Below, piece after piece: positions 1 to 64,000 of a stretch of DNA of 64,000 nucleotides. Under the pieces are notes generated by a model, which did no database searches, was not told the DNA's origin, and saw nothing but the letters and a program-made list of their open reading frames with translations. Each line of letters begins with the position of its first letter. Position 1 is the stretch's first letter. The DNA comes from an uncultured Acidibacter sp. GTDB taxonomy: Bacteria; Pseudomonadota; Gammaproteobacteria; Steroidobacterales; Steroidobacteraceae. The translations under genes were made by a program, and so were the position numbers. The stretch is from assembly GCA_964599335.1 (NCBI GenBank), contig CAZRFN010000001.1:12186-76185 (forward strand), given 5' to 3'.

Positions 1-716
1 TACCGCTCGAGCTGCTCGTCGACACGCTGGGAAAAGGCGCGGGCAGCGCGTGGTACTTCGTCAATCGGGCGCCCAATATGATTCGCGGGACCTTCCCCGC
101 CGGCTTTCGCGTTCGCTTACACGAGAAAGACCTGCGTATCTGTCGCGATATGGCTGCCGCCTGCGGTGTCTCGCTTCCCGTGGTGGACGATATGTTGCGC
201 GAATATGGGGAGCTGATTCGTCGAGGTTTCGGGGACGAAGATATTTCTGCGGTGTACCGGCTCAAGTGGGAGCTGTTCGAGAACGCGTCGTTCAACAACC
301 CTCCGGAGAACGAGATCTCGGCCTTGTTACGTCGAGCACGGACCATCGCCATCGTGGGTCTCAGCGCCGATAGGACGCGCCCGAGCCATGGCGTCGCGCG
401 ATCTCTGCAGAAGTTCGGATATCGCATCATTCCCGTCACGCCCTCTGCCACCGAAATTTTGGGCGAGCGCTGCGTACCGTCGCTCGATCGACTCGGCGAT
501 GTGCTCTCTCCGGGCGAAACCGTCGATCTCGTCGACGTGTTTCGACGACCCGAACATGTCTCGGCGATCGTCGAGGACTGCATCCGTCTGAAACTGCCTG
601 CGTTATGGCTGCAAGACGGCGTCATCGACGAGGCGGCTGCGCGCAAAGCCCGCAATGCCGGAATTTTCACGGTGATGGACCGCTGCATCTTCCGCGATCG
701 CGCGGCGATAGGTTGA
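1..716 (+). CDS. 5'-partial fusion protein: 3-hydroxyisobutyrate/6-phosphogluconate dehydrogenase-like C-terminal domain fused to a CoA-binding (YccU-like) domain
   Basis: The reading frame is open from nt 3 (PLELLVDTLGKGAGSAWYFVNRAPNMIRGTFPAGFRVRLHEKDL..), which matches HIBADH-family C-terminal helices. The same ORF continues into 'RTIAIVGLSADRTRPSHGVARSLQKFGYRIIPVTP', typical of CoA-binding domain proteins. The true start lies upstream of the window. Confidence 0.7.
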   Translation, partial: PLELLVDTLGKGAGSAWYFVNRAPNMIRGTFPAGFRVRLHEKDLRICRDMAAACGVSLPVVDDMLREYGELIRRGFGDEDISAVYRLKWELFENASFNNPPENEISALLRRARTIAIVGLSADRTRPSHGVARSLQKFGYRIIPVTPSATEILGERCVPSLDRLGDVLSPGETVDLVDVFRRPEHVSAIVEDCIRLKLPALWLQDGVIDEAAARKARNAGIFTVMDRCIFRDRAAIG

Positions 717-731
717 TCTCGGAGTTCATCC

Positions 732-1547
732 ATGACGCTTCGGTTCACCAAAATGCACGGTCTTGGAAACGACTTCATGGTCGTCGAGGCTCAAACCGAC
801 AAGCGTCTTCCGGATGCCGCAACATGGCGAAAACTGGCTGATCGTCACACCGGAATCGGCTTCGACCAAGCGCTCGTGATTTTGCCGCCTCGTCAAACGG
901 GCGCCGTCGCGTTCTACAAAATATTCAACGCGGATGGCGGCGAAGTCGAGCAGTGCGGCAATGGCGCTCGCTGCGTTGCCGAGTGGATGAGGCTCTCAGG
1001 GAGAGTCGATGCGGTGTCTCTCGATGACGGACTCAAGCTCGACAGCCCCGGCGGACGCATCGAGGCGCGCTTCGGCACACCGGGGACGGTCGCGGTGAAT
1101 ATGGGCATCCCTCACTTCTTGACCGAGGGCAACACGACGCTCTCCGTCGCAGGCCATGACGTCACCTTCATCGAAGTCTCGATGGGTAATCCTCATATCG
1201 TACTGCGCGTCGATGATGTCGAGATCGCGCCGGTCGCGGTACTCGGACCCCTACTCGAGTCTCATCCGAAATTTCCGAAGCGAACGAACGTCGGATTTTT
1301 GCAGGTGGTCGATCGCAACCATGCGCGTTTGCGAGTCTTCGAGCGCGGGGTCGGGGAAACCTTGGCCTGCGGCACGGGCGCCTGCGCCGCCGTCGCCGCG
1401 GGGCGACGGTCCGGTTGGTTCGAGGACGAGGTTGAAGTTCTTTTGCCCGGCGGGTCACTTCAGATCAGCTGGCACGGTGGACACTCGGCGCTCTGGATGA
1501 CGGGCCCTGCAGAGGTCGCCTACCGTGGCGAAATCGATATTCTTTGA
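732..1547 (+). CDS. dapF: diaminopimelate epimerase
   Basis: 271 aa with 'FTKMHGLGNDFMVVE', 'CGNGARC' and C-terminal 'ACGTGACA' motifs. GGAG lies 8 nt upstream of the ATG. Confidence 0.95.
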   Translation: MTLRFTKMHGLGNDFMVVEAQTDKRLPDAATWRKLADRHTGIGFDQALVILPPRQTGAVAFYKIFNADGGEVEQCGNGARCVAEWMRLSGRVDAVSLDDGLKLDSPGGRIEARFGTPGTVAVNMGIPHFLTEGNTTLSVAGHDVTFIEVSMGNPHIVLRVDDVEIAPVAVLGPLLESHPKFPKRTNVGFLQVVDRNHARLRVFERGVGETLACGTGACAAVAAGRRSGWFEDEVEVLLPGGSLQISWHGGHSALWMTGPAEVAYRGEIDIL

Positions 1548-1560
1548 GGAGCATGACGAC

Positions 1561-2184
1561 ATGAGCAGTGCGGACGACGTTGCACAATATCTGAAACAGC
1601 ATCCGGACTTTTTCGACTCTCACCCGGAGCTCCTCGAGCACCTGCACGTACCGCACGGAGGTAACGGAACGGTGTCTCTCGTCGAGCGACAACTCAAAGT
1701 TCTACGCGAGCGACAGGCCGCGAGTCGTGAACGGCTCGCCGAGCTTGTCAGGGTGGCGCGCAACAACGATCAACTGGCCGACCGAATCCACAAGCTCACG
1801 CTGCGCTTGCTGCATGCCCGGACGGCATCCGACGTGTGCGCTCAAGTCGAGACGTCCATGCGAGAGGACTTCGACGTCACGCCCGCTCATCTCGTCCTCG
1901 ATGCGGCCAAGCGCCCGATGCTCGAATCGTTGTTATCTGCTGGTAAACCGCGTTGTGGCCACTTTTCAGAGGCGCAACGTACAAGCTTGCTCGGCGAAAC
2001 GGGCGCGAGCATCGCATCGATGGCGCTTATCCCGCTCGGCCCCGGCGCTGCGCTTGGCGCACTCATACTCGGCAGCACAGATGCGGATCGATTCAATCCG
2101 GCGGTGAGTACCGACTTTCTCGCGCGTATCGGCGAAATGATCAGTGCGGCGCTCACGAGCTTCGGCGGCGGGCCTCAAGTGTGA
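1561..2184 (+). CDS. DUF484 family protein
   Basis: 'VAQYLKQHPDFFDSHPELLEHL' N-terminus and the conserved position between dapF and xerC. The start is moved to ATG 1561, preceded by GAGGAG (1546-1551). The track start at 1525 overlaps dapF. Confidence 0.8.
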   Translation: MSSADDVAQYLKQHPDFFDSHPELLEHLHVPHGGNGTVSLVERQLKVLRERQAASRERLAELVRVARNNDQLADRIHKLTLRLLHARTASDVCAQVETSMREDFDVTPAHLVLDAAKRPMLESLLSAGKPRCGHFSEAQRTSLLGETGASIASMALIPLGPGAALGALILGSTDADRFNPAVSTDFLARIGEMISAALTSFGGGPQV

Positions 2185-3083
2185 AGCCGGAAGTGCGGCG
2201 ATGGCGTGATCGCTTCGGTACGCATCTCGGCACCGAGCGACGGCTCTCGTCACACACCTCTGCCAACTATCTCAGGGAGATCGACGCGCTGATCAGTTGG
2301 TGTGAGGCCAACGGCATCGACTCCTGGAAGACACTCGATACGCAGCATCTGCGCCTCTTCGCTGCGCGCTCGCACGCCGGTGGATTATCGCCGCGAAGCG
2401 TCCAGCGTCGTCTTTCGGCGGTGCGTACGTTTCTTCGCTATCTACAACGCGAGCGTGTCATCACCCAAAACCCCGCGGCAGACGTTCGGGCACCGAAAGC
2501 CACGCGTCGATTACCCGAGACATTGGATGTCGATCAGATGAGTCGTCTACTCGATATCCGGGGCGACGATCCGCTTTCGTTGCGCGACCGGGCAATCATG
2601 GAACTCTTCTATTCGTCGGGCCTACGCCTCTCCGAACTTATCGGTCTCGATCTCGGCGCGATCGATTTCGCGGATCGAACCGTTCGCGTCACAGGCAAAG
2701 GAAATAAATCTCGCATTCTCCCGGTCGGTCGAAAAGCCATCGACGCGCTCGAGGCTTGGCTCAAGGTACGCGGCGATCACGCCGGTGCGGGCGAGACGGC
2801 CCTCTTCACGGGTCGCAACGGCCGCCGTGTGGGGCACCGCACCATCCAGACACGCATCGCACGCTGGGCGCGATTACAGGGACTACCCGTCCACGTACAT
2901 CCTCACTTGTTCAGACATTCTTTTGCGTCGCATCTGCTGGAGTCGAGTCAAGATCTGCGAGGCGTCCAAGAGCTACTTGGCCACGCAGACATCGCGACGA
3001 CGCAGGTGTATACCCACCTTGATTTCCAACATCTTGCCCGCATCTACGATCAGGCCCACCCGAGAGCAAGGAAGAAGACATGA
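2181..3083 (+). CDS. xerC: tyrosine recombinase XerC
   Basis: '[18 protein letters not shown]', '[20 protein letters not shown]' and '[40 protein letters not shown]' (R..HxxR..Y catalytic set). GTG 2181 overlaps the upstream stop (GTGA). Confidence 0.9.
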
Positions 3084-3625
3084 GCGAAGGATTCAACCCG
3101 CACGGCACCACCATCCTCGGCGTACGTCGAAACGGAGTCGTGGCGATCGGCGGAGACGGACAAGTCACGCTCGGTAGCACCGTCATGAAGGGCAATGCCC
3201 GAAAAGTGCGGCCGCTCGGGCAAGGCAAAGTGCTCGGTGGGTTCGCGGGTGGCACCGCAGACGCTTTCACGCTTTTCGAACGCTTCGAAGGAAAGCTCGA
3301 TAAATTCGGCAACCTCACTCGTGCGGCCATCGAGCTCGCCAAAGATTGGCGCTCCGACCGCTACCTGCGCCGACTCGAGGCTCTCCTGCTTGTCGGCGAT
3401 CCCTATAAGCTTTTTGTGATCTCCGGAAACGGCGATGTCATCGAACCCGAGTACGATCTCGTTGCCATCGGCTCGGGTGGTCCGTTCGCACAAGCTGCGG
3501 CCCGCGCCCTACTCGAAAACACCGATCTGTCAGCCCGCGAGATCGTCGAACGCGCGCTCAATATCGCGGCGGATATTTGCGTGTATACCAACCGCAATCT
3601 GGTGATCGAGGAGCTACCATCGTGA
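3080..3625 (+). CDS. hslV: ATP-dependent protease subunit HslV
   Basis: '[25 protein letters not shown]' follows a short N-terminal extension. ATGA overlap with the xerC stop. Confidence 0.95.
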
Positions 3626-4971
3626 CCGTTGCCGCCACGAGCCTGCGTCCACGACAAATCGTAGGCGAACTCGATAAACATATCGTCGGGCAAGACGCCG
3701 CCAAGCGCGCCGTGTCGATTGCACTGCGTAACCGATGGCGCCGGATGCAGGTCGACGAGCGTCTGCGGCCTGAAATCACACCGAAGAATATCCTGATGAT
3801 CGGACCGACCGGCTGCGGAAAGACGGAAATCGCTCGTCGACTCGCCCGCCTCGCCAATGCGCCGTTCGTCAAAGTAGAAGCGACCAAATTCACCGAGGTG
3901 GGTTATGTCGGCCGAGATGTCGACTCGATCGTCAAAGAACTCGTGGATGTCGCCGTCAAGATCACGCGGGAAGCAGAAATCGCGCGAGTAAAGGATCGAG
4001 CGGCCGATGCCGCTGAAGAACGCATCCTCGATGCGCTGCTACCGAAACCCAAGCTGATGGGTTTTTCGACGGACGAGCCCGCGGCTCCGCGGGACGCCGA
4101 GACCCGACAGAAGTTTAGAAAGATGCTGCGCGAAGGCGCGCTGGACGAGCGTGAGATCGAGATCGAACTTCGAGGCATGGGCCCCGGCATGGAAATTCTC
4201 GCTCCTCCAGGCATGGAGGAGATGCAACAGCAGTTGCAGACCATGTTCCAGAATCTCGGGGCCGGCAAGAGCCGCTCGAAAAAGATGAAGGTGCGCGATG
4301 CAGCAAAGATCCTCGTCGATGAGGAAGCCGCAAAGATGCTCAACGAAGAAGAGCTCCGCGCCCAAGCCGTTCGCAATGCCGAACAGAACGGCATCGTGTT
4401 CATCGACGAAATCGACAAGGTCTGCCGTCGGCAAGATACCTACGGCGCCGATGTCTCACGCGAGGGCGTACAGCGTGACCTGTTGCCGCTCGTCGAGGGC
4501 TGCACGGTCAATACGAAGTACGGCCCCATCAAGACTGATCATGTGCTCTTCATCGCCTCGGGGGCATTCCACGTTTCGAAGCCCTCAGATCTGATCCCGG
4601 AGCTGCAAGGTCGTTTCCCGATTCGGGTCGAACTCGAGCCGCTCAAGGTCGAAGATTTCGTGCGGATCCTGACGGAACCCGATGCCTCCCTCACGACCCA
4701 ATACGCCGCCCTACTTCGTACTGAAGGGGTCGAGGTCGACTTCGCGCCCGAGGGTGTCAGACGGTTGGCCGAGATCGCTGCTCACGTCAACGAACGCACC
4801 GAGAACATCGGCGCACGTCGACTGCACACCGTGATGGAGCGACTGCTCGAAAGCCTCTCCTACGATGCGAGTGATCGCGCGGGAAGCGCCATTCTCATCG
4901 ATGCCGCATACGTCGACAGCCATCTCGGCAAGCTGGCGCAGGATGAAGACCTGAGTCGGTTCATTCTTTGA
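3622..4971 (+). CDS. hslU: ATP-dependent protease ATPase subunit HslU
   Basis: '[24 protein letters not shown]', Walker A '[15 protein letters not shown]' and '[10 protein letters not shown]'. GTG 3622 overlaps the hslV stop (GTGA). The track start at 3577 would lie inside hslV. Confidence 0.95.
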
Positions 4972-5660
4972 GCGATCTTGCTCTCGGCGTCGTCGTATTT
5001 ACGTTCGTCGCAGTACCCGCGTCGCTTTTACTTCTTGCGCTCGCGGACGTCATTCGACTTGAGGGCGAGGGACGACGCAAACGCTGGATTCGAAATTGTC
5101 TTTGGGCGCTCTCGCTGCCGGCTTCGATTCCTCTCGGTATCGCCGCATGGGGATGGGCGGGTGCGGCGCATCTCGAGCCCCTCTGTCAGGCCTATGCATC
5201 GCCGGAATATCGGAGCGAGAGACCGATCTTCGCATCGAGCCTCGTCATCGAAAGCGGTCAATCACAAACCGGAGAAGCGCCTCCGGCCTGGGCGACCGTC
5301 GTCGTTGAGCAGTTGCAATCACCCCAGGGGCCACTCGATGAGGTGCGTATCTCGTCGCGGTCGTCCGAACGCTCAGGCCTCACAACAAGCCCTTCGGGGC
5401 AGGTACTAGCACTGCAGGTACGTCGGTTACTCCACCACGAAAATCTTTGGTTCCGCGTCGAGATGGATCGTTTCCGGCTTTACGATGCGAATGACGGAAT
5501 CACCCTCGCCCTCGCCGACGAACTCTGGATCGATGCGGGACGCACCCGGTATCACTGCGGGATCGTGAGCGGAAGAAACCCGAAGACCGAGTCAACGTAT
5601 CCGGCGGGTGACGGAGTCGCTCGCTTCGTGAAGCGCGCGCTGTCCGGCTCCAAAAACTGA
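4968..5660 (+). CDS. hypothetical membrane-anchored protein
   Basis: 230-aa ORF with two N-terminal hydrophobic helices. TTG start overlaps the hslU stop. No recognisable motif. Third-position GC is somewhat lower than in the neighbours. Confidence 0.45.
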
Positions 5661-5664
5661 GAGG

Positions 5665-6603
5665 TCAGGAAAAGTATTGCGCTGCGAGCAGGTCGAGCCG
5701 CTGCTCGAAGTCGGCGCCGGTGGGCAGCAAGACGCAGCCCGGAGGTAACTCCTCGGCGGTGACCAAGCGGGCTGCGAATCCGCCCACCCATACTTCGCAT
5801 CGACCGCTCAGAAGTTCAGCGAGCTCGCGTAATTGGTTGAGGGCCGGCACTTCGTTCTCCGGCATGACGAGAGAAACCAGCACGGCGCGTGCATCGACTT
5901 CGAGTGCAAAGCGAGCCAGCTCGTCCGGCGGAACATCGACACCTAAATAATGCGTGCGAAAGCGGCGTGTCGCGGCAAGCCAGCTGCACATCAGGATTCC
6001 GAGCTCGTGACGTTCGCCCGAGAGCGTCGAGAGCACCAGGCAAGGACCATTGTCGGAGCGCAGATAACCGCGCGACACGCTAATGATTAAGCGACGCACG
6101 ATGTCGGTGACCATGTGCTCTTGGGCGATCGATACCTCACCGCGATGCCATCGCTCGCCGACCTCCCGGACGAGCGGCACGAGCACCGTGTTCACGACTT
6201 CGTTGGGGGGAAGTAGCGCGACGGCAGACGTCAGGACCTCTTCGACGCCAGAGGGGTCGGAGTGCTCGGTGGCGTCGATGGCTCGTTCGACGTAGGACTG
6301 TCCGCGTGTCGGACCGGGACGCGCTTGGCCCCCGGAGTCGGCTACGAGCTTTGCGAGCTCGTCGTCAGGAAGAGAAGCGAGACGGCTGATGGTGTGGCCA
6401 AGCTCGGTCGCGGTGCGCAGCAAGCGAAGGCGGGCGACGTCGGCGGCCGAATACGTGCGGCGGCCCGAGGAATCTCGAGACGGGCGCACCACTTCGTATC
6501 GGCGCTCCCAAGCTCGTAGGGTCTCCACTGTCAGGCCGGTGGCCTGAGAGACCGCCTTGATCGTGAACTGGCCCGCAGGGGGGGTCGTAGCAAGCCTGTT
6601 CAT
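5665..6603 (-). CDS. MerR-family transcriptional regulator with cobalamin-binding domain (CarH/LitR-type)
   Basis: N-terminal MerR HTH 'FTIKAVSQATGLTVETLRAWERRYEVV', 'ERWHRGEVSIAQEH' (W-x9-EH) and 'GERHELG' (ExHxxG B12 lower-ligand motif). Confidence 0.8.
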   Translation of the reverse strand: MNRLATTPPAGQFTIKAVSQATGLTVETLRAWERRYEVVRPSRDSSGRRTYSAADVARLRLLRTATELGHTISRLASLPDDELAKLVADSGGQARPGPTRGQSYVERAIDATEHSDPSGVEEVLTSAVALLPPNEVVNTVLVPLVREVGERWHRGEVSIAQEHMVTDIVRRLIISVSRGYLRSDNGPCLVLSTLSGERHELGILMCSWLAATRRFRTHYLGVDVPPDELARFALEVDARAVLVSLVMPENEVPALNQLRELAELLSGRCEVWVGGFAARLVTAEELPPGCVLLPTGADFEQRLDLLAAQYFS

Positions 6604-6618
6604 GATTTGTTCATCTCG

Positions 6619-6673
6619 TGTATAGCCTTAACCTGTACAGAAGCTTGACAGATTCCCACGCTCCTGTCATCCT
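6619..6673 (+). promoter_or_regulatory. candidate operator plus promoter upstream of the fasciclin gene
   Basis: Inverted repeat TGTATAG-N7-CTGTACA (6619-6639). -35 TTGACA (6645-6650), 17-nt spacer, TG-extended weak -10 CATCCT (6668-6673). Tandem 11-bp units aAccTgtACAg / aAgcTtgACAg (6630-6651). Confidence 0.45.
6646..6669. promoter_or_regulatory. inverted repeat TGACAG-N12-CTGTCA in the divergent intergenic region
   Basis: Perfect 6-bp arms read directly from the sequence. It overlaps the -35 box and spacer of the candidate promoter. Confidence 0.4.
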
Positions 6674-6741
6674 TCTTCTCGTCGAAACAAAGCGTACGCA
6701 GGAAAGCCGGTACGCCACAGAGCAACCAACGGAGTACTGCC

Positions 6742-7230
6742 ATGATTCGTTTCAACGCCAAGAACTTTGCCGCCGTCGCCCTTTTGGGCCTGGCGTCGGT
6801 CGCTGCCCAAGCCAACGGTTCGTCCACCGTCCTCGACGTCGCCAAGGAGAAGGGTAATTTCAGCACCCTCGCCAAGGCCATCGAAGCGGCGGGTCTCAAC
6901 GACGCCCTGACCGCCAACGGCCCGATCACCATTTTCGCCCCGACGGACGAAGCCTTCGCCAAGCTGCCCCCGGGTCAGCTCGAAGCCCTGCTCCGCCCTG
7001 AGAACAAGGACCAGCTCGTCAAGATCCTCACGAACCACGTGGTGCCGGGTAAGGCCCTCGAAGAGAACGATCTGAAGCGCACCCGCAGCGCCAAGACCGT
7101 CTCCGGTGACGACGTGAAGATCGAGCTCGTTCGCGGCCGCGTCCGTGTCGACGGTGCCCGCGTCTCGGGTGACTTCAACGCCACCAACGGCGTGGTCGTC
7201 GCCATCGACAGCGTCCTGCTGCCGAACTGA
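6742..7230 (+). CDS. fasciclin (FAS1) domain protein, secreted
   Basis: Signal peptide 'NFAAVALLGLASVAAQA'. 'LDVAKEKGNFSTLAKAIEAAGLNDALTANGPITIFAPTDEAFAKLP' and 'NGVVVAIDSVLLP' are typical FAS1 motifs. GGAG SD. Confidence 0.85.
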   Translation: MIRFNAKNFAAVALLGLASVAAQANGSSTVLDVAKEKGNFSTLAKAIEAAGLNDALTANGPITIFAPTDEAFAKLPPGQLEALLRPENKDQLVKILTNHVVPGKALEENDLKRTRSAKTVSGDDVKIELVRGRVRVDGARVSGDFNATNGVVVAIDSVLLPN

Positions 7231-7246
7231 TCGAATCATGAAGGAC

Positions 7247-7271
7247 ACGGCGTCCCCGTCCGGGGCGCCGT
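7247..7271 (+). terminator. GC-rich hairpin downstream of the fasciclin gene (possible terminator, no U-tract)
   Basis: ACGGCG(T)CCCC-GTCC-GGGGCGCCGT, a 10-bp stem with one bulge, 17 nt after the stop codon. Confidence 0.35.
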
Positions 7272-7319
7272 TCCGGACATGGATGTCCGGATGTATGGAA
7301 ACCCCCGTCCAAGGATGAT

Positions 7320-7356
7320 CCGGGTGGAGTGGACCGAAAGGTTCACTCCACCCCGG
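7320..7356 (+). other. long hairpin with GAAA tetraloop in the leader of the MetE-like gene
   Basis: CCGGGTGGAGTGGACC-GAAA-GGTTCACTCCA(C)CCCGG, about a 16-bp stem with one bulge. Flanked by further hairpins at 7273-7290 and 7357-7374. Confidence 0.5.
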
Positions 7357-7385
7357 ACGACGGTTGAGCGTCGTAAGATGCGCAG

Positions 7386-8402
7386 GTGTTTACCACCACT
7401 ACCGTAGGCAGCCTTCCCAAGCCGGACTGGCTGGCCGAACCCGAAAAACTCTGGCCCGAGTGGCGTCTCAAAGACGCTGAGTTGCAGCAAGGCAAAGAGC
7501 GCTCTGCGCTCGAATGGCTTCGCGAACAAGAAGCGGCCGGCATCGATGTCGTCGGTGACGGCGAGCAATTCCGCATCCACTTTGTCCATGGCTTCCTCGA
7601 GCAACTCGAGGGAATCGATTGGAATCGCAAGACCCGCATGGGCATCCGTAACAATCGTTACGAAGCCGACGTGCCCACGGTCACCGGACCCCTCTCGCGC
7701 CCTCGCCCAGTTCATGTCGCCGATGCGTCTTTCATGCGTCGGAATACCGAGCATCGACTGAAGATCACGTTGCCCGGCCCGATGACGATCTGCGACACCC
7801 TCGCCGATGGGTACTACGGCCGACGTGCCGACATGGCGATGCGTTTCGCTGAGCTGCTTAACGCAGAAGCTCGAGAAATCGAGGCGGCCGGCGCCGATGT
7901 GATCCAGTTCGATGAGCCCGCGTTCAACGTATTCCTAGAAGAAGTTCGTGACTGGGGACTACCGGCCCTCGAACGTGCCATGCAGGGTCTCAAAGCGACC
8001 ACGGTCGTACACATCTGCTACGGCTACGGAATCGAAGCGAATATTCGATGGAAGGAATCTCTAGGTAATCAGTGGCGGCAGTACGAACAGATCTTCCCGT
8101 GGATCAACCAAAGCAGCGTGAAACAGGTCTCGCTCGAGTTCGCCGGGTCGCGTATCCCTCACGAGGTGCTGCGTCTGTTGCCGGACAAAGAATTATTGGT
8201 CGGCGCGATCGAAGTGCTGCCAGGTAAGCTCGAAACCCCGGAAGAAGTCGCCCACAACATTCTCGAGGCCACACAGCACGTCGAGAAGTCGCGTCTTCTG
8301 CCTTGCACCAATTGCGGTATGGCGCCGCTTTCGGCTGAGCTCGCCCGCGGTAAATTACGCGCGCTGGGTGCCGGCGCGGCAATCGCGCGTAACCGCCTCT
8401 GA
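7386..8402 (+). CDS. cobalamin-independent methionine synthase (MetE C-terminal domain, COG0620) family protein
   Basis: 338 aa. 'TTTVGSLPKPDWL', 'VVGDGEQ', 'IQFDEPAF', 'VHICYG' and 'CTNCGM' (Zn ligand pattern His/Cys..Cys). GTG start. Confidence 0.8.
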   Translation: MFTTTTVGSLPKPDWLAEPEKLWPEWRLKDAELQQGKERSALEWLREQEAAGIDVVGDGEQFRIHFVHGFLEQLEGIDWNRKTRMGIRNNRYEADVPTVTGPLSRPRPVHVADASFMRRNTEHRLKITLPGPMTICDTLADGYYGRRADMAMRFAELLNAEAREIEAAGADVIQFDEPAFNVFLEEVRDWGLPALERAMQGLKATTVVHICYGYGIEANIRWKESLGNQWRQYEQIFPWINQSSVKQVSLEFAGSRIPHEVLRLLPDKELLVGAIEVLPGKLETPEEVAHNILEATQHVEKSRLLPCTNCGMAPLSAELARGKLRALGAGAAIARNRL

Positions 8403-8409
8403 TCGAATC

Positions 8410-9183
8410 GTGTCCGAGGATCTTCAACTCTCGGATCACCGTGTCGTCCTCTGCGGGGCGAATGGAACCCTGGGTCGTGCCATCGCACGAAAACTCGCTG
8501 ATGAGGGCGCGCATCTCGCGCTACTCGGTCGGAATATCGACTCGCTGCGTAACGTAGTCGAGGGCTTACCTACCTCAGCAAGTGGCCGCCATCATCTCGT
8601 CGCTCACTGCGATCTCGGACAACAGGAATCGATCGATAGAGCTATCGAAACCGCCGAGAAAGATCTCGGTGGCATCGACGTATTCATCTCGGCAGCGGGC
8701 GCCTCGCAAGGCGGAATTTTTTGGGAGCTCGACGATGCGGCGTGGCAGCGTAATCTCGAAGTCAAATTATTCGGTACGCTGCGGATCTTGCGCGCCGTGA
8801 CGACCCGCATGGTGAACTCGCAACGTGGGCGCATCGTCATCATCGCCGGAAACTCTGCCGAAAAACCCGACCCGCGAATGCTGCCTGGCGCCGCAGCCAA
8901 TGCCGCACTGCTTACCATCGTCCGCGGTCTGGCCGATGAGCTGAAGCCGCGGGGCGTTAGTATCAATGCCGTGAGTCCGGGGCCCGTTCACTCACCTCGA
9001 CTCGATGCCTTGATGAAGGCCGAGGCCGAGCGCAGCGGCACAACACCCGAAGCCGCTACCGCAGCATTCCTCGAGCGTTCGGGCGTACGCGAACTGGTCA
9101 CTCCAGAAGACGTTGCGGACTACGTAGCGTTTTTTGCATCGACGTTATCCAGCCACCTCACCGGAACATCCATCACCGTATGA
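8410..9183 (+). CDS. SDR family oxidoreductase
   Basis: 'VVLCGANGTLGRAIARKLADEGAHLALLGR' (TGxxxGxG-like), 'NAVSPGPV'. GTG 8410 lies just after the upstream stop. Confidence 0.85.
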   Translation: MSEDLQLSDHRVVLCGANGTLGRAIARKLADEGAHLALLGRNIDSLRNVVEGLPTSASGRHHLVAHCDLGQQESIDRAIETAEKDLGGIDVFISAAGASQGGIFWELDDAAWQRNLEVKLFGTLRILRAVTTRMVNSQRGRIVIIAGNSAEKPDPRMLPGAAANAALLTIVRGLADELKPRGVSINAVSPGPVHSPRLDALMKAEAERSGTTPEAATAAFLERSGVRELVTPEDVADYVAFFASTLSSHLTGTSITV

Positions 9184-9923
9184 CGGATCAACTCGGCCAT
9201 CGAGCGCGCATTGCCATCGTCGTTCCCTCGACAAACACCAGTTGTCAGCCGGAATCCGAGATGCTGAGACCTCCAGGAGTCACCAACCAAACTGGACGGA
9301 TCAGCATCAAAGAAAGACCGCTCACAAGCGATCAGGCTTTTTTGGAACATGTGCAAGCCATGCGTGACGGCATGAGAACGGCCATCGACCAGGTCATGAC
9401 CTGTCAGCCGACCCACGTCATCATGGGTGTCGCGCTGGAGGCATTTTGGGGCGGTGTCGCCGCGGCAGACGAGTTGCAGCGCGAACTCACCGAGCGAGCC
9501 GGCGTCGGCGTATCGATGGGCTCGACGGCTACGGTCGCAGCACTGAAAAAATATGGTGCGAAGTCGATTGCCGTACTCACCCCGCATCAACCGAGGGGTG
9601 ACGAGCAAGTTCGCCGATACTTCGAGGAGGCCGGGTTTTTGATTCCGCGACTCATCGGACTCAAATGTCCCTCGCCCGTACAAATTGCACATACGACGCG
9701 GCAACAAGTCGTCGACGCCTTGCAGGCGTTGAATGGTGATGACATTGACGCCATCGTGCAGGTGGGTACTAACCTCGCTGCAATAGGTGTCTGCGCCGAA
9801 GCCGAACGGACTTTCGGAAAACCCGTGCTGGCGATTAACGCGATCACATATTGGGATGCGTTACGACGTTGCGGCATCGATGATCGGATTCAGGGTTACG
9901 GGCGAACCCTCGAAGAGTTCTGA
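9180..9923 (+). CDS. Asp/Glu racemase superfamily protein (maleate isomerase / arylmalonate decarboxylase-like)
   Basis: 'RIAIVVPSTNTSCQPE', 'IAVLTPHQP', 'IVQVGTNLAA', 'PVLAINAITYW'. Length 247 aa. ATGA overlap with the SDR gene. Confidence 0.75.
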   Translation: MTDQLGHRARIAIVVPSTNTSCQPESEMLRPPGVTNQTGRISIKERPLTSDQAFLEHVQAMRDGMRTAIDQVMTCQPTHVIMGVALEAFWGGVAAADELQRELTERAGVGVSMGSTATVAALKKYGAKSIAVLTPHQPRGDEQVRRYFEEAGFLIPRLIGLKCPSPVQIAHTTRQQVVDALQALNGDDIDAIVQVGTNLAAIGVCAEAERTFGKPVLAINAITYWDALRRCGIDDRIQGYGRTLEEF

Positions 9924-9935
9924 CGATATGACCCT

Positions 9936-11138
9936 ATGAACGAGCGCGTACTCATCGCCGGAGGCGGGCCGAGCGGGATGGCCGCCGCGCTGTTCTTGAT
10001 TCAACGGGGCATCCCCGTCACGGTGATCGAGCGCAGCACCGAGCCGCATGCCGATCCTCGCGCGGCGACCTATCATCCTCCGACGCTCGAAATGCTTGCA
10101 CCGACCGGCGTCACGGACGATCTGCATTCGCAGGGCATCGTCGCGCGACGATGGCAGTTCCGTGATCGACGTGAGGGCCTCGTCGCAGAGTTCGATCTCG
10201 GTCTGCTCGCAGACGACACCCCGTACCCTTACCGACTCCAGTGCGAGCAGCACAAGCTCGTCAGCATGATGGAGCGGCGCGTGGAGAACTCACCACTCGC
10301 CACCATTATTCACGGCGCGGCGGTGGATGAAGTCACTCAGAACGCATCGCAGGTGCGTGTCGGGCTCATTCATGCGGATGGACGGCATGCCTCTCTTTCA
10401 GGCTCGTATCTCGTAGGGGCCGATGGCGGACGAAGCATCGTCCGGAAAAGTCAGAATATCGAATTCAACGGATTCACTTGGCCTGAACGTTTTCTCGTCA
10501 TTACCACGACCTTCGACTTCGAGTCCCTGGGGTACGCCTACAGTTCATACACCATGGATCCCGTGGAATGGGCTGCGACCTTCAAGGTGCCCGGTGAGGA
10601 TGGACGCGGGATCTGGCGCTGCGTATTTCCGACTCGGCCCGATGAGAATGAGTCTGATTTGCTCGATCCGGCTCGTGCGGCAACACGCCTCGCTCAGTTC
10701 GTACCGGAGAGCGTTTCGGGAATGGTCGTGCACGTGAACGTGTATGCGGTGCACCAGCGCGTTGCTGCGACCTATCGTAAAGGGCGAGTCGTCCTTGCGG
10801 GAGACGCGGCACACATCAATAACCCGCTGGGCGGAATGGGTCTCAACTTCGGCATCCACGATGCGCACTCGCTCGCGGGGTATCTTGCCGAAGCCATCGG
10901 TAGCGGTCGCGACACGCCTCTCGATCGATACGATCGACAAAGACGCACGGTCGCAGAGCGTTATCTGCAGGCCCAAACCATCGCAAACAAGCAGATGCTC
11001 GAGGAAACCGATCGTGATCGTCGTTTCGCTCGCCAGGCGGAGATGCGAGCTATCGCTACCGATCTAGATCAGGCGAAGCAGTATCTTCTGCGGACAGCGA
11101 TGATCGAAGGGCTTCGGGCTGCTGCGTCGATCGACTGA
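9936..11138 (+). CDS. FAD-dependent monooxygenase (aromatic-ring hydroxylase family)
   Basis: 'VLIAGGGPSGMAAALFLIQRGIPVTVIER' (GxGxxG), 'LVGADGGRSIVR', 'VLAGDAAHINNPLGGMGLNFGIHDA'. Confidence 0.85.
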   Translation: MNERVLIAGGGPSGMAAALFLIQRGIPVTVIERSTEPHADPRAATYHPPTLEMLAPTGVTDDLHSQGIVARRWQFRDRREGLVAEFDLGLLADDTPYPYRLQCEQHKLVSMMERRVENSPLATIIHGAAVDEVTQNASQVRVGLIHADGRHASLSGSYLVGADGGRSIVRKSQNIEFNGFTWPERFLVITTTFDFESLGYAYSSYTMDPVEWAATFKVPGEDGRGIWRCVFPTRPDENESDLLDPARAATRLAQFVPESVSGMVVHVNVYAVHQRVAATYRKGRVVLAGDAAHINNPLGGMGLNFGIHDAHSLAGYLAEAIGSGRDTPLDRYDRQRRTVAERYLQAQTIANKQMLEETDRDRRFARQAEMRAIATDLDQAKQYLLRTAMIEGLRAAASID

Positions 11139-11196
11139 CAATGGCGTTACAATCGATTCGGTTCGTTAATCAGAGCGTTTCGGGGGTCTCGGTTTA

Positions 11197-12249
11197 GTGA
11201 AAATTTGGCAGAAAAGAACTCTGATCGTTGTCGCGGTGTTCGTGGTCGTCATCGGTCTCTTCACTCTCGAGTTCATGTCGTTCGGTGGCCAGTTCCGTGA
11301 TCTCAGTAATCGATCGCCTGGGGTCTGCAGCAACCTGCCCCTCAAAGCGAGCGCTGAAGACATCCAAATCGATCGCAATCGAAGCATCGCGTATCTCTCC
11401 TCGCTTGACCGTCGCCGTCTTGTCGAAGGCGATGACATCGAAGGGACGGTGCTTCAGGTCGACCTAGTTTCTGATCCGTTGCGAGTCGAGCCTGCGCTTT
11501 CATCAGCGCCGCCAGGGTTCAGGCCGCACGGCATGTCGCTTTATCGCATGGGCGACGGCAAACAGCGGCTGTTCGTGATCAGTCATCCTGAAGGCGCAGA
11601 TCACGTCGTAGAAATTTTCGAGCAAGACGCCGATAACCTGTTTACGCATGTAGGCTCGGTCCGAGACCCGTTGCTCGTTTCGCCAAACGCCATCGTTGCC
11701 GTCGGCCCGCAACAGTTTTATGTCGCCAACGATAAAGGCGCTACCGGCATTCTCGATCGCATCGCGGAATCACTGTTTCGCAGCGGGCTCTCGAAAGTCG
11801 TTTATTTTGACGGTGAGTCGATGACGATCGCAGCCGAGGGGCTCAAAAGCGCGGTCGGCATGGGTCTTTCTCCGGACGGTCTTACGGCGTATGTCGCAGA
11901 GACTCTCGGAAAACGTATTTCGGTATACACGCGAAATCCGCTCACCGGAGAACTCACCTTCAAAGAGCGCATCGAGATCGATGGCTCTCCAGACAACATC
12001 AATGTCGACGCAGACGGAGCGCTATGGATCGCTGCTCACGCGAAACTTCTCGATCTGATCCGACATTTCGGAGACGCGTCACACCACGCACCAACGACGA
12101 TCCTTCGCCATGCATCGGGCGTCACCACGCCAATTTATGTCAACGATGGATCCGCCATTTCTGCCGGAAGCGTCGGCGCGGCCTTCGGTGGTCGCCTGTA
12201 CATCGGCTCCATCACCGAACCTAAACTGCACATCTGCCGAATGCGCTGA
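11197..12249 (+). CDS. membrane-anchored six-bladed beta-propeller protein (paraoxonase/arylesterase, SMP-30/strictosidine-synthase-like)
   Basis: N-terminal TM helix. 'FRPHGMSLY', 'FYVANDKG', 'SPDGLTAYVAET', 'PDNINVDADGALWIAAH'. Family call from motif resemblance only. GTG start. Confidence 0.6.
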   Translation: MKIWQKRTLIVVAVFVVVIGLFTLEFMSFGGQFRDLSNRSPGVCSNLPLKASAEDIQIDRNRSIAYLSSLDRRRLVEGDDIEGTVLQVDLVSDPLRVEPALSSAPPGFRPHGMSLYRMGDGKQRLFVISHPEGADHVVEIFEQDADNLFTHVGSVRDPLLVSPNAIVAVGPQQFYVANDKGATGILDRIAESLFRSGLSKVVYFDGESMTIAAEGLKSAVGMGLSPDGLTAYVAETLGKRISVYTRNPLTGELTFKERIEIDGSPDNINVDADGALWIAAHAKLLDLIRHFGDASHHAPTTILRHASGVTTPIYVNDGSAISAGSVGAAFGGRLYIGSITEPKLHICRMR

Positions 12250-12267
12250 GTAAATGGGAGTAGAGTC

Positions 12268-13776
12268 ATGACCATGAATCGCCGGGAATTCGTCGTCTCC
12301 ACCGCGGTCTCCGGCGCGATCGCCGGACTCTCACCTCTCGCTTATTCGTCGGGATCTGGCGACCCGGACGTTATCGTCATCGGTGCCGGGCTTTCCGGAC
12401 TCGAAGCCGCGCTCACGCTCGAAGAGAACGGGCCCTCCGTCCTCGTACTCGAGGGTCGAAACCGAGTGGGTGGCCGCGTTTATACCTTGTTCGATTTACC
12501 CGGCCACCCGGAAGTCGGCGGCAATACCATCGCCAATGCCTATGGTCGCTGCATCGCTGCTGCGGCACGACACGACATCGAAGTGGTCAACTTGGCGCCT
12601 CGACTTTTTTCCAATCGCGCCGGCCAGGAGTTGTTCATCGGGGGTGAGCGCGTGCCGCTCAAAGATTGGGCGACCCACCCGAAAAATCCGTTTGCAGGCG
12701 AGCTGCGGAAACTGCCTCCTTGGAGTTGGGGCGATGCCATGTTCAGGCAGCACATGCCGTTCCGCGATCTCGAAAACTGGCACGACCCGAAATACGCTCA
12801 ATACGACATCTCAGTGCACGACTTCTTGACGTCGCATGGCGCGACGGACGCGATGATCCAACTCGGCTTCGATACCAACATCGCGTATGGCACGACATCA
12901 CGCGATGTTTCGTTGCTCCAACAGGCTTATGCAGACCATTGGATGGCAGTCAATCGTGGTGCGGTCTCCGCGTTTTCTCGTACCGGCGCCTCGAACGTAT
13001 CCACCGGAGTTCCTGCAGCCGGCGTGCCGCCGGGCGTGCTCATCGGCGCCTTCAAAGGAGGCAATCAAAAGCTGCCCATCGCCATGGCCAAAAAACTGAA
13101 AGGTGATCTGCTATTCAATCGACGCGTGACAGCGATCGAGGTTACCGACAGCGGCGCGAAGGTGACGTGCAGCGACGGTCGTAGCTACAAGGCCAAATCG
13201 GTCGTTTGCTCGATGCCCTTTTCGACGCTGCGTAGTGTGGCCATCGACCCTCTTCCGGAGCCCCTTCAGTACAAAGCGATTCAGTCGCTCGGCTACATTC
13301 CGATCACCCAATATCATCTGATCGCCAAGCGTCCCTTCTGGCTCGACGACGGACTGTCTCCATCGATGTGGACAGACGGTCCGCTTGGTATGGTGCTTGC
13401 TCAAAAATTCGGAAAGACGGACGACGAAGTCACGAGCCTTACGGTCTGGGCTCGCGGACTCAATGCTCAGTATCTCGACCGGCTAGGCCTCGAAGAGAGT
13501 TCACGTCTGATCGTTTCGGAGTTCGAGCGTCTACGGCCCGCCTCGAAAGGCTTGCTGCGCGTCGGGGCCGTGCATTCTTGGAGCACCGATCCGTTCTCGG
13601 CGGGCGACTGGGCGATCTTCCAACCCGGGCAAGTTCGCGAACTGCGCGCCTCGATTGCCAAGCCGCACAAACGGCTCTTCTTCTGTGGCGAGCACACGGC
13701 TGTCGGAAGCCGTGGCATGGAGGCGGCATTCGAATCAGGCGAACGTGTGTCGCTCGAGGTTCTTGCGTCGGCTTAA
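12268..13776 (+). CDS. Tat-exported flavin-containing amine oxidase
   Basis: Twin-arginine signal 'MNRREFVVSTAVSGAIAGLSPLAYS'. 'DVIVIGAGLSGLEAALTLEENG..VLEGRNRVGGRV'. C-terminal 'FFCGEHTA' is typical of the MAO family. Confidence 0.85.
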   Translation: MTMNRREFVVSTAVSGAIAGLSPLAYSSGSGDPDVIVIGAGLSGLEAALTLEENGPSVLVLEGRNRVGGRVYTLFDLPGHPEVGGNTIANAYGRCIAAAARHDIEVVNLAPRLFSNRAGQELFIGGERVPLKDWATHPKNPFAGELRKLPPWSWGDAMFRQHMPFRDLENWHDPKYAQYDISVHDFLTSHGATDAMIQLGFDTNIAYGTTSRDVSLLQQAYADHWMAVNRGAVSAFSRTGASNVSTGVPAAGVPPGVLIGAFKGGNQKLPIAMAKKLKGDLLFNRRVTAIEVTDSGAKVTCSDGRSYKAKSVVCSMPFSTLRSVAIDPLPEPLQYKAIQSLGYIPITQYHLIAKRPFWLDDGLSPSMWTDGPLGMVLAQKFGKTDDEVTSLTVWARGLNAQYLDRLGLEESSRLIVSEFERLRPASKGLLRVGAVHSWSTDPFSAGDWAIFQPGQVRELRASIAKPHKRLFFCGEHTAVGSRGMEAAFESGERVSLEVLASA

Positions 13777-13788
13777 GAGTTTGTACCC

Positions 13789-14322
13789 TTAGAGGTCTCC
13801 GCCTGCGCCACGCCACTGAGGCTTCGGATACGGGCTTTCTGCGAGGGGCTTCGGCTTTACGGTCGTTCGTGATCGCCAGATGATCAGCCACCAGAACCCG
13901 AGGAACGAGAGCGACATCCAGCAAAACTCGTGCATGCCCCAGTGCTCGACTCCGTAGCGAGCCAACTGCTCGAACATGATGAACGCGACCGTGTAGACGA
14001 CGGCACTGATCAACGCCCCGATTTTCCAACTGCGAGAGCGCTGTCGTCCGCGAATCGCGATAGTCCACCACGAAACCAGAAAAAATACCGTGTAGAGATT
14101 GATCAACACCAACCACAACGGTGATTGCTGAAAGTAATGGTTGACCCAGAAAGCCCCTGCACCGAAGAACGTCAATAAGACGTAACGCCATTCGTCGAGG
14201 GGCTCTTTGAGAACGCGCTGCCAAAGCGCTACGAGAAACGCGTAGGCAGTCCATGTGCCGAACAGCAGTTCGTAAAACTGCACCTTTCCTTGCCAGGCGT
14301 CTTCGAGCGGCGGCATCCACAT
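13789..14322 (-). CDS. hypothetical integral membrane protein
   Basis: 177 aa, 4-5 hydrophobic Trp-rich helices and a coding-like codon pattern. No family recognised. Confidence 0.55.
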   Translation of the reverse strand: MWMPPLEDAWQGKVQFYELLFGTWTAYAFLVALWQRVLKEPLDEWRYVLLTFFGAGAFWVNHYFQQSPLWLVLINLYTVFFLVSWWTIAIRGRQRSRSWKIGALISAVVYTVAFIMFEQLARYGVEHWGMHEFCWMSLSFLGFWWLIIWRSRTTVKPKPLAESPYPKPQWRGAGGDL

Positions 14323-14455
14323 ATCGAAATCCCCCCTTTCGTCAGTGGGCGCTTCGACGATAGCTGCGGCGGTTCGTTAAATGCCAAAACCTTCGTTTCA
14401 CATGGCCGACTGACGGAATCGGCAAACCGGGGTATCCTCGCGCCACGGGGGACCT

Positions 14456-15535
14456 ATGTTGAATGCAACCATAACGGGCTGGGGCAAATGCTTGCCACCG
14501 GCCGTGCTCAGCAACGCGGACATCGCGACCTTCCTCGAGACGACGGACGAGTGGATTACCTCTCGAACCGGAATCAAGGAAAGACGTATCTCGCACGTCT
14601 CGCTTGGCGACATGGCTCATGTTGCGGCGACCCGCGCACTCGCCTGCGCAGGTATCGAAGGCAAAGATCTCGATCTCATCGTCTTCGGCACGACAACCCA
14701 CGACGATCAATGCCCGAACATGGCATCAGGACTCCAAGCTCGCCTGGGGGCCGATGGTTGTGGTGCCATGGATGTCAACACCGCGTGCACGAGCTTTCTT
14801 TACGGTTTGTCTACCGCCGCAGCGATGATCAAAAGCGGAGTCGTCCGCAATGCGCTGGTCGTCGGCGGCGAACTGATCTCGCCTTACATGGACTGGGACG
14901 ATCGCAACGTATCGGTGCTTTTCGGCGACGGCTGCGCTGCAGTCGTCTTGCAAGCGACCGACAAAGACGAGGGCTTGCTGCTCGAAAAACTCGGATGCTA
15001 TGGCGAGTCACGCGAGATCCTTCGCATTCACGGCATCGGCGGCGCTTACGTTCATCAAGGCCGGATGCTCGGCTCCACCGAGTGGCAGTTCGAAGGCCAG
15101 GAGATCTTCAAGAAAGCCGTCAATGGCATGGGTCTTGCGAGCGAAGATGTCTTGAAGCGTTCGGGCTTCTCGGCGAATGACGTCCATCTGGCCGTCCCTC
15201 ATCAAGCTAATTTGCGCATCATCGAAGCCGTGGCCAAACGCGCCGGAATTCCAATGGACCGCGTTTACGTCAGCGTCAGTCGCTACGGCAACATGTCGGC
15301 TGCCACCGTACCCGTCGCTCTTTGCGAAGCTCTCGAAGACGGGCGAGTTCAGCCGGGCTCACTGCTGCTGATGCCAGCATTCGGCGGCGGGCTGACCTTT
15401 TGTGCGCATCTGTTGCGTTGGGGCCAGCGAACGACGCCCGTCTCGCAGAGTGACATCGAACTTCCGCCATCCGAACGATCGGCGCTCGAGATGGTGCAGC
15501 GTTATCGAACCTCAAAGGGACGGGGCTTGCGATGA
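14456..15535 (+). CDS. 3-oxoacyl-ACP synthase III (FabH/KAS III)-like condensing enzyme
   Basis: 'ITGWGKCLPPAVLSNADIATFLETTDEWITSRTGIKERR', 'NTACTSFLYGL' (active-site Cys), 'VPHQANLRI', 'GNMSAATVP'. Confidence 0.85.
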   Translation: MLNATITGWGKCLPPAVLSNADIATFLETTDEWITSRTGIKERRISHVSLGDMAHVAATRALACAGIEGKDLDLIVFGTTTHDDQCPNMASGLQARLGADGCGAMDVNTACTSFLYGLSTAAAMIKSGVVRNALVVGGELISPYMDWDDRNVSVLFGDGCAAVVLQATDKDEGLLLEKLGCYGESREILRIHGIGGAYVHQGRMLGSTEWQFEGQEIFKKAVNGMGLASEDVLKRSGFSANDVHLAVPHQANLRIIEAVAKRAGIPMDRVYVSVSRYGNMSAATVPVALCEALEDGRVQPGSLLLMPAFGGGLTFCAHLLRWGQRTTPVSQSDIELPPSERSALEMVQRYRTSKGRGLR

Positions 15536-16749
15536 CCTCAGATCCAAGACGACGCATGCTGCCCATCGTTGCGATGGCGTTGTTCATCGATTCCATGGGC
15601 ATCGGCATCATCATCCCGGTTGCGCCTCAACTCGTCATGCAACTGTCGGGGGCATCGCTCGCCGACGCCGCGCCGATCGCAGGCTGGCTCACTCTCGCCT
15701 ACGCCTCGATGCAATTCATTTTTTCACCCATCCTCGGAAACCTCAGCGATCGCTACGGTCGAAAACCGATCCTCCTCGCCTCGCTGGCCGCCCTGTCGGT
15801 CGACTATGTGCTGATGGGCCTCGCGCCCACCCTGGCGTGGCTGTTCGTAGGTCGAATCATCGCAGGCATCGCGGGCGCGACGTTCTCCACCGCTAACGCC
15901 GTAGTCGCTGATATCATTCCGCCCGATCAAAGAGCCAAATATTTCGGTCTCAATGGTGCGGCTTGGGGCATGGGTTTCATCGTAGGGCCCGTCGTCGGAG
16001 GCTTACTCGGCGGCTACGGACCCCGAGTTCCGTTTTTTGCTGCGGCAGTGTTCACGGCAATCAACTTCCTAATCGCCGTAGTGGTGCTCAAAGAAACGCT
16101 CCCGGAAGGACAGCGCCGCGCATTCTCGGCGCGACGCGCCAACGTGTTGGGCGCCATCCGATCGATGCGCGCGATTCCAGGAGCGATGCTGCTCCTGTTC
16201 GTGTTGTTCATGTACCAGATCGGGCACGACACGCTCCCCTCGACCTGGACCTGGATGACCATGGCGAAGTTCGGCTGGGGCGAGCGCGAGATGGGGATCT
16301 CGCTTGCCGTACTCGGGCTGGGAACCGCCGTCGTGCAAGGCGGTCTCGTCGGTGTATTCACCCGCAAGCTCGGAGAACATCGCTCCGCACTGATCGGACT
16401 GTCGGCTGGCTCGATCGGATTTTTGGGTTATGCCTTTTCGACGGAACCCTGGATGCTGTTCGCCAGCGTGCCGGTCGCTTGCCTGATCGGTCTCACCATG
16501 CCATCGATTCGCGCAATTCTCTCGAGGCAGGTACCCGCTAACGCGCAGGGCGAACTTCAGGGTGCCATCTCGGGGATCGTGAGCTTCACGGCTCTGGTTA
16601 CCCCGTTCACCATGACGCATCTCTTCAGCCTATCGATGGCGCAACTGCATTTCGCCGGCGCGTCATTCGTGGCGGCGTCGATATCGCTGGCCCTCGGCGC
16701 AGTGCTCTTCTCGAGAAGCCGTTTTAGCGCCGCGAACGCACCCAGATAG
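15532..16749 (+). CDS. MFS transporter (Tet/TCR-like, 12 TM)
   Basis: 'GNLSDRYGRKPILL' MFS motif A. 405 aa, hydrophobic. ATGA overlap with the KAS III-like gene. Confidence 0.85.
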   Translation: MTSDPRRRMLPIVAMALFIDSMGIGIIIPVAPQLVMQLSGASLADAAPIAGWLTLAYASMQFIFSPILGNLSDRYGRKPILLASLAALSVDYVLMGLAPTLAWLFVGRIIAGIAGATFSTANAVVADIIPPDQRAKYFGLNGAAWGMGFIVGPVVGGLLGGYGPRVPFFAAAVFTAINFLIAVVVLKETLPEGQRRAFSARRANVLGAIRSMRAIPGAMLLLFVLFMYQIGHDTLPSTWTWMTMAKFGWGEREMGISLAVLGLGTAVVQGGLVGVFTRKLGEHRSALIGLSAGSIGFLGYAFSTEPWMLFASVPVACLIGLTMPSIRAILSRQVPANAQGELQGAISGIVSFTALVTPFTMTHLFSLSMAQLHFAGASFVAASISLALGAVLFSRSRFSAANAPR

Positions 16750-18007
16750 CGAACGCCAGCAGCAAGACGTTGGCGCCCGCCATGATGATGAAGGGGGAGC
16801 CAGGGCGCCACTCGTCGAAGGTGTAGCCACCGATCTTCGAGATGGCGAGGATGCCGAGTGCACCAAAGAAACCCACCATGCCGATGACGGCACCGCGGAT
16901 CGCACTCGGCGCCTCTTGGGCGATGAGCACCTGAGAGGCGAGGATGCCGCTCGCCTGACCGATCCCGAGCATCGCAGCCGCACCAAATGCCGCACCGCCC
17001 ATCGCGGGATCAGGCGTGAATCCCATCCAGCCATATCCGGCAATCGAAAGTGCCGTTGCAATGATGACGAGCGTGACTCGATTCACCTTGTCGGCCATCC
17101 AACCGAATATCGGCGCCCAAAGCATCGCCGAACCTTGGACGATTCCGAACAACGCTCCCTGACGTGATGAGGCTTCGGCAGCGGACGCCCCATCAGCGAT
17201 CGCAGCCGTTTGTACCCACAGCGACAGAAATAGCGCGACGATGACGAGATCGGCTCGCGCCGCGAAGGACGCCGCATAGGCCAGAGCGATGCGAGGCTGT
17301 CGACCTGCGGCGAGGCCTTGAGTCATCAAGGTGCGCAACGGCAGTCGTTCGGTCACCTGATCAGGTCGCCCCGGCTTGAGGCCGACCATGATGAGTGCAC
17401 TCACGACGCATACGGCAGCGATGGTGAGATAAGCGAATCGCCCTGCTTCGGTTTCGGTAGCGCCGAAGCCCTGATAGAACGACGGCAAGCGCGTGAGCAC
17501 GGCAAAAAACAGTAACGCCCCCACGGCGTTGAGAAAGAACGACATTCCCGTGAGCTTGCCTCGGTCTGCATCGACCGGATAGTCGGCAAGCACCGTGGCC
17601 AACATGCCACCGAGCGCCGCGATTCCGACGGCATAGATGAGTCGATAGATGAGTAGTTGCCCGACATCGTTCGCAAACGGATAAGCCGCGTAGGCGAGCG
17701 CCGTAACGAGAAAGCCCGTGATGTAGACGACTCGACGACCTACCCGATCGGACCAAGCACCGAATAATCCTACGCACATCAAGGTGATGATTTCCTGCCA
17801 GAACTGCAGGTCTCCAGAAACGCTGCCGCGCTGCTCGACGGGTACGCCGATATTCACTTCGAGCAGATACGGTTGAAGAGTCGTCGCGTAAGTGAAAATA
17901 CCGATGCTGACGAACGCCGCCCAAAGATAGGCGCCGACGTGCCCGCGAGTGACCCCCGGCATCAGACGGACCGGGCCAAACTTGGCGCCGGCAGATTGAT
18001 CACTCAT
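16724..18007 (-). CDS. MFS transporter
   Basis: 427 aa, 12 predicted TM. 'GAWSDRVGRRVVY' motif A. Confidence 0.85.
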   Translation of the reverse strand: MSDQSAGAKFGPVRLMPGVTRGHVGAYLWAAFVSIGIFTYATTLQPYLLEVNIGVPVEQRGSVSGDLQFWQEIITLMCVGLFGAWSDRVGRRVVYITGFLVTALAYAAYPFANDVGQLLIYRLIYAVGIAALGGMLATVLADYPVDADRGKLTGMSFFLNAVGALLFFAVLTRLPSFYQGFGATETEAGRFAYLTIAAVCVVSALIMVGLKPGRPDQVTERLPLRTLMTQGLAAGRQPRIALAYAASFAARADLVIVALFLSLWVQTAAIADGASAAEASSRQGALFGIVQGSAMLWAPIFGWMADKVNRVTLVIIATALSIAGYGWMGFTPDPAMGGAAFGAAAMLGIGQASGILASQVLIAQEAPSAIRGAVIGMVGFFGALGILAISKIGGYTFDEWRPGSPFIIMAGANVLLLAFAIWVRSRR

Positions 18008-18025
18008 GACAGAACTCCAGAAAAT

Positions 18026-18496
18026 TTAGCGAAACATCCAAAGCGACGGATAGCGGGTATGCATTTTTGCGTCGAGACCATGCCATTGACCGGTAGGCCA
18101 GATCACGAAGGGCAAAAACATCAGCGCGAGCACGATCAAAGAAGCATCGTAGTAGCCACCGATCGCGAACGAAAACATCATGAGCATAGCGCCCGCAGCT
18201 GCGCTACGCGTCATGAAGCCGAATAAGAGTCCAGCGGCGATGAATGTCTCGCCCCAGCAGACGAGCCAGGCCAGTGCTTGGTAGTGAGGCAGCCCGACGT
18301 TCTCGATGAACCACGCCCCGAAAGATTCGGGGTCGATTTCTTCGAGCCGCTGCATGAAGATTTGCGACAAGCGATCGGTGGTGATGTATTGCTGGCGCCA
18401 TTTGTTGATCGCCGCGCCCAAAAAAAACACAGCGAGGAGATACCGAAGGGCGAGCAAGGCGATCCGGCCGGCGCCGAGTTTCCGGCGTTCGTTCAC
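18026..18496 (-). CDS. hypothetical membrane protein (DoxX-like?)
   Basis: 156 aa with 4 hydrophobic helices. The family call is tentative. Confidence 0.5.
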   Translation of the reverse strand: MNERRKLGAGRIALLALRYLLAVFFLGAAINKWRQQYITTDRLSQIFMQRLEEIDPESFGAWFIENVGLPHYQALAWLVCWGETFIAAGLLFGFMTRSAAAGAMLMMFSFAIGGYYDASLIVLALMFLPFVIWPTGQWHGLDAKMHTRYPSLWMFR

Positions 18497-19041
18497 GGAG
18501 CTCTCTCCGCAGGTAACTCACGCCCCAGCATCGCGCGCACCCAGGCATAGCCTTCGCGGCGGGGAAGCGTACGGCACTGCCCCTGCAGTTCGCCGGTGGA
18601 TGTCCGCCACTCGCCATTCCGCATGTCGATCGTCGAGTCCGGCAACTGGAGGAGGCCTGCGGCCGCGTCGATTCGAGCCTTGCCGACGACGTCCGATACC
18701 CGACGAAGTTCGCCCTGATTTTCATAGACCGACAGAGGTCGGACGTCAGTTGTTTTACGACGGACTAGTTGAATGAGGTAATCCCAGATCGTCGCTATCT
18801 GCGCCCAGAAACTCTTTTCGCGCAGTCGGTAAAGTCGATAGGACTCGGTGTCGGGCGTCACGCCCAAGGCGTCGCACCGCAGGAAGTCATCACACGTGCT
18901 GCACAATAAGTTGATTCGGATCTGCAAAGACTCGGACGGTAGCGGCGCGGGCCCCCGATCGCAGCCGGCGAGCAACAACAACGCCGCAACGAGCGTCGCG
19001 CTGCCAAGTCGGGTCGATCGAACGAGTCGTGGAAGTGTCAC
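18493..19041 (-). CDS. hypothetical lipoprotein
   Basis: GTG 19041 gives 'VTLPRLVRSTRLGSATLVAALLLLAGC' (lipobox LAGC). The stop overlaps the downstream start. The track's longer N-terminus would collide with the divergent gene. Confidence 0.5.
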   Translation of the reverse strand: MTLPRLVRSTRLGSATLVAALLLLAGCDRGPAPLPSESLQIRINLLCSTCDDFLRCDALGVTPDTESYRLYRLREKSFWAQIATIWDYLIQLVRRKTTDVRPLSVYENQGELRRVSDVVGKARIDAAAGLLQLPDSTIDMRNGEWRTSTGELQGQCRTLPRREGYAWVRAMLGRELPAERAP

Positions 19042-19123
19042 CCGACGATTTCGGTCGGGGCTGCCCACCAAGTCAACTTTGAGCGATAAAAGCGTGTACC
19101 TTGCGGACAGAGGGGGTCCAAAG

Positions 19124-19810
19124 ATGGCTTCGAATTCTTCCTTCTGTACGTTGGTAGCAGGCTTGCTACTGTCTGGATGTTCTCTCGCTCCGGTGACCTT
19201 GGTCGCCCCCGCGAAGAAGACTGATAGCTTCTGCATCGAGGCCCAGACGGCCATCGTCGGCTCCAAAGTTCAAGCACGGAACGAGATCCACACGGACCTC
19301 GCCTCCTTCACCAAGTCGAAACCCGTCGCTCGCCCTCTCGTCACCACTCAATATGTCTGGCCAGAGAGCGCCGCACCCAATGCGACCGCGATGAGGGTGT
19401 CCTGCAAGATGAAGACGGCTGATCATCTGGTCAGTGAATACGGCCCGGAGGCTGCGGGCGCCGATATCGGGTGCAGCGGTGTGAACGCACTCACCTTACA
19501 ACGCGTCCTTAACTCCATGACTCCGGCCGAGCGCCGACGCGCACGGTTCGACGGCGGAAAAAAAGTAGTGATGGACCCGGACATCGTGACGACGATGGGC
19601 CCTATTTGGCTCGAGCCTTATGCCATGGCACGCGTCGACGAATCGGGGCATTTGCGAATACAGGCAAAAGCCATGCGTAACGACTGGCTCGACCCGCGTT
19701 ACCTCGCCGCACCTCCACAATTTCGGGGGACGCGTTACTGTCATCTCGTCGCACCGGAGTATCTGCGACGGCTACTGCTCGGCGAGGTCAAGCCAGTCAG
19801 CGCATCGTGA
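19124..19810 (+). CDS. hypothetical lipoprotein
   Basis: ATG 19124 gives '[19 protein letters not shown]' (lipobox LSGC). No family recognised. Confidence 0.5.
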
Positions 19811-21152
19811 CGAACTCTTCCGCGCTCGTCGGATGGATAGCGATGGTGTCGTCGAAGTCGCGTTTAGTCGCACCCATCTTCACGGCGACGGCGAACCCTT
19901 GAAGCATTTCGTCGGCGCCTGCGCCGATGACGTGACAGCCCACCACTCGTTGCTCGGGGCCCACCGTGACCAATTTCATTTCGGCACGCGGCTTGCGCGA
20001 TGTTAGGGCGTGATACATCGGCACGAACCCTGAAGTGTAGACCTTCAAAGATTCTGCGCCGTATCGATCTCGGGCTTCCTGTTCGCTGAGGCCCACCGTA
20101 CCGATCGGTGGGTGACTGAACACCACCGTCGGGATGTTCGAGTAATCGAGATGGCGCTCAGTCATGCCCCCGAAGACTCTGTCAGACAACCGACGTCCCG
20201 CGGCGATCGCCACAGGCGTCAACAAGGCGCGCCCCGTGACGTCCCCGATGGCATAGATGCCGCCGACGTTGGTTTGCTGAAATCGATCGACCGCGATGTG
20301 CCCGGAGTCATCCAGTTTCACGCCTGCACGATCGAGTCCGATCCCCTCGACCATCGGGTCACGACCGATAGCCCAGACGACGCAGTCGAACGCGCCGAGA
20401 GTGCGTCCATCTGCCGTAAGCACACGCAGACTGCCATCGGCATCGCGTTCGATCGCGCGAGGCGTGGCATTCGTTTCGATAACCGTGCCCTCATCACGCA
20501 TGATCTTCATGAGGGTGTCGCCGAGCATGCTGTCGAAGTGACGCAGCACATGCTCGTGGCGAATGACGAGCGAGACCCGACTACCGAGCGCCGCGAACAC
20601 CCCGGCAAGCTCGACGGCGATGTAACCGCTACCCACGACTGCGACTCGGTCGGGTTTTTTCTCGAGAGCGAAGAATCCGTCGGACGTAATCCCGAACTCT
20701 GCGCCCGGAATGGCGGGCACGGCGGGTCGACCTCCCGTTGCGATCACCACGTGCGGGGCCTCGAGTGCGTCGTCGTCGACCCTCACCTCGCCTACCGCAG
20801 TGAAGCGACCATGCCCTCGCAGAAGTTCGATTTTTTTGTTCGCGAGATTGCGTTCGTAGATGCCATTGAGTCGATGGATATAGGCCTCGCGCGACTCTCG
20901 AAGCGCACTCCAGTCATGACCGCGCAGTTCTAGATCGAAGCCGTAGTACGCCGCATCATGCGCCGCATGAGCGATCTGGGCGGCATTCCACATGACCTTT
21001 TTCGGAACGCAGCCGACGTTGACGCAGGTGCCCCCAAGTCGCGCAGACTCGACGAGCGCCACTTTGGCGCCGTATTCCGTCGCACGTTGAGCGCAGGCAA
21101 GCCCGCCACTGCCACCGCCGATCACCACCAGATCGAATTTTCTCGTCGTCAT
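19797..21152 (-). CDS. gor: glutathione-disulfide reductase
   Basis: '[47 protein letters not shown]' (redox-active CxxxxC) and C-terminal '[13 protein letters not shown]'. Start placed at ATG 21152. Confidence 0.9.
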
Positions 21153-21231
21153 GGCCGAATCGTACACGGCGTCCCGACCTCTTGCTGCGGGGAGCATGAC
21201 CGTTTCGTCATCCGTGCATTACCCTAGGGCC

Positions 21232-22011
21232 ATGACCAAGACCACCATCGCCACCTGGAACGTCAATTCCCTGAGGGTTCGACTCCCTCAACTTGCCGAA
21301 TGGCTCGCCACCGCGAAGCCCGACATCGTTGCTCTGCAGGAAACCAAGATCCCGGATCCCGATTTTCCGGCAGAAGAGATCGCCAATCTCGGATATGAAG
21401 TCGCCTACACCGGACAGCGCACGTACAACGGCGTCGCCATACTTTCCAAAAAACCGCTGAACGTCATCGCTACCGGCATTCCCGGATTCGAAGACGAGCA
21501 ACGAAGGGTGCTCGCCGCGGAGACCGACGGTCTCGTCGTGCTCGATCTCTATGTGCCAAACGGCCAGGAACCAGGCTCGGACAAGTACGCTTACAAACTC
21601 CGTTGGCTCGAGGCGCTCGACCACTGGCTGCGAAGCGCTTTGCTCAAAGATCGTGAGGTCGTCGTACTCGGTGACTTCAACATCGCACCGGAAGATCGTG
21701 ATGTGCATGATCCCGCCGCTTGGGTCGGAAGTGTGCATGTCAGCGAACCGGAGCGCGCCGCGTATCGAAAACTGCTCGACGCGGGGCTCGTCGATGTCTT
21801 CAGAAATTTTGATCAGCCCGAGAAGTCGTTCAGCTGGTGGGATTACCGCGCAGCCGCTTTCCGACGTAATCACGGACTGCGGATCGATCTGATCCTCGCG
21901 ACCACCGCCCTCGCAAAACGTTGCGTGGCCTCGCACATCGATCGCGAGCCGCGCCGCGCAGAGCGTCCCTCAGACCATACGCCGGTGGTCGCTGAGTTCC
22001 ACCGCGAATAA
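21232..22011 (+). CDS. xthA: exodeoxyribonuclease III
   Basis: 'IATWNVNSLRVRL', 'DIVALQETK', 'GDFNIAPEDRD', 'SDHTPVVAEF'. Start placed at ATG 21232. Confidence 0.9.
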   Translation: MTKTTIATWNVNSLRVRLPQLAEWLATAKPDIVALQETKIPDPDFPAEEIANLGYEVAYTGQRTYNGVAILSKKPLNVIATGIPGFEDEQRRVLAAETDGLVVLDLYVPNGQEPGSDKYAYKLRWLEALDHWLRSALLKDREVVVLGDFNIAPEDRDVHDPAAWVGSVHVSEPERAAYRKLLDAGLVDVFRNFDQPEKSFSWWDYRAAAFRRNHGLRIDLILATTALAKRCVASHIDREPRRAERPSDHTPVVAEFHRE

Positions 22012-22737
22012 GGCTGCAGACGCGGGCGCGACATGGGCCACGAAGCGATGGTGCAGCTCTTCGATACGCGCCAGCACGATCTCCCGACCGTCGATCGACG
22101 AAGACTCGATGGCGCGTGACAGGACCTCGGGGGTGAGTTGACTCAGGCACTGCGTCGCGAGGGGCGCAAAACTTAGATGCCAAGGCTCGGGGCTGACACC
22201 GCGGGGTTCTTCTCCTCCGGTCGGGGCCACGTACGGACGAAAAAAACCGAACCGATGCATGTGCGTATCAAGCCAGGCCGTGAGTGACGCAAAGGGCCCG
22301 TCGCTGGCGTATTCCTCGGGGACCAACTTCAACTGAGATCGCTCGGGCATCGCTGCAGCGTCGAAAACGTCGAAATCTGTGCCCCAATGGTGTCGGCTCG
22401 CACCCGGCAGCGCCGACCACAGAAGAATTGCATCGACTCGCTCCTCGGGCGAAAGCGACGCCGCATCCAACTGATTACCCGCTCGGTCGAGAATCGGGCG
22501 TTCGCCGCGAAATTTCCCGTTCCAGATCGCCAGCTGACGATCGAAATCCCTGAATGAGGACGCGGCTCGCAGATCGAGACCCTCCGTCTGCGCCGCCTCA
22601 CGCAAAGCGTGGAATGCAGGCATCACGTCTCTATGGAGGGTACAGCCGATATCCGTCGCTTCTACGACATGCGTACGACTCCGGCCAGTCAGTTCGAGTT
22701 CGCCGAGAAAGCCACGCAGAGGTTGCACGAGCCGCAT
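21970..22737 (-). CDS. M15 family metallopeptidase (D-alanyl-D-alanine carboxypeptidase/VanY-like)
   Basis: 'SSFRDFDRQLAIWNGKF', 'SRHHWGTDFDV'. The start is uncertain because ATG 22737 overlaps the divergent ABC-F ATG. Confidence 0.7.
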   Translation of the reverse strand: MRLVQPLRGFLGELELTGRSRTHVVEATDIGCTLHRDVMPAFHALREAAQTEGLDLRAASSFRDFDRQLAIWNGKFRGERPILDRAGNQLDAASLSPEERVDAILLWSALPGASRHHWGTDFDVFDAAAMPERSQLKLVPEEYASDGPFASLTAWLDTHMHRFGFFRPYVAPTGGEEPRGVSPEPWHLSFAPLATQCLSQLTPEVLSRAIESSSIDGREIVLARIEELHHRFVAHVAPASAALFAVELSDHRRMV

Positions 22738-24658
22738 GAGCGGCGAGCATACACGTACAATCGCGCCCGTGATTCATCTGCGCAATATTCAACTTCGACG
22801 CGGTCCCGAGCCCTTACTCGAGGACGTGTCGGTCAGCATCCTCCGCGGCGAAAAGGTCGGACTCGTCGGCCGGAATGGCTGTGGCAAATCTTCACTCTTG
22901 ACCTTACTGCGCGGAGAGCTCGCTCCCGACCGCGGCGAATTCGAGTTTCCCGGCAAACTTTCCGTAGCGTCGGTGGCGCAAGAGCTGCCGCACTCACAGC
23001 AACCGGTCATCGAACATGTCATCGATGGCGACGCCGCTCTGCGCGCCTGCGAGCTTGAGCTCGCCCAAGCGGAGCAATCGGACGATGGCATGCTTCACGC
23101 TAACCTGCTCGGTGAATACGATGCGCTGGGTGGATACACGGCTCGTACGCGAGCTGCCGAATTGCTCGATGGTCTTGGCTTCGACCCGGCCGCCATCGAT
23201 CGCCCCATCGCCGATTTTTCTGGCGGTATGCGCATGCGGGCAAATCTCGCGCGAGCACTCATGTGTCGCTCCGATTTGCTCTTGCTCGACGAGCCGACCA
23301 ATCACCTCGATCTCGATGCCGTGCTCTGGCTACAAGACTGGCTGCAGTCGTACCCGGGCACACTCATCCTCGTCTCGCACGATCGAGACTTTCTCGATGC
23401 CATCATCGGTCGCGTACTGCATATCTCGGCGAAGCGCATAGACAGTTACACCGGAAACTTCAGCGAGTTCGAAACTCAGCGACTGTCACGCCTTGCGCAG
23501 CAGCAAGCTGAAAACGATCGAATCAAGCGCGAGACCGAGCGCGTTCAAAGTTTCATTGATCGATTCCGCGCACAAGCCACTAAAGCCAGGCAGGCTCAAA
23601 GCCGTATCAAATGGCTGGAGCGACTTCCGGCACTCGTCACGCAACATGTCGATGCCGCGTACGACTGGGAATTCAAGCTACCGCGGAAGTTGCCTGCACC
23701 GCTCGTCGATCTCGACCAGATCAGCGCAGGATACGGCGATCGCACGATCATCGCCGGCGTAAAACTATCGATCGCGCCAGGCGCGCGGCTCGGTATCCTC
23801 GGCCGAAACGGCGCCGGCAAATCGACGCTAATGAAAACGATCGCTGGCGAACTCGAGCCGAAGACGGGCACGCGGACGGGCGCACCCGATCTCGAGACAG
23901 GTTTTTTTGCTCAGCTCGAGGTCGATCAGCTCGACGCCTCGAGCACAGCCATCCTCGAACTGACCCGTCGCGGCGGTCCCGAAGCTGCGGCTTGGGGAGA
24001 ACAGCAAAAGCGCGACCATCTCGGTCGATTCAACTTTTCGGGCGATCGCGTGTTCGAGCCGGTGGCGTCATTCTCGGGTGGTGAACGCGCGAGGTTATCG
24101 CTCGCCATTCTGGTAGCGCGACGACCCAATCTCTTGTTGCTCGATGAGCCCACCAACCATCTCGATCTTGAGATGCGCGATTCCCTACTCCTCGCCTTGC
24201 AGGAGTTCGAGGGCGCAGTGGTCGTCGTGTCGCACGATCGAGGGTTATTGAGCAGCGTCTGCGACGAATTCGTGCTCGTCGGTCACGGCGAGGTCATGCC
24301 TTTCGATGGCGACCTGGCTGATTACGCCAATTGGCTCTCGCGTCGATCACGTGCAGCGTCGACCTCTGGCAGTTCAGATTCGAATCAGGCGCCGTCGCGT
24401 AAGGAGCGAAAACGTCAGGAAGCCGAGGGCCGAAATGCGATCACGCCCCTTCGAACCGAGCTTCGAAAGGTGGAGAAAGATCTTGAGCGCCTCGGCAAAG
24501 AGCGACTGGAACTCGAACAACGGATGGCGGACCCCAAGGCTTATGCCTCGACCGATGCGGCGCTCGCGAAGTTGCCAGAGACACACGCCAAACTCTTGGG
24601 ACGGATCGCCTCGCTCGAGGAGCGATGGCTGGAGCTCAGCGAACGACTGTCGGGCTGA
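22736..24658 (+). CDS. ABC-F family ATPase (YheS/Uup-like, two ABC domains plus C-terminal coiled coil)
   Basis: Two Walker A motifs ('GRNGCGKSSLL', 'GRNGAGKSTLM'), two signatures ('FSGGMRMR', 'FSGGERAR') and no TM domain. An alternative in-frame GTG start lies at 22769. Confidence 0.9.
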   Translation: MSGEHTRTIAPVIHLRNIQLRRGPEPLLEDVSVSILRGEKVGLVGRNGCGKSSLLTLLRGELAPDRGEFEFPGKLSVASVAQELPHSQQPVIEHVIDGDAALRACELELAQAEQSDDGMLHANLLGEYDALGGYTARTRAAELLDGLGFDPAAIDRPIADFSGGMRMRANLARALMCRSDLLLLDEPTNHLDLDAVLWLQDWLQSYPGTLILVSHDRDFLDAIIGRVLHISAKRIDSYTGNFSEFETQRLSRLAQQQAENDRIKRETERVQSFIDRFRAQATKARQAQSRIKWLERLPALVTQHVDAAYDWEFKLPRKLPAPLVDLDQISAGYGDRTIIAGVKLSIAPGARLGILGRNGAGKSTLMKTIAGELEPKTGTRTGAPDLETGFFAQLEVDQLDASSTAILELTRRGGPEAAAWGEQQKRDHLGRFNFSGDRVFEPVASFSGGERARLSLAILVARRPNLLLLDEPTNHLDLEMRDSLLLALQEFEGAVVVVSHDRGLLSSVCDEFVLVGHGEVMPFDGDLADYANWLSRRSRAASTSGSSDSNQAPSRKERKRQEAEGRNAITPLRTELRKVEKDLERLGKERLELEQRMADPKAYASTDAALAKLPETHAKLLGRIASLEERWLELSERLSG

Positions 24659-24675
24659 GTGGAATATCTGACCCC

Positions 24676-24747
24676 AGAAAGAAAAATGGGCGGATCTTTC
24701 GATCCGCCCGAACGGGGGTCACTCGTCAGAAGGGACGGTTGACGAGC
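24676..24747 (-). ncRNA. candidate small RNA (about 65-70 nt), unannotated
   Basis: Lies between a near-consensus promoter (TTGACA-N16-TACAAT) and a Rho-independent terminator on the same strand, in a convergent intergenic gap. No ORF. C/U-rich loop and CCCCC single-stranded stretch. The TSS position is estimated, not observed. Confidence 0.4.
24688..24709 (-). terminator. Rho-independent terminator (minus-strand orientation)
   Basis: GGGCGGATC-GAAA-GATCCGCCC, a perfect 9-bp stem. Followed on the minus strand by ATTTTTCTTTCT (24687-24676). The plus-strand side lacks a T-tract. Confidence 0.65.
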
Positions 24748-24750
24748 ACA

Positions 24751-24805
24751 ATTGTACCGGCCGACCCGGGCCTGTCAAGCATTTGTATAGAACAAAAGCT
24801 GTACC
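24751..24805 (-). promoter_or_regulatory. sigma70-type promoter with upstream inverted repeat (candidate operator)
   Basis: Minus strand: GGTACAG-N8-CTATACA (24805-24784), 5 nt, TTGACA (24778-24773), 16 nt, TACAAT (24756-24751). Confidence 0.5.
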
Positions 24806-24859
24806 AATCAGGACACCTTCGAAACCGGAAGAATTGTCTTAAATATTAGACACTTATTG

Positions 24860-25099
24860 TTACAGTTTTTTGTGGGATCCGTCGCAAAGCGGCGCCTTGG
24901 CCGTGTGCTTGCAGCCGCAGAACCAGACCGTTCCGGTCTTGTCGGCGTCGTATTTCATCGGCGTGAAGGCCGAACCTTTGTGTGACCCGTCGCAGAAAGG
25001 CTGCTTGGCGGACTTGCCACAGGTGCACCACCAATAGGTTTTCCCCGTCTCGACATCCACGGCATACGGGGTTTTGCTGGCAATGACTGGATCGGACAT
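24860..25099 (-). CDS. CDGSH iron-sulfur domain protein (two CDGSH motifs)
   Basis: 79 aa from ATG 25099. 'CTCGKSAKQPFCDGSH' and 'CGCKHTAKAPLCDGSH'. The longer track ORF has a non-coding-like N-terminus. Confidence 0.85.
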   Translation of the reverse strand: MSDPVIASKTPYAVDVETGKTYWWCTCGKSAKQPFCDGSHKGSAFTPMKYDADKTGTVWFCGCKHTAKAPLCDGSHKKL

Positions 25100-25150
25100 G
25101 AGGGAAATTCCTGAAGTTAAACTGCCGCGCAGTCTATCCCGAGGCCTCGC

Positions 25151-26338
25151 ATGACCACCATTGGCACTCCCCGCAAACCTTCGGCCACACGCCTGATGCT
25201 GCTCGGCTCGGGAGAGCTTGGAAAAGAAGTCGCCATCGAAGCCCAGCGCCTCGGTCTCGAGGTGATCGCCGTCGATCGATATGCCGATGCACCGGCCATG
25301 CAGGTCGCGCATCGTGCTCACGTCATCCGCATGCTCGATCGATCCGCTTTGCGCGAACTCGTGTTGAAAGAGCAGCCCCAGTTCATCGTCCCGGAAATCG
25401 AAGCGATCGCCACCGAAGAATTACTCGCGCTCGAGGCGGAAGGGTTCAACGTCATCCCGACCGCACGCGCTGCGCGATTGACCATGGACCGCGAGGGTAT
25501 CCGACGTCTCGCCGCCGAAGAGTTGGGTCTACCCACCTCGCCTTACCGATTCGCTTCGACGCCCGACGAGTATCGAGCAGCCGTTACCGCTATCGGTATG
25601 CCTTGTGTCGTGAAGCCGGTGATGTCGAGTTCCGGAAAGGGCCAAAGCGTCATCAAGGAATCTGCCGATATCGATCGCGCCTGGGATTACGCACAAGCCG
25701 GCGGTCGCGCAGGTGCGGGCCGAGTGATCGTCGAAGGCTTCGTCGAGTTCGATTACGAAATCACGCTGCTAACGGTTCGCCATGCAGGCGGCACGTCGTT
25801 CTGCGAACCGATCGGCCATCTGCAAATCGCGGGTGACTATCGTGAGTCGTGGCAACCGCACCCGATGACAGACGCTGCGCTCAAAGAAAGCCAACGAATC
25901 GCCGAACGTGTTACCGCCGCCCTAGGCGGACGAGGCCTGTTCGGAGTTGAGCTTTTCGTGAAAGGCGATTCGGTGTGGTTCAGCGAGGTGTCACCCCGCC
26001 CTCACGATACCGGCATGGTCACGATGATTTCGCAGGACCTCTCGGAATTCGCGCTGCATCTGCGCGCCATTCTCGGGCTACCCATCCCGGTGATTCGTCA
26101 GTTCGGTCCGTCTGCATCGAGCGCGCTGCTCATCGAAGGCGACTCCGCTGACGCAAGTTTCAGCGGACTCGACGCGGCGCTCGCCGAGCCTGATACCTCA
26201 CTGCGACTTTTCGGAAAGCCCGAAGTGAGTGGTCAGCGACGGATGGGCGTCTCGCTCGCCAGAGCCGACTCGATCGATGCGGCACGTGCAAAGGCTCGAC
26301 GTGTCACCGAAATCGTGACGAAAGGCACCCGGCTTTAA
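25151..26338 (+). CDS. purT: formate-dependent phosphoribosylglycinamide formyltransferase
   Basis: '[44 protein letters not shown]', '[14 protein letters not shown]', '[15 protein letters not shown]'. Confidence 0.95.
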
Positions 26339-26346
26339 GGGTAGTC

Positions 26347-27276
26347 TCAGGCGTCGTCGCGCCAACGTCGCAAACGGATCGCCAGCAAAACGAATATCGC
26401 GGCGACCGCGAGCCCCGAGTAAAGATGCAGCTCGCCGAGCAATGATGCTGCGCTCATCCCTTCGTACGTATTCTTGATGGAATCGAAGATCACTTGCGAT
26501 CCGGCGCCCGTCTCGACGTTAAAGCCCATCGACGCCGCTTCGAAGTAATGCGTCAATCGATATCCGACGAGCTGGGAGACATGCTCCGTGTTGAAAATAA
26601 TCTCCTCGAAGAGCATCACGAGCGCCGGCGGCAGCACAGCCCAAAGAAACGGGGATCGCTTCGCCCAAACCGACACCAGTAGCAACCAGCCGGCGATGGG
26701 GGCGTACCACAGCGAAGCAATCAAAAGGTTCTGAAGAAGCGTCAACTGCAGAACGAACCAAGCGCCGAAATGAAACTGCCCGAGCGGTGCGATCGGTGTT
26801 CCTGCGACTTTTAAGGCGATGATCAGGAAGGTCAAAAGACCCATCACGAGCGACACGGCCCAAACCCATAGTGGTATGGCAACCATGGAGGTAAACAACT
26901 TGGAAAGCACCGTCGCCGAATCAGAGACCGGCATCGACTTCCAAAACAAGATACTGCGATCCTTGCGTTCGGCGTAGAGCGCATCGAGCAAATAGAAAAA
27001 TAGAACGATGATGGTGATGGCGAGTACGGGGAGCCCGAGGGATCCCATCCAGATACTGAAGAGCCTCGCTTGAGCGACTTCATCGGTCGCCAATCGGGCG
27101 AAGAACGCCGAGCTCTCGCCGTCGAGCTCGACATCGAATCGAATGCTTCCGGAGACATTCGAGCTGATGATCGCGGCGAGTACGATGAGCGCAGCCGTGA
27201 TGACGGGCACCCAGATCAGGCTACGATGCTCCCAGGTTTCCCGCTCGACCAGCGTGAAAAAAGACTTGGTGTTCAT
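26347..27276 (-). CDS. ABC transporter permease (ABC-2-like, multi-TM)
   Basis: 309 aa with about 6-7 hydrophobic helices. Start overlaps the stop of the upstream ATPase gene. Confidence 0.7.
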   Translation of the reverse strand: MNTKSFFTLVERETWEHRSLIWVPVITAALIVLAAIISSNVSGSIRFDVELDGESSAFFARLATDEVAQARLFSIWMGSLGLPVLAITIIVLFFYLLDALYAERKDRSILFWKSMPVSDSATVLSKLFTSMVAIPLWVWAVSLVMGLLTFLIIALKVAGTPIAPLGQFHFGAWFVLQLTLLQNLLIASLWYAPIAGWLLLVSVWAKRSPFLWAVLPPALVMLFEEIIFNTEHVSQLVGYRLTHYFEAASMGFNVETGAGSQVIFDSIKNTYEGMSAASLLGELHLYSGLAVAAIFVLLAIRLRRWRDDA

Positions 27277-28136
27277 GGCGCACTCCCGGCCATCTTTGCA
27301 ACGAAGAGATCAGCCACAGAAGGCGTTCGTATCTCGCCGAGCGCAGCAAGCTCGGCGGCCTCACGCCCCTCAAATACGAAGGCAGTGCGGCCGAAGACTT
27401 CACGTTCGTGAATCGGACCCAGCCGACGAGCGGCCTCACGCGAGTCGCCATTCGCGATCAACTGGACGAAGCGACTCGGGAGATCATCAATAGCGGAGTC
27501 GAGCACGATCCGGCCATGATTGATGAGCAGCACGTCGGTCAGCAAATGTTCTACTTCTTCGACTTGGTGCGTCGTGACGAGAATGGTGCGCTCGTGATCG
27601 AAGTAATCGTTGAGCAGAGCTTCGTAGAACGCCCTCCGATAGAGAAGATCGAGACCGAGCGTGGGTTCGTCGAGCACCAGCAACTTCGCATCGATCGCCA
27701 TGATGAGCGCGAGATGCAGTTGGGTGATCATGCCCTTCGAGAGCTCGCCGACTTTGCTTCGCCCACGAATTTCGGTGCGTGCCAATACGGCGTCGGCGCG
27801 CGCTCTGTCGAATCGGGGATGAACGCCTGCAACGTAGTCGATGGCGTCGTTCACACGCAGCCATTTGGGCAGCACCGCAACGTCTGCAATGAAACAGACG
27901 TCCTGCATCAGACTGTCGCGCTCGCGTCGCGGGTCGCGGCCGAGCACATTCAGGTGGCCCTCAAATGGCGTCAAACCGAGAATAGCCTTGAGGGCGGTGG
28001 TTTTTCCGGCGCCGTTCGGCCCCATGAGACCGACGATTCGGCCGCGCCCCACCGTGAAACTCGCGCCATCGAGTGCGACGGTCTGCTTTACGTAACGCTT
28101 GCGCAAATCTTTGGCGATGATGACTGCATCAGTCAT
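27273..28136 (-). CDS. ABC transporter ATP-binding protein
   Basis: 'GLMGPNGAGKTT' Walker A, 'LSKGMITQLHLA' signature, 'LLVLDEPTLGLD' Walker B. Start placed at ATG 28136 (ATGA overlap with the GntR stop). Confidence 0.9.
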   Translation of the reverse strand: MTDAVIIAKDLRKRYVKQTVALDGASFTVGRGRIVGLMGPNGAGKTTALKAILGLTPFEGHLNVLGRDPRRERDSLMQDVCFIADVAVLPKWLRVNDAIDYVAGVHPRFDRARADAVLARTEIRGRSKVGELSKGMITQLHLALIMAIDAKLLVLDEPTLGLDLLYRRAFYEALLNDYFDHERTILVTTHQVEEVEHLLTDVLLINHGRIVLDSAIDDLPSRFVQLIANGDSREAARRLGPIHEREVFGRTAFVFEGREAAELAALGEIRTPSVADLFVAKMAGSAP

Positions 28137-28492
28137 TTTTGTTTTCCTGTGGACATCAACTCGTCTACCGCGAAGCCCAACCTCTCGATCGTGGCTCGGG
28201 TACGTGGCCACTCGTCGCGAAGGAATCGGCCGCGCTCATCTTTGAGCAGGGTTTCGCGGGCTCCGGCGTTGACGAACATCCCTCGTCCTCGACGCTTCTC
28301 GACGAGCTGCTCGTCGGCGAGCTCCTGATAGGCCTTGAGGACAGTCAGCGGATTGATTCGAAACTCTGCCGCAACGTTACGTACGGAGGGCAAAGGGTCG
28401 CCCTCTTTCAATACGCCCTCGAGAATCATCGCCACCACACGATCGCGTAGTTGGCGATAAATCGGTGCGTTGTCAGTCCATTGCGGGTCCAT
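28133..28492 (-). CDS. GntR family transcriptional regulator (YtrA subfamily, short)
   Basis: 'PIYRQLRDRVVAMILEGVLKEGDPLPSVRNVAAEFRINPLTVLKAYQELADEQLVEKRRGRGMFV'. 119 aa, typical YtrA size and ABC context. Confidence 0.9.
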   Translation of the reverse strand: MDPQWTDNAPIYRQLRDRVVAMILEGVLKEGDPLPSVRNVAAEFRINPLTVLKAYQELADEQLVEKRRGRGMFVNAGARETLLKDERGRFLRDEWPRTRATIERLGFAVDELMSTGKQK

Positions 28493-28518
28493 TCACGACG
28501 CTCCGAGGGTCCAGGCGA

Positions 28519-28644
28519 TTAAAGGGCGCCGGAAGCCTCGATCAGACCCCAGAAAAAACTGAGGGTCAGCGCAATGGCGATCAAGGCGGCGGCGACGATC
28601 GGGGCTAAATCCGGGGAAACCTGATTGATGGGGCATGTGCTCAC
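28519..28644 (-). CDS. small hydrophobic peptide (41 aa), not in the ORF track
   Basis: GTG 28644 is preceded by AGGAGG with 7-nt spacing. Translation is MSTCPINQVSPDLAPIVAAALIAIALTLSFFWGLIEASGAL, with one TM helix. Stop lies 26 nt upstream of the gntR start. Confidence 0.5.
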   Translation of the reverse strand: MSTCPINQVSPDLAPIVAAALIAIALTLSFFWGLIEASGAL

Positions 28645-28669
28645 GTTACTTCCTCCTGAACATTCCTTC

Positions 28670-28695
28670 TAGTGTTATATATAACTAAAACACTA
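28670..28695. promoter_or_regulatory. AT-rich inverted repeat TAGTGTT-N12-AACACTA (candidate YtrA/GntR operator)
   Basis: Perfect 7-bp arms around ATATATAACTAA, in the divergent region between the peptide-gntR-ABC operon and mdh. This is the most AT-rich spot in this part of the window. Confidence 0.5.
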
Positions 28696-28793
28696 AAACG
28701 GAGTCAAGGGGAACTTGAACATCCTCTCTCCCGAGGGGCGATACCGTAGAATTCGCGCGCGAAAAATAACTCGTTTCCCCGGAGACTCTCGAG

Positions 28794-29774
28794 ATGAAGC
28801 AGCCTTTGAATGTCGCCATTACGGGCGCCGCTGGCCAGATCGGCTACGCCCTCGCCTTCCGTGTCGCCTCGGGAGCCATGCTTGGCCCCGACCAGCCGGT
28901 CAACTTGCACCTTCTCGAGATCACACCGGCTCTCCCGACCCTGCAGGGTGTGGTGATGGAACTCAACGACTGCGCTTTCCCGACGCTCAACAAAGTCATC
29001 GCGACCGATGATGCGCGGGTTGCGTTCAAGGACTGTCATGCGGCTCTGCTCGTCGGCGCCCGCCCGCGCGGACCCGGCATGGAGCGCAAGGACCTGCTTC
29101 TGGCCAATGCACAGATCTTCTCTGCTCAGGGCAAGGCCCTGAACGACGTAGCCGCCCGCGATATTCGCGTGCTCGTCGTCGGAAACCCCGCGAATACCAA
29201 CGCGTTGATCGCCATGAAGAATGCACCATCGCTCAAGCCTCAGAGCTTCACGGCGATGACGCGTCTCGATCACAACCGCGCCTTGTCGCAGTTGGCCGAG
29301 AAAACCGGCAATCACGTGAACGACATCCAGAAAATGATCATCTGGGGAAACCACTCGGCGACCCAGTATCCCGACATCAATCACTGCTTCGTCAAAGGCC
29401 AGCCCGCTCGCAGCCTCGTCGATGCCGAGTGGATCGAGAAAACCTTCATCCCCACCGTGCAGCAGCGCGGTGCGGCCATCATCAAGGCGCGCGGCGCCTC
29501 GTCGGCGGCCTCAGCGGGCTCTGCCGCCATCGATCACATCCGTGACTGGTTCCGCGGATCGGCTCAGGGTGACTGGGTGTCGATGGGCATCCCCTCCGAC
29601 GGTAGCTACGGCATCCCCGAGGGCGTGATCTATTCGTACCCGGTGGTCTGTCGAGGCGGTCAGTACGAAATCGTGCAAGGCCTCGCCATCGACGAATTCA
29701 GTCGCAAACGCATGGATGCCACCCACCAGGAACTCCTGGAGGAGCGCGACGGGGTGAAAGACCTGCTGGGTTGA
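28794..29774 (+). CDS. mdh: malate dehydrogenase
   Basis: '[27 protein letters not shown]', '[10 protein letters not shown]', '[12 protein letters not shown]'. 326 aa. Confidence 0.95.
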
Positions 29775-29834
29775 TCTCGGGCGGCGTGACGTCGCTCTTT
29801 AAAGAGGGATTGGGCATGCAGTAGTCTTCTCTGC

Positions 29835-32381
29835 ATGACCCACATCCTCATCGCCCTCGCCCTGCTGGTCCTCGCCGGACTGGCCCTGACGCTCAAGGGC
29901 GGCGTCATCGCGATCCTTTTCGTCACGGCTTTGCTCTATCTCGCCTACAAGAGACTGAGCTTACTCGCCTACACCGTCACCTTCGGTGTGCTGCTCGTCG
30001 CTTATTCGGCGATCGGCGAGCCCGCAGGCCTCTGGAAAGGATTTCTTTGGTTGCTGTTTGCGGGTCTCGTGCTGCTCAACATCGCGCCGCTACGTCAAAA
30101 GTGGGTGACGCGTCCGTTCATGAAGATCTACCGGCGAATGCTGCCGGCCATGTCGTCCACTGAACGCGAAGCACTCGAAGCCGGCACGGTATGGTGGGAC
30201 GGCGAACTCTTCACAGGCAAACCGAACTGGCCGAAGTTGCTCGGCGCCAAGGCGCCGAAGCTTACCGCCGAAGAACAGGCGTTCCTCGATGGCCCGTGCG
30301 AAGAACTCTGTCGCATGATCGACGACTTCGACATCACGCATCGTCGCGGCGACATGCCGCCCGAAGTGTGGGACTTCCTCAAACGCAACGGCTTCTTCGC
30401 GATGATCATCGCAAAGAAATATGGCGGCCTAGAGTTCTCGGCGTATGCGCACTCCTGTGTTCTCGCCAAACTTTCGAGTCGCAGTGCCGTCGTGTCATCG
30501 ACCGTCGCGGTACCGAATTCCCTGGGTCCAGGCGAACTCTTGCAGCACTACGGCACCGACGAGCAGAAAAACTATTACCTGCCGAGGCTCGCGAGTGGCG
30601 AAGACATCCCCTGTTTTGCACTGACGGGGCCGCGCGCAGGTTCCGATGCTGCTTCGCTCCCGGACTCCGGCGTCGTATGCCGAGGGATGTGGCAAGGCCG
30701 CGAAATCATTGGCCTGAAACTCAATTTTTCGAAGCGTTACATCACGCTTGCACCGGTGGCCACGGTCATCGGCTTGGCATTTCGGATGTTTGATCCGGAA
30801 CGTCTGCTCGGTAGCACCACGGACATCGGCATCACTTGCGCGTTGATCCCGCGGGAAACCCCGGGCATCAGCATCGGACGTCGTCACTTCCCGCTCAACG
30901 TGCCTTTCCAAAACGGCCCCATCAAAGGCACGGACGTGTTCGTTCCTCTCGACTACATCATCGGCGGTACGAAGATGGCGGGCCAAGGCTGGCGGATGCT
31001 CGTCGAGCAACTCTCTGTCGGTCGCTGCATTTCGCTGCCCTCTAGCGGCACTGGCGGTGGCAAGGCCGCCGTCTTTGCAACGGGTGCCTACGCGCGTGTC
31101 CGTCGGCAATTCAACATGCCCGTCGGCAAGTTCGAAGGCGTCGAGAGCGTACTCGCCAAGATGGTGGGGCTCACCTACACCATGGATGCGGCGCGCTCGG
31201 TTACTGCGGGCGCCATCGATGGGGGCGAGCGGCCATCTGTGCCGTCGGCGATGCTGAAGTATCACGTCACCGAAATGAGCCGACAGATCGCTAACGATGC
31301 CATGGACATCCATGGCGGCAAGGGCATCTGCCTCGGCCCTCGCAATTACCTCGGTCGTGGCTATCAGGTCGTACCCGTTGCCATCACTGTCGAGGGCGCA
31401 AACATCCTGACACGCAGCCTCATCATCTTCGGTCAAGGTGCGATCCGCTGTCATCCGTTTGTGCTCAAAGAAATGGAGGCTGCCCGCAACCCTAACCGCT
31501 CACAGGGCGTGAAAGATTTTGATAGCGCCTTGTTTGGGCACGTCGGGTTCACCCTGAGCAACGCGGTGCGCTCACTCGTGATGGCGATGACGAATGCTCG
31601 CTTCACGGCAGCCCCGGTCGAGGGGCCCGTCGCGCGTTACTACCAACACATCGTGCGCTTTTCGGCGAGCTTTGCTTTTGCCGTGGACGTCGCGATGTTG
31701 AGCCTGGGCGGCTACCTTAAAAAGAAGGAAAACCTTTCCGCGAGACTGGGTGATGTGCTCTCTTGCATGTATCTCGCCTCGATGGTCCTCAAGCATTACG
31801 AGAACCAGGGTCGTCGCGCCGAAGATTTTCCGCTCGTCGAGTGGGCCTGTCGCAATCTCCTCTACAAGGCGCAAGAGCAGTTGCACGGGTTCCTTCGCAA
31901 CTTCCCCAACCGTTTCCTCGCGGGCGTGATGCGCCTGATGATTTTCCCGCGGGGTTTGCAGTACTCGGCACCCGATGACCGACTCGGTCGCAAGCTCTCC
32001 GAACTCGTACTGGCACCTACCGACGTGCGAGACCGTCTCTGCTATCCCGTCTATCGGCGCATCGAAGCCGGGAATGCGCTCGGCTTGTTGCAAGAGGTAT
32101 TGGAGATGGCCGAACGCGCCGAATCCCTCGAGAAGCGACTGCGTGTCGAGGGCGTCAAAACAGGGCGCATCTCCGCGCTCGATCTGCCGAGTCAGATCGA
32201 CGAGGGCGAGAGCGGTGGACTGCTCTCGGCCGAAGAGGCGGCGTGGCTGCGGGCTTACGACCGCAAAGTCATGGAACTCATCAACGTCGATGACTTCGCG
32301 CCTCACGAGCTCGGGACTAACGGTAAACCGCGTCCGCGCATCGATCTGCCGACTCAGGAACAAGCCGAACTGTTCGTGTGA
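29835..32381 (+). CDS. fadE: acyl-CoA dehydrogenase FadE (large, N-terminal membrane segment)
   Basis: 848 aa. N-terminal hydrophobic helices, 'FALTGPRAGSDA', 'GWRMLVEQLSVGR', 'ITVEGANILTRSLIIFGQGAIRCHP'. Confidence 0.9.
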   Translation: MTHILIALALLVLAGLALTLKGGVIAILFVTALLYLAYKRLSLLAYTVTFGVLLVAYSAIGEPAGLWKGFLWLLFAGLVLLNIAPLRQKWVTRPFMKIYRRMLPAMSSTEREALEAGTVWWDGELFTGKPNWPKLLGAKAPKLTAEEQAFLDGPCEELCRMIDDFDITHRRGDMPPEVWDFLKRNGFFAMIIAKKYGGLEFSAYAHSCVLAKLSSRSAVVSSTVAVPNSLGPGELLQHYGTDEQKNYYLPRLASGEDIPCFALTGPRAGSDAASLPDSGVVCRGMWQGREIIGLKLNFSKRYITLAPVATVIGLAFRMFDPERLLGSTTDIGITCALIPRETPGISIGRRHFPLNVPFQNGPIKGTDVFVPLDYIIGGTKMAGQGWRMLVEQLSVGRCISLPSSGTGGGKAAVFATGAYARVRRQFNMPVGKFEGVESVLAKMVGLTYTMDAARSVTAGAIDGGERPSVPSAMLKYHVTEMSRQIANDAMDIHGGKGICLGPRNYLGRGYQVVPVAITVEGANILTRSLIIFGQGAIRCHPFVLKEMEAARNPNRSQGVKDFDSALFGHVGFTLSNAVRSLVMAMTNARFTAAPVEGPVARYYQHIVRFSASFAFAVDVAMLSLGGYLKKKENLSARLGDVLSCMYLASMVLKHYENQGRRAEDFPLVEWACRNLLYKAQEQLHGFLRNFPNRFLAGVMRLMIFPRGLQYSAPDDRLGRKLSELVLAPTDVRDRLCYPVYRRIEAGNALGLLQEVLEMAERAESLEKRLRVEGVKTGRISALDLPSQIDEGESGGLLSAEEAAWLRAYDRKVMELINVDDFAPHELGTNGKPRPRIDLPTQEQAELFV

Positions 32382-33556
32382 GCGCTGAGGACGATCGCGC
32401 GATCCTCCATGTCGATATGGACGCGTTTTACGCGTCCGTCGAGCAGCGCGATCATCCGGAGCTTCGCGGTAAGCCACTCATCGTCGGTGGCGTGAGCGGA
32501 CGCGGTGTCGTCGCCGCGGCGAGTTATGAGGTGCGCAAATTCGGGGTGCGCTCGGCAATGCCCATCCGACGGGCGCTGGCGCTGTGTCCCGATGCCGTGT
32601 GTGTCCGTCCGAGAATGGCGCGTTACGCCGAAGTATCCGCTCAGGTGTTCTCGGTGTTTCACGAATTTACACCCCTCGTCGAAGGGCTCTCGCTGGATGA
32701 GGCCTATCTCGATGTCACCGGCAGCCGTGCCCTCAAGGGTGACGCAATACGCATCGCACGGGACATCAAGCGACGCATCCTCGACATCACGTCGCTTACT
32801 GCTTCGGTGGGTGTGGCCTCGAACAAGCTCGTCGCCAAGATCGCCTCCGACCTGCAAAAGCCGGACGGGCTCACCGTCGTCGAAAAAGATCGTATCTACG
32901 ACGTCCTCGACCCGCTTCCCGTCCATCGTTTGCCGGGGCTCGGACGCAAGCTCGGTGAACGCGTTGTGGCATCAGGACTCTTGACGCTCGGCGCGCTGCG
33001 GAGAGCGGACGACGAAAAACTCCGGTCCTTGTTCGGAAGGCATTGGGAGAGTTGGCGCGATCGCGCCTCAGGACTCGATGAACGGGAAGTCGAACCCGAT
33101 CACGACGAAAAGTCGGTCAGCAACGAGTGCACGTTCAGCGAAGATCTGCGTGACGTCGACCTGATGAAAACTGAGCTCTCCGCGCTCGCCGACAAGGTGG
33201 CTGCGCGACTACGGGCAAAAGATTTGAAAGCCTCGTGCATCGGTATCAAAGTGCGTTTGCACGACTTCACGACACTGACTCGTCAGTGCACGCTGACGAC
33301 TCCAAGCTTCGAAAGCCGCGTGATATCCGAGCGCGCGGTAGCGCTTTTCAGTGCGTGGCTGGAAAAGCAGTCGCGACCTCGCGTTCGACTGCTCGGCGTC
33401 TCGAGCTCGGAGTTCTACGGTGAGGTTCAGTCAGATCTTTTCGCCGAACCCGAGCGGCAACAAAACGAGAAACTCGACGCCACGCTCGATGCGATTCGCG
33501 ACAAATTCGGCGGCGGTGCTGTGGCGCGGGCGAGCTTGCTCAAACGAGGTCGTTGA
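32378..33556 (+). CDS. dinB: DNA polymerase IV
   Basis: 'ILHVDMDAFYASVEQRDHPELRGKPLIVGG', 'SLDEAYLDVT', 'SVGVASNKLVAKIASDLQKPDGL'. GTGA overlap with fadE. Confidence 0.9.
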   Translation: MSAEDDRAILHVDMDAFYASVEQRDHPELRGKPLIVGGVSGRGVVAAASYEVRKFGVRSAMPIRRALALCPDAVCVRPRMARYAEVSAQVFSVFHEFTPLVEGLSLDEAYLDVTGSRALKGDAIRIARDIKRRILDITSLTASVGVASNKLVAKIASDLQKPDGLTVVEKDRIYDVLDPLPVHRLPGLGRKLGERVVASGLLTLGALRRADDEKLRSLFGRHWESWRDRASGLDEREVEPDHDEKSVSNECTFSEDLRDVDLMKTELSALADKVAARLRAKDLKASCIGIKVRLHDFTTLTRQCTLTTPSFESRVISERAVALFSAWLEKQSRPRVRLLGVSSSEFYGEVQSDLFAEPERQQNEKLDATLDAIRDKFGGGAVARASLLKRGR

Positions 33557-34139
33557 GCCGCAAAGACGAACGCTGTCGTGATGGGATGAGGCCGAGCGCC
33601 ATTCCGATCAACACACCGAAGAGATGGACGTCCGTCACCACTGAGGTCTCTCGACCCGAAAACGGCATCGGCCCCATCGTGTTTTCGTACACGATTTTTA
33701 CGAGGCCGAACATCGCGACACCCCATGCAAGTCGGTCGTGGCGATCGACGATGAGGCGGACGACCGATGCAGCGGCCAAGGTATGTAGCAGTCCCGACAA
33801 CCCGACATACCACTCAAGATTTCCGAGCCACAGTAGCCCCGCGTCAATGAATAGAATTCCGACGATGGCGTTAAAGCCATGACGAGCGATCGTGAAGACG
33901 CGGCCAAAGAGTTCCGCAAGAACAATCAACACTAGAGCATTAAGCAGCGCATGAAAGAGATCTAGATGAACGACATGGGCTGTGACGAGCCGCCACCATT
34001 CACCTTGCTGCACGCCCGAGCGGGTCCACTGAAGACTCTCACGCGTGGCGTCGCCCGCAAGCGCCAAGACGAGGGTCAGGCCTGCGAGGATGATCGCGGC
34101 GATGACCGTCTGATCTGCAAAAAATTTTCGTGGGGTCAT
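33540..34139 (-). CDS. rhomboid-family intramembrane serine protease, rhombosortase-like
   Basis: 199 aa from ATG 34139. 'GEWWRLVTAHVVHLDLFHALLNAL', 'GLSGLLH' (Ser), 'DVHLFGVLIG' (His). About 6 TM. The small size fits rhombosortase better than GlpG. Confidence 0.65.
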   Translation of the reverse strand: MTPRKFFADQTVIAAIILAGLTLVLALAGDATRESLQWTRSGVQQGEWWRLVTAHVVHLDLFHALLNALVLIVLAELFGRVFTIARHGFNAIVGILFIDAGLLWLGNLEWYVGLSGLLHTLAAASVVRLIVDRHDRLAWGVAMFGLVKIVYENTMGPMPFSGRETSVVTDVHLFGVLIGMALGLIPSRQRSSLRLNDLV

Positions 34140-34906
34140 GGCGTGAGTCGCGCCGCAGTCCAGACAGGCTGAACGAACGATCCGGATCCGATGACCGCAG
34201 CAGCGGCGAATCCGGGGGCGGGCAAGTCGAGAGACCAAACACCCGCTTCCCAACCAGGCTTTTGCGGGAGGGGCGTACAGCGAAAATCCGTGTCGATACC
34301 CACCTCGATATCGCGAGCCGCCCAAGAGAAGCCGCTTCCCGTCGCTTTCAGTACGGCTTCTTTTCGTGTCCAGCAGCGTAAGAAAGCGGCGTCGCGCATC
34401 GCGTCGCCAGTAGATTCGAGATCGGATAGCGCTGCTCGCTCAGCGCTTGAGAGCACTCGCGTCGCAAGACGGTCGGCACTCGGAACCTGACGCCGAGTTT
34501 CGACGTCCACGCCAATTTCTCGAGTGCTTGATACGCCACACAGCCACGCATCTCCCCCGTGGCTGAGATTGAAATGCAGGTGGGGGGATCGCTCAGGATG
34601 GGCGAGGACGGGTTTTCCGTGCTCGCCACGAACGAGTGCGATGTCGCTCGGGGAAACACCCAGGTAGGCACTCAATATGCGCCTCAGTAACACGCAAGAC
34701 GTGAGATAGGCGATACGGACAGGCTCGGCGGACATTCGCTGCGCCCGATCGAGTTCGTCCGGGCTCAGTGCGATGTCAGCGATGCTGGACAACCCGTCAC
34801 GAAAATCACTGAGCTGTGCGAACCATAACGCTGCACCCTCGACACGGGATGGCAACGTACCGGGTTGAAGGTTGCCGATCGACTGCAGCTGCCAGGGTCC
34901 GTACAC
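34136..34906 (-). CDS. 4'-phosphopantetheinyl transferase (Sfp type)
   Basis: 'GKPVLAH..HFNLSHGGDAWLCGVS..IGVDVE', 'FLRCWTRKEAVLKATG'. The start is uncertain: GTG 34906 was chosen because ATG 34996/34999 would overlap the divergent gspB-like start. The stop overlaps the rhombosortase start (ATGA). Confidence 0.65.
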   Translation of the reverse strand: MYGPWQLQSIGNLQPGTLPSRVEGAALWFAQLSDFRDGLSSIADIALSPDELDRAQRMSAEPVRIAYLTSCVLLRRILSAYLGVSPSDIALVRGEHGKPVLAHPERSPHLHFNLSHGGDAWLCGVSSTREIGVDVETRRQVPSADRLATRVLSSAERAALSDLESTGDAMRDAAFLRCWTRKEAVLKATGSGFSWAARDIEVGIDTDFRCTPLPQKPGWEAGVWSLDLPAPGFAAAAVIGSGSFVQPVWTAARLTP

Positions 34907-34997
34907 GATGGCCGGGACTATGCCCGTCGGGGTCCCGACCGTGCAATACTTCACAAAAAAGGGGGACCTCCGCCGACCGTGGGCGGGTGACGTCATC

Positions 34998-35570
34998 ATG
35001 TCTTTCATTCTCGACGCACTGCGAAAATCCGAGAATTCACGTCTGCGCCAAGACCACCCGGCCGTGTTCTCACACCGGATGACGGCGCAGCGACAACGGC
35101 TTCCTGTCTGGAGCGTCGTGCTCATCGCGCTGCTCGCGATGAATCTTTTGATCGTTGCCTTCTTGCTGCTGAAGAACCCCTCTACCGAAGCCGAGGAATC
35201 CGTTGAAGTCGTCGCATCGACGCCCTCGGCCGAGACGCCGAGAGCTCTCGGAGTGTCGACGCCTGCTTTGCCACCGGCGCCCTCCTCTGCGCCCGTAGCC
35301 ACACCCGCATCGCCCAATTCAATCGCGCTGCCCCAGTCCGAGGGTCTCGTCACGCGTGACGATCTTCTCGCGCGCGGCGCCAATCTCCCGAGCGTCGATT
35401 TGAATATGCACGTCTACGACGCTAACCCCTCGATGCGCTTCGTACTGCTGAATGGCCAACGACTTAGGGAAGGAGAATCTTCTCGAGAAGGCCTACTCCT
35501 CGAGCGCATCACACCTGATGGCGTCGTGCTTCGATACGGTAGCAATACGTTCGCTGTGACCCTCCAATGA
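34998..35570 (+). CDS. GspB-like (type II secretion system protein B domain) protein
   Basis: 'MSFILDALRKSE' N-terminus, one TM helix, Pro/Ala/Ser-rich linker. C-terminal 'LNMHVYDANPSMRFVLLNGQRLREGESSREGLLLERITPDGVVLRYGSNTFAV' is typical of the T2SSB domain. Confidence 0.7.
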   Translation: MSFILDALRKSENSRLRQDHPAVFSHRMTAQRQRLPVWSVVLIALLAMNLLIVAFLLLKNPSTEAEESVEVVASTPSAETPRALGVSTPALPPAPSSAPVATPASPNSIALPQSEGLVTRDDLLARGANLPSVDLNMHVYDANPSMRFVLLNGQRLREGESSREGLLLERITPDGVVLRYGSNTFAVTLQ

Positions 35571-37402
35571 AGAGCGAGCTCGTCGAATTAGACGGACTGC
35601 AACTTGCGAACTTGCTGCGCGCGGGCATTTATCGCTTGTTCGAAAAAACCGACCATATCAACAAGATCAATGTATTCCCGGTACCCGACGGCGACACGGG
35701 GACCAATATGTCCTTGACTCTCTCCGCGGTGCTGGCTTCGCTCGATCGATCGCCGGAGCCTCATGCCGGGAGCATGCTGGTCCGTGCTGCCGATGCGGCG
35801 CTCGACGGAGCGCGTGGCAACTCGGGCGCGATTCTTGCGCAGTTTCTGCTCGGGCTCGGCGATGGTGCGGGTCACCTCGCCCGACTCACCATCGGAGAGT
35901 TCGTGCTCGCGCTCCGCAAGGGGGCGGGGTATGCCAAAGAGGCGCTGTCTCAGCCGCGCGAGGGTACGATCCTCACCGTACTAAGAGAATTTGCCGATGC
36001 GGCGGAAGCCCAAGCCGCTCGCTCGCCCGATTTTCGCAGTTTGTTCAACCACTCGCTCTCGCGAGTCAATGAAGCTCTCGAAGCCACGCGCGATCAACTC
36101 GAAGAGCTTCGTGCCGCGAATGTCGTCGATGCGGGCGCACTCGGGTTCGTCGAAGTACTCGAGGGCATGCGCCGCTTTCTCGAAACGGGCGAGCTCGGTA
36201 CGGTGGTAGCTCCCGTTCATGCAGGTGACGAGATCATGGCGGGCTCAGCAGCTCCGACGGTAGATCAAGACTACCGCTACTGCACAGAGTGCCTCGTCAC
36301 GGCGAAAACCGGTGAAGATATCGACTTGAGGCTCTTGCGAGAAACGCTCTCGACCTCGGGCGCGAGCCTCGTCGTGAGCGGAAGCAAACGAAAAGCCAAG
36401 ATCCACGTCCATGTCGACGATCCAGAAAATGTCTTCCGTATCGCCGAGACGTTCGGCGAGCTCAGCGGTCAGAAGGCCGACGACATGCGTATGCAGCAAA
36501 GCGCTGCGCATCATCGTCGTACACAGCGTGTGGCCGTCGTCGTCGACTCGGGCGCAGATGTCCCGGAGGAGTTCGTCGATCGATTGGGTATCCACGTCGT
36601 TCCCGTGCGGATCCATTTCGCCAACTACTCTTATCTCGATAAAGTCAGCATGACGCCAATCGAGTTCTATCGAGAACTCGTGACGAATCCAGCTCATCCC
36701 AAAACATCGCAGCCGCCGCCGGGCGACTTTCGCCGGATGTTCGAATTCCTTGCCTCGCACTACGACGCAGTGGTGTCGATCAATCTCACCTCTCGCCATA
36801 GCGGAACTTGGGATGCGGCAACCAAGGCGGCACAGCGAGTTGCCTCCGAAGGAAAACCGGTCTCTGCACTCGACAGCCGAAATGCCTCGGTAGGCCAAGG
36901 GCTCGTTGCGATCGCCGCAGCCGAAGCGGCAGCTAAAGGTGCAGACGCGCCGACCGTCGTCGCTGCAGCTCAAATAGCGATGGAGAGTACGCAAACATTC
37001 GCCCTTCTCGGAAGCATCGATTTTGCCGTACGCGGGGGACGTGTTCCGGCCATCGTCGGTAAGGTGGCACGACTACTCGGACTCAACGTGATACTGCGAA
37101 CTTGGCCAGAGGGTCGAATCAGCGCGGGCGGCGGACTATTCGGACCGTTGAAGTTACGCAGCCGCTTCGCACGATTCGTGGTGCGTCGTTACCGCATCGA
37201 CCCAGCGAAAGAAACCGTGCGTATCCTGGTAGGTCACGGCGATCGGCTAGAAGAAGGTCGGTTGCTGGCCGATGAGCTCATCGCCAAGTATCCGAAGGGC
37301 AGCGTCGAATTTTGCGCCCTGACCGACATGGGACCGGCGATCGGCGTGCACGGAGGGCCCGGCACCCTGATCGTCGCGCTACATCGAATTCCGAAGAGCT
37401 GA
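35567..37402 (+). CDS. DAK2 (DhaL/FakA-like) domain fused to a DegV (FakB-like) domain
   Basis: N-terminus 'INVFPVPDGDTGTNMSLT', 'ARGNSGAILAQF', middle 'YRYCTECLV'. The C-terminal half 'VAVVVDSGADVPEEFVDRLGIHVVPVRIHF..TSQPPPGDF' is DegV-like. ATGA overlap with the gspB-like gene. Confidence 0.8.
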   Translation: MKSELVELDGLQLANLLRAGIYRLFEKTDHINKINVFPVPDGDTGTNMSLTLSAVLASLDRSPEPHAGSMLVRAADAALDGARGNSGAILAQFLLGLGDGAGHLARLTIGEFVLALRKGAGYAKEALSQPREGTILTVLREFADAAEAQAARSPDFRSLFNHSLSRVNEALEATRDQLEELRAANVVDAGALGFVEVLEGMRRFLETGELGTVVAPVHAGDEIMAGSAAPTVDQDYRYCTECLVTAKTGEDIDLRLLRETLSTSGASLVVSGSKRKAKIHVHVDDPENVFRIAETFGELSGQKADDMRMQQSAAHHRRTQRVAVVVDSGADVPEEFVDRLGIHVVPVRIHFANYSYLDKVSMTPIEFYRELVTNPAHPKTSQPPPGDFRRMFEFLASHYDAVVSINLTSRHSGTWDAATKAAQRVASEGKPVSALDSRNASVGQGLVAIAAAEAAAKGADAPTVVAAAQIAMESTQTFALLGSIDFAVRGGRVPAIVGKVARLLGLNVILRTWPEGRISAGGGLFGPLKLRSRFARFVVRRYRIDPAKETVRILVGHGDRLEEGRLLADELIAKYPKGSVEFCALTDMGPAIGVHGGPGTLIVALHRIPKS

Positions 37403-37417
37403 TCGACGCACCAAGAT

Positions 37418-37891
37418 TCAACCGAGCGCTGCGATGACCTCGGGTGGCGCCTGGACGAGCTCAACGAGCACTCCCTCACCGGCAATCGGAAATTCCTCGC
37501 TCGATTTCGGGTGCAGGAAACAGATGTCATAACCCGCCGCACCTTTGCGAATTCCCCCCGGAGCGAAACGAACGCCTTGTGCCGTCAACCATTCGACGGC
37601 CTTCGGCAAGTTGTCGATCCAAAGACCGATGTGATTGAGCGGCGTCGTGTGCACCGCTGGTTTTTTCTCTGGGTCTAGCGGTTGCATCAAATCGACCTCG
37701 ACACGCATCGCCCCACGCCCCATGGCACAGATATCTTCGTCGACGTTCTCACGTTCGCTGACGAAGTTTCCGGTGACCTCGAGGCCCAGCATGTCGACCC
37801 ACAACGTACGCAGGCGCTGCTTGTCTTGGCCCCCAATCGCCACCTGCTGAATGCCGAGGACTCGGAATGGGCGTTTCGATGAATCCGACAT
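37418..37891 (-). CDS. VOC-family protein, probable methylmalonyl-CoA epimerase
   Basis: Glyoxalase-fold pattern ('LGIQQVAIG..', '[11 protein letters not shown]', 'FLHPKS'). Last gene of the pcc/mcm operon. Confidence 0.65.
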
Positions 37892-37912
37892 GTCGAACGT
37901 TGCCTGCTTCGC

Positions 37913-39943
37913 TCACTGAAACTTGATAATGATCTGGTCGACCGCGAGGCTATCGCCCTTCTTGGCCAGAACCTCCGATACGACACAGTCTTGCGTGGCG
38001 AACAGGATGTTCTCCATTTTCATGGCTTCGATCGCCGCAAGACGCTCACCTGCCCGCACCGTTTGACCCGGCTGGACAGCGACGTCGACCAGCAGCCCAG
38101 GCATCGGCGAGAGCAACACCTTCGACAGATCGGGCGGTGCCTTGAACGGCATCAAGGCTTCGAGCTGCGCATGACGCGGAGTGAAGACCTTGGCGAACAA
38201 ACTCGTGCCGTTATGAGAAATGCGGTAGCCAAGACCGATGCGCTCGATCTGAGCGCAGAACGGCTTGCCATCGAAGTAGCCGTGGACCGCGATATCGCGC
38301 AGGTTGTCCTCGAACGACACCTCATGGGCGCGGCCGGCGATGCTCACATTGAACATCGAACCAACCGGATGCACGTTGACCGGAATTTCATCGCGTCCAC
38401 CCGCCTCGTCGCGCAGTACGATGATGAAGTCTTCGCGGATGCGTACTTCACGATGACGGAGTTGTCCGGTCATACGCGCTGCACGCTCACGGGTACGCCG
38501 ATGCGAAATGGCGGCAAGCGACAGCAAGAACTCTGGCTCATCGTGCGGCACGGCCGATGCCGAGAAACCTTTCGGATATTGCTCGGCGATGAATCCGGTA
38601 TTGAAATCGCCTGCGATGAAACGGGGATGCGCAAGCAGTGCGGCCTGAAATGGCACATTGCTTGAGATCCCGCGGATGACGAAACCGTTGAGCGCTTCGC
38701 GCATCTTCGCGATCGCCTCGTTACGATCGGCGCCGTAGGTAATGAGCTTGGCGATCATCGAGTCGTAGTACATCGGGATTTCGCCACCCTCGTACACCCC
38801 CGTATCGACGCGGACACCACCCTCTGCCGGAACCGGGTGCGCCGCCTCCATGTTTTGAAGGGGGGGTCGATACTTCACGAGTCGGCCGGTCGACGGCAGG
38901 AAATTACGGAAAGGATCTTCGGCGTTGATGCGGCATTCGATAGCCCAGCCCTGACGTCGAATCTCTTTTTGCGAAAAGCCGAGCTTCTCGCCCGCCGCGA
39001 CACGAATCATCTGTTCGACGAGATCGAGGCCGGTGATGCACTCCGTGACCGGGTGTTCCACCTGAAGCCGCGTATTCATTTCGAGAAAATAAAAACTGCG
39101 ATCTTTGCCGACGACGAACTCGACCGTGCCTGCACTTTGGTAATTGACCGCCTTGGCGAGCGCAACCGCCTGCTCACCCATGGCCTTACGCGTCTTGTCA
39201 TCGAGGAAGGGGCTCGGCGCCTCTTCGATCACTTTTTGGTGGCGACGCTGAATCGAGCACTCGCGCTCCCAAAGATACACGCAGTTGCCGTGACCATCGC
39301 CGAGAACCTGAATCTCGATGTGGCGCGGCTCTTCGACGAATTTTTCGATGAAGACACGATCGTCGCCGAAGCTGTTACGAGCCTCGTTACGGCAGGAGTT
39401 GAACCCTTCGAAGGCGTCTTTGTCGTTCCATGCGACGCGAAGACCCTTACCGCCGCCGCCCGCACTCGCCTTGATCATCACCGGATAACCGATGTTCTTG
39501 GCGATCTCGACAGCCTTCTCGGCCGACTCGATCGGGTTGTTCCATCCGGGAATGGTGTTGACCTTGGCTTTGGCCGCGAGTTCTTTCGAGGCGATCTTGT
39601 CGCCCATCGCAGCGATGGAGGCATGTTTCGGCCCGATGAAAATGATGCCTTCCTCTTCGACACGACGAGAGAACTCAGCGTTCTCCGACAAAAACCCGTA
39701 ACCGGGGTGCACCGCCTCGGCGCCCGTCTGCTTGCAGGCCGCGATGATGCGATCGGCAACGAGGTAAGACTCGCGCGAAGGCGCAGGTCCGATCAGCACC
39801 GACTCATCCGCGAGCTCGACATGACGTGCGTCCTTGTCGGCTTCGGAGTACACCGCTACCGTCTTGATGCCCATGCGGCGAGCCGTCTTGATGACGCGAC
39901 AGGCGATTTCGCCACGATTGGCAATGAGTATCTTCTTGAACAT
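37913..39943 (-). CDS. pccA: propionyl-CoA (acyl-CoA) carboxylase alpha subunit (biotin carboxylase plus BCCP)
   Basis: 'MFKKILIANRGEIACRVIKTARRMGIKTVAVYS', 'GGGGKGLRV', C-terminal biotinylation 'EAMKMEN'. Start placed at ATG 39943. Confidence 0.9.
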   Translation of the reverse strand: MFKKILIANRGEIACRVIKTARRMGIKTVAVYSEADKDARHVELADESVLIGPAPSRESYLVADRIIAACKQTGAEAVHPGYGFLSENAEFSRRVEEEGIIFIGPKHASIAAMGDKIASKELAAKAKVNTIPGWNNPIESAEKAVEIAKNIGYPVMIKASAGGGGKGLRVAWNDKDAFEGFNSCRNEARNSFGDDRVFIEKFVEEPRHIEIQVLGDGHGNCVYLWERECSIQRRHQKVIEEAPSPFLDDKTRKAMGEQAVALAKAVNYQSAGTVEFVVGKDRSFYFLEMNTRLQVEHPVTECITGLDLVEQMIRVAAGEKLGFSQKEIRRQGWAIECRINAEDPFRNFLPSTGRLVKYRPPLQNMEAAHPVPAEGGVRVDTGVYEGGEIPMYYDSMIAKLITYGADRNEAIAKMREALNGFVIRGISSNVPFQAALLAHPRFIAGDFNTGFIAEQYPKGFSASAVPHDEPEFLLSLAAISHRRTRERAARMTGQLRHREVRIREDFIIVLRDEAGGRDEIPVNVHPVGSMFNVSIAGRAHEVSFEDNLRDIAVHGYFDGKPFCAQIERIGLGYRISHNGTSLFAKVFTPRHAQLEALMPFKAPPDLSKVLLSPMPGLLVDVAVQPGQTVRAGERLAAIEAMKMENILFATQDCVVSEVLAKKGDSLAVDQIIIKFQ

Positions 39944-39963
39944 TTTTGACTCCCTGCGCGCGA

Positions 39964-41496
39964 TCAAAGCGGAATGTTGCCGTGCTTGCGCCACGGTTCT
40001 TCTATTTTTTTGTCTCGCAACACCGTAAGCGCTCGGCAGACGCGTCGCCGCGTGCCGTGCGGCATGATCACGTCGTCGATGTAACCGCGGGCGCCAGCGA
40101 TGAACGGGTTCGCAAACTTTTCGCGATACTCGGCTTCGCGCGCCGCGAGCTTCGCCGGATCGGACTTCTCCTCACGGAAAATGATCTCGACGGCACCCTT
40201 TGCACCCATCACGGCGATTTCTGCATTCGGCCAAGCGAAGTTGATGTCGCCGCGTAGATGCTTCGAGGCCATGACGTCGTAAGCACCACCATAAGCCTTA
40301 CGGGTGATCACGGTTACCTTAGGCACCGTGCACTCGGCATAGGCGTAGAGCAGCTTTGCGCCGTGCTTGATGATGCCGCCATATTCCTGCGCTGTGCCGG
40401 GCATGAAGCCCGGTACATCGACGAACGTGACGACCGCGATATTGAAGGCATCGCAGAAACGCACGAATCGAGCAGCCTTGATGCTGCTCTTGATATCGAG
40501 ACAGCCAGCGAGTACGAGCGGTTGGTTGGCTACGATACCGACCACCTGGCCATCCATACGACCGAAGCCGATGATGATGTTCTTTGCATACTCGGGTTGC
40601 AGCTCGAAGAACTCGCCGTCGTCGACCACCTTGGTGATCAACTCTTTCATGTCATAAGGCTTGTTCGGGTTATCGGGTACCAGCGTGTCGAGCGAATAGT
40701 CGTCGCGATCCGGCGGGTCGAAGGCTTCACGCATCGGCGGCTTTTCGCGATTGTTGGCCGGCAGATAATTGAAGAAGCGCCGCAACATCAAGATGGCCTC
40801 GACATCGTTGTCGAACGCGAGGTCCGCGACGCCACTGCGCGTCGTATGAGTGATCGCGCCACCAAGGTCTTCGGCGGTCACCTCTTCATGCGTGACGGTC
40901 TTCACGACGTCGGGGCCGGTGACGAACATATAAGAGCTGTCCTTCACCATGAAGATGAAGTCGGTGAGTGCAGGGCTGTAAACCGCGCCACCCGCCGAGG
41001 GGCCCATGATCAGACTGATCTGCGGCACTACGCCCGATGCGGTGACGTTGCGTTGGAAGACTTCGGCATAACCGCCCAGTGAAGCGACACCCTCCTGAAT
41101 GCGGGCGCCGCCAGAGTCGTTGATGCCGATCACGGGCGCGCCGACTTTCATGGCGGTATCGAGCACTTTGCAAATCTTCTGGGCGTGCGCTTCGGAAAGC
41201 GAACCGCCGAAAACCGTGAAGTCCTGACTGAACACGAACACGAGGCGACCGTTGATGAAGCCGCAGCCCGTGACGACACCGTCACCCGGAATTTTTTGAT
41301 CCTGCATGCCGAAATCGGCGCAGCGATGTTCGACGAACATATCCCACTCTTCGAATGTGCCGTCGTCGAGCAGTAGCTCGACGCGCTCCCTCGCGGTGAG
41401 CTTGCCTTTGGCATGCTGTGCGGCGACGCGCTTCGGTCCGCCGCCCTGCCGGGCCTGGGCGCGCTTCTGTTCGAGCAGGTGAATGATGTCGTGCAT
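39964..41496 (-). CDS. pccB: propionyl-CoA carboxylase beta subunit (carboxyltransferase)
   Basis: 510 aa. '[19 protein letters not shown]', 'GGARIQEGV', '[16 protein letters not shown]', 'AYGGAYDVM'. Confidence 0.95.
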
Positions 41497-41526
41497 GGGC
41501 TATCCCTGTGTTGAATTCTTGTGGTG

Positions 41527-42531
41527 TCAGTGTGCTTCGAAAAGGTCGAGAAGTCTGCGTGCGGCCGATGACGGCGCGACCCTCGCGTGGGTCACATCAT
41601 CGATGGTCTTCGGCAATGCCGCGCGGACGGCTCCGCTATCGCGGAAATCGGCGACGAGCCGTGCATGGACTTCGTCCCACATCCAGGTGAGGGCTTGCTG
41701 GCGACGGCGTTCGGCGAACTCGCCGCTGCGGTCGCGCATACTTCGAAAATCGCTGACGTTCGACCAGAAGGCCTCGAGCCCTTCGCCCTTGAGTGCGCTG
41801 CCACGCATCACGCGAACGTGCCAGCGCATTTCGTCGTGTGAGCCCGGCGCGCCCGTGAATCGCAGCACTCGGAGCGCGGAAGTGATCTGAGCCTCGGCGC
41901 GGGTTGCCGCATCGGGATCAAGATCTGCTTTGTTGATCACGATGAGATCGGCGAGCTCCATGATGCCCTTCTTCATCGCTTGCAGATCGTCACCTGCGTT
42001 CGGTAGCTGCAGCAGGACGAACATATCCGTCATGCCGGCGACCGTGGTTTCGGATTGCCCGACACCCACCGTCTCGACGATCACGACGTCGTATCCCGCC
42101 GCTTCACAGACGAGAACAGCCTCGCGGGTTTTTTCTGCGACGCCACCAAGCGTGCCTGACGAGGGGCTCGGCCGAATGTAGGCGTTCTGTTGAACCGACA
42201 GCCTCTCCATGCGGGTCTTGTCGCCGAGGATGGATCCTCCGGATACACCGGAGGACGGATCGACTGCGAGGACGGCTACCTTGTGTCCGCGCGTCAGAAG
42301 AAACATGCCGAGCGCCTCGATGAACGTCGACTTGCCAACCCCAGGCACACCCGAGATGCCGAGTCTCAGCGCCTTACCCGAATGGGGCAACAACGCATCG
42401 AGAACGGCATCGGCACGACGGCGATGATCGGATCTCGTCGACTCGAGCAGCGTGATCGCTTTGGCGAGCGCGCGGCGATCGCCACTGCGAACACCGTCGA
42501 TCAATCGAATGTCGTCTTGATCAAGCCCCAT
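41527..42531 (-). CDS. meaB: methylmalonyl-CoA mutase-associated GTPase MeaB
   Basis: '[13 protein letters not shown]', '[15 protein letters not shown]', '[10 protein letters not shown]', 'INKADL'. Start placed at ATG 42531, an 11-nt overlap with the mutase. Confidence 0.9.
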
Positions 42532-44680
42532 TACTGGCGCGCTTGATATGGTTGAGCACGTCACGTGCACTCTCGGGGATCGGCGTGCCGGGACCATAGA
42601 TGCCCTTCACGCCAGCCTCGCGCAGGAACGCATAGTCCTGCTGCGGAACGACACCGCCCACGAATACGATGATCTCGGGCGAACCTTGTTCTCGTAGAGC
42701 GCGAATGATCTCCGGCACCAGCGTTTTGTGTCCCGCAGCAAGCGTGCTCACACCCACCGCATGCACGTCGTTTTCGATGGCCTGACGCGCACACTCTTCC
42801 GGCGTCTGAAACAAAGGCCCAACGTCGACATCGAAGCCGAGATCGGCGAACGCGCTCGCCACGACTTTCGCTCCACGGTCGTGTCCGTCTTGTCCCAGCT
42901 TGGCGATCATCACGCGCGGGCGCCGACCGTGGCTCTCGGCGAAGGCAGCGATATCAGCTTGCAACTTGGTCCAATCCTCGCGCGATTCATAGGCTCCTGC
43001 GTACACGCCACTGACCTCCTGAGAATTGGCCCGATGCCGACCCCAAGCCTGCTCGAGCGCATCGCTCACCTCGCCAACCGTCGCTCGAAGGCGCATCGCC
43101 TCGATCGCGAGCGCGAGCAGATTGCCTTGACCTGACTTCGCTGCCGCAGTAAGCGCAGCGAGCGACGCGGATACTTTTTTTCCATCGCGCGACGTGCGCA
43201 CTTTCTGGAGTCGAGCGATCTGGTTATCTCGCACGGCGACGTTGTCGACCTCGAGAATCTCGACCGGGTCTTCTTTGTCGAGCCGGAATTTATTGACGCC
43301 GATGATGACGTCACGCCCGGAATCGATGCGCGCCTGCTTCTCGGCAGCACTCGCTTCGATACGCAACTTTGCCCAGCCACTTTCGACGGCGCGGGTCATG
43401 CCGCCGAGAGCGTCCACTTCTTCGATGATCGACCACGCCTTATCGGCCATTTCTTGGGTGAGCCGCTCCATCATGTAGCTACCGGCCCACGGATCGACCA
43501 CTCGGGTGATCTGCGATTCTTCCTGCAAGATGAGTTGGGTATTACGCGCAATTCGCGCGCTGAACTCAGTCGGAAGCGCAATCGCCTCATCGAAAGAGTT
43601 GGTATGCAGACTCTGCGTTCCGCCGAAGACCGCCGCCATTGCCTCGATGGTGGTTCGCACGATGTTGTTGTAGGGATCCTGCTCCGTGAGACTCCAGCCC
43701 GAAGTCTGGCAATGCGTACGCAACATCAAGCTCTTCGGATTCTTTGCGCCGAAGCCGCTCATGATGCGCCACCACAGCAAACGAGCGGCTCTCATCTTGG
43801 CGATTTCGAGATAGAAGTTCATGCCGATCGCCCAGAAGAAGCTGAGGCGGCCCGCGAATTCATCGACGTCGAGTCCTTTGGCGAGCGCAGTCTTCACATA
43901 TTCTTTGCCGTCGGCCAGCGTGAAGGCGAGCTCGAGCGCCTGATTCGCGCCGGCTTCCTGCATGTGATAACCCGAGATCGAAATCGAGTTGAACTTCGGC
44001 ATGTTACGGGCCGTGTACTCGATGATGTCACCGACGATGCGCATCGACGGTTCGGGTGGGTAGATATACGTGTTGCGGACCATGAACTCCTTGAGGATGT
44101 CGTTCTGTATGGTCCCGGAGAGTTGATCGGGTTTGACGCCCTGCTCTTCTGCGGCAATCACATAGGCCGCGAGCACCGGAAGCACTGCGCCGTTCATCGT
44201 CATCGATACCGAGACTTTGTCGAGCGGAATACCATCGAACAAAATCTTCATGTCCTCGACGGAATCGATCGCAACGCCGGCCTTGCCGACGTCTCCCGTC
44301 ACACGAGGATGGTCGCTGTCGTAACCGCGATGCGTCGCGAGATCGAAGGCTACCGACACGCCCTGGCCACCGGCAGCGAGTGACTTTCGGTAGAAAGCGT
44401 TCGATGCTTCCGCCGTCGAGAACCCGGCGTACTGACGAATGGTCCACGGACGCACGGCGTACATGGTGGGCTGCGGACCGCGCAAGAACGGGGCAAACCC
44501 CGGCAAGGTGTCGGCATGTGCCAGTCCTTCGAGATCGGCCGCGGTGTACAGCGGCTTGACCTCGAGACCCTCGGGGGTTTTCCAGACCAACTTAGAGAGA
44601 TCGCCACCGGGGGCCGCCTTAGCGGCCGCTTTCTCCCATGCCGGGAGGGCTCCGGAGTCGAGGATGTCGTCTTTGGCCAT
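42521..44680 (-). CDS. methylmalonyl-CoA mutase (single-chain, catalytic plus B12-binding domains)
   Basis: 719 aa. '[15 protein letters not shown]', '[17 protein letters not shown]', '[17 protein letters not shown]'. C-terminal '[13 protein letters not shown]' (DxHxxG). Confidence 0.95.
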
Positions 44681-44763
44681 GAGCGCGAGCTATCCCTGCC
44701 AAAAACGTCAGTCTAGCAAGGGGTTACTCCTCGGGGGAAAGACTCCGGAAAACGACCGCGGAG

Positions 44764-44780
44764 GGGGCTGCCACAGCCCC
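44764..44780 (-). terminator. hairpin downstream of the lipocalin-rhodanese gene
   Basis: GGGGCTG-CCA-CAGCCCC, a 7-bp GC stem 34 nt after the stop. Only a weak T-run (GTTTTCC) on the minus strand. Confidence 0.4.
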
Positions 44781-44813
44781 GAATTTGCCCCCGCTCAGCT
44801 CGCCCAGCTCAGC

Positions 44814-45767
44814 TCAGGGTGCAGGGGTCGAGCTGACCAAAGCCTTCCAGGCGGGGTAGTCCCCTTCGAGGTGCTTCAGGTTGGTATAGCCCGCAGAACG
44901 AAGAGCCTCGATGGCGGCCGAGGCACGGCGGCCGGTGCCGCAATAGAGCACGATTTCTGCGTCTTTTGCCGCTGGCACGGCCGTGGCGGGACTCGCCATG
45001 ACGACAGTATGGGTCACATTGAGAGCCCCCTCGACATGCCCGGCGGCGAACTCATCGGCCCGACGAACATCGAGGACGACCGGGCGGCTCGCGCCTTGAG
45101 CAAGTCTCGCCTGCAGTTCCGTCGGCTTGACCGCCGGCACGGAGGCGAGGATTTCGGCTGTGCGCTCGGGCGTCGGCATCGCCGGCGCGGCCGCAGCGGG
45201 GGCAGCGGCGGCGGGCTTCGCCTGTTGCGGCACCTTCACGAGCTTGCTCACGTCGTAGCCCATGTCCGCCACCTTTTTCACGAGTTCTGCGTATCGGGCA
45301 TCGTCCATTGTCGGCGTGCGGGCCATGATCCAGACGTAGTCGCGTGCACTACGGGCAATGATGGTCTCGGTGTAGTCGGCATCGACGTGGGAAATGACGT
45401 ACTCCGCCTTGATCGGCCACACGAACTGCATGCCCCAGATCGCGTTGTTGGTGCCTGGGATCACGAACCCCTTGGGCTCCATCTGCTTGGCGGGCCCATC
45501 GAATGCACCCTTGTTGAAGGTGAAGGTCGTCTTGATCGTGCCATCGGGCGCGAGTTCATAGGACTCGATCGCGTTGTAGATATCTTTCTCGATGAAGGTG
45601 GGAATCACCCCAATGACGTACCAAGGACCCATGAAGCGAGGAAGATCGACTGAGGCCACAACCGGTACGGTCACTTTTTGGGGCGAGACGCCGCAGGCAG
45701 AGATCAGTGCCGTGAAGAAGGTCACGGCAAGAATTCTTGTCGGACGATTGAAAGTGCGATGGGTCAT
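44814..45767 (-). CDS. lipoprotein: bacterial lipocalin (Blc-like) domain fused to a rhodanese domain
   Basis: Lipobox 'LISAC'. 'DLPRFMGPWYVIG', 'DYTETIIARSARDYVWIMARTP' (lipocalin). Pro/Ala linker 'QQAKPAAAAPAAAAPAMPTP'. 'VLDVRRADEFAAGHVEGALNV..VLYCGTGRRAS' (rhodanese active-site Cys loop). Confidence 0.8.
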   Translation of the reverse strand: MTHRTFNRPTRILAVTFFTALISACGVSPQKVTVPVVASVDLPRFMGPWYVIGVIPTFIEKDIYNAIESYELAPDGTIKTTFTFNKGAFDGPAKQMEPKGFVIPGTNNAIWGMQFVWPIKAEYVISHVDADYTETIIARSARDYVWIMARTPTMDDARYAELVKKVADMGYDVSKLVKVPQQAKPAAAAPAAAAPAMPTPERTAEILASVPAVKPTELQARLAQGASRPVVLDVRRADEFAAGHVEGALNVTHTVVMASPATAVPAAKDAEIVLYCGTGRRASAAIEALRSAGYTNLKHLEGDYPAWKALVSSTPAP

Positions 45768-45796
45768 GGTCGGTCTCCTGATTCTTTGGCTCGATA

Positions 45797-46807
45797 TTAT
45801 TCTGCGATAAACCAGCGGCCGTCGACGCGTTCAAGTACGTATCGATCATAGGGCAGCCCCTGCCCTTCGACGTCGTAGACCGCACGACTACCGCCTTCCT
45901 CGAAAACGGGGGCCGTCCGGCGAACGATACGCAATGCAGCGATCAATAGTTCGCGCGTGGCGATACTACGATTGCATGCCGCGACCAGAGCATCGAGAGT
46001 TCGACCCGACAACGTACGGCGTAGTTCCGGACTGAGGAAATCGCGGTAGTACCGGTCGCATCGACCCTCCACCAATGTTTTCTCCGCTTGATCGAGCAAG
46101 GCGAGAATCTCGGGTGTGTTGCGCGCCGGTGTCGAAGGCGCGGACGCCGGAGCCGTCGAGCCCGTACTACCTGAGCTGGTTCTGCTCACGCTACCGCTCG
46201 AACTCGCTCCGCCGCTCGAGCCCGCTCCACCTGCTGCTGCGCTCGAAGCGGACGGTCGCAATCTTCCGGCGACGAGATCGTCGATTTGCGCCTCGACCTC
46301 GAGTGGAATCGCGGCTTTCCATTCTTTGCCGTAAGGTACGAGCGTCACCAGTTCGACCACCTCGACACGTCCACGATCAGGCGGCTGTCGGCCTTTCAAG
46401 ACGACATGTACGAACTTGCCATCGCGCGCTGCAGTGAGTCCATCGAGCTTGTCGTAGGTTCGCGCACGAAGAGTCAGTCGGCGGGCAATGGTTCGAAAAA
46501 GATTGACGCTCGTCAGGCGTTCGATATCACCGATCGGCGTGGCATCACCGAAAAGTCGCGTGCGGATCGTGGACTCTCCGCGAGCGGCTTCATCTCTCAA
46601 GCGCTGCACGACCATGACACGAAGTCGATCGAGCTCGGACGGATGAATCGCGAACGCGACCGCCTGCGCATCACCCGAAGCGATTGCCGCGAGCAACTCG
46701 GCCGCAGCACGCTCTTGCGATCCGGTGACCGACTCGGCCGAAGCTCCCCCCGCGGCACCGAAGAACAAGACGAGCGCGAACGCGCCTTTTATTGCCAGTG
46801 ATCTCAT
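45797..46807 (-). CDS. hypothetical secreted two-domain protein with Ser/Gly-rich linker
   Basis: Signal peptide 'AFALVLFFGAAGGASAES'. Linker 'SASSAAAGGAGSSGGASSSGSVSRTSSGSTGSTAPASAPSTP'. ATGA overlap with the upstream transporter gene. Confidence 0.6.
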   Translation of the reverse strand: MRSLAIKGAFALVLFFGAAGGASAESVTGSQERAAAELLAAIASGDAQAVAFAIHPSELDRLRVMVVQRLRDEAARGESTIRTRLFGDATPIGDIERLTSVNLFRTIARRLTLRARTYDKLDGLTAARDGKFVHVVLKGRQPPDRGRVEVVELVTLVPYGKEWKAAIPLEVEAQIDDLVAGRLRPSASSAAAGGAGSSGGASSSGSVSRTSSGSTGSTAPASAPSTPARNTPEILALLDQAEKTLVEGRCDRYYRDFLSPELRRTLSGRTLDALVAACNRSIATRELLIAALRIVRRTAPVFEEGGSRAVYDVEGQGLPYDRYVLERVDGRWFIAE

Positions 46808-48120
46808 TGCGACGACTGTTGTTTCGGTTCTTGTTGATCATCGAGCGCTGCCGCTCGATCGTGTCGGCGACCGAGCCACCAACCGTTGACCGCCCAGCCC
46901 GTTGCCAGGGCAGCACCGACGAACGCGGCTCCAGCTGGCGATGCTCCGACTGCATCGAGCGCCGTCTTGGCCTGTGCACCGACATAATCCGCAGCCCGGT
47001 AGACCGGAACGTCGATGAAACTCTTCGCCTTGTATTTCGACTCTTTGTCCATGGCGCCCCAAAGCATCTCTCGTCCGGGACGAACGAACGCGTATTCACC
47101 CCAGCGTCGCAGGATGAGCAATGCCGCAACCATACCGAACACATTCAGCATCGATAGCAGCATGAACCCGCCGATCATCAATACGGGAACGAACGTGAGT
47201 AACGTTCTGACACCGAGTTTTGAAGCGATACGGCCTGTGAGAAACACCTGAGAGAGGATGGTCAGTGCTTGTACGATGAAGTCGATGTTGGCGAATACCT
47301 CGGTGCGGCGCGTGGTATCCGAAAACGTCTCGCTGACGATACGGAGTTGCTCGAAATAAACGAACGTGTTCACGGCAGAGAGAAACACGACGAATAACGC
47401 GATTCCGAGCAGATATGGCGAGCGCAGCACAATGAAAATTCCGGCGAAGGGGTTGCCGCCGAGACCTTCATCGTCACGCCCCGCATCGCTATTGAGTGGC
47501 GCTCCGGACGGAGGCTGCCGATTCCATATCTTGATGAGAATGCGCTGACAAAAAATGGCGCCCAAAAATCCGACCGTACCGAGATACAGCACACCAGAAT
47601 TTCCGATGATGTCGACCGTGAGCCGCGCTGTGAGTGGCCCCACCAATGCGCCGAGCGTCCCGCCGGCAGCGATGAAACCGAAGAGCCGCCTCGCCTGCTC
47701 GCTGTCGAACATCTCGAGCAGAAAACTCCAGAAAACGGAGACGAGCATCAGATTGATGACGCTGACCCAGACGTAAAAAAACGTGCCGACCCGCAGGTTG
47801 CTTTCGTCGACCTGGATGGATGAGCCGATGATGGCGAGGATGACGGCAACCGAGCCGTAGAGCAGCGGAAGCAAGAGGCTGCGACGCATTCGGGCGACGA
47901 GCCAGCCCCAAAGCGGCACGATAGCGATCGAGAACAGCGCCGTGTAGAGCCAAAGATCAGCCACGCGCTCACGACCCAGCAGTGTCGCCACGGTTTCACG
48001 CACCGGTCGCACGGCGAAGTAACTGCCAAGCACAAAGAAAAACAGGCAGAACGCCGCGAATACTGCGGCGGTCTCACGGGGCTCGACTCGTACAAGGCGC
48101 GCGAGATGGCGTTGCATCAT
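46804..48120 (-). CDS. MFS-type / ATP:ADP antiporter (TLC, Npt-like) family transporter
   Basis: 438 aa, about 12 TM. N-terminal 'VEPRETAAVFAAFCLFFFVLGSYFAVRPVRETV' resembles the TLC-family N-terminus. The family call is tentative. Confidence 0.6.
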   Translation of the reverse strand: MMQRHLARLVRVEPRETAAVFAAFCLFFFVLGSYFAVRPVRETVATLLGRERVADLWLYTALFSIAIVPLWGWLVARMRRSLLLPLLYGSVAVILAIIGSSIQVDESNLRVGTFFYVWVSVINLMLVSVFWSFLLEMFDSEQARRLFGFIAAGGTLGALVGPLTARLTVDIIGNSGVLYLGTVGFLGAIFCQRILIKIWNRQPPSGAPLNSDAGRDDEGLGGNPFAGIFIVLRSPYLLGIALFVVFLSAVNTFVYFEQLRIVSETFSDTTRRTEVFANIDFIVQALTILSQVFLTGRIASKLGVRTLLTFVPVLMIGGFMLLSMLNVFGMVAALLILRRWGEYAFVRPGREMLWGAMDKESKYKAKSFIDVPVYRAADYVGAQAKTALDAVGASPAGAAFVGAALATGWAVNGWWLGRRHDRAAALDDQQEPKQQSSQ

Positions 48121-49532
48121 GTTTTTGATCCGGATGTCATGGTCATGGTAGCGAGATCGAGTCTTGCTCCCGGCTTCGGCACGATAGCCTTGCCGCCCAG
48201 TTTGTCTATTTTATGTTGCAGTGCTTGAGCCGGCTCAGGTTCGCCATGCACCAGACAGACCAAGGGTCGGCCAGCAAACGACTCATACCACCTCAAGAGA
48301 TCGGCCTGATCGCCATGGGCCGAGAGCCCACCAACGGTGTGCACCTTGGCCCGCAGGTGCAGTGTTTGCCCGTGAATGCGGACTTGCGACACTCGGTCGA
48401 CGAGCTGACGACCGAGCGTACCGGGCGCCTGAAACCCCGTGATCATGACGTGACACTCGGGTCGCTCCAGGTTCTGCAGGAAGTGATGCAGGATTCGACC
48501 GCCATTGCACATGCCGCTGCCGGCAATGATGAACGCTCGAGTCCGAATGGAGTTGATCTCGCGCGACTGCTGCGGCGTCTTGCACAGACATAAATTGGGC
48601 AGCTCAGGCATCGATTCGAAATTTTCCCGAAGGCGCCGCGCTTCCTCGTCGAAACGCTCGGCGTGAGCCCAATAAATTTTGCTTGCCTCGATGGCCATCG
48701 GGCTGTCGAGGAAAATCTTCCAGCGATCGAGGCCCCATTCTCCGAAATGCTGCCCGAGTAGGTAAAGAATTTCTTGGCTTCTCCCCACTGCGAAAGCGGG
48801 CACGAGTATGTTGCCTTTGTCTCGATCGGCTTCACGGATGATCTCGCCGATTTCTGTGACGGTATCTTCTCGACGACGATGGAGGCGGTCTCCATAAGTG
48901 CTCTCCATGAGCACGAGGTCTGCGGACTCAAAACGGTAAGGGTCGAGAAGAATGGGCGAGTCGTATTGACCGAGGTCGCCACTGAACACGATGCGCTTCG
49001 TTACGCCGTTTTCGGAGCATGAGACCTCGATGCTGCTCGAACCGAGAATATGCCCCGCATCTCGTATCCGCAGAGACACTCCGGGGAAGGGCGCGTATTC
49101 AGTGTCATAGCGCAGCGCTCGTACGAGCTTCAGCGCGCGTTCGACGTCGTCCAGATCGAACAAAGGCTCGAATACTGGCTCGTTCTCGTCGGTCCTTCGC
49201 GCACGCCGCTCCGCCTCTCGTGCTGCAAGGTCTGCCGTATCGCGAAGCAGAAGAGGCAGCAGGTCGCGACAGGCTGCGTTCGTATAGATCGTGCCTCGAA
49301 AGCCTCTCTTGACCAACAGAGGCAAGCGCCCGCAATGATCGATGTGCGCATGAGTCAGCAGCACAGCGTCGATATGCGCGGGATCGAACGGAAAGTCGAG
49401 GCGATTACGGCGGGTCGCATCACGACCGCCCTGAACAAGACCACAATCGACGAGCAGAGTCCGTCCACCTACCCTGAGGATGTGGCAGGATCCCGTTACT
49501 TCACCGGCCGCGCCGAAGAATTCGATTTCCAA
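48117..49532 (-). CDS. MBL-fold metallo-hydrolase with beta-CASP/RNA-metabolising domain
   Basis: 'FFGAAGEVTGSCHIL', 'THAHIDHCGRLP' (HxHxDH), 'FSGDLG', 'ESTYGD', 'GLSAHGDQADL'. TTG start preceded by AGGAG. Confidence 0.85.
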   Translation of the reverse strand: MEIEFFGAAGEVTGSCHILRVGGRTLLVDCGLVQGGRDATRRNRLDFPFDPAHIDAVLLTHAHIDHCGRLPLLVKRGFRGTIYTNAACRDLLPLLLRDTADLAAREAERRARRTDENEPVFEPLFDLDDVERALKLVRALRYDTEYAPFPGVSLRIRDAGHILGSSSIEVSCSENGVTKRIVFSGDLGQYDSPILLDPYRFESADLVLMESTYGDRLHRRREDTVTEIGEIIREADRDKGNILVPAFAVGRSQEILYLLGQHFGEWGLDRWKIFLDSPMAIEASKIYWAHAERFDEEARRLRENFESMPELPNLCLCKTPQQSREINSIRTRAFIIAGSGMCNGGRILHHFLQNLERPECHVMITGFQAPGTLGRQLVDRVSQVRIHGQTLHLRAKVHTVGGLSAHGDQADLLRWYESFAGRPLVCLVHGEPEPAQALQHKIDKLGGKAIVPKPGARLDLATMTMTSGSKT

Positions 49533-49601
49533 GTCTGAGCTCCTGAGACGTCAACTTGGGTATAGTCCAATCGTCCGCTGCATGTTACCCGGAGAATCTG
49601 T

Positions 49602-50069
49602 GTGATCAGCCTCAAAGTGAACGGTGTGGTTCGAGAGGTCGACGTCGAAGCCGATGCGCCCCTCCTGTGGGTCATCCGCGACGTACTGAAGCTCACGGGC
49701 ACGAAGTATGGGTGCGGAATCGCTCAGTGCGGGGCCTGCACGGTGCACCTCGATGGACAGCCGATTCGATCATGCGTCACCCCGGTCTCAGTCGTCGGCA
49801 GTAGCGAGATCAGCACTATCGAAAATCTATCGGGTGATGCAGGGACGCATCCTGTGCAAAAAGCCTGGCTAGAACTCGACGTCGTGCAATGCGGCTACTG
49901 TCAGTCGGGCCAGATCATGGCGGCAGCGGCTCTTCTCGAAGTACAACCCAATCCGACGGATGACGACATCGACGCCGCGATGAATGGCAATCTTTGTCGC
50001 TGTGGAACTTATCCCCGCATCCGTGCTGCCGTGAAGCGCGCCGCCGAGATCAAGCGCAGCTCGACCTGA
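49602..50069 (+). CDS. (2Fe-2S)-binding small subunit of a molybdopterin hydroxylase (IorA/CoxS-like)
   Basis: '[26 protein letters not shown]' and '[18 protein letters not shown]'. GTG start with GGAGA SD. Confidence 0.85.
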
Positions 50070-50070
50070 T

Positions 50071-50087
50071 CGCCGAGGCGATCGGCG
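50071..50087. terminator. hairpin between convergent genes
   Basis: CGCCGA-GGCGA-TCGGCG, a 6-bp stem in the 34-nt gap between convergent stops. No T-tract. Confidence 0.3.
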
Positions 50088-50103
50088 CCGTAACGGGGTG
50101 CGG

Positions 50104-51444
50104 TTACTTCGACGGTGTGATGGCCGGCGCGCCACCGGCGCCCGCAGTCAAGTAATCGAGCGCGAGCTGCCCGAAAGTCCGGCTCGCAATCGGGATGGCG
50201 GTTTCATCGACGTAAAACAGCGGCGAATGGTTCGATGCGGCCGTGAGCATGTTCTGATCTTTCGGCGTCACTCCCACGAAGAAAAAGAAACTCGGCACTT
50301 GCTCTGCGAAGAAGGCGAAGTCTTCGGCGCCCGTGACGAGCGGAACCGCTCGAACATTAGAAGCCCCTGCCGCTCGTCTCAGAGACGGAAGCACTCTCTC
50401 GGTCAAGGAGGGGTCGTTGCGTACCACGGGGTTGCTGCCGGACTGGATTTCGAACGTAGCCGTCGCCCCGCTCGCCTCGGCGATATTCGTCACCATACGA
50501 TCGATATTTTTGATGATTGCCGCACGCTGTTGCGGATCGAAGGTGCGGATCGTGCCGAGCATTTCGACTTGATCGGGCACGATGTTGAACCGGATCCCGC
50601 CCTTGATCGCTCCGACAGTGACGACCGCGGGGTTCAGGGTGATGTCTGTCTGACGACTCACTACCGTCTGCAGGGCGTTTACGATTTGCGAGGAAATCAC
50701 GATGGGGTCGACCCCACTCCAGGGCCGAGCCCCGTGGGTTTGCTTGCCTTTGACCAGGATGCGATAGGTATCGGAGCCTGCCATCAGAGGTCCGCCGCGA
50801 TATCCGATCATGCCCGTCGGCATGTTGGCGAAGACGTGTAACCCGAAGACAGCCTCGGGTCGGTGACGTTGTAGCGCGCCCTCTTCGATCATCAGCGAAG
50901 CGCCGCCCTTCTCGCCTTCCGGTGCACCCTCTTCGGCAGGTTGGAACAAAAAAATCACTGTGCCGGGCAGCTCGGCTTTCATACTGACGAACGCTTCGGC
51001 CAGCCCCATCAATACTGAAGTGTGCACATCGTGTCCGCAGGCATGCATGACGCCGACCGTTTCGTTGCGGTACGACGTCGTGGCGCGCGAGCGGAACGGA
51101 ACATCGGTTTGTTCGACGACCGGCAGACCGTCCATGTCTGCACGCAAGGCGATGGTGGGCCCGGGCTTTCCGCCCTTGAGCACCCCGATGACGCCGGTCT
51201 TTGCGATACCCGTCTGTACTTCGAGTCCGAGTCGCTTCAAATGTTCCGCCACGATCTTGGAGGTTCGGAACTCGCGATTCGACAATTCGGGATTCTGGTG
51301 GAGATCACGACGCCATTCGATGACGCGAGGCTCGAGTGTCGTGATTGCAGCATCGAGTCGCGTGCCGAGATCTTGTGCGAAGGCGGTGGCGCCCGAGAGC
51401 AAGGTTGCGACGAAGGCTATATTGAGACGAGTCAGGCGCGACAT
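50104..51444 (-). CDS. M20 family amidohydrolase (aminoacylase/hippurate hydrolase-like), secreted
   Basis: Signal peptide 'IAFVATLLSGATAFAQD'. 'ALRADMDGLP', 'MHACGHDVH', 'FQPAEEG'. Confidence 0.85.
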   Translation of the reverse strand: MSRLTRLNIAFVATLLSGATAFAQDLGTRLDAAITTLEPRVIEWRRDLHQNPELSNREFRTSKIVAEHLKRLGLEVQTGIAKTGVIGVLKGGKPGPTIALRADMDGLPVVEQTDVPFRSRATTSYRNETVGVMHACGHDVHTSVLMGLAEAFVSMKAELPGTVIFLFQPAEEGAPEGEKGGASLMIEEGALQRHRPEAVFGLHVFANMPTGMIGYRGGPLMAGSDTYRILVKGKQTHGARPWSGVDPIVISSQIVNALQTVVSRQTDITLNPAVVTVGAIKGGIRFNIVPDQVEMLGTIRTFDPQQRAAIIKNIDRMVTNIAEASGATATFEIQSGSNPVVRNDPSLTERVLPSLRRAAGASNVRAVPLVTGAEDFAFFAEQVPSFFFFVGVTPKDQNMLTAASNHSPLFYVDETAIPIASRTFGQLALDYLTAGAGGAPAITPSK

Positions 51445-51502
51445 GGAGCATCTCCGAAGAGGGTTCCGTCACACCTTAATACGCGGCGAGTACGCCGAGC
51501 AA

Positions 51503-52534
51503 TCACGCGATACGGACGAGCTCGAAGATAGAGAGTTTCCCGCCGCGTTCGCCAACCGCTACGAAGCGCCCGTCTGGAGACCATCGAAGGCAGGTGGGTT
51601 CAGAATCGGTCAGCTGGGCGTCGAGCGCGCTCGAGGATTTACCTGGCAACCACAACGAAACCCGCCAGTCTCGTCCGCCAGTCACGAGATGATTGCCTGA
51701 GGGCTGAAACGCCACGCACTCGATTCGATCGGTGTGCCCGCGTAACTGCACAGGACGAGAACCTTCCGGACCCTTGCCACTGAAGTCCCAGATGACGACC
51801 TGGTCATCTGCCGCCGTCGCAAGATAACGGGAATCACCGCTCCACGAGACCTGCTCGACTTTCGAGGGGTAACCCCGCATCTGCGAATCGCGTCCCGTCG
51901 ACAGATGCCAAAAATGAACGGAACCATCCTGTGTTCCCGTGGCGAGATATCGGCCATTAGGACTGAAAGCCACCGCGAGACACGGCGCAGCCCATTTGTA
52001 CTGACGAATCTGAAATCGAGGCGGTTCGACGCGATGCACCATGAGACCGCCATTGATTGCCGCGCCTAAGTCTCGGCCGGGTTTGTCCCAGCCCAAGGCG
52101 ACGACGGTCGCGAGTGACGGCGCGAAGACATGCTCCTTTTCGAGCGATGGCGACCAGAGCGTGATCTGCTTGCCTGCGGCGGTGGCCAAGCGTTTCCCAT
52201 CGGAAGTCCAAGCGACGGCTGTCGTCCAGGCCATCGCCGGACGCTGTTCAGAAACGAGCGCGCCCTCAGCATTGTAAAGAGCGAGGCGAGAGTCTTGGCC
52301 GCTGGTGACGAACACCTCTCCGCGCGGCTGCCAAGCCACCGTGATGGCGCCCATGCCATGCTCGCCGACCTCCCGCGCCGTGATCGACGAAGCATCGTGC
52401 GCGAGTAAAAATATTTTACCTTCTCCGCCCGCCACAGCTAACCGACGCGAGTCAGCAGACCAAGACACCTCGGTGACGTAGTCATCGAGAGCGACGCTGC
52501 TGCGTCGTTCGAGAATGGCGGAGGGCTGCTTCAC
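51503..52534 (-). CDS. WD40-repeat (beta-propeller) protein
   Basis: Repeated 'V..V.WS.DGR.LA.....G...LW/FW' units (for example 'VAFSPNGRYLATGTQDGSVHFWH', 'VSWSGDSRYLATAADDQVVIWD'). GTG 52534 overlaps the COG0523 stop (GTGA). Confidence 0.75.
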   Translation of the reverse strand: MKQPSAILERRSSVALDDYVTEVSWSADSRRLAVAGGEGKIFLLAHDASSITAREVGEHGMGAITVAWQPRGEVFVTSGQDSRLALYNAEGALVSEQRPAMAWTTAVAWTSDGKRLATAAGKQITLWSPSLEKEHVFAPSLATVVALGWDKPGRDLGAAINGGLMVHRVEPPRFQIRQYKWAAPCLAVAFSPNGRYLATGTQDGSVHFWHLSTGRDSQMRGYPSKVEQVSWSGDSRYLATAADDQVVIWDFSGKGPEGSRPVQLRGHTDRIECVAFQPSGNHLVTGGRDWRVSLWLPGKSSSALDAQLTDSEPTCLRWSPDGRFVAVGERGGKLSIFELVRIA

Positions 52535-53961
52535 GCGATGCAGGAGTGGAATCCGGCCTCGAGTTCTTGCCGGTCGAGTTTTCGTCCGATGAATACCAAC
52601 GTGTTCTGCCGCGTAGTGCCAGACGGCCACGGGCGCTCGAGTTGTCCATCGAACATCATGTGGACGCCGTGGAAGACGTAACGACGATCTTCGCCCTTGA
52701 GTGACAACACACCCTTCATACGAAAGATATCGGCGCCGCGACTCTTTAGCAGGTACGACAGCCAGTCGTTGACCTTCTTCGCATCGAGCGGACGGGGATC
52801 ACTGATGCCGATCGACGAAATCTCCTCGTCGTGGTGATGCGAAGCGAATGCACGCTGAGCAGCCGGTCGAACGCCGTCGATACGTAGATCGAATTCTGCC
52901 GGAGCATGCTCGCAGAATATTGCGTAGGCGCCTGCCTTGGGCACCTCGATGTCGAAATGGCTGCCGTCGTGATCGACATCGATGGCATAACGCGCATTGC
53001 CCGGAACGATGCGACCGCCGCAGGTGACAGGTTTCGCCTCTTCGGCGAAAGCCCTTACGGCTGGCTCGATTGTCGCATCAAGTGCCGCCGGATCCGCTGC
53101 GGATGCCGGTAGCATCACGAGACCGAGACCGCCTGCGTGCGCGTGATCGTGGCCATGATGATCGTGGTCGTGACCATGATCGTGGTCGTGCCTATGGTCG
53201 TGGCCATGGTCGTGATGGTGATCGTGATGGGCATGCGCCTCAGAGCCGGTTCGCAGGGTGAATCGTCCGGCGGGCAACTCGTAAACTCCGCCCCACTCGA
53301 AAGGATATTCAGGCTCGAGAAAACTGCCGTCGACAGCCAAAGCCCGCTGCAAGTCGAAGGCGCCAACGTCGAGTACACGATCGATAGGCACATTCGCGTT
53401 TTGGGTGCGGAAAATCTTTGCCGTACCGTTCATGGCTCGTATCCGACGCTCGATTCGCTCGAGCTCTGCCCCGGTCACGAGGTCTGTCTTGTTGAGCAAG
53501 ATGACATCGGCGAAAGCAACTTGCTCACCCGGCTCTTTCATCTCTTCGAGATGCTTTTCGATGTGTCGCGCATCGATCACCGTGACGATCGCATCGAGCA
53601 GAAACTGCTGCTTGAAGTCGTCGTCGAGAAAGAAGGTTTGCGCTACGGGGCCCGGATCGGCCATCCCGGTCGTTTCGACGATGATGTAGTCGAACTTGTC
53701 GCGACGCTTGAGCAGCTGTCCGAGAATACGTAGCAAGTCGCCGCGCACCGTACAGCAGATGCAGCCGTTGTTCGTTTCGAAGATTTCCTCTTCGGCACCG
53801 ATGACGAGCTGATGATCGACACCCACCTCACCGAACTCGTTCTCGATCACGGCAATGCGTTTGCCGTGGTGTTCGGAGAGGATGCGATTGAGCAGCGTGG
53901 TCTTTCCAGACCCCAAGAATCCCGTCAGGACGGTGACGGGCACCCGATCCGTGGTCGCCAT
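52531..53961 (-). CDS. COG0523 (CobW/ZigA/YeiR-like) G3E GTPase metallochaperone with His-rich tract
   Basis: From ATG 53961: 'VTVLTGFLGSGKTTLLNRIL', 'ENEFGE', 'GCICCT' (CxCC), 'ETTGMADP', 'NKTDL', His tract 'HAHHDHHHDHGHDHRHDHDHGHDHDHHGHDHAH', C-terminal 'IFRMKGVL'. Confidence 0.85.
   Translation of the reverse strand: MATTDRVPVTVLTGFLGSGKTTLLNRILSEHHGKRIAVIENEFGEVGVDHQLVIGAEEEIFETNNGCICCTVRGDLLRILGQLLKRRDKFDYIIVETTGMADPGPVAQTFFLDDDFKQQFLLDAIVTVIDARHIEKHLEEMKEPGEQVAFADVILLNKTDLVTGAELERIERRIRAMNGTAKIFRTQNANVPIDRVLDVGAFDLQRALAVDGSFLEPEYPFEWGGVYELPAGRFTLRTGSEAHAHHDHHHDHGHDHRHDHDHGHDHDHHGHDHAHAGGLGLVMLPASAADPAALDATIEPAVRAFAEEAKPVTCGGRIVPGNARYAIDVDHDGSHFDIEVPKAGAYAIFCEHAPAEFDLRIDGVRPAAQRAFASHHHDEEISSIGISDPRPLDAKKVNDWLSYLLKSRGADIFRMKGVLSLKGEDRRYVFHGVHMMFDGQLERPWPSGTTRQNTLVFIGRKLDRQELEAGFHSCIA
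53137..53237 (-). repeat. imperfect tandem His/Asp codon repeats (coding low complexity)
   Basis: Plus strand shows reiterated gtgatcgtgg / catgatcgtggtcgtg units encoding the HDH repeats of the COG0523 protein. Confidence 0.7.
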
Positions 53962-53985
53962 AGGGGTCACATGATAACTTAAGGC

Positions 53986-54498
53986 ATGGCCAAACCTCGC
54001 GATCTCGAATCCACTCATGCGCACTCGCATGCCGCGGGACACGACCACGCCGCGTGCATCGTCGAGGCCGTTCGAAATGCAGCGGAGGTCTGCGCGGAGC
54101 GCGGGCTCAACCTGACTCCCGTCCGTCGGCGGATTCTCGAGATCGTCTGGCGAGCGCACGAACCCATCGGGGCGTACGAGATCCTCGCCGAGCTCGCAAA
54201 AGAGCGTGATAAAGCCGCACCGCCCACGGTCTATCGTGCCCTCGAATTTTTGATCGATGCCGGGCTCGTGCACCGCATCGATTCACTCAATGCTTTCATC
54301 GGCTGCGACGAACCCGCGCGCGCGCACGTTGCGCAATTTCTGGTTTGCCGAAAGTGTCATCGAGTCGTGGAGATCGACGACCCGGAGATCAACCGATTGC
54401 TCGCCGAGAAGTCTCTTGCGGCAGGGTTCCGTATCGAACCGACGTCACTCGAAATCAAGGGGCTGTGCGGCGACTGCGAAGCGTCGCACGCCGACTGA
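53986..54498 (+). CDS. zur: Fur-family zinc uptake regulator
   Basis: 'LTPVRRRILEIVWRAHEPIGAYEILAEL', 'PTVYRALEFLIDAGLVHRI', 'CRKCHRV..C..C' paired Cys. Divergent from the COG0523 gene, a classical Zur context. Confidence 0.8.
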   Translation: MAKPRDLESTHAHSHAAGHDHAACIVEAVRNAAEVCAERGLNLTPVRRRILEIVWRAHEPIGAYEILAELAKERDKAAPPTVYRALEFLIDAGLVHRIDSLNAFIGCDEPARAHVAQFLVCRKCHRVVEIDDPEINRLLAEKSLAAGFRIEPTSLEIKGLCGDCEASHAD

Positions 54499-54504
54499 TC
54501 GACC

Positions 54505-54948
54505 TCAGCGGGTCGCGACTAGCCAAATACCCGAAATCAACAATACGATGCCCACCACCCGTCCGAGACTGACGGGATGCTGGGGAAAACCCAGCAGGCC
54601 GAAGTGATCGACGATCACGGAGGCCAGCATTTGTCCGGCGACGGTCAAGGCGAGGAGCAGCAGCGCGCCGAGCCTGGGACCCGCGAACGTGGCGACGCCG
54701 ACATAAAGCGCACCGAACAGCCCACCGAGCCACGCCCAGGCGGGGACGCTGGCGAAGGCTTCACGAGCCGGCCATGACTGCCGCGTCAAAAACATGAACA
54801 CGGCGATCGCCGTCGTCCCGATCAAGAAATTGGCCAGCGTGCCGTACACCGCACCACCGAGCGCACGGCTGACCGCCATATTGAGCCCGACTTGAATGAC
54901 GAGCCCGGCTCCGACGAGAAACGCGATCAGCATGAATACACTTTGCAC
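54505..54948 (-). CDS. DMT-superfamily small membrane protein (DUF606/YdcZ-like)
   Basis: 147 aa, 5 TM, 'LVGAGLVIQVGLNMAVS'. GTG start, with an alternative ATG at 54933. Confidence 0.65.
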   Translation of the reverse strand: MQSVFMLIAFLVGAGLVIQVGLNMAVSRALGGAVYGTLANFLIGTTAIAVFMFLTRQSWPAREAFASVPAWAWLGGLFGALYVGVATFAGPRLGALLLLALTVAGQMLASVIVDHFGLLGFPQHPVSLGRVVGIVLLISGIWLVATR

Positions 54949-54952
54949 GGGG

Positions 54953-55132
54953 TCAACTTCTCTGGTGTGTGCCGTAACGACGCGCGATCCAGGTGCGCCC
55001 CACGGAGGTTTGTAATGCCCACAGCACGAGGCGCCAGAGCAAGCGCTTACCGAAAGGAACCGGGCGCGGCGGAATGACCGCCTGAATTGCGGTGCCGACG
55101 TCCTCGTGGTGCAGCGGGGCTCTGTCCATCAT
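54953..55132 (-). CDS. possible small protein (59 aa), uncertain
   Basis: High third-position GC in this frame (about 78% by hand count). 'FGKRLLWRLVLWALQ' is an amphipathic/hydrophobic segment. No SD or family recognised. Confidence 0.3.
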   Translation of the reverse strand: MMDRAPLHHEDVGTAIQAVIPPRPVPFGKRLLWRLVLWALQTSVGRTWIARRYGTHQRS

Positions 55133-55156
55133 CCACGCGAGGATAGCGGGCGGATC

Positions 55157-55699
55157 ATGCCTCGCGCTAGGCTTGTCCCACCGAGAAATGCCGTGAACAC
55201 CATTCCGCAGCATACGCGCACGCTGATAGAACGATTGCTCGAGAGCTATTGCGAGAGAGTGTGTCCGCCTACGGCTCGCAACACAGTTTTGATCGGTTAT
55301 CGCATCGCGGAAGATCATGCGGTGATCTACGAACTCAAACGCATCTGCGGCGTACCGGGAACTTGCCTACCCTCACCCGTCGCGCGATTCCGTTATCGAG
55401 ACACGACCCAAGATTGGGCTCTCGATTATTTTGATCAGGATGCTGCAAAGACCGGCGCGTGGCGTCGTTACCGCCCTCTCTCGCAAAGCCGCAGTTTCAT
55501 CGAGCTCTTACGCGAGTTCGATCTCGACCCCGTCGGTCACTTCTGGGGCCGCCTCGACGGGAAGAGCCTGAGGTGGTGCAGCGCCAAAGGGCGTTGCGTC
55601 GAGTGCGATGTCCGTTACAAACAGATCCTCGGGCTCGCCGTTCCCATCGGCTCGCCGTCCACCGGTCATCAAAAGTTATACCGAAGCGTCACGCCATAA
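55157..55699 (+). CDS. hypothetical protein (DUF3024-like?)
   Basis: 'VARFRYRDTTQDWALDYFDQDAAKTGAWRRY' resembles the DUF3024 core. The start is uncertain (ATG 55157 or GTG 55193). The 3' end overlaps the convergent TBDR gene by 31 nt. Confidence 0.45.
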   Translation: MPRARLVPPRNAVNTIPQHTRTLIERLLESYCERVCPPTARNTVLIGYRIAEDHAVIYELKRICGVPGTCLPSPVARFRYRDTTQDWALDYFDQDAAKTGAWRRYRPLSQSRSFIELLREFDLDPVGHFWGRLDGKSLRWCSAKGRCVECDVRYKQILGLAVPIGSPSTGHQKLYRSVTP

Positions 55700-58209
55700 G
55701 TCGTTCGACGCGGGTGCGACACGCTATATCGGAAAGGAAGAAAGGTTCCGGTCGAATAGTTGCCGTTCGGTAGCGTATTGCTGAGGACTGCGTCGCGGAA
55801 TGCCCCCGTCGGGGCATCTTCATCGGTCAAGTTTCTACCCCAGACTTCGACCGACCATTCTTCAGCGCGCATTCCTAACGAAGCGTTTACGAAGGTAGCC
55901 GCCGGAACGATGGTTTGATTCGAGGCGTCGGCGAACTGTCTGCCGCGATGCGATACGTCACTGCGAAAGAAAATCTCATTGCCGCTCGCAGTGTTTTTCG
56001 AATACTGAAGACCCGCGTTTGCTTGAACCTTCGATGTCCGGAGAATCTGATTTCCGGAGACATCGCCCGTCGGTGCAAAGCTCGGAAAGTCACCAAAAGT
56101 TTCGACCTGAGCCCTGTCGTATTTCGGGTCGGAGAAAGAGGCGCCAATGTTCAACTCCAAGCCGCTGAACGGCCTCGCAAGTACCGCGAGTTCGATACCT
56201 TTAACGGTAGCATCGCCAGCGTTCACGTTAACGCCCGTTGCCGAGACGATCTCGCGTCCATCGATCTTCGAGACAACCTGCGGAATGACGATGTCAGACC
56301 AGTCGAGCTGATACACATCGAGTTCCACACCGAGTCGACGATCGAGAAACTCGGCCTTCATGCCAAGCTCGATGCTTTTGAGCGTCTCGGGATCGAACGG
56401 CGCGGGTACCGTGACTTCTACCGCAGCGTTATCCACGAACCTCACCCTGGTCGGATCGAAATCGCCGGATTTCTCGGAGTGCGCCACGCTCGCAAAGACG
56501 GTGACGCGCTCGGCTGGTTTGTAACGCAAGGTGCCGCGCCAGCTGATGAGCCCCCACCCTCTTTCGCGACTCGCTCGAGTGTTCTTGTCGACGAAGGATC
56601 TTTTTTCATCGGTATATCGACCTTCGATCGATGCCGTGAAGCGGTCGGTGAGGTCGTAATCGAGCGAGCCAAAGGCGGACGGCGCGGACGCTTTTTCGAT
56701 GATGACGGCATCGAAACCTGCGCCACCGGAAGGATCACGGAACCATGGAAGGAACACGGCGTTACCACCGTCTCGAACGAAATCGACGACCGTTGTCGGA
56801 CCGAAAGACGTGCAGGCCAAACAGAATGAGCCGAAGTCCGCCGGCAAAGGCGCCGTCGCGATCGCGCCGTCGAGCCCACTGCCCGAAGACGTCTCGTAGT
56901 AATAAACGCCCAAGGAGTAGCGATGCGATTTTTCGCGGTCGCTCACAAATCGAATTTCCTGACTTTTGTCGAAGGTGTTGTCGACGCCGCCCACTTGCAG
57001 CAGGCCGGTCTGAAAACGCTTGAGCGGACCTGATCGAGTGCCGAACACACCCGGGCCGAGCGGAAATGGCGATAGCGGTGCGGGCTGATAAGTGAACCAC
57101 ACGGTGTTTCCGGTGTTGCGCGAGCCATCGACGAGATAGCCCTGCTTCACGCGGGAGTAGCCCGTGATGGCCTCCAGAACGCCCCCGGCCATATCGCGGG
57201 TGAGCTTCAAATAGCTGCGGATGAGATGTCGCTTCTCGCCCGTGGCCTCCGGCATCGTAGTCAACGAATCGCGGGTGATCGACGGCAGCTCACCGCAATA
57301 ATTGAGCAAGCGGCTCGAACGAGGGTACGTCGTGCCGGCGATGGTGCCGCTCAGCCCGAGGTTCTGATCGCGGACACGCCGATCTTCGCAGTTCATGGTG
57401 AGCCCGGTGGTGGCCGTGTTGTCGACGTCGTCACTCGAGATGTATAGGCCGAGCTCCGCCGCGAATTGGTCGCTGACATCCCACAACAATGAGCCGTTGA
57501 AGGTCGAGAACTCGTAACCGCCTATCGTCGCCCTGCGCCCTGGACCCGAATATTGGTTTTCGTAAGAGCCGTTCCACTCGTCGTGCAAGAACGTTGCTCG
57601 CCCTTTGAGGTCACCGAAGATCGGGCCGCTCAAGGTCAAAGATGCCAGTCGCTTACCGCGATTTCCGGCGGTGAGCGTTGCGCGAGACTTGAATACGTCG
57701 CCAGGCTTTGCCGACACGTAGTTGATCGCGCCGCTGAACGCATTACGACCATAAAGCGCAGCCTGCGGCCCCTTGACCACTTCGATACGCTCGAAATCGA
57801 GCTGGTTGAAGTTAATGCCCTCTCGGCCTGATACGAAGACACCATCAAAGAAAATTGCCGTATTGAGCTCGCCGAAAATATCGATCGGTGCAACGCCTCG
57901 AATGACCGGAGCTGGGAGAAAATCGCCAAGCACGTTCGAGAACGTGAGGCCGGGAGTAAAGGATGCCACGTCATCGAGATTGGCGATGCCCCTCGACTCG
58001 ATGACGTCGGCGGTGAACGCCGTGATCGCGAGCGGAACGTCGATAAGAGATTCCGTCGATTTCCGAGCGGTCACCACTACTTCTTCGAGCGCGAGATCTT
58101 CTTGCGCAGCGGACTGTGCCGAAGCCATCGGCATAGCGACGAGCGAGAAAGCAAAAAGCGTCGCCCACGAAAGGGCCGACCCGGCTCGGGTATCGTCCAT
58201 GATCGACAT
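55669..58209 (-). CDS. TonB-dependent receptor
   Basis: Signal peptide, 'EEVVVTARK' TonB-box/plug region, 'IEVVKGPQAALYGRNAFSGAINY', C-terminal 'YGVTLRYNF'. AGGAGG SD. Confidence 0.9.
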   Translation of the reverse strand: MSIMDDTRAGSALSWATLFAFSLVAMPMASAQSAAQEDLALEEVVVTARKSTESLIDVPLAITAFTADVIESRGIANLDDVASFTPGLTFSNVLGDFLPAPVIRGVAPIDIFGELNTAIFFDGVFVSGREGINFNQLDFERIEVVKGPQAALYGRNAFSGAINYVSAKPGDVFKSRATLTAGNRGKRLASLTLSGPIFGDLKGRATFLHDEWNGSYENQYSGPGRRATIGGYEFSTFNGSLLWDVSDQFAAELGLYISSDDVDNTATTGLTMNCEDRRVRDQNLGLSGTIAGTTYPRSSRLLNYCGELPSITRDSLTTMPEATGEKRHLIRSYLKLTRDMAGGVLEAITGYSRVKQGYLVDGSRNTGNTVWFTYQPAPLSPFPLGPGVFGTRSGPLKRFQTGLLQVGGVDNTFDKSQEIRFVSDREKSHRYSLGVYYYETSSGSGLDGAIATAPLPADFGSFCLACTSFGPTTVVDFVRDGGNAVFLPWFRDPSGGAGFDAVIIEKASAPSAFGSLDYDLTDRFTASIEGRYTDEKRSFVDKNTRASRERGWGLISWRGTLRYKPAERVTVFASVAHSEKSGDFDPTRVRFVDNAAVEVTVPAPFDPETLKSIELGMKAEFLDRRLGVELDVYQLDWSDIVIPQVVSKIDGREIVSATGVNVNAGDATVKGIELAVLARPFSGLELNIGASFSDPKYDRAQVETFGDFPSFAPTGDVSGNQILRTSKVQANAGLQYSKNTASGNEIFFRSDVSHRGRQFADASNQTIVPAATFVNASLGMRAEEWSVEVWGRNLTDEDAPTGAFRDAVLSNTLPNGNYSTGTFLPFRYSVSHPRRTTYGVTLRYNF

Positions 58210-58371
58210 GCCTCCTTGGCATTTAGGTCATTGTTTGTTCCGCTGATTTTACTATGCGGCGCCGACGAGTGGCTATCGCATGATTTGCAATTGTCTTGGC
58301 ATACCTAGAGCGATATCTTCGACCTATCTAAAGACTTTTCGTGACTTCACCCTGCAGAGGACTTGACACTC

Positions 58372-59568
58372 ATGCCCAGAAAAACTCCGAAACTCGATCG
58401 ACGTTCCCTGATCACAGGCGCCGCCGTTGCCAGCGTGGCGGCTATCGCCGGTCGTGATGGTGTCAGCGTCGCAAAGGCAGAGGGCGTTTCGGCGTACACC
58501 TCCAACAATGGCATTCAGGTTGCCAATCGTGGTCAATATGCAAAAGTGGCGCTGAAGCAAGAGTCGATCAACGTTGCGGCGGTCCAGTCTCAGCTTTACT
58601 CAATCGACCTGCGTGATCGTGCGAAAACGCTCAAACGCAATCTCGATCGCGTACTTCGTCTCATCGATCTTGCGCAGAACTCGCCGGAAGAGTGGAACGG
58701 CGAACGACGTTGGGGCTCGAAGGTCGACCTCATCGCCATGCACGAGTTTCCGATCCAAGGCTTTCAACCCTGGAATAGAAAAGAGCTCAATCAAATCGCT
58801 TTCGAGCTTCCTGGTCTGGAGTCCGAGGCGATCGGTGAGCGAGCCAAACGTTATGGCTGTTATATCTCATGGGGCTGCTACGCCAAAGAAAAAGACTGGC
58901 CAGACCATGTGATCAATATGTCGGTACTCACCGGTCCCGATGGCAAGATCGTGAGCAAGCAGTGGAAAGCCCGAAACATCCTCGGGCTCTTCGGCGACGG
59001 TGCACTCATCGGCACGACGGTCTACGACGTGCTCGATCGTTACGTCGAGATGTATGGCTGGGATGCCGTGATGCCGGTCGCTCGCACCGATATCGGCAAT
59101 ATCGCCATCACGGCGGTCGGCAATGAGCCGCTGCTCTACACCTGCCTCGCCTTGAAAGGCGCCGAAGTGCTCGTGCTTTCTGTCACGGGAGGCAGCAACT
59201 CGGAAGTCGCAAAGGCTACAGCCCGCTCGGCGCGTATCTACACCATGGGCGTAGGTAACTCGGTGTCGCCCAACAACATCGGATTTCCCGAGTCGTCGGG
59301 AACACGCGATCAAGGAACCGTGATCGTCGATCCTCGAGGAACCGTGCTTGCCGAGACGGACAATCATCACGAGGACATCATCACTGCTCGAATTCCGATT
59401 GCCGAATTCCGCAAGACTCGACGCGTTCAGGAACTGCCGATGGCCTTGTTGCTGCCGGTGTTGCAGCAGTATCAACCGTTATTCCAGCCGAACGCGTTCC
59501 TCGACAAGTTGCCGCAGACTTATCAGGAAGCGGGCGAGCTCGTCAGAAAACGAATGGGCATGAAATAA
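58372..59568 (+). CDS. Tat-exported carbon-nitrogen hydrolase (aliphatic amidase/nitrilase superfamily)-like protein
   Basis: 'LDRRSLITGAAVASVAAIAG..AKA' Tat signal. 'DLIAMHEFPIQG' (Glu), 'GKIVSKQWKARN' (Lys), 'IAITAVGNEPLLYTCLALKGAEVLV' (Cys position not conserved). Confidence 0.75.
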   Translation: MPRKTPKLDRRSLITGAAVASVAAIAGRDGVSVAKAEGVSAYTSNNGIQVANRGQYAKVALKQESINVAAVQSQLYSIDLRDRAKTLKRNLDRVLRLIDLAQNSPEEWNGERRWGSKVDLIAMHEFPIQGFQPWNRKELNQIAFELPGLESEAIGERAKRYGCYISWGCYAKEKDWPDHVINMSVLTGPDGKIVSKQWKARNILGLFGDGALIGTTVYDVLDRYVEMYGWDAVMPVARTDIGNIAITAVGNEPLLYTCLALKGAEVLVLSVTGGSNSEVAKATARSARIYTMGVGNSVSPNNIGFPESSGTRDQGTVIVDPRGTVLAETDNHHEDIITARIPIAEFRKTRRVQELPMALLLPVLQQYQPLFQPNAFLDKLPQTYQEAGELVRKRMGMK

Positions 59569-59587
59569 ACGGTCGCCGGCGCTGCGC

Positions 59588-61840
59588 TCAATGCGCAGTG
59601 CCGGTGCTGAGTCCGATGTTGAGATCGACGGCATCGATGCCCACTGGGTAGCGGTGACGAAAGCCCTTCACCGGTGTCCAAGCTTCGTCTGTCACGACCA
59701 AGGCGAACACCCCGAGCACTTGCGTATCGAAGCTCGCCGTTCGGGTCTTCGGGTCGTATCGTAGTGGCATCGAGCCCGCCGGTACGAAAACCGGATCCCA
59801 CCCAAGAGATGCCTCGTTATAAATGAACGCCTTCAAGCGGGAGATCTCACTCGCTTCGAGTTTTCGTTTGCCTGCGATAGGCAGCGTAAGCGTCGCCGGC
59901 CGATTGACGATGGTGCGATAAGGCCCCATGAGTACCGCCGGGCTCACGGCTTCACCGTGATCGCGCAGATACTGAACCGGAACATTCTGCGAGCCGATAT
60001 AGGCTTCGAAACTATCCCACGCCGAAACGAGATTATCCGCGGGATCACGGAACGCTCGATAATTCTTTGCATCGAAGGATTCCGGCTCACCGGGATGCGC
60101 GTCTTTGGCGATCACGAGTTTGGCGCCCCGCAGCGCGCCCGATTTCACTTCGACGCTGCCGCCCCCCTCACGATCGATCGCGCCCCTCGCAGCAATCGAC
60201 AGATTCGTGCCGACGGGAAACACACCGAAGCGCTCGATGGCGGTTCGGATGTTGTTTGCGTATCCGATCGAGAACTCTCGGCCCCAGGCATCGAAGGTTT
60301 CGGAATACTGAAGCCTTGAGATCGATGAATCGGACGGATTGCAATCGACGGGCTTCGGCGAGTCGACTCGCTCGCACCACTCGACCCAACGCTTGCCTTG
60401 ACGGAGATCGGTTCGGGTATTGAGCGGGATTTGCTGCAGCTTGCGGATCGCGAGCAAGGGATCGCGGCCGTCGTAATACCAGTGCGACAGCAGCACGAGG
60501 ATATCGCGACGCCCATCACGCTTCGCCAAGTCGATGTTCTCGCGCAAGGTCCGGAATCGATTTTCAGGATCGGTCGCCGTGAAGTCTTGAGGCACCGACA
60601 ACCCATAGGAGTAATAGTTGTCGAGGCGAACGTCGCCTGACTTGCCCACGGGATTGAAACGCAAGGCATAACGATCACCGAAATAAGCCTCGAGGTAACG
60701 CTTGAACGAGATGTAGTTGTTATAGGCGTTCTCGTGATAGACCTCTTTCGACCACGGATGCGGCGCCGAAAATGGACCGACACCCGCCCGATCCGGAAAA
60801 GGCAAGCCGTAGGTGGTGTAAAGCACGGCAACTTCCGATCCGCGTGGCAAGCGATCGAGATGTTTTTTTGCCACGTGCAACAGTGCAAGGTTGTATTCAG
60901 GCGTACGTCCGACCTGTCGCGACTGTTGGTAAGTGAAGGTGTCCCGAAAACCCGCCAGGCACAACGCGCGCTGAACATAACCACGTGTCATGAAATTGTT
61001 GGCGTAGTTGTTGTTGTCCGTGGTTTCACGAACGAGCACCATCTTTCTGAAACCTTCGCGCGCAAAATCGAGTGCGACATCTTCTTCGAAGCGCGTGAGC
61101 CCTGTGGTCGGCGAATACGCACCAAATCTCACATCGATCTGATTGCCGAACAATTGATGTAGAACACGCGCCGTCGTCCGCTCGACCTCTTCGGTCATTG
61201 GCGACAGTCGAGGCGCCAGATCGTCGTGCAAGATGCTGAAGTCGGTGATGCCCGAGGCCATCGAGATCTCATCGGTGTCACGGATGCCATTGGGCATGGC
61301 GAGCGGGTTCGGTCCCGGTCCTCGCGGACTCGAGCCGATCATGAAAACGCCCTCGAGGTAGTTCGTGCCGTCTCGCGGATCGATTGCCCAGAACGATCTC
61401 TGCTGCGGATTCTTCATGTCCTTCGCGGGGGTGATCAGGCCCGGCGTATCGGGAACATCTTTGACAGCCAGTTTAACTTTGGGATCGTAGATCGATACCC
61501 AGTACTCGCCATCAGGTGACTTCCGGTACAAGCCCATCGAGTCGTAGGCTCCCTCGACCCCGCGGGTTTTGAAGCCGAGGAAATACGGAATGAGACCGAG
61601 CTGCTGACGAAACGGCGGAACGCCGACGAAATCCTCGGTGCAGGGCTCGTCCGGACCGGCTGCATTCGCGCCGAAGCTGCGCTTGATCACCTCGCGGCGA
61701 TAGAGCGGGTCGATGCCCTGAGGCTCTGCCCAGTCGGTCATCAATACGGCGATTCGATCGGCGTTTCGCTCTGTGCCCGGGTCCGCAGCCGATACGACCG
61801 CAGCGAAGAATGCCGAAATCAGGATAACGCTCTGACGCAT
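59588..61840 (-). CDS. large secreted protein of unknown function (750 aa)
   Basis: ATG 61840 gives the signal peptide 'MRQSVILISAFFAAVVSA'. The ORF is long and uninterrupted, with a coding-like codon pattern. No family confidently recognised. Confidence 0.65.
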   Translation of the reverse strand: MRQSVILISAFFAAVVSAADPGTERNADRIAVLMTDWAEPQGIDPLYRREVIKRSFGANAAGPDEPCTEDFVGVPPFRQQLGLIPYFLGFKTRGVEGAYDSMGLYRKSPDGEYWVSIYDPKVKLAVKDVPDTPGLITPAKDMKNPQQRSFWAIDPRDGTNYLEGVFMIGSSPRGPGPNPLAMPNGIRDTDEISMASGITDFSILHDDLAPRLSPMTEEVERTTARVLHQLFGNQIDVRFGAYSPTTGLTRFEEDVALDFAREGFRKMVLVRETTDNNNYANNFMTRGYVQRALCLAGFRDTFTYQQSRQVGRTPEYNLALLHVAKKHLDRLPRGSEVAVLYTTYGLPFPDRAGVGPFSAPHPWSKEVYHENAYNNYISFKRYLEAYFGDRYALRFNPVGKSGDVRLDNYYSYGLSVPQDFTATDPENRFRTLRENIDLAKRDGRRDILVLLSHWYYDGRDPLLAIRKLQQIPLNTRTDLRQGKRWVEWCERVDSPKPVDCNPSDSSISRLQYSETFDAWGREFSIGYANNIRTAIERFGVFPVGTNLSIAARGAIDREGGGSVEVKSGALRGAKLVIAKDAHPGEPESFDAKNYRAFRDPADNLVSAWDSFEAYIGSQNVPVQYLRDHGEAVSPAVLMGPYRTIVNRPATLTLPIAGKRKLEASEISRLKAFIYNEASLGWDPVFVPAGSMPLRYDPKTRTASFDTQVLGVFALVVTDEAWTPVKGFRHRYPVGIDAVDLNIGLSTGTAH

Positions 61841-61933
61841 GACAGCCCCCTCGTTTCTTCCGCCGACCATCCACGGCGGATGCGGTTTAGGTTAGCCTCG
61901 CTCCTCCCAACGAGCAGACTGGAAGTTGCACCG

Positions 61934-62413
61934 ATGACCGAAAATACGATTTCTTCCGCCCTGAGCACCCTGCAAGCCCGAGTCGGACAGGAAGTCCACG
62001 TCAGTGACTGGATGACGATCTCGCAGGAACGTATCAACGCCTTTGCCGCGGCGACGGATGATCCGCAATGGATTCACGTCGATGTCGAGCGCGCGAATCG
62101 TGAGTCGCCCTACGGCGCGCCGATCGCGCACGGTTACCTGACGCTATCGCTGAGCGTGCCGCTACGTGGACTCGTCGATGCAGCCAAACCGATCGCTCCT
62201 GGGGTCCGCAACGTCATCAACTACGGGCTCAACAAGCTGCGGTTTCCCAACGCCGTCCGCGTCGGCTCGAAAATCCGTGGCCGCTTCACCCTGCAGGCCG
62301 TCGAGCAGGTCGCGCCCAACGTATTGCAGATCACCGAGCAATACACGGTAGAAATCGAGGGTGCGCCGAAACCGGCCTGCATCGCCGAGAGCGTGATGCG
62401 CTTGGTGTTCTGA
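61934..62413 (+). CDS. MaoC-like (R)-specific enoyl-CoA hydratase/dehydratase
   Basis: 'ISQERINAFAAATDDPQWIHVDVERA..SPYGAPIAHGYLTLSL' hot-dog fold motif. Start placed at ATG 61934. Confidence 0.85.
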   Translation: MTENTISSALSTLQARVGQEVHVSDWMTISQERINAFAAATDDPQWIHVDVERANRESPYGAPIAHGYLTLSLSVPLRGLVDAAKPIAPGVRNVINYGLNKLRFPNAVRVGSKIRGRFTLQAVEQVAPNVLQITEQYTVEIEGAPKPACIAESVMRLVF

Positions 62414-62422
62414 TCGACGAAC

Positions 62423-63379
62423 ATGAAGTCCGTCTTTCTCGACTTCGCAACTCTCGGTAGCGGCGATCTCGACACCACTCGACTTGAGAGCGCTGCCCCC
62501 GGCCTCACCTTGCTGCCCGCGACACCGCAGCATGAAGTGCTCGAACGCATCGCTGGCCATGCCATCGTCATGACCAACAAGCTGCGACTCGATCGAGCAC
62601 TCATCGAGGCCTCGCCGGAACTGCGGCTCATCGCTGTCTCGGCAACAGGCACCAATAATCTCGATCTCGAGGCGGCTCGCGAACGAGGTGTCGCGGTCTG
62701 CAACGTCACGGACTATTGCACGCCATCGGTGGTTCAACATGTGCTGGGTGTGTTGCTGTCGTTGACGCATCGACTCTCCGACTACTCGCGCGAGGCGCGC
62801 GATGGCACTTGGGCCAAGGGCTCGCAATTCACTTTGCTCGGCCATCGTGTTCGTGAACTTCGCGGGCTGACGCTCGGCGTCGTTGGCTGGGGGGTGTTGG
62901 GTCAGGCGGTCGCGCGGGCCTGTGAGAGTGCGCTCGGCATGCGGGTCGTCGTCGCCAATCGGCCCGGCGGAACGCCCGCCGAGGGGCGGCTCGATCTCGA
63001 CGATCTCCTACGCTGTGCCGACGTCGTCACCCTGCATTGCCCACTCACGCCGGCGACCTCGAACATGATCGACGAGCGACGGCTCGGACTCATGAAGCGC
63101 GATGCCATTCTCATCAATACCGCTCGTGGCGGACTCGTCGATGTCGGCGCGCTCGCGGCGGCCTTGCGGAGCGGCAAGCTCGGGGGTGCAGCCATCGACG
63201 TGCTGCCGGTAGAGCCGCCCGTCGACGGCAGCCCGCTGTTCGCACCGGATCTGCCCAACCTGATCGTCACCCCGCATACCGCCTGGGCTGCTGTGGAATC
63301 CCGACAACGATGTCTCGACGAGGTGGCCGCCAACGTCGCAAATTGGCGGGCTGGGGGAACTCGTCGACGGGTCGTGTGA
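62423..63379 (+). CDS. D-isomer-specific 2-hydroxyacid dehydrogenase (glycerate dehydrogenase-like)
   Basis: 'LGVVGWGVLGQAVAR' (GxGxxG), 'LINTARGGLVD', 'AAIDVL..EP', 'TPHTAWA'. Confidence 0.9.
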   Translation: MKSVFLDFATLGSGDLDTTRLESAAPGLTLLPATPQHEVLERIAGHAIVMTNKLRLDRALIEASPELRLIAVSATGTNNLDLEAARERGVAVCNVTDYCTPSVVQHVLGVLLSLTHRLSDYSREARDGTWAKGSQFTLLGHRVRELRGLTLGVVGWGVLGQAVARACESALGMRVVVANRPGGTPAEGRLDLDDLLRCADVVTLHCPLTPATSNMIDERRLGLMKRDAILINTARGGLVDVGALAAALRSGKLGGAAIDVLPVEPPVDGSPLFAPDLPNLIVTPHTAWAAVESRQRCLDEVAANVANWRAGGTRRRVV

Positions 63380-63467
63380 CCAAAGATGGCATGGGGGATA
63401 GTCCCAATGGCATCTCCTCTCCTTATAGGTAGAATCCCCGGCCCATCCCCGGACCCCGAAGTCAAAG

Positions 63468-64000
63468 ATGACCCTGACCACGACTCGAGCTGTTTTCGGT
63501 TCCCTTTTGCTCGGCGCCCTATTGGCACTGTCGGGTTGTGGCGGAAACAAACCCTCTGGCATGCCGGGCGTCGGCGACCGGCCGGCCGGCTCCGGCGGCC
63601 CCCCGCCCGCCAAGGTCATCACCGCCAAGGTCGAGCGTCGCCCTTTCGGCCCCGAGATCGAAGCCGTCGGCACGGCGCTCTCCCGTGAGTCGGTCGAGAT
63701 CACCTCGAAAACTGCCAATACGATCACCCGCATTCGATTCGAGGAGGGGCAACGGGTCGCTGTCGGAACGGTGCTCGTCGAACTCGACCGCGCCCAAGCC
63801 GCGGCGGCGCTTGCAGAGGCCGAAGCGAATCTCGCAGAGGCCCGCAACCAGTTCACCCGGGGCCGCGATCTGTCTGTGACTCAGGCGCTATCGAAGGCGC
63901 AACTCGATCAACTCGAAACAGCGGTGAAAACCGGTGAGTCTCGGGTCGACGCGGCGCGTGCCCGTCTTTCGGATACCGTCATCCGCGCGCCGTTCGCAGG
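63468..64000 (+). CDS. efflux RND transporter periplasmic adaptor subunit, 3'-partial
   Basis: My own translation from ATG 63468: 'MTLTTTRAVFGSLLLGALLALSGCGG' (lipobox), 'VLVELDRAQAAAALAEAEANLAEARNQF', 'SDTVIRAPFAG'. The frame is open to the window end. Confidence 0.8.
   Translation, partial: MTLTTTRAVFGSLLLGALLALSGCGGNKPSGMPGVGDRPAGSGGPPPAKVITAKVERRPFGPEIEAVGTALSRESVEITSKTANTITRIRFEEGQRVAVGTVLVELDRAQAAAALAEAEANLAEARNQFTRGRDLSVTQALSKAQLDQLETAVKTGESRVDAARARLSDTVIRAPFA

Follow-up and report, generated by a model that had tools for sequence, protein, structure and literature searches.

The 201-bp gap between the convergent ABC-F and CDGSH open reading frames (ORFs) appears to hold an autonomous gene for a non-coding RNA of ~65 nucleotides that is specific to the Steroidobacteraceae (Gammaproteobacteria), a conclusion strongly supported by sequence comparison. 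This small RNA (sRNA) is probably a light-induced regulatory RNA. To the account as a whole, in which an autonomous sRNA gene would be repressed by LitR in the dark, induced by light, and active in trans through base-pairing, we assign a probability of roughly 0.55. The window denotes the entire 64,000-nucleotide stretch of DNA that was analysed. An earlier note on this DNA had described the convergent 201-bp gap, the promoter, a hairpin, and the terminator, all of which were found again at the same positions. The elements of the locus are:

22736-24658, plus strand: ABC-F ORF, convergent neighbour of the predicted sRNA
Stop at 24860, minus strand: CDGSH ORF, upstream flank of the predicted sRNA
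24778-24773, minus strand: -35 hexamer TTGACA, which doubles as the promoter-proximal TnnACA direct repeat
24756-24751, minus strand: -10 hexamer TACAAT (TAGAAT or TAAACT in most relatives)
24678..24744, minus strand: predicted sRNA of ~65 nt, (C)GUCAACCGUCCCUUCUGACGAGUGACCCCCGUUCGGGCGGAUCGAAAGAUCCGCCCAUUUUUCUUU, with its 3' end inside the U-tract
24724..24743, minus strand: 5' stem-loop of the predicted fold, with CU-rich loop CCCUUCU (24734-24728)
24710..24723, minus strand: single-stranded linker AGUGACCCCCGUUC with 5C motif (24718-24714), the proposed seed
24688..24709, minus strand: intrinsic terminator, 9-bp stem GGGCGGAUC/GAUCCGCCC and loop GAAA, top match of the terminator scan
24687-24678, minus strand: terminator U-tract, directly after the 9-bp stem

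A promoter scan of positions 20000-30000 returned TTGACA-16 nt-TACAAT as the sole promoter-like match (11/12). TTGACA is kept in 54 of 56 unique promoters and the 16-nt spacer in 50 of them; nearly all 56 read TAnnnT at -10, and the distance from the -10 to the first invariant base is 6 nt in 54/56. The sequence of the spacer drifts (4-15 of its 16 positions match) while the geometry of the hexamers stays. The block of invariant sequence opens at 24744, which is the seventh nucleotide past the -10 and coincides with the predicted transcription start, and G 24743 is a purine in every variant. The sRNA is predicted to start at 24744 or 24743.

ViennaRNA folds the transcript with a free energy of -28.7 kcal/mol (z = -4.8). 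The earlier note had proposed a 7-bp first hairpin, CTCGTCA/TGACGAG, and had cautioned that part of it may precede the transcription start. The inverted repeat is present at 24746-24722, and the caution was justified: invariance begins only at 24744, and the outer two pairs (24746-24745) are unconserved and precede the inferred start. As an RNA structure, a 5' stem-loop is still predicted, but it is shorter than proposed, and ViennaRNA favours a slightly different pairing (GUCA/UGAC plus CGUC/GACG, loop CCUUCU). The 5' loop varies in related loci L025, L027, L028, L038, and L064 without compensatory changes. A covariation check of two alternative 5' folds found 0 compensatory pairs in a sequence that barely varies and hence gives the check no power. 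The 5C linker is unpaired in both the minimum-free-energy and consensus folds. The terminator reads GGGCGGATC-GAAA-GATCCGCCC (24709-24688) followed by ATTTTTCTTT; GAACGGGGG comes after the hairpin on the plus strand, so that the T-tract exists in the minus orientation only, as had been claimed. Across 16 variants its stem changes only by a single mismatch, in L007, and its loop is variable (GAAA, GCAA, GAGA, CAGC, or CACAA). A resemblance to the hammerhead motif (CUGANGA...GAAA) was rejected; the helices misfit and there is no Rfam match.

The module occurs in ~75 related loci in which the neighbouring ABC-F protein is 57-100% identical, in one copy each and convergent to ABC-F. A covariance model (R1) likewise scores a single copy in each locus, at 81-100 bits; a second match in L065 (16 bits) is not a real copy, and the model finds none in the ABC-F loci of Polaromonas and other distant organisms. 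Because the metagenome scan demanded the seed sequence, invariance of the seed is unbiased only in 18 loci fetched by ABC-F protein alone (62-94% amino acid identity), which constitute the protein-anchored set. In these 18 loci the 57-nt body is 86-100% identical, and the 5C linker is invariant in all 18, including the most divergent, L025. Where identity of the ABC-F 3' DNA is as low as 70-88%, the body is still 100% identical, and it remains so down to an ABC-F identity of 73% at the amino acid level (70% for the ABC-F DNA there). Two C-rich seed regions had been proposed earlier: the second, GACCCCCGUU, is invariant in the protein-anchored set, whereas the first, the loop CCCUUC, varies, for example in L025 and L027. 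Promoter and RNA features are under purifying selection, and the module is independent of the upstream gene. It is this phylogenetic footprinting, rather than a match in a single sequence, that makes the locus more than a chance resemblance.

Does the module belong to whatever gene lies upstream of it? The terminator scan detected no strong candidate from the CDGSH stop codon to 24709, so CDGSH transcripts probably end at the sRNA terminator. This observation favours a reading without an sRNA gene of its own, in which the upstream operon (CDGSH or Mla-like) simply ends here with its 3'UTR and terminator and the resemblance to a promoter is fortuitous. However, the gene upstream varies among loci (CDGSH, a CDGSH-MlaE-MlaF-MlaD-aux operon, or others), differing even between L017 and L018 despite their identical ABC-F, and the module is unchanged where it does. 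The stretch from the upstream stop codon to the operator is unconserved in locus alignments, while the -35, the -10, the length of the spacer, and the distance to the invariant block are kept over a spacer of free sequence. Since the upstream gene varies in this way, the RNA would not be a CDGSH 3'UTR, and we consider that reading very improbable. In enterobacteria, DapZ and MicL are 3'-region sRNAs that have their own promoter and a terminator common to the upstream mRNA. The present sRNA resembles them in lying just 3' of a same-strand operon, with its own promoter and a terminator that is probably common to both; it differs in that its promoter is intergenic rather than within the upstream coding sequence and in that the upstream gene is interchangeable across lineages.

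A tiny protein encoded in the region has a negligible probability. Two short ORFs can be read in the window, one of 18 codons (ATG 24687, plus strand) and one of 7 codons (GTG 24749, minus strand); both were rejected as genes because the ATG and GTG are missing in most relatives, as in AAAAAGGGCGG of L006 and L008. Neither ORF has a ribosome-binding site. The earlier statement that the transcript has no start codon or Shine-Dalgarno sequence is to be amended in that these short ORFs do exist in the window.

The earlier proposal of an autonomous promoter-to-terminator unit that encodes a novel sRNA of ~65-70 nt, and is more than a bare terminator, gains strong support from the fixed promoter geometry, the invariant body, and the lack of an Rfam family; the expected conservation is also seen, the module being kept at related loci where the upstream gene is interchangeable. 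A scan for tRNA and tmRNA found none, and Rfam assigned no family anywhere in the window at gathering thresholds. At the locus itself, no family reaches its threshold, and the RNA is in that sense undescribed in Rfam; matches with E <= 10 are at chance level, the best being suhB/mmgR (RF00519; 14.9 bits, E = 1.5). Membership in RF00519 was rejected against its gathering threshold of 41. The sRNA does resemble suhB/MmgR (alpha-r8) in its layout, which runs from a 5' hairpin whose loop is of the CUUCU type through an unpaired C-rich linker to a U-tailed terminator, but that family is alphaproteobacterial and has a CUCCC motif and other synteny. String searches of the literature with the seed sequence yielded nothing relevant.

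A close parallel in design comes from sX13, an sRNA of a GC-rich gammaproteobacterium whose exposed 4C/5C motifs repress mRNAs with G-rich ribosome-binding regions (PMC3771888). sX13 is 115 nt long, folds into three stem-loops with C-runs in apical loops, lies downstream of polA, and is found only in Xanthomonadaceae (PMC3771888). Like sX13, the present sRNA is family-restricted, highly conserved, and syntenic with variable flanks, and it exposes a 5C run (PMC3771888). As far as the two descriptions set them apart, it differs in its length of ~65 nt, in its single 5' stem-loop plus terminator, and in the location of the 5C run in a linker. Its site also differs from the polA-downstream site of sX13: it sits beside ABC-F, with CDGSH or a Mla-like operon on the opposite flank, in Steroidobacteraceae.

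The persistent neighbourhood of ABC-F raises the question of whether the sRNA acts mainly in cis, as an antisense RNA on the convergent ABC-F gene through transcriptional interference or processing of the mRNA 3' end. Transcripts reading through from ABC-F would be perfectly complementary to the sRNA, and such read-through is plausible, since no U-tract follows the hairpin in the ABC-F direction. In ~70 loci the sRNA remains linked to the ABC-F 3' end while the other flank has repeatedly been rearranged, and in L025, and apparently also in L027/L075 and L064, the ABC-F ORF extends into the sRNA terminator. On the other hand, the overlap is missing in most loci, where a gap of 120-170 nt keeps the ABC-F ORF clear of the sRNA. 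The module is convergent to its downstream gene at every locus, in one copy each, but in L082/L072 that gene is an Exo_endo_phos nuclease instead of ABC-F, and the sRNA is intact. Action in cis would also leave unexplained the invariance of the whole body and the seed-like unpaired C-run. We therefore regard it as improbable.

For the preferred reading, an sRNA that pairs in trans, the molecule has the features of Hfq-type sRNAs, namely a terminator with a 3' U-tail and an unpaired seed. The search for partners within the window disclosed no target. Matches to seed k-mers occur there at chance level, exact complementarity of at least 9 nt occurs at chance frequency, and duplex energies over the whole window are uninformative in GC-rich DNA. 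Pairing with the start regions of ABC-F, CDGSH, MlaE, MlaF, MlaD, and aux does not exceed background. Two individual candidates were rejected as unconserved: a 13-nt match in codons 16-21 of the MFS gene at 17958 (minus strand), compared in 5 homologues, and a 9-mer that precedes the Meth_synt_2 gene. A candidate target is the fabH-like gene at 14455, whose ribosome-binding site reads ACGGGGG, as it does in L038.

An sRNA that acts purely by seed pairing would not usually be invariant from end to end, even in its terminator stem, and this invariance could mean protein binding or a second constraint. One explanation is that the RNA binds a protein or serves as a sponge, with a protein or RNA partner that recognises it over most of its length. 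Across lineages with proteins that are ~70% identical, all 57 nt are invariant, including the terminator stem; terminator stems normally drift by compensatory change, of which there is none here, and the scans run disclosed no conserved mRNA target. The RNA nevertheless shows no recurrence of protein-binding motifs (for instance, GGA in loops), its 5' loop does vary, and its succession of 5' stem-loop, C-rich linker, and U-tailed terminator is the standard architecture of a pairing sRNA. A protein-binding or sponge function accordingly has a low probability in our estimation.

Upstream of the -35, the sRNA promoter carries an array of repeats that is shared with a second site in the window, next to a regulator gene:

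24784..24815, both strands: array of TnnACA repeats in 11-bp phase, resembling an operator, on the upstream side of the -35
24789-24784, minus strand: sense box TATACA of the array
24789-24794, 24800-24805, and 24810-24815, opposite strand: boxes AGAACA, TGTACC, and AGGACA of the array, respectively
5665..6603, minus strand: CarH/LitR-type regulator gene (MerR HTH and B12-binding), candidate repressor of the sRNA promoter
6597..6650, plus strand: second operator, built like the first, in the divergent promoter region of litR and fasciclin

The earlier note did not mention this array. On the sense strand it reads TATACA-N5-TTGACA, so that the -35 is itself a TnnACA repeat. The operator of CarH consists of tandem 11-bp repeats, nnnnTnnACAn, with the -35 TTGACA within one of them (PMC9304148), and TATACA-N5-TTGACA agrees with this definition; the repeats on the opposite strand are spaced by 10-11 bp. 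Relative to the -35, the unique promoters keep ACA at -8 to -6 without exception (55/55), and further boxes are conserved. Two in-phase repeats lie in sense and two to three on the opposite strand, two of the latter being degenerate in the window's own clade. The array can also be read as a palindrome, GCATTTGT-N5-ACAAAAGC (24779-24799). Its interpretation as an RNA hairpin or terminator was rejected, as the apparently compensatory changes GG/CC in L007 and GTCCAG/CTGGAC in L006 are more readily accounted for by half-site drift of a repeat operator, given the wider diversity. To our knowledge, none of the LexA, Fur/Zur, OxyR, NsrR, TyrR, Pho, and mar boxes fits the array.

Only two places in the whole window carry TnnACA-N5-TnnACA, namely the sRNA promoter and the litR/fasciclin region. 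In 747 kb (window plus loci) there are 27 instances of the double box TGTNCA-N4-5-TGTNCA: 25 upstream of the sRNA, one that is a reading of that site from the opposite strand, and one at the litR locus. There the second operator reads TGTTCA-N5-TGTTCA-N5-TGTATA ... TGTACA-N5-TTGACA, with three repeats in tandem proximal to litR. Read by eye, the positions of the boxes relative to the -35 agree in both promoters (sense, 0 and -11; antisense, ~-22 to -27 and -32 to -37). The second operator is kept upstream of litR homologues (L085-L088) at 66-83% identity, and L088 has CTATACAAATGCTTGAC, the same as at the sRNA promoter.

The LitR gene sits 18 kb from the sRNA promoter. Its product matches the Pfam domains MerR_1 (9e-17), B12-binding_2 (2e-13), and B12-binding (2.5e-8), all above cut-offs (PF13411, PF02607, and PF02310), which gives an N-terminal MerR HTH and a C-terminal B12 module. 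The closest PDB structures are Thermus LitR (3WHP) and CarH (5C8D), both at ~3e-30. The motifs Wx9EH and ExHxxG are present as WHRGEVSIAQEH and ERHELG and align with Thermus LitR; the stretches WHRGE..A.EH and GERHE.G are kept in the alignment with 3WHP. Homologues carry the JGI label 'light-induced transcriptional regulator'.

On the strength of adjacency and motif match, the array at the sRNA promoter is most likely the operator of this CarH/LitR-type AdoB12 photoreceptor-repressor. The likeness to CarH/LitR regulons of Thermus, Bacillus megaterium, and Myxococcales (PMC9304148) extends to the 11-bp phasing of TnnACA, the -35 inside a repeat, a regulator that combines a MerR HTH with a helical bundle (Wx9EH) and a Rossmann B12 domain (ExHxxG), and a regulator gene that adjoins a promoter of the light regulon. 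The arrangement differs from characterised operators, which have 3-5 same-strand tandem repeats (three or four in those of Thermus and B. megaterium), in its two sense and two to three antisense boxes. That layout on two strands favours an alternative in which the sRNA is real and independent of LitR: another regulator that also controls litR and the fasciclin operon would bind the TGTNCA/TnnACA boxes, or the boxes would form an UP-like element, and the signal would be other than light. Direct repeats phased by 11 bp are likewise typical of OmpR/PhoB-type response regulators. We judge this alternative unlikely, albeit with appreciable weight, because the boxes fit the CarH consensus and embed the -35, the single further instance within 747 kb lies directly next to the CarH/LitR gene and is conserved there, and neither site has another regulator gene conserved beside it in the loci of relatives.

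With LitR as the repressor, the following model can be proposed. A B12-bound LitR oligomer would occlude the -35 in the dark. Photolysis of the cofactor in the light would release the repressor, and the strong promoter would become active; a near-consensus promoter is what one expects of a gene under repressor control. Transcription would begin at 24744/24743 from the near-consensus sigma70 promoter and end at the intrinsic terminator (24709-24688). The RNA would most likely act in trans, the invariant single-stranded GACCCCCGUU pairing with G-rich ribosome-binding regions and repressing translation, possibly with help from the CU-rich loop; the U-tail of the terminator could act as a handle for a chaperone.

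The known targets of CarH/LitR are protein-coding genes, chiefly carotenoid genes (PMC9304148), and our literature search found no paper describing an sRNA controlled by LitR or CarH. It is tempting to speculate, with a confidence somewhat short of even, that the sRNA represents the first small-RNA arm of the CarH/LitR B12-photoreceptor regulon: ultra-conserved, derepressed by light, and co-regulated with the fasciclin/B12-independent methionine-synthase-like operon, it would reprogram translation of mRNAs with G-rich ribosome-binding sites at dawn. The prediction is specific in naming one RNA of ~65 nt together with its operator and its regulator, and can be tested directly. The compact promoter/operator and tiny transcript could also serve as a light-switchable part for RNA expression. 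The sRNA constitutes an undescribed RNA family of unusually strong conservation, with 57 nt invariant across genera whose proteins are ~70% identical. Its carriers, found throughout freshwater Steroidobacteraceae, belong to an abundant, mostly uncultured group of lake bacteria, freshwater heterotrophs in which, if the operator assignment is true, CarH/LitR light sensing would reach beyond the transcription of a few photoprotection genes into post-transcriptional control.

The ABC-F and CDGSH genes converge on a 201-bp gap in which an earlier note, made from the sequence alone, proposed an orphan small RNA (sRNA) unit on the minus strand. The promoter, the terminator and the inverted repeat CTCGTCA/TGACGAG that it described are present where it placed them:

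Features of the sRNA locus
22736-24658, plus strand: ABC-F ORF, Pfam-confirmed
stop at 24860, minus strand: CDGSH ORF, Pfam-confirmed
24778-24773, minus strand: -35 box TTGACA, followed by a 16-nt spacer
24756-24751, minus strand: -10 box TACAAT, 3' of the spacer
24709-24688, minus strand: terminator hairpin GGGCGGATC-GAAA-GATCCGCCC, followed by ATTTTTCTTT

The T-tract exists in the minus orientation only; past the hairpin, the ABC-F orientation reads GAACGGGGG instead. A scan of 20-30 kb of the window returned this promoter as the sole promoter-like match (11/12) and this hairpin as the top terminator-like site.

The source organism is a freshwater Steroidobacteraceae MAG. Related loci were collected with the ABC-F protein from species-representative genomes (L001-L009; 87-94% amino acid identity), as ABC-F homologues of 62-83% identity with their contigs (L017-L026), and by one DNA-pattern scan of metagenome contigs (L027-L084). 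The 18 protein-anchored loci are unbiased with respect to the RNA, and the alignment that the earlier note had called for found the module in all of them, adjoining the stop codon of ABC-F. The 57-nt RNA body is 100% identical to that of the window in 13 of the 18 and 86-98% identical in the rest. Identity is still complete where ABC-F has fallen to 73% at the protein level and the adjacent 900 nt of ABC-F DNA to 70-71%, while the promoter spacer matches the window at only 4-15 of 16 positions. Of 56 distinct promoters, 54 have TTGACA as their -35 and 50 have a 16-nt spacer; the -10 retains TAnnnT (TAGAAT 21 times, TAAACT 13 times), and invariance sets in after a further 6 nt in 54. Such a pattern, in which the hexamers and their spacing are kept, the spacer sequence drifts and invariance begins exactly at the expected +1, is what a functional promoter and its transcript leave behind. 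We put the probability that the sRNA gene is real at about 0.85. The module occurs once per locus and is absent from Polaromonas, Aeromicrobium and other distant ABC-F loci. Six metagenome contigs (L034, L055, L057, L069, L072 and L074) start or stop less than about 100 nt from the sRNA; ultra-conserved sequence common to co-occurring strains probably breaks assemblies there.

The gene upstream of the module varies. Its immediate neighbor is CDGSH in the window's clade and in L017, L031 and L082; a CDGSH-MlaE-MlaF-MlaD-aux operon, probably the ancestral state, occupies this position in most lineages; and other genes do so in L025, L027, L038 and L064. The entire Mla-like operon distinguishes L018, which has it, from L017, which lacks it, although the ABC-F proteins of these two loci are identical. 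The four genes between CDGSH and the sRNA (MlaE-MlaF-MlaD-ABC_trans_aux; L018 5923-9882) are thus a presence/absence polymorphism, and they are missing from the window's clade (24745-24860). No sequence conservation was found among the compared loci in the stretch from the stop codon of the upstream gene to the operator, a repeat array just upstream of the -35. The changing neighbor and this unconserved stretch indicate a self-contained module. The rival outcome that the earlier note had named, in which the module is only a CDGSH 3'UTR, is made very unlikely by the different upstream genes, behind which the module is unchanged. Together with the conserved promoter and invariant body, this supports the proposed autonomous promoter-to-terminator unit. 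Because the window holds no other good terminator after CDGSH, transcripts of that gene probably also end at the sRNA terminator, besides the independent transcript rather than instead of it. An AT-rich inverted repeat directly after the CDGSH stop (24836-24853; TGTCT-TAAATATT-AGACA), which the window's clade retains in the form CTTAAATAT, may terminate CDGSH transcripts weakly or bind a protein.

The invariant block starts at 24744; this base differs among divergent members (C, G or A), whereas 24743 is always a purine (G, or A in L038); transcription would therefore start at one of these two bases. The body has a predicted fold of -28.7 kcal/mol (z = -4.8):

Elements of the predicted fold, minus strand, 5' to 3'
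short 5' stem-loop exposing CCUUCU
linker AGUGACCCCCGUUC, unpaired
terminator stem of 9 bp with U-tail

The outer two pairs of the 7-bp hairpin proposed earlier lie upstream of the start, as the accompanying caveat had anticipated, and are broken in L002, L003, L004 and L007. Variation among 24 distinct bodies falls mostly in the first 16 nt. Of the two C-rich stretches suggested as seeds, the 5' loop is variable (CCCUUC, GCUAUC, CCUAGC, CCCGUC, UCCUUC), as is the terminator loop, and the linker with its run of five C (5C; 24718-24714) is invariant in the protein-anchored set, L025 included. The 24 bodies contain no compensatory changes in the predicted helices, so the predicted secondary structure has a thermodynamic basis only. 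The sole terminator-stem change, a single observation in L007 (about 5940-5960), is GATCC to GACCC, which leaves A mismatched with C on the sRNA strand and produces a G-U pair on the ABC-F strand.

A scan of the window with Rfam 15 found no family at threshold. The best match (E <= 10), suhB/mmgR, scored 14.9 bits against a threshold of 41; it has the same layout and is not homologous by this score test. A tRNA/tmRNA scan found none, and a literature search for the seed sequence returned nothing relevant. Short ORFs, considered as a tiny protein, are not conserved in relatives. By these comparisons, the sRNA is a new family of a familiar architectural kind.

Judged by the alignments, invariance over the whole length, terminator stem included, exceeds what seed pairing needs. 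This leaves room for a protein-binding role of the RNA and for an antisense relation with ABC-F read-through transcripts. Linkage to ABC-F, which would favor the latter, is nearly universal. In L025 (5955-6020), the called ABC-F ORF runs antisense through the sRNA terminator (C-terminus ...EKGGSLDPPERGSLVS), as apparently also in L027/L075 and L064. However, in L082 (2793-3754) and L072, of a lineage with 72% CDGSH identity, the sRNA converges with an Exo_endo_phos (XthA-like) gene instead. In overlaps of the L025 type, the conserved part is the RNA sequence, not the protein end. At its other end, ABC-F has no obvious Shine-Dalgarno (window 22696-22755; about 3960-4020 in L001-L026). Conserved GAGCATACACG lies just 3' of the ATG in most loci, and in L020 and L024 it precedes the GTG that was called as the start, so start-codon calls are inconsistent between contigs.

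The most conserved bases upstream of the -35 are ACAAATGC, which abut TTGACA. The ACA at -8 to -6 is invariant (55 of 55 promoters), and further TGTNCA boxes lie upstream, and two of the distal boxes are degenerate in the window's clade (TGTACC, AGGACA). A paired-box search of the window revealed one other cluster:

6597-6650: TGTTCA-N5-TGTTCA-N5-TGTATA ... TGTACA-N5-TTGACA

This cluster separates a 312-amino-acid ORF (5665-6603, minus strand) from a fasciclin gene (6742-7230, plus strand). The ORF contains MerR_1, B12-binding_2 and B12-binding domains and the motifs WHRGEVSIAQEH (Wx9EH) and ERHELG (ExHxxG). Among solved structures, Thermus LitR (3WHP) and CarH (5C8D) match it best, at about 3e-30 over both domains, and JGI names its homologues "light-induced transcriptional regulator". 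Its predicted make-up is that of CarH/LitR, and we call it LitR. Studied CarH operators consist of 3-5 tandem 11-bp repeats (nnnnTnnACAn), one of which contains the -35 TTGACA; in the dark they are covered by an oligomer with bound AdoCbl, which leaves in the light (PMC9304148). TnnACA-N5-TnnACA has only four matches in the whole window, both strands taken together: at the sRNA promoter (TATACA-aatgc-TTGACA), at the fasciclin promoter (TGTACA-gaagc-TTGACA), and an overlapping pair in litR orientation (TATACA-N5-TGAACA-N5-TGAACA). In the window and related loci, 747 kb in total, TGTNCA-N4-5-TGTNCA has 27 matches. Twenty-five are found no more than 120 nt upstream of the sRNA, one is a same-type site on the other strand, and one is in the litR region; within these 747 kb, the motif is thus highly specific to the sRNA promoter and litR region. 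As we read the box listings, both promoters carry sense repeats at 0 and -11 from the first T of the -35, and repeats on the opposite strand near -22 to -27 and -32 to -37. In using both strands, the sRNA operator differs from studied CarH operators. The design is kept beside litR homologues of 66-83% identity, in loci where the litR-fasciclin-Meth_synt_2-SDR-Amdase cluster is syntenic, and L088 carries CTATACAAATGCTTGAC, identical to the sRNA promoter.

In this conserved cluster (window 5665-8402; L085-L088), litR is divergent from the other four genes. Meth_synt_2 is B12-independent methionine-synthase-like, and such an enzyme under a B12-photolysis sensor would be physiologically sensible. 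A strong hairpin between fasciclin and Meth_synt_2 (GGTGGAGTGGACCGAAAGGTTCACTCCACC; 7300-7385, plus strand), preceded by GTCCAAGGATGATCCGG (also found in L085), has no Rfam match and may be an attenuator, a terminator or an undescribed leader.

The shared operator inclines us, by a modest margin, toward control of the sRNA promoter by LitR and light. In the dark, AdoB12-LitR over the -35 would hold a strong sigma70 promoter off; in the light, LitR would be released. The ~65-nt RNA would then accumulate and base-pair with ribosome-binding regions rich in G, using GACCCCCGUU and perhaps also its CU-rich loop. We rate the chances of trans pairing through the 5C run as even. The closest working analogue, which shares the C-run idea, is Xanthomonas sX13, whose 4C/5C loops repress mRNAs that carry G-rich motifs close to their start codons (PMC3771888). 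In the window, seed matches are about as frequent as chance predicts, and start regions of the neighboring genes pair with the sRNA at background level. A 13-nt match in an MFS gene was rejected as a target since it is not conserved. The RBS of a fabH-like gene (14455-15535), ACGGGGG in the window (14415-14470) and GAACGGGGGC in L038 (1-30), shows complementarity to the invariant stretch of the sRNA over 7-9 nt; this gene may be a target, but since many RBSs here are G-runs it is no more than a lead.

Our literature search found no LitR- or CarH-controlled sRNA. The observation made in the earlier note is confirmed and its interpretation supported by sequence comparison; the sRNA would also provide a specific, testable and apparently unreported predicted regulatory link to a B12 photoreceptor.

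Follow-up and report, generated by a model that had tools for sequence, protein, structure and literature searches.

The minus strand of a 64,000 nucleotide stretch of DNA (here called the window) carries, at positions 24773–24805, a promoter that precedes a candidate small RNA (sRNA). A preliminary description of the window proposed that this promoter shares its operator and -35 architecture with the promoter of a fasciclin-domain gene located beside a gene of CarH type, and that the two units form one, possibly light-controlled, regulon. The question raised by this locus is whether the sRNA promoter carries a CarH operator. The window corresponds to positions 12186–76185 of contig C1 and originates from a metagenome-assembled genome of 2.7 Mb and 59% GC, with a completeness of 93% and a contamination of about 6.4%. 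Near relatives are mostly from lakes and rivers. The genus-wide counts given below are samples and not a census, and the relatives are not statistically independent.

The sRNA promoter and its putative operator

The sRNA site reads GGTACAG-CTTTTGTT-CTATACA-AATGC-TTGACA on the minus strand from position 24805 to 24773, where CTTTTGTT is a spacer of eight nucleotides. GGTACAG is at 24805–24799, CTATACA at 24790–24784 and TTGACA at 24778–24773. The comparable elements at the fasciclin site, on the plus strand, are TGTATAG (6619–6625), a spacer of seven nucleotides, CTGTACA (6633–6639), GAAGC, and TTGACA (6645–6650), which is the -35 hexamer of the fasciclin gene. Both promoter strings, and the four 11-mers into which the preliminary description divided them, are present with the correct letters at the places where it put them, and CT(G/A)TACA is found exactly 5 nt upstream of a perfect TTGACA at both sites. 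The proposed inverted repeat of TGTAYAG half-sites is present at the fasciclin site; at the sRNA site the distal half is GGTACAG, which agrees at 6 of 7 positions. Phasing of ACA triplets by 11 bp is displayed by the two proximal units of each site and not by the distal box, which in this two-half-site description is 16 bp from the next box at the sRNA site vs. 15 bp at the fasciclin site. The boxes it named are there, and a fourth was overlooked at each site: TGTTCA at 6608–6613 and TGTTCT at 24794–24789. The unit is better described as a putative four-box, roughly palindromic TGTACA-like site than as one inverted repeat plus a -35.

The four boxes of the sRNA site, all on the minus strand, are the distal box 1, GGTACA (24800–24805); a degenerate box 2, TGTTCT (24789–24794), 11 bp from box 1; box 3, TATACA (24784–24789), 11 bp 5′ of the -35; and box 4, which is the -35 hexamer TTGACA itself (24773–24778). 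Box 2 matches TGTACA at only 4 of 6 positions, and T24789 is common to boxes 2 and 3. A sigma-70 promoter scan places the -10 hexamer, TACAAT, at 24751–24756 on the same strand. The spacer between TTGACA and TACAAT is 16 nt and the promoter matches the sigma-70 consensus at 11 of 12 positions.

The proximal pairs, TGTACA-N5-TTGACA at the fasciclin site and TATACA-N5-TTGACA at the sRNA site, are kept in 30 carH and 45 sRNA sites. Thus both loci have at least two 11-bp-phased TnnACA repeats, one of which holds the -35, as expected of a tandem-repeat CarH operator. The Thermus/Bacillus layout of at least three contiguous repeats in the same orientation is not displayed at either locus, since 15 or 16 bp separate the distal boxes from the proximal pair, where 11 or 22 bp would be required.

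carH and the divergent fasciclin gene

The open reading frame at positions 5665–6603 (minus strand) is predicted to encode a class-I CarH/LitR photoreceptor-repressor that uses adenosylcobalamin (AdoCbl). The protein displays a MerR-type helix-turn-helix (Pfam MerR_1, 9e-17, residues 13–75) and a B12 module (Pfam B12-binding_2, 2e-13, and B12-binding, 2.5e-8), and it aligns with CarH of T. thermophilus (3whp, 5c8d) over 243 residues with an E-value of about 3e-30. In CarH proteins the Wx9EH motif caps the 5′-deoxyadenosyl group and the E/DxHxxG motif provides the lower-axial histidine; these residues hold and photolyse adenosylcobalamin. The counterparts here are W-HRGEVSIAQ-EH and ERHELG, which the alignment places opposite these residues in 3whp. 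By its domains and photochemistry motifs, the neighbor that the preliminary description called CarH-like is a bona fide class-I CarH. The genome also encodes a PduO-type adenosyltransferase and a cobalamin riboswitch, and carH is found in 39 of 41 genomes of the genus.

The operator between carH and the fasciclin gene consists of TGTTCA (6608–6613), TGTATA (6619–6624), TGTACA (6634–6639) and TTGACA (6645–6650), given for the plus strand. The layout is TGTTCA-N5-TGTATA-N9-TGTACA-N5-TTGACA, with a box spacing of 11-15-11, and lies inside the 138-bp gap between the two genes. It is kept at carH in 30 relatives. In every genome it directly adjoins the start codon of carH, a layout classically associated with autoregulation. 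Here the distance between box 1 and the start codon is 4 nt (6601–6613); in relatives with three boxes it is box 2 that is found at 4 nt. With the start so close to box 1, carH would be transcribed from within the operator and its mRNA would be leaderless or almost so. A sigma-70-like promoter could not be assigned to carH.

The fasciclin-domain gene (6742–7230, plus strand; Pfam Fasciclin, 3.5e-35) is divergent from carH and is the first gene in the rightward unit. The gene order, i.e. carH, divergent fasciclin and then a MetE-like gene, is conserved. No terminator was found between the fasciclin gene and the next gene, and co-transcription with the gene cluster that follows is possible. The fasciclin promoter has a perfect -35 and a non-canonical, strongly conserved -10, TGTCA(T/C)nnT, which has an extended TG and in which the first base of the hexamer is C and not T. 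In the window the probable extended -10 is TGT-CATCCT at 6665–6673 (plus strand), 17 nt after the -35; the consensus promoter scan did not call it, and TGTCAnnnT is kept in 30 loci. The 5′ leader contains a hairpin, GCGTAC-N12-GTACGC (6692–6715, plus strand), which is kept in most carH loci of the genus and is located just 5′ of a conserved ACGGAGTACTGCC-ATG start region. This hairpin may have a regulatory role in the leader.

Specificity of the operator motif

The occurrence of two such composite sites in the window was originally considered unlikely to be due to chance. The pattern CTRTACA-N5-TTGACA is present twice in the window where 0.03 are expected, and only at the same two places in the 2.7-Mb assembly, but the count is circular since the pattern was derived from these two sites. 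About two copies per genome of the shorter TACA-N5-TTGACA are expected, as estimated from base composition. Scans that count boxes find only the carH and sRNA sites in this genome and nothing in five shuffles, with the spacing chosen post hoc. A position weight matrix (PWM) made only from the proximal carH boxes of other species ranks the sRNA site of the window 5th at 15.0 bits, where the maxima of shuffled genomes are 14.3–24. The carH-trained PWM does not single out this site, which by that measure is not significant alone. The PWM is overfitted to spacer bases of the carH lineage and is distracted by AT-rich, probably contaminant contigs. Three short contigs (C162, C209 and C126) are strikingly AT-rich in this 59% GC assembly and give false motif matches; they are probably contamination.

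From the window alone, with its circular pattern and a PWM score that is within the null, the argument against chance is moderate. It is conservation across species that strongly supports a shared operator. A genome-wide scan with TGTAYAG-N6-9-CTRTACA, a form of the check originally suggested, matched only the fasciclin site and not the sRNA site, because the distal half-site GGTACAG of the latter deviates from the full pattern. The pattern TGTAYA-N9-TGTACA-N5-TTGACA, with up to two mismatches, gave about 105 matches in 61 genomes of the genus, vs. 5 for a reversed-pattern control. Nearly all are at the carH site or 58–96 nt 5′ of the sRNA (18 genomes for the sRNA), and the symmetry of the carH site results in matches on both strands at an offset of 11 bp. 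The motif is essentially confined to these two loci. In three genomes without a full carH (G015, G047 and G052) the pattern and the sRNA are both absent; at least 13 genomes have carH and do not have the sRNA.

No TGTACA-like box was found within 260 nt upstream of two photolyase/cryptochrome-family genes of this genome (C1:80937–82300 and C8:12337–13700), nor within the same distance upstream of phytoene/squalene synthase genes (including that at C41:10072). If these genes are light-responsive, they use another route. The CarH regulon in this genus appears to be small and atypical.

A transcription factor other than CarH could bind TGTACA-type boxes at both loci, the adjacency of carH being incidental. 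Such a factor would account for the missing boxes at photolyase and phytoene/squalene synthase genes, which are the usual CarH/LitR targets, and for inverted arms of variable spacing that are unlike the textbook tandem-repeat CarH operator. It would not account for a site that abuts the carH start codon without exception, for boxes equal to the TnnACA/TGTACA sequences recognized by CarH/LitR DNA-binding domains, or for the absence of both pattern matches and sRNA from the carH-less genomes. We consider another factor quite improbable, and CarH remains the preferred ligand of the boxes.

The candidate sRNA

The candidate sRNA has a predicted length of about 65 nt and is at positions 24680–24744 (minus strand). 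The 5′ end at 24744 was placed by promoter geometry, about 7 nt past the -10, and is accurate to ±2 nt. The predicted fold starts with stem-loop 1, which has a 5–8-bp stem (24744–24724), followed by an invariant C-rich linker of 13 nt, AGUGACCCCCGUU (24723–24711), and by a terminator hairpin with a 9-bp GC-rich stem (24709–24688) and then a U-tail, hairpin and tail together covering 24709–24678. The minimum free energy is -30 kcal/mol (z = -4.8). The terminator T-run is present on the sRNA strand only and the downstream neighbor is the convergent 3′ end of an ABC-F gene; thus 24744–24680 appears to be an orphan promoter-to-terminator RNA.

This candidate has sequence features generally found in trans-acting sRNAs, i.e. 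its own promoter, an intrinsic terminator, lack of coding capacity and conservation beyond that of the flanks. A coding function was rejected: there is no ATG and no Shine-Dalgarno sequence, and a 1-nt indel in a run of C residues breaks the frame between species. A search of the whole window with 4227 Rfam families gave nothing at the gathering threshold. The best of the sub-threshold noise, suhB/mmgR (RF00519), scored 14.9 bits against a threshold of 41 (E = 1.1) and was rejected as the family of the sRNA. A hammerhead-like reading of CUGACGAG...GAAA, judged by eye, was also dropped, as stem II is absent and Rfam gives no match. The invariant loop ACCGUCC and the linker AGUGACCCCCGUU suggest pairing seeds for G-rich ribosome-binding sites, or alternatively a protein partner.

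A 301-nt query around the sRNA site has a match in 19 of 24 genomes of the same genus, and the conserved block in this comparison extends exactly from the first box through the end of the terminator. When 185,579 species genomes were scanned for an exact pattern, a further 43 loci were obtained, almost all from records with the label Steroidobacteraceae, Gammaproteobacteria or Pseudomonadota; one bears the name Klebsiella pneumoniae. The segment of 36 nt that separates promoter and terminator hardly varies over 45 species, with 35 distinct RNA sequences, while the flanks diverge, and the terminator stem displays compensatory changes among relatives. A covariance model (R1) detects the sRNA in 46 of 65 genomes from a single genus of Steroidobacteraceae and gave nothing credible in 150 genomes from the rest of the order. 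Eight weak matches outside of the genus were rejected, these being plain terminators after genes, with no boxes.

Search for sRNA targets

Targets were sought by RNAduplex with the two invariant single-stranded segments of the sRNA against 2515 start regions, which were defined by a crude gene caller. The screen is incomplete because the gene caller missed many real genes. The best predicted targets included the genes for pyruvate dehydrogenase E1 (aceE) and aconitase, an HDAC-family gene and a 512-aa orphan. Complementarity to aceE, GGACGGGGGU, is found only in the nearest clade, where it includes genomes lacking the sRNA, and it is lost in distant genomes that have the sRNA. The pairing site in the HDAC-family gene is not conserved, and five genomes checked for the 512-aa orphan contain no orthologue of it. 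No predicted target in this incomplete set of start regions survived the conservation check. The start regions of carH and the fasciclin gene showed no meaningful pairing with the sRNA in the RNAduplex screen.

A separate observation concerns the region upstream of aceE (contig C8 in this genome). The sequence AGTTAACATACGGTTTTTCACA, located about 20–40 nt before the pyruvate dehydrogenase E1 start, is strongly conserved in this genome and 29 relatives. It may be a promoter or a PdhR-type site.

Genomic context of the sRNA

At window positions 24656–24720, an ABC-F gene (Uup-like, ABC_tran_CTD) ends 30 nt before the sRNA terminator hairpin. The sRNA is convergent with ABC-F in about 90% of loci, although its upstream neighbor changes and may be a CDGSH gene, an Mla/Pqi-type operon or a PLD-like gene. 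In the window, a small protein with two CDGSH iron-sulfur motifs is encoded at 24860–25099 (minus strand), directly 5′ of the sRNA promoter and on the same strand, and read-through from this gene into the sRNA is possible. In many species (e.g. L049:791–4275) a 3.4-kb Mla/Pqi-type operon, consisting of MlaE, an ABC ATPase, MlaD and an ABC_trans_aux lipoprotein, is found between the CDGSH gene and the sRNA promoter. At one locus (L017) the sRNA has a divergent PLD-like neighbor, and the two have the operator region in common.

The hairpin shared by the two units has no U-tract in the ABC-F direction, and therefore ABC-F transcripts may read through it and run antisense to the sRNA. This would be a second possible role for the locus.

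The near-constant convergence with the ABC-F 3′ end, together with the empty outcome of the target screen, could also mean that there is no functional sRNA, the hairpin being a terminator shared with ABC-F and the promoter being fortuitous or driving a short non-functional transcript. This is hard to reconcile with the near invariance of the 36 nt between promoter and terminator in 45 species with diverging flanks, with a T-run on the sRNA strand only, or with a promoter of 11/12 that is itself conserved. In addition, the module is present or absent as a whole. Five carH-positive genomes without the sRNA have another coding sequence past the ABC-F gene and no boxes; since the entire module is missing there, operator, promoter, RNA and terminator appear to be gained or lost together. 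A non-functional transcript is the least probable of the explanations weighed here, and we regard the unit as a candidate sRNA with its own putative operator.

Operator spacing among relatives

Four TGTACA-like boxes are present in all 45 distinct sRNA promoters, and the last is always the -35. The ACA of box 3 is invariant in 45 of 45, whereas the sequence 5′ of box 1 and the spacer between -35 and -10 diverge freely. The distance between the starts of boxes 2 and 3 is 5 bp in 22 species (including this genome), 14–16 bp in another 22 and 25 bp in one, i.e. it changes in 10-bp steps. The claim that the carH-adjacent and sRNA promoters have an operator/-35 architecture in common is supported by 30 carH relatives and 45 sRNA species, and in 18 of the 45 the 11-15-11 spacing of the carH operator is found identically at the sRNA. 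These comparisons support the reading of a shared regulon; light control itself would follow from what is known of the CarH family.

The carH operator has two arms, each composed of two tandem repeats, and a distance of 15 bp between the arms, in place of 11 or 22, puts them out of phase. Its flanks mirror each other, with T at the center of the 5-nt spacer in 19 of 21 left arms and A at this position in 21 of 21 right arms. A model with inverted arms gives 295 position matches, vs. 241 for a direct model. The sRNA sites do not have the invariant A at repeat position 2 that carH sites have. The sRNA site of the window is a variant 10 bp shorter than the carH operator, and that of one species is 10 bp longer. 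This short form is palindromic in itself, with the consensus GTCnAGCATTTGT-N5-ACAAATGCTTGAC; 10 of 19 positions are matched in this genome and 13–15 of 19 in others. We infer that one CarH oligomer may bind through two pairs of DNA-binding domains, each gripping a pair of repeats, and that such binding would need the same helical face and not a fixed distance.

The short form could instead be a relic. The sRNA promoter would then descend from a long-form, CarH-controlled one in which a 10-bp deletion ended productive binding of CarH, and the sRNA would be constitutive or otherwise controlled in this genome. Degeneracy of boxes 1 and 2 in the window (GGTACA and TGTTCT), a site that is not significant under the carH-trained PWM, and an overlap of boxes 2 and 3 that is a geometry not described for CarH are all compatible with decay. 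Against decay, in 22 of 22 short-form species nGTnCA of box 1, TGT of box 2 and ACA of box 3 are kept at fixed positions among neighboring bases that diverge. The short form is also a good palindrome in its own right (10–15 of 19 positions), and the spacing classes are whole helical turns apart, which would be needed for both arms to face one protein. A relic operator is accordingly judged unlikely, and the short form is taken below as a working variant of the CarH operator.

Predicted regulation

The best explanation of positions 24773–24805, and one that we hold to be probable, is that they form a CarH operator on the promoter of a genus-specific sRNA, through which AdoCbl-bound CarH would repress the sRNA in the dark. 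Binding of CarH, the sign of the response to light, and both the expression and the mode of action of the RNA are what we infer from the comparisons above. In the dark and with adenosylcobalamin, CarH oligomers encoded 18 kb away would occupy the four TGTACA-like boxes. The -35 TTGACA is the second of the two proximal tandem 11-bp TnnACA repeats, and CarH on this pair would block RNA polymerase. Light would photolyse the cofactor, the repressor would leave, and the near-consensus promoter would make the terminator-ended RNA of about 65 nt. A shortage of B12 should result in the same derepression of the sRNA as light.

Repression appears more plausible than activation of the MerR type because the promoter is near consensus and the operator covers the -35 and the DNA just upstream. 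With this layout the sRNA is most likely off in the dark with AdoCbl, and on in the light or without AdoCbl. CarH would also autoregulate carH and control the divergent fasciclin unit through the four-box 11-15-11 site. The sRNA site of this genome may represent the same design with the arms 10 bp, or one helical turn, closer together. The sRNA would most likely act in trans, its C-rich single-stranded ACCCCCGUU and the loop ACCGUCC pairing with G-rich ribosome-binding regions.

Comparison with known systems

Among B12-dependent photoreceptors, CarH/LitR serves as the model, and it is widely used in optogenetics. The targets known for it are protein-coding genes for photoprotection, and the known operators consist of contiguous tandem repeats. 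Short, terminator-ended sRNAs that respond to light or photo-oxidative stress are found in other bacteria, e.g. CcsR1-4, PcrZ and SorY in Rhodobacter and PsrR1 in cyanobacteria, and several of these target ribosome-binding sites with single-stranded, C-rich motifs. Their expression depends on alternative sigma factors, PrrA/FnrL or RpaB, and not on a B12 photoreceptor. The candidate sRNA shows no sequence relation to any of them (nothing at the Rfam gathering threshold). A literature search of incomplete coverage found no paper linking CarH to an sRNA.

For this genus of freshwater Steroidobacteraceae, it appears somewhat more probable than the contrary that the sRNA is the sole conserved CarH output beyond the regulator's own divergent promoter, that light and B12 status are relayed post-transcriptionally and not through the usual carotenoid or photolyase genes, and that a two-arm palindromic operator tolerating whole-turn shifts of its arms implies a mode of CarH–DNA interaction not yet described. 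If the sRNA is a conserved direct target of CarH, this would be a post-transcriptional branch of light/B12 sensing in non-phototrophic freshwater bacterioplankton, and a single small probe would be enough to test diel regulation in these uncultured bacteria. The operators also form a natural series in which only the distance between the arms varies, by 10-bp steps, and with which the way a CarH tetramer spans DNA could be studied directly.

CarH operators in Thermus thermophilus, Bacillus megaterium and Myxococcales consist of 3–5 contiguous 11-bp repeats, nnnnTnnACAn, one of which contains the -35 TTGACA, and known class-I CarH/LitR targets are carotenoid, photolyase or sigma-factor genes (PMC9304148). 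The system described here resembles these in the domain make-up and motifs of the regulator, in the 11-bp TnnACA unit, in the -35 placed inside a repeat and in a regulator gene predicted to be autoregulated from the same region. The expected logic is also the same, i.e. repressed in the dark with AdoCbl and on in the light. It differs in that its tandem repeats form two opposed pairs, which together make up an imperfect palindrome, and in that the gap between the pairs falls into three classes, with box starts 5, 15 or 25 bp apart. The predicted targets differ as well, these being a fasciclin-led unit and a small RNA, with no boxes at the photolyase and phytoene/squalene synthase promoters.

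Class II LitR proteins of Pseudomonas (PplR1/PmlR2), also gammaproteobacterial, bind TGTACA-N12-TGTACA sites (PMC9758184). They share with the regulator described here the TGTACA hexamer, sites over the -35 and a repressor function; the spacing is N12 there vs. N5 and N9 here. PmlR2 is switched by a LOV partner and not by AdoCbl photochemistry of its own, whereas the regulator in the window has the class-I Wx9EH and ExHxxG motifs.

A further comparable layout is that of the Myxococcus xanthus CarA/CarH operator. It has been described as two inverted repeats, pI 5′ of the -35 and pII over the -35 (cited in PMC9304148), and the current reading of this DNA is one of five 11-bp repeats in phase. 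The two operators are alike in being bipartite, partly palindromic and about 45–55 bp long, with the proximal part over the -35 TTGACA. Unlike in Myxococcus, the arms here are 4 bp out of the 11-bp phase and differ between species by 10-bp indels. The light switch predicted here is of a known kind; the design of its operator is unusual, and its predicted target is of a kind not previously described.
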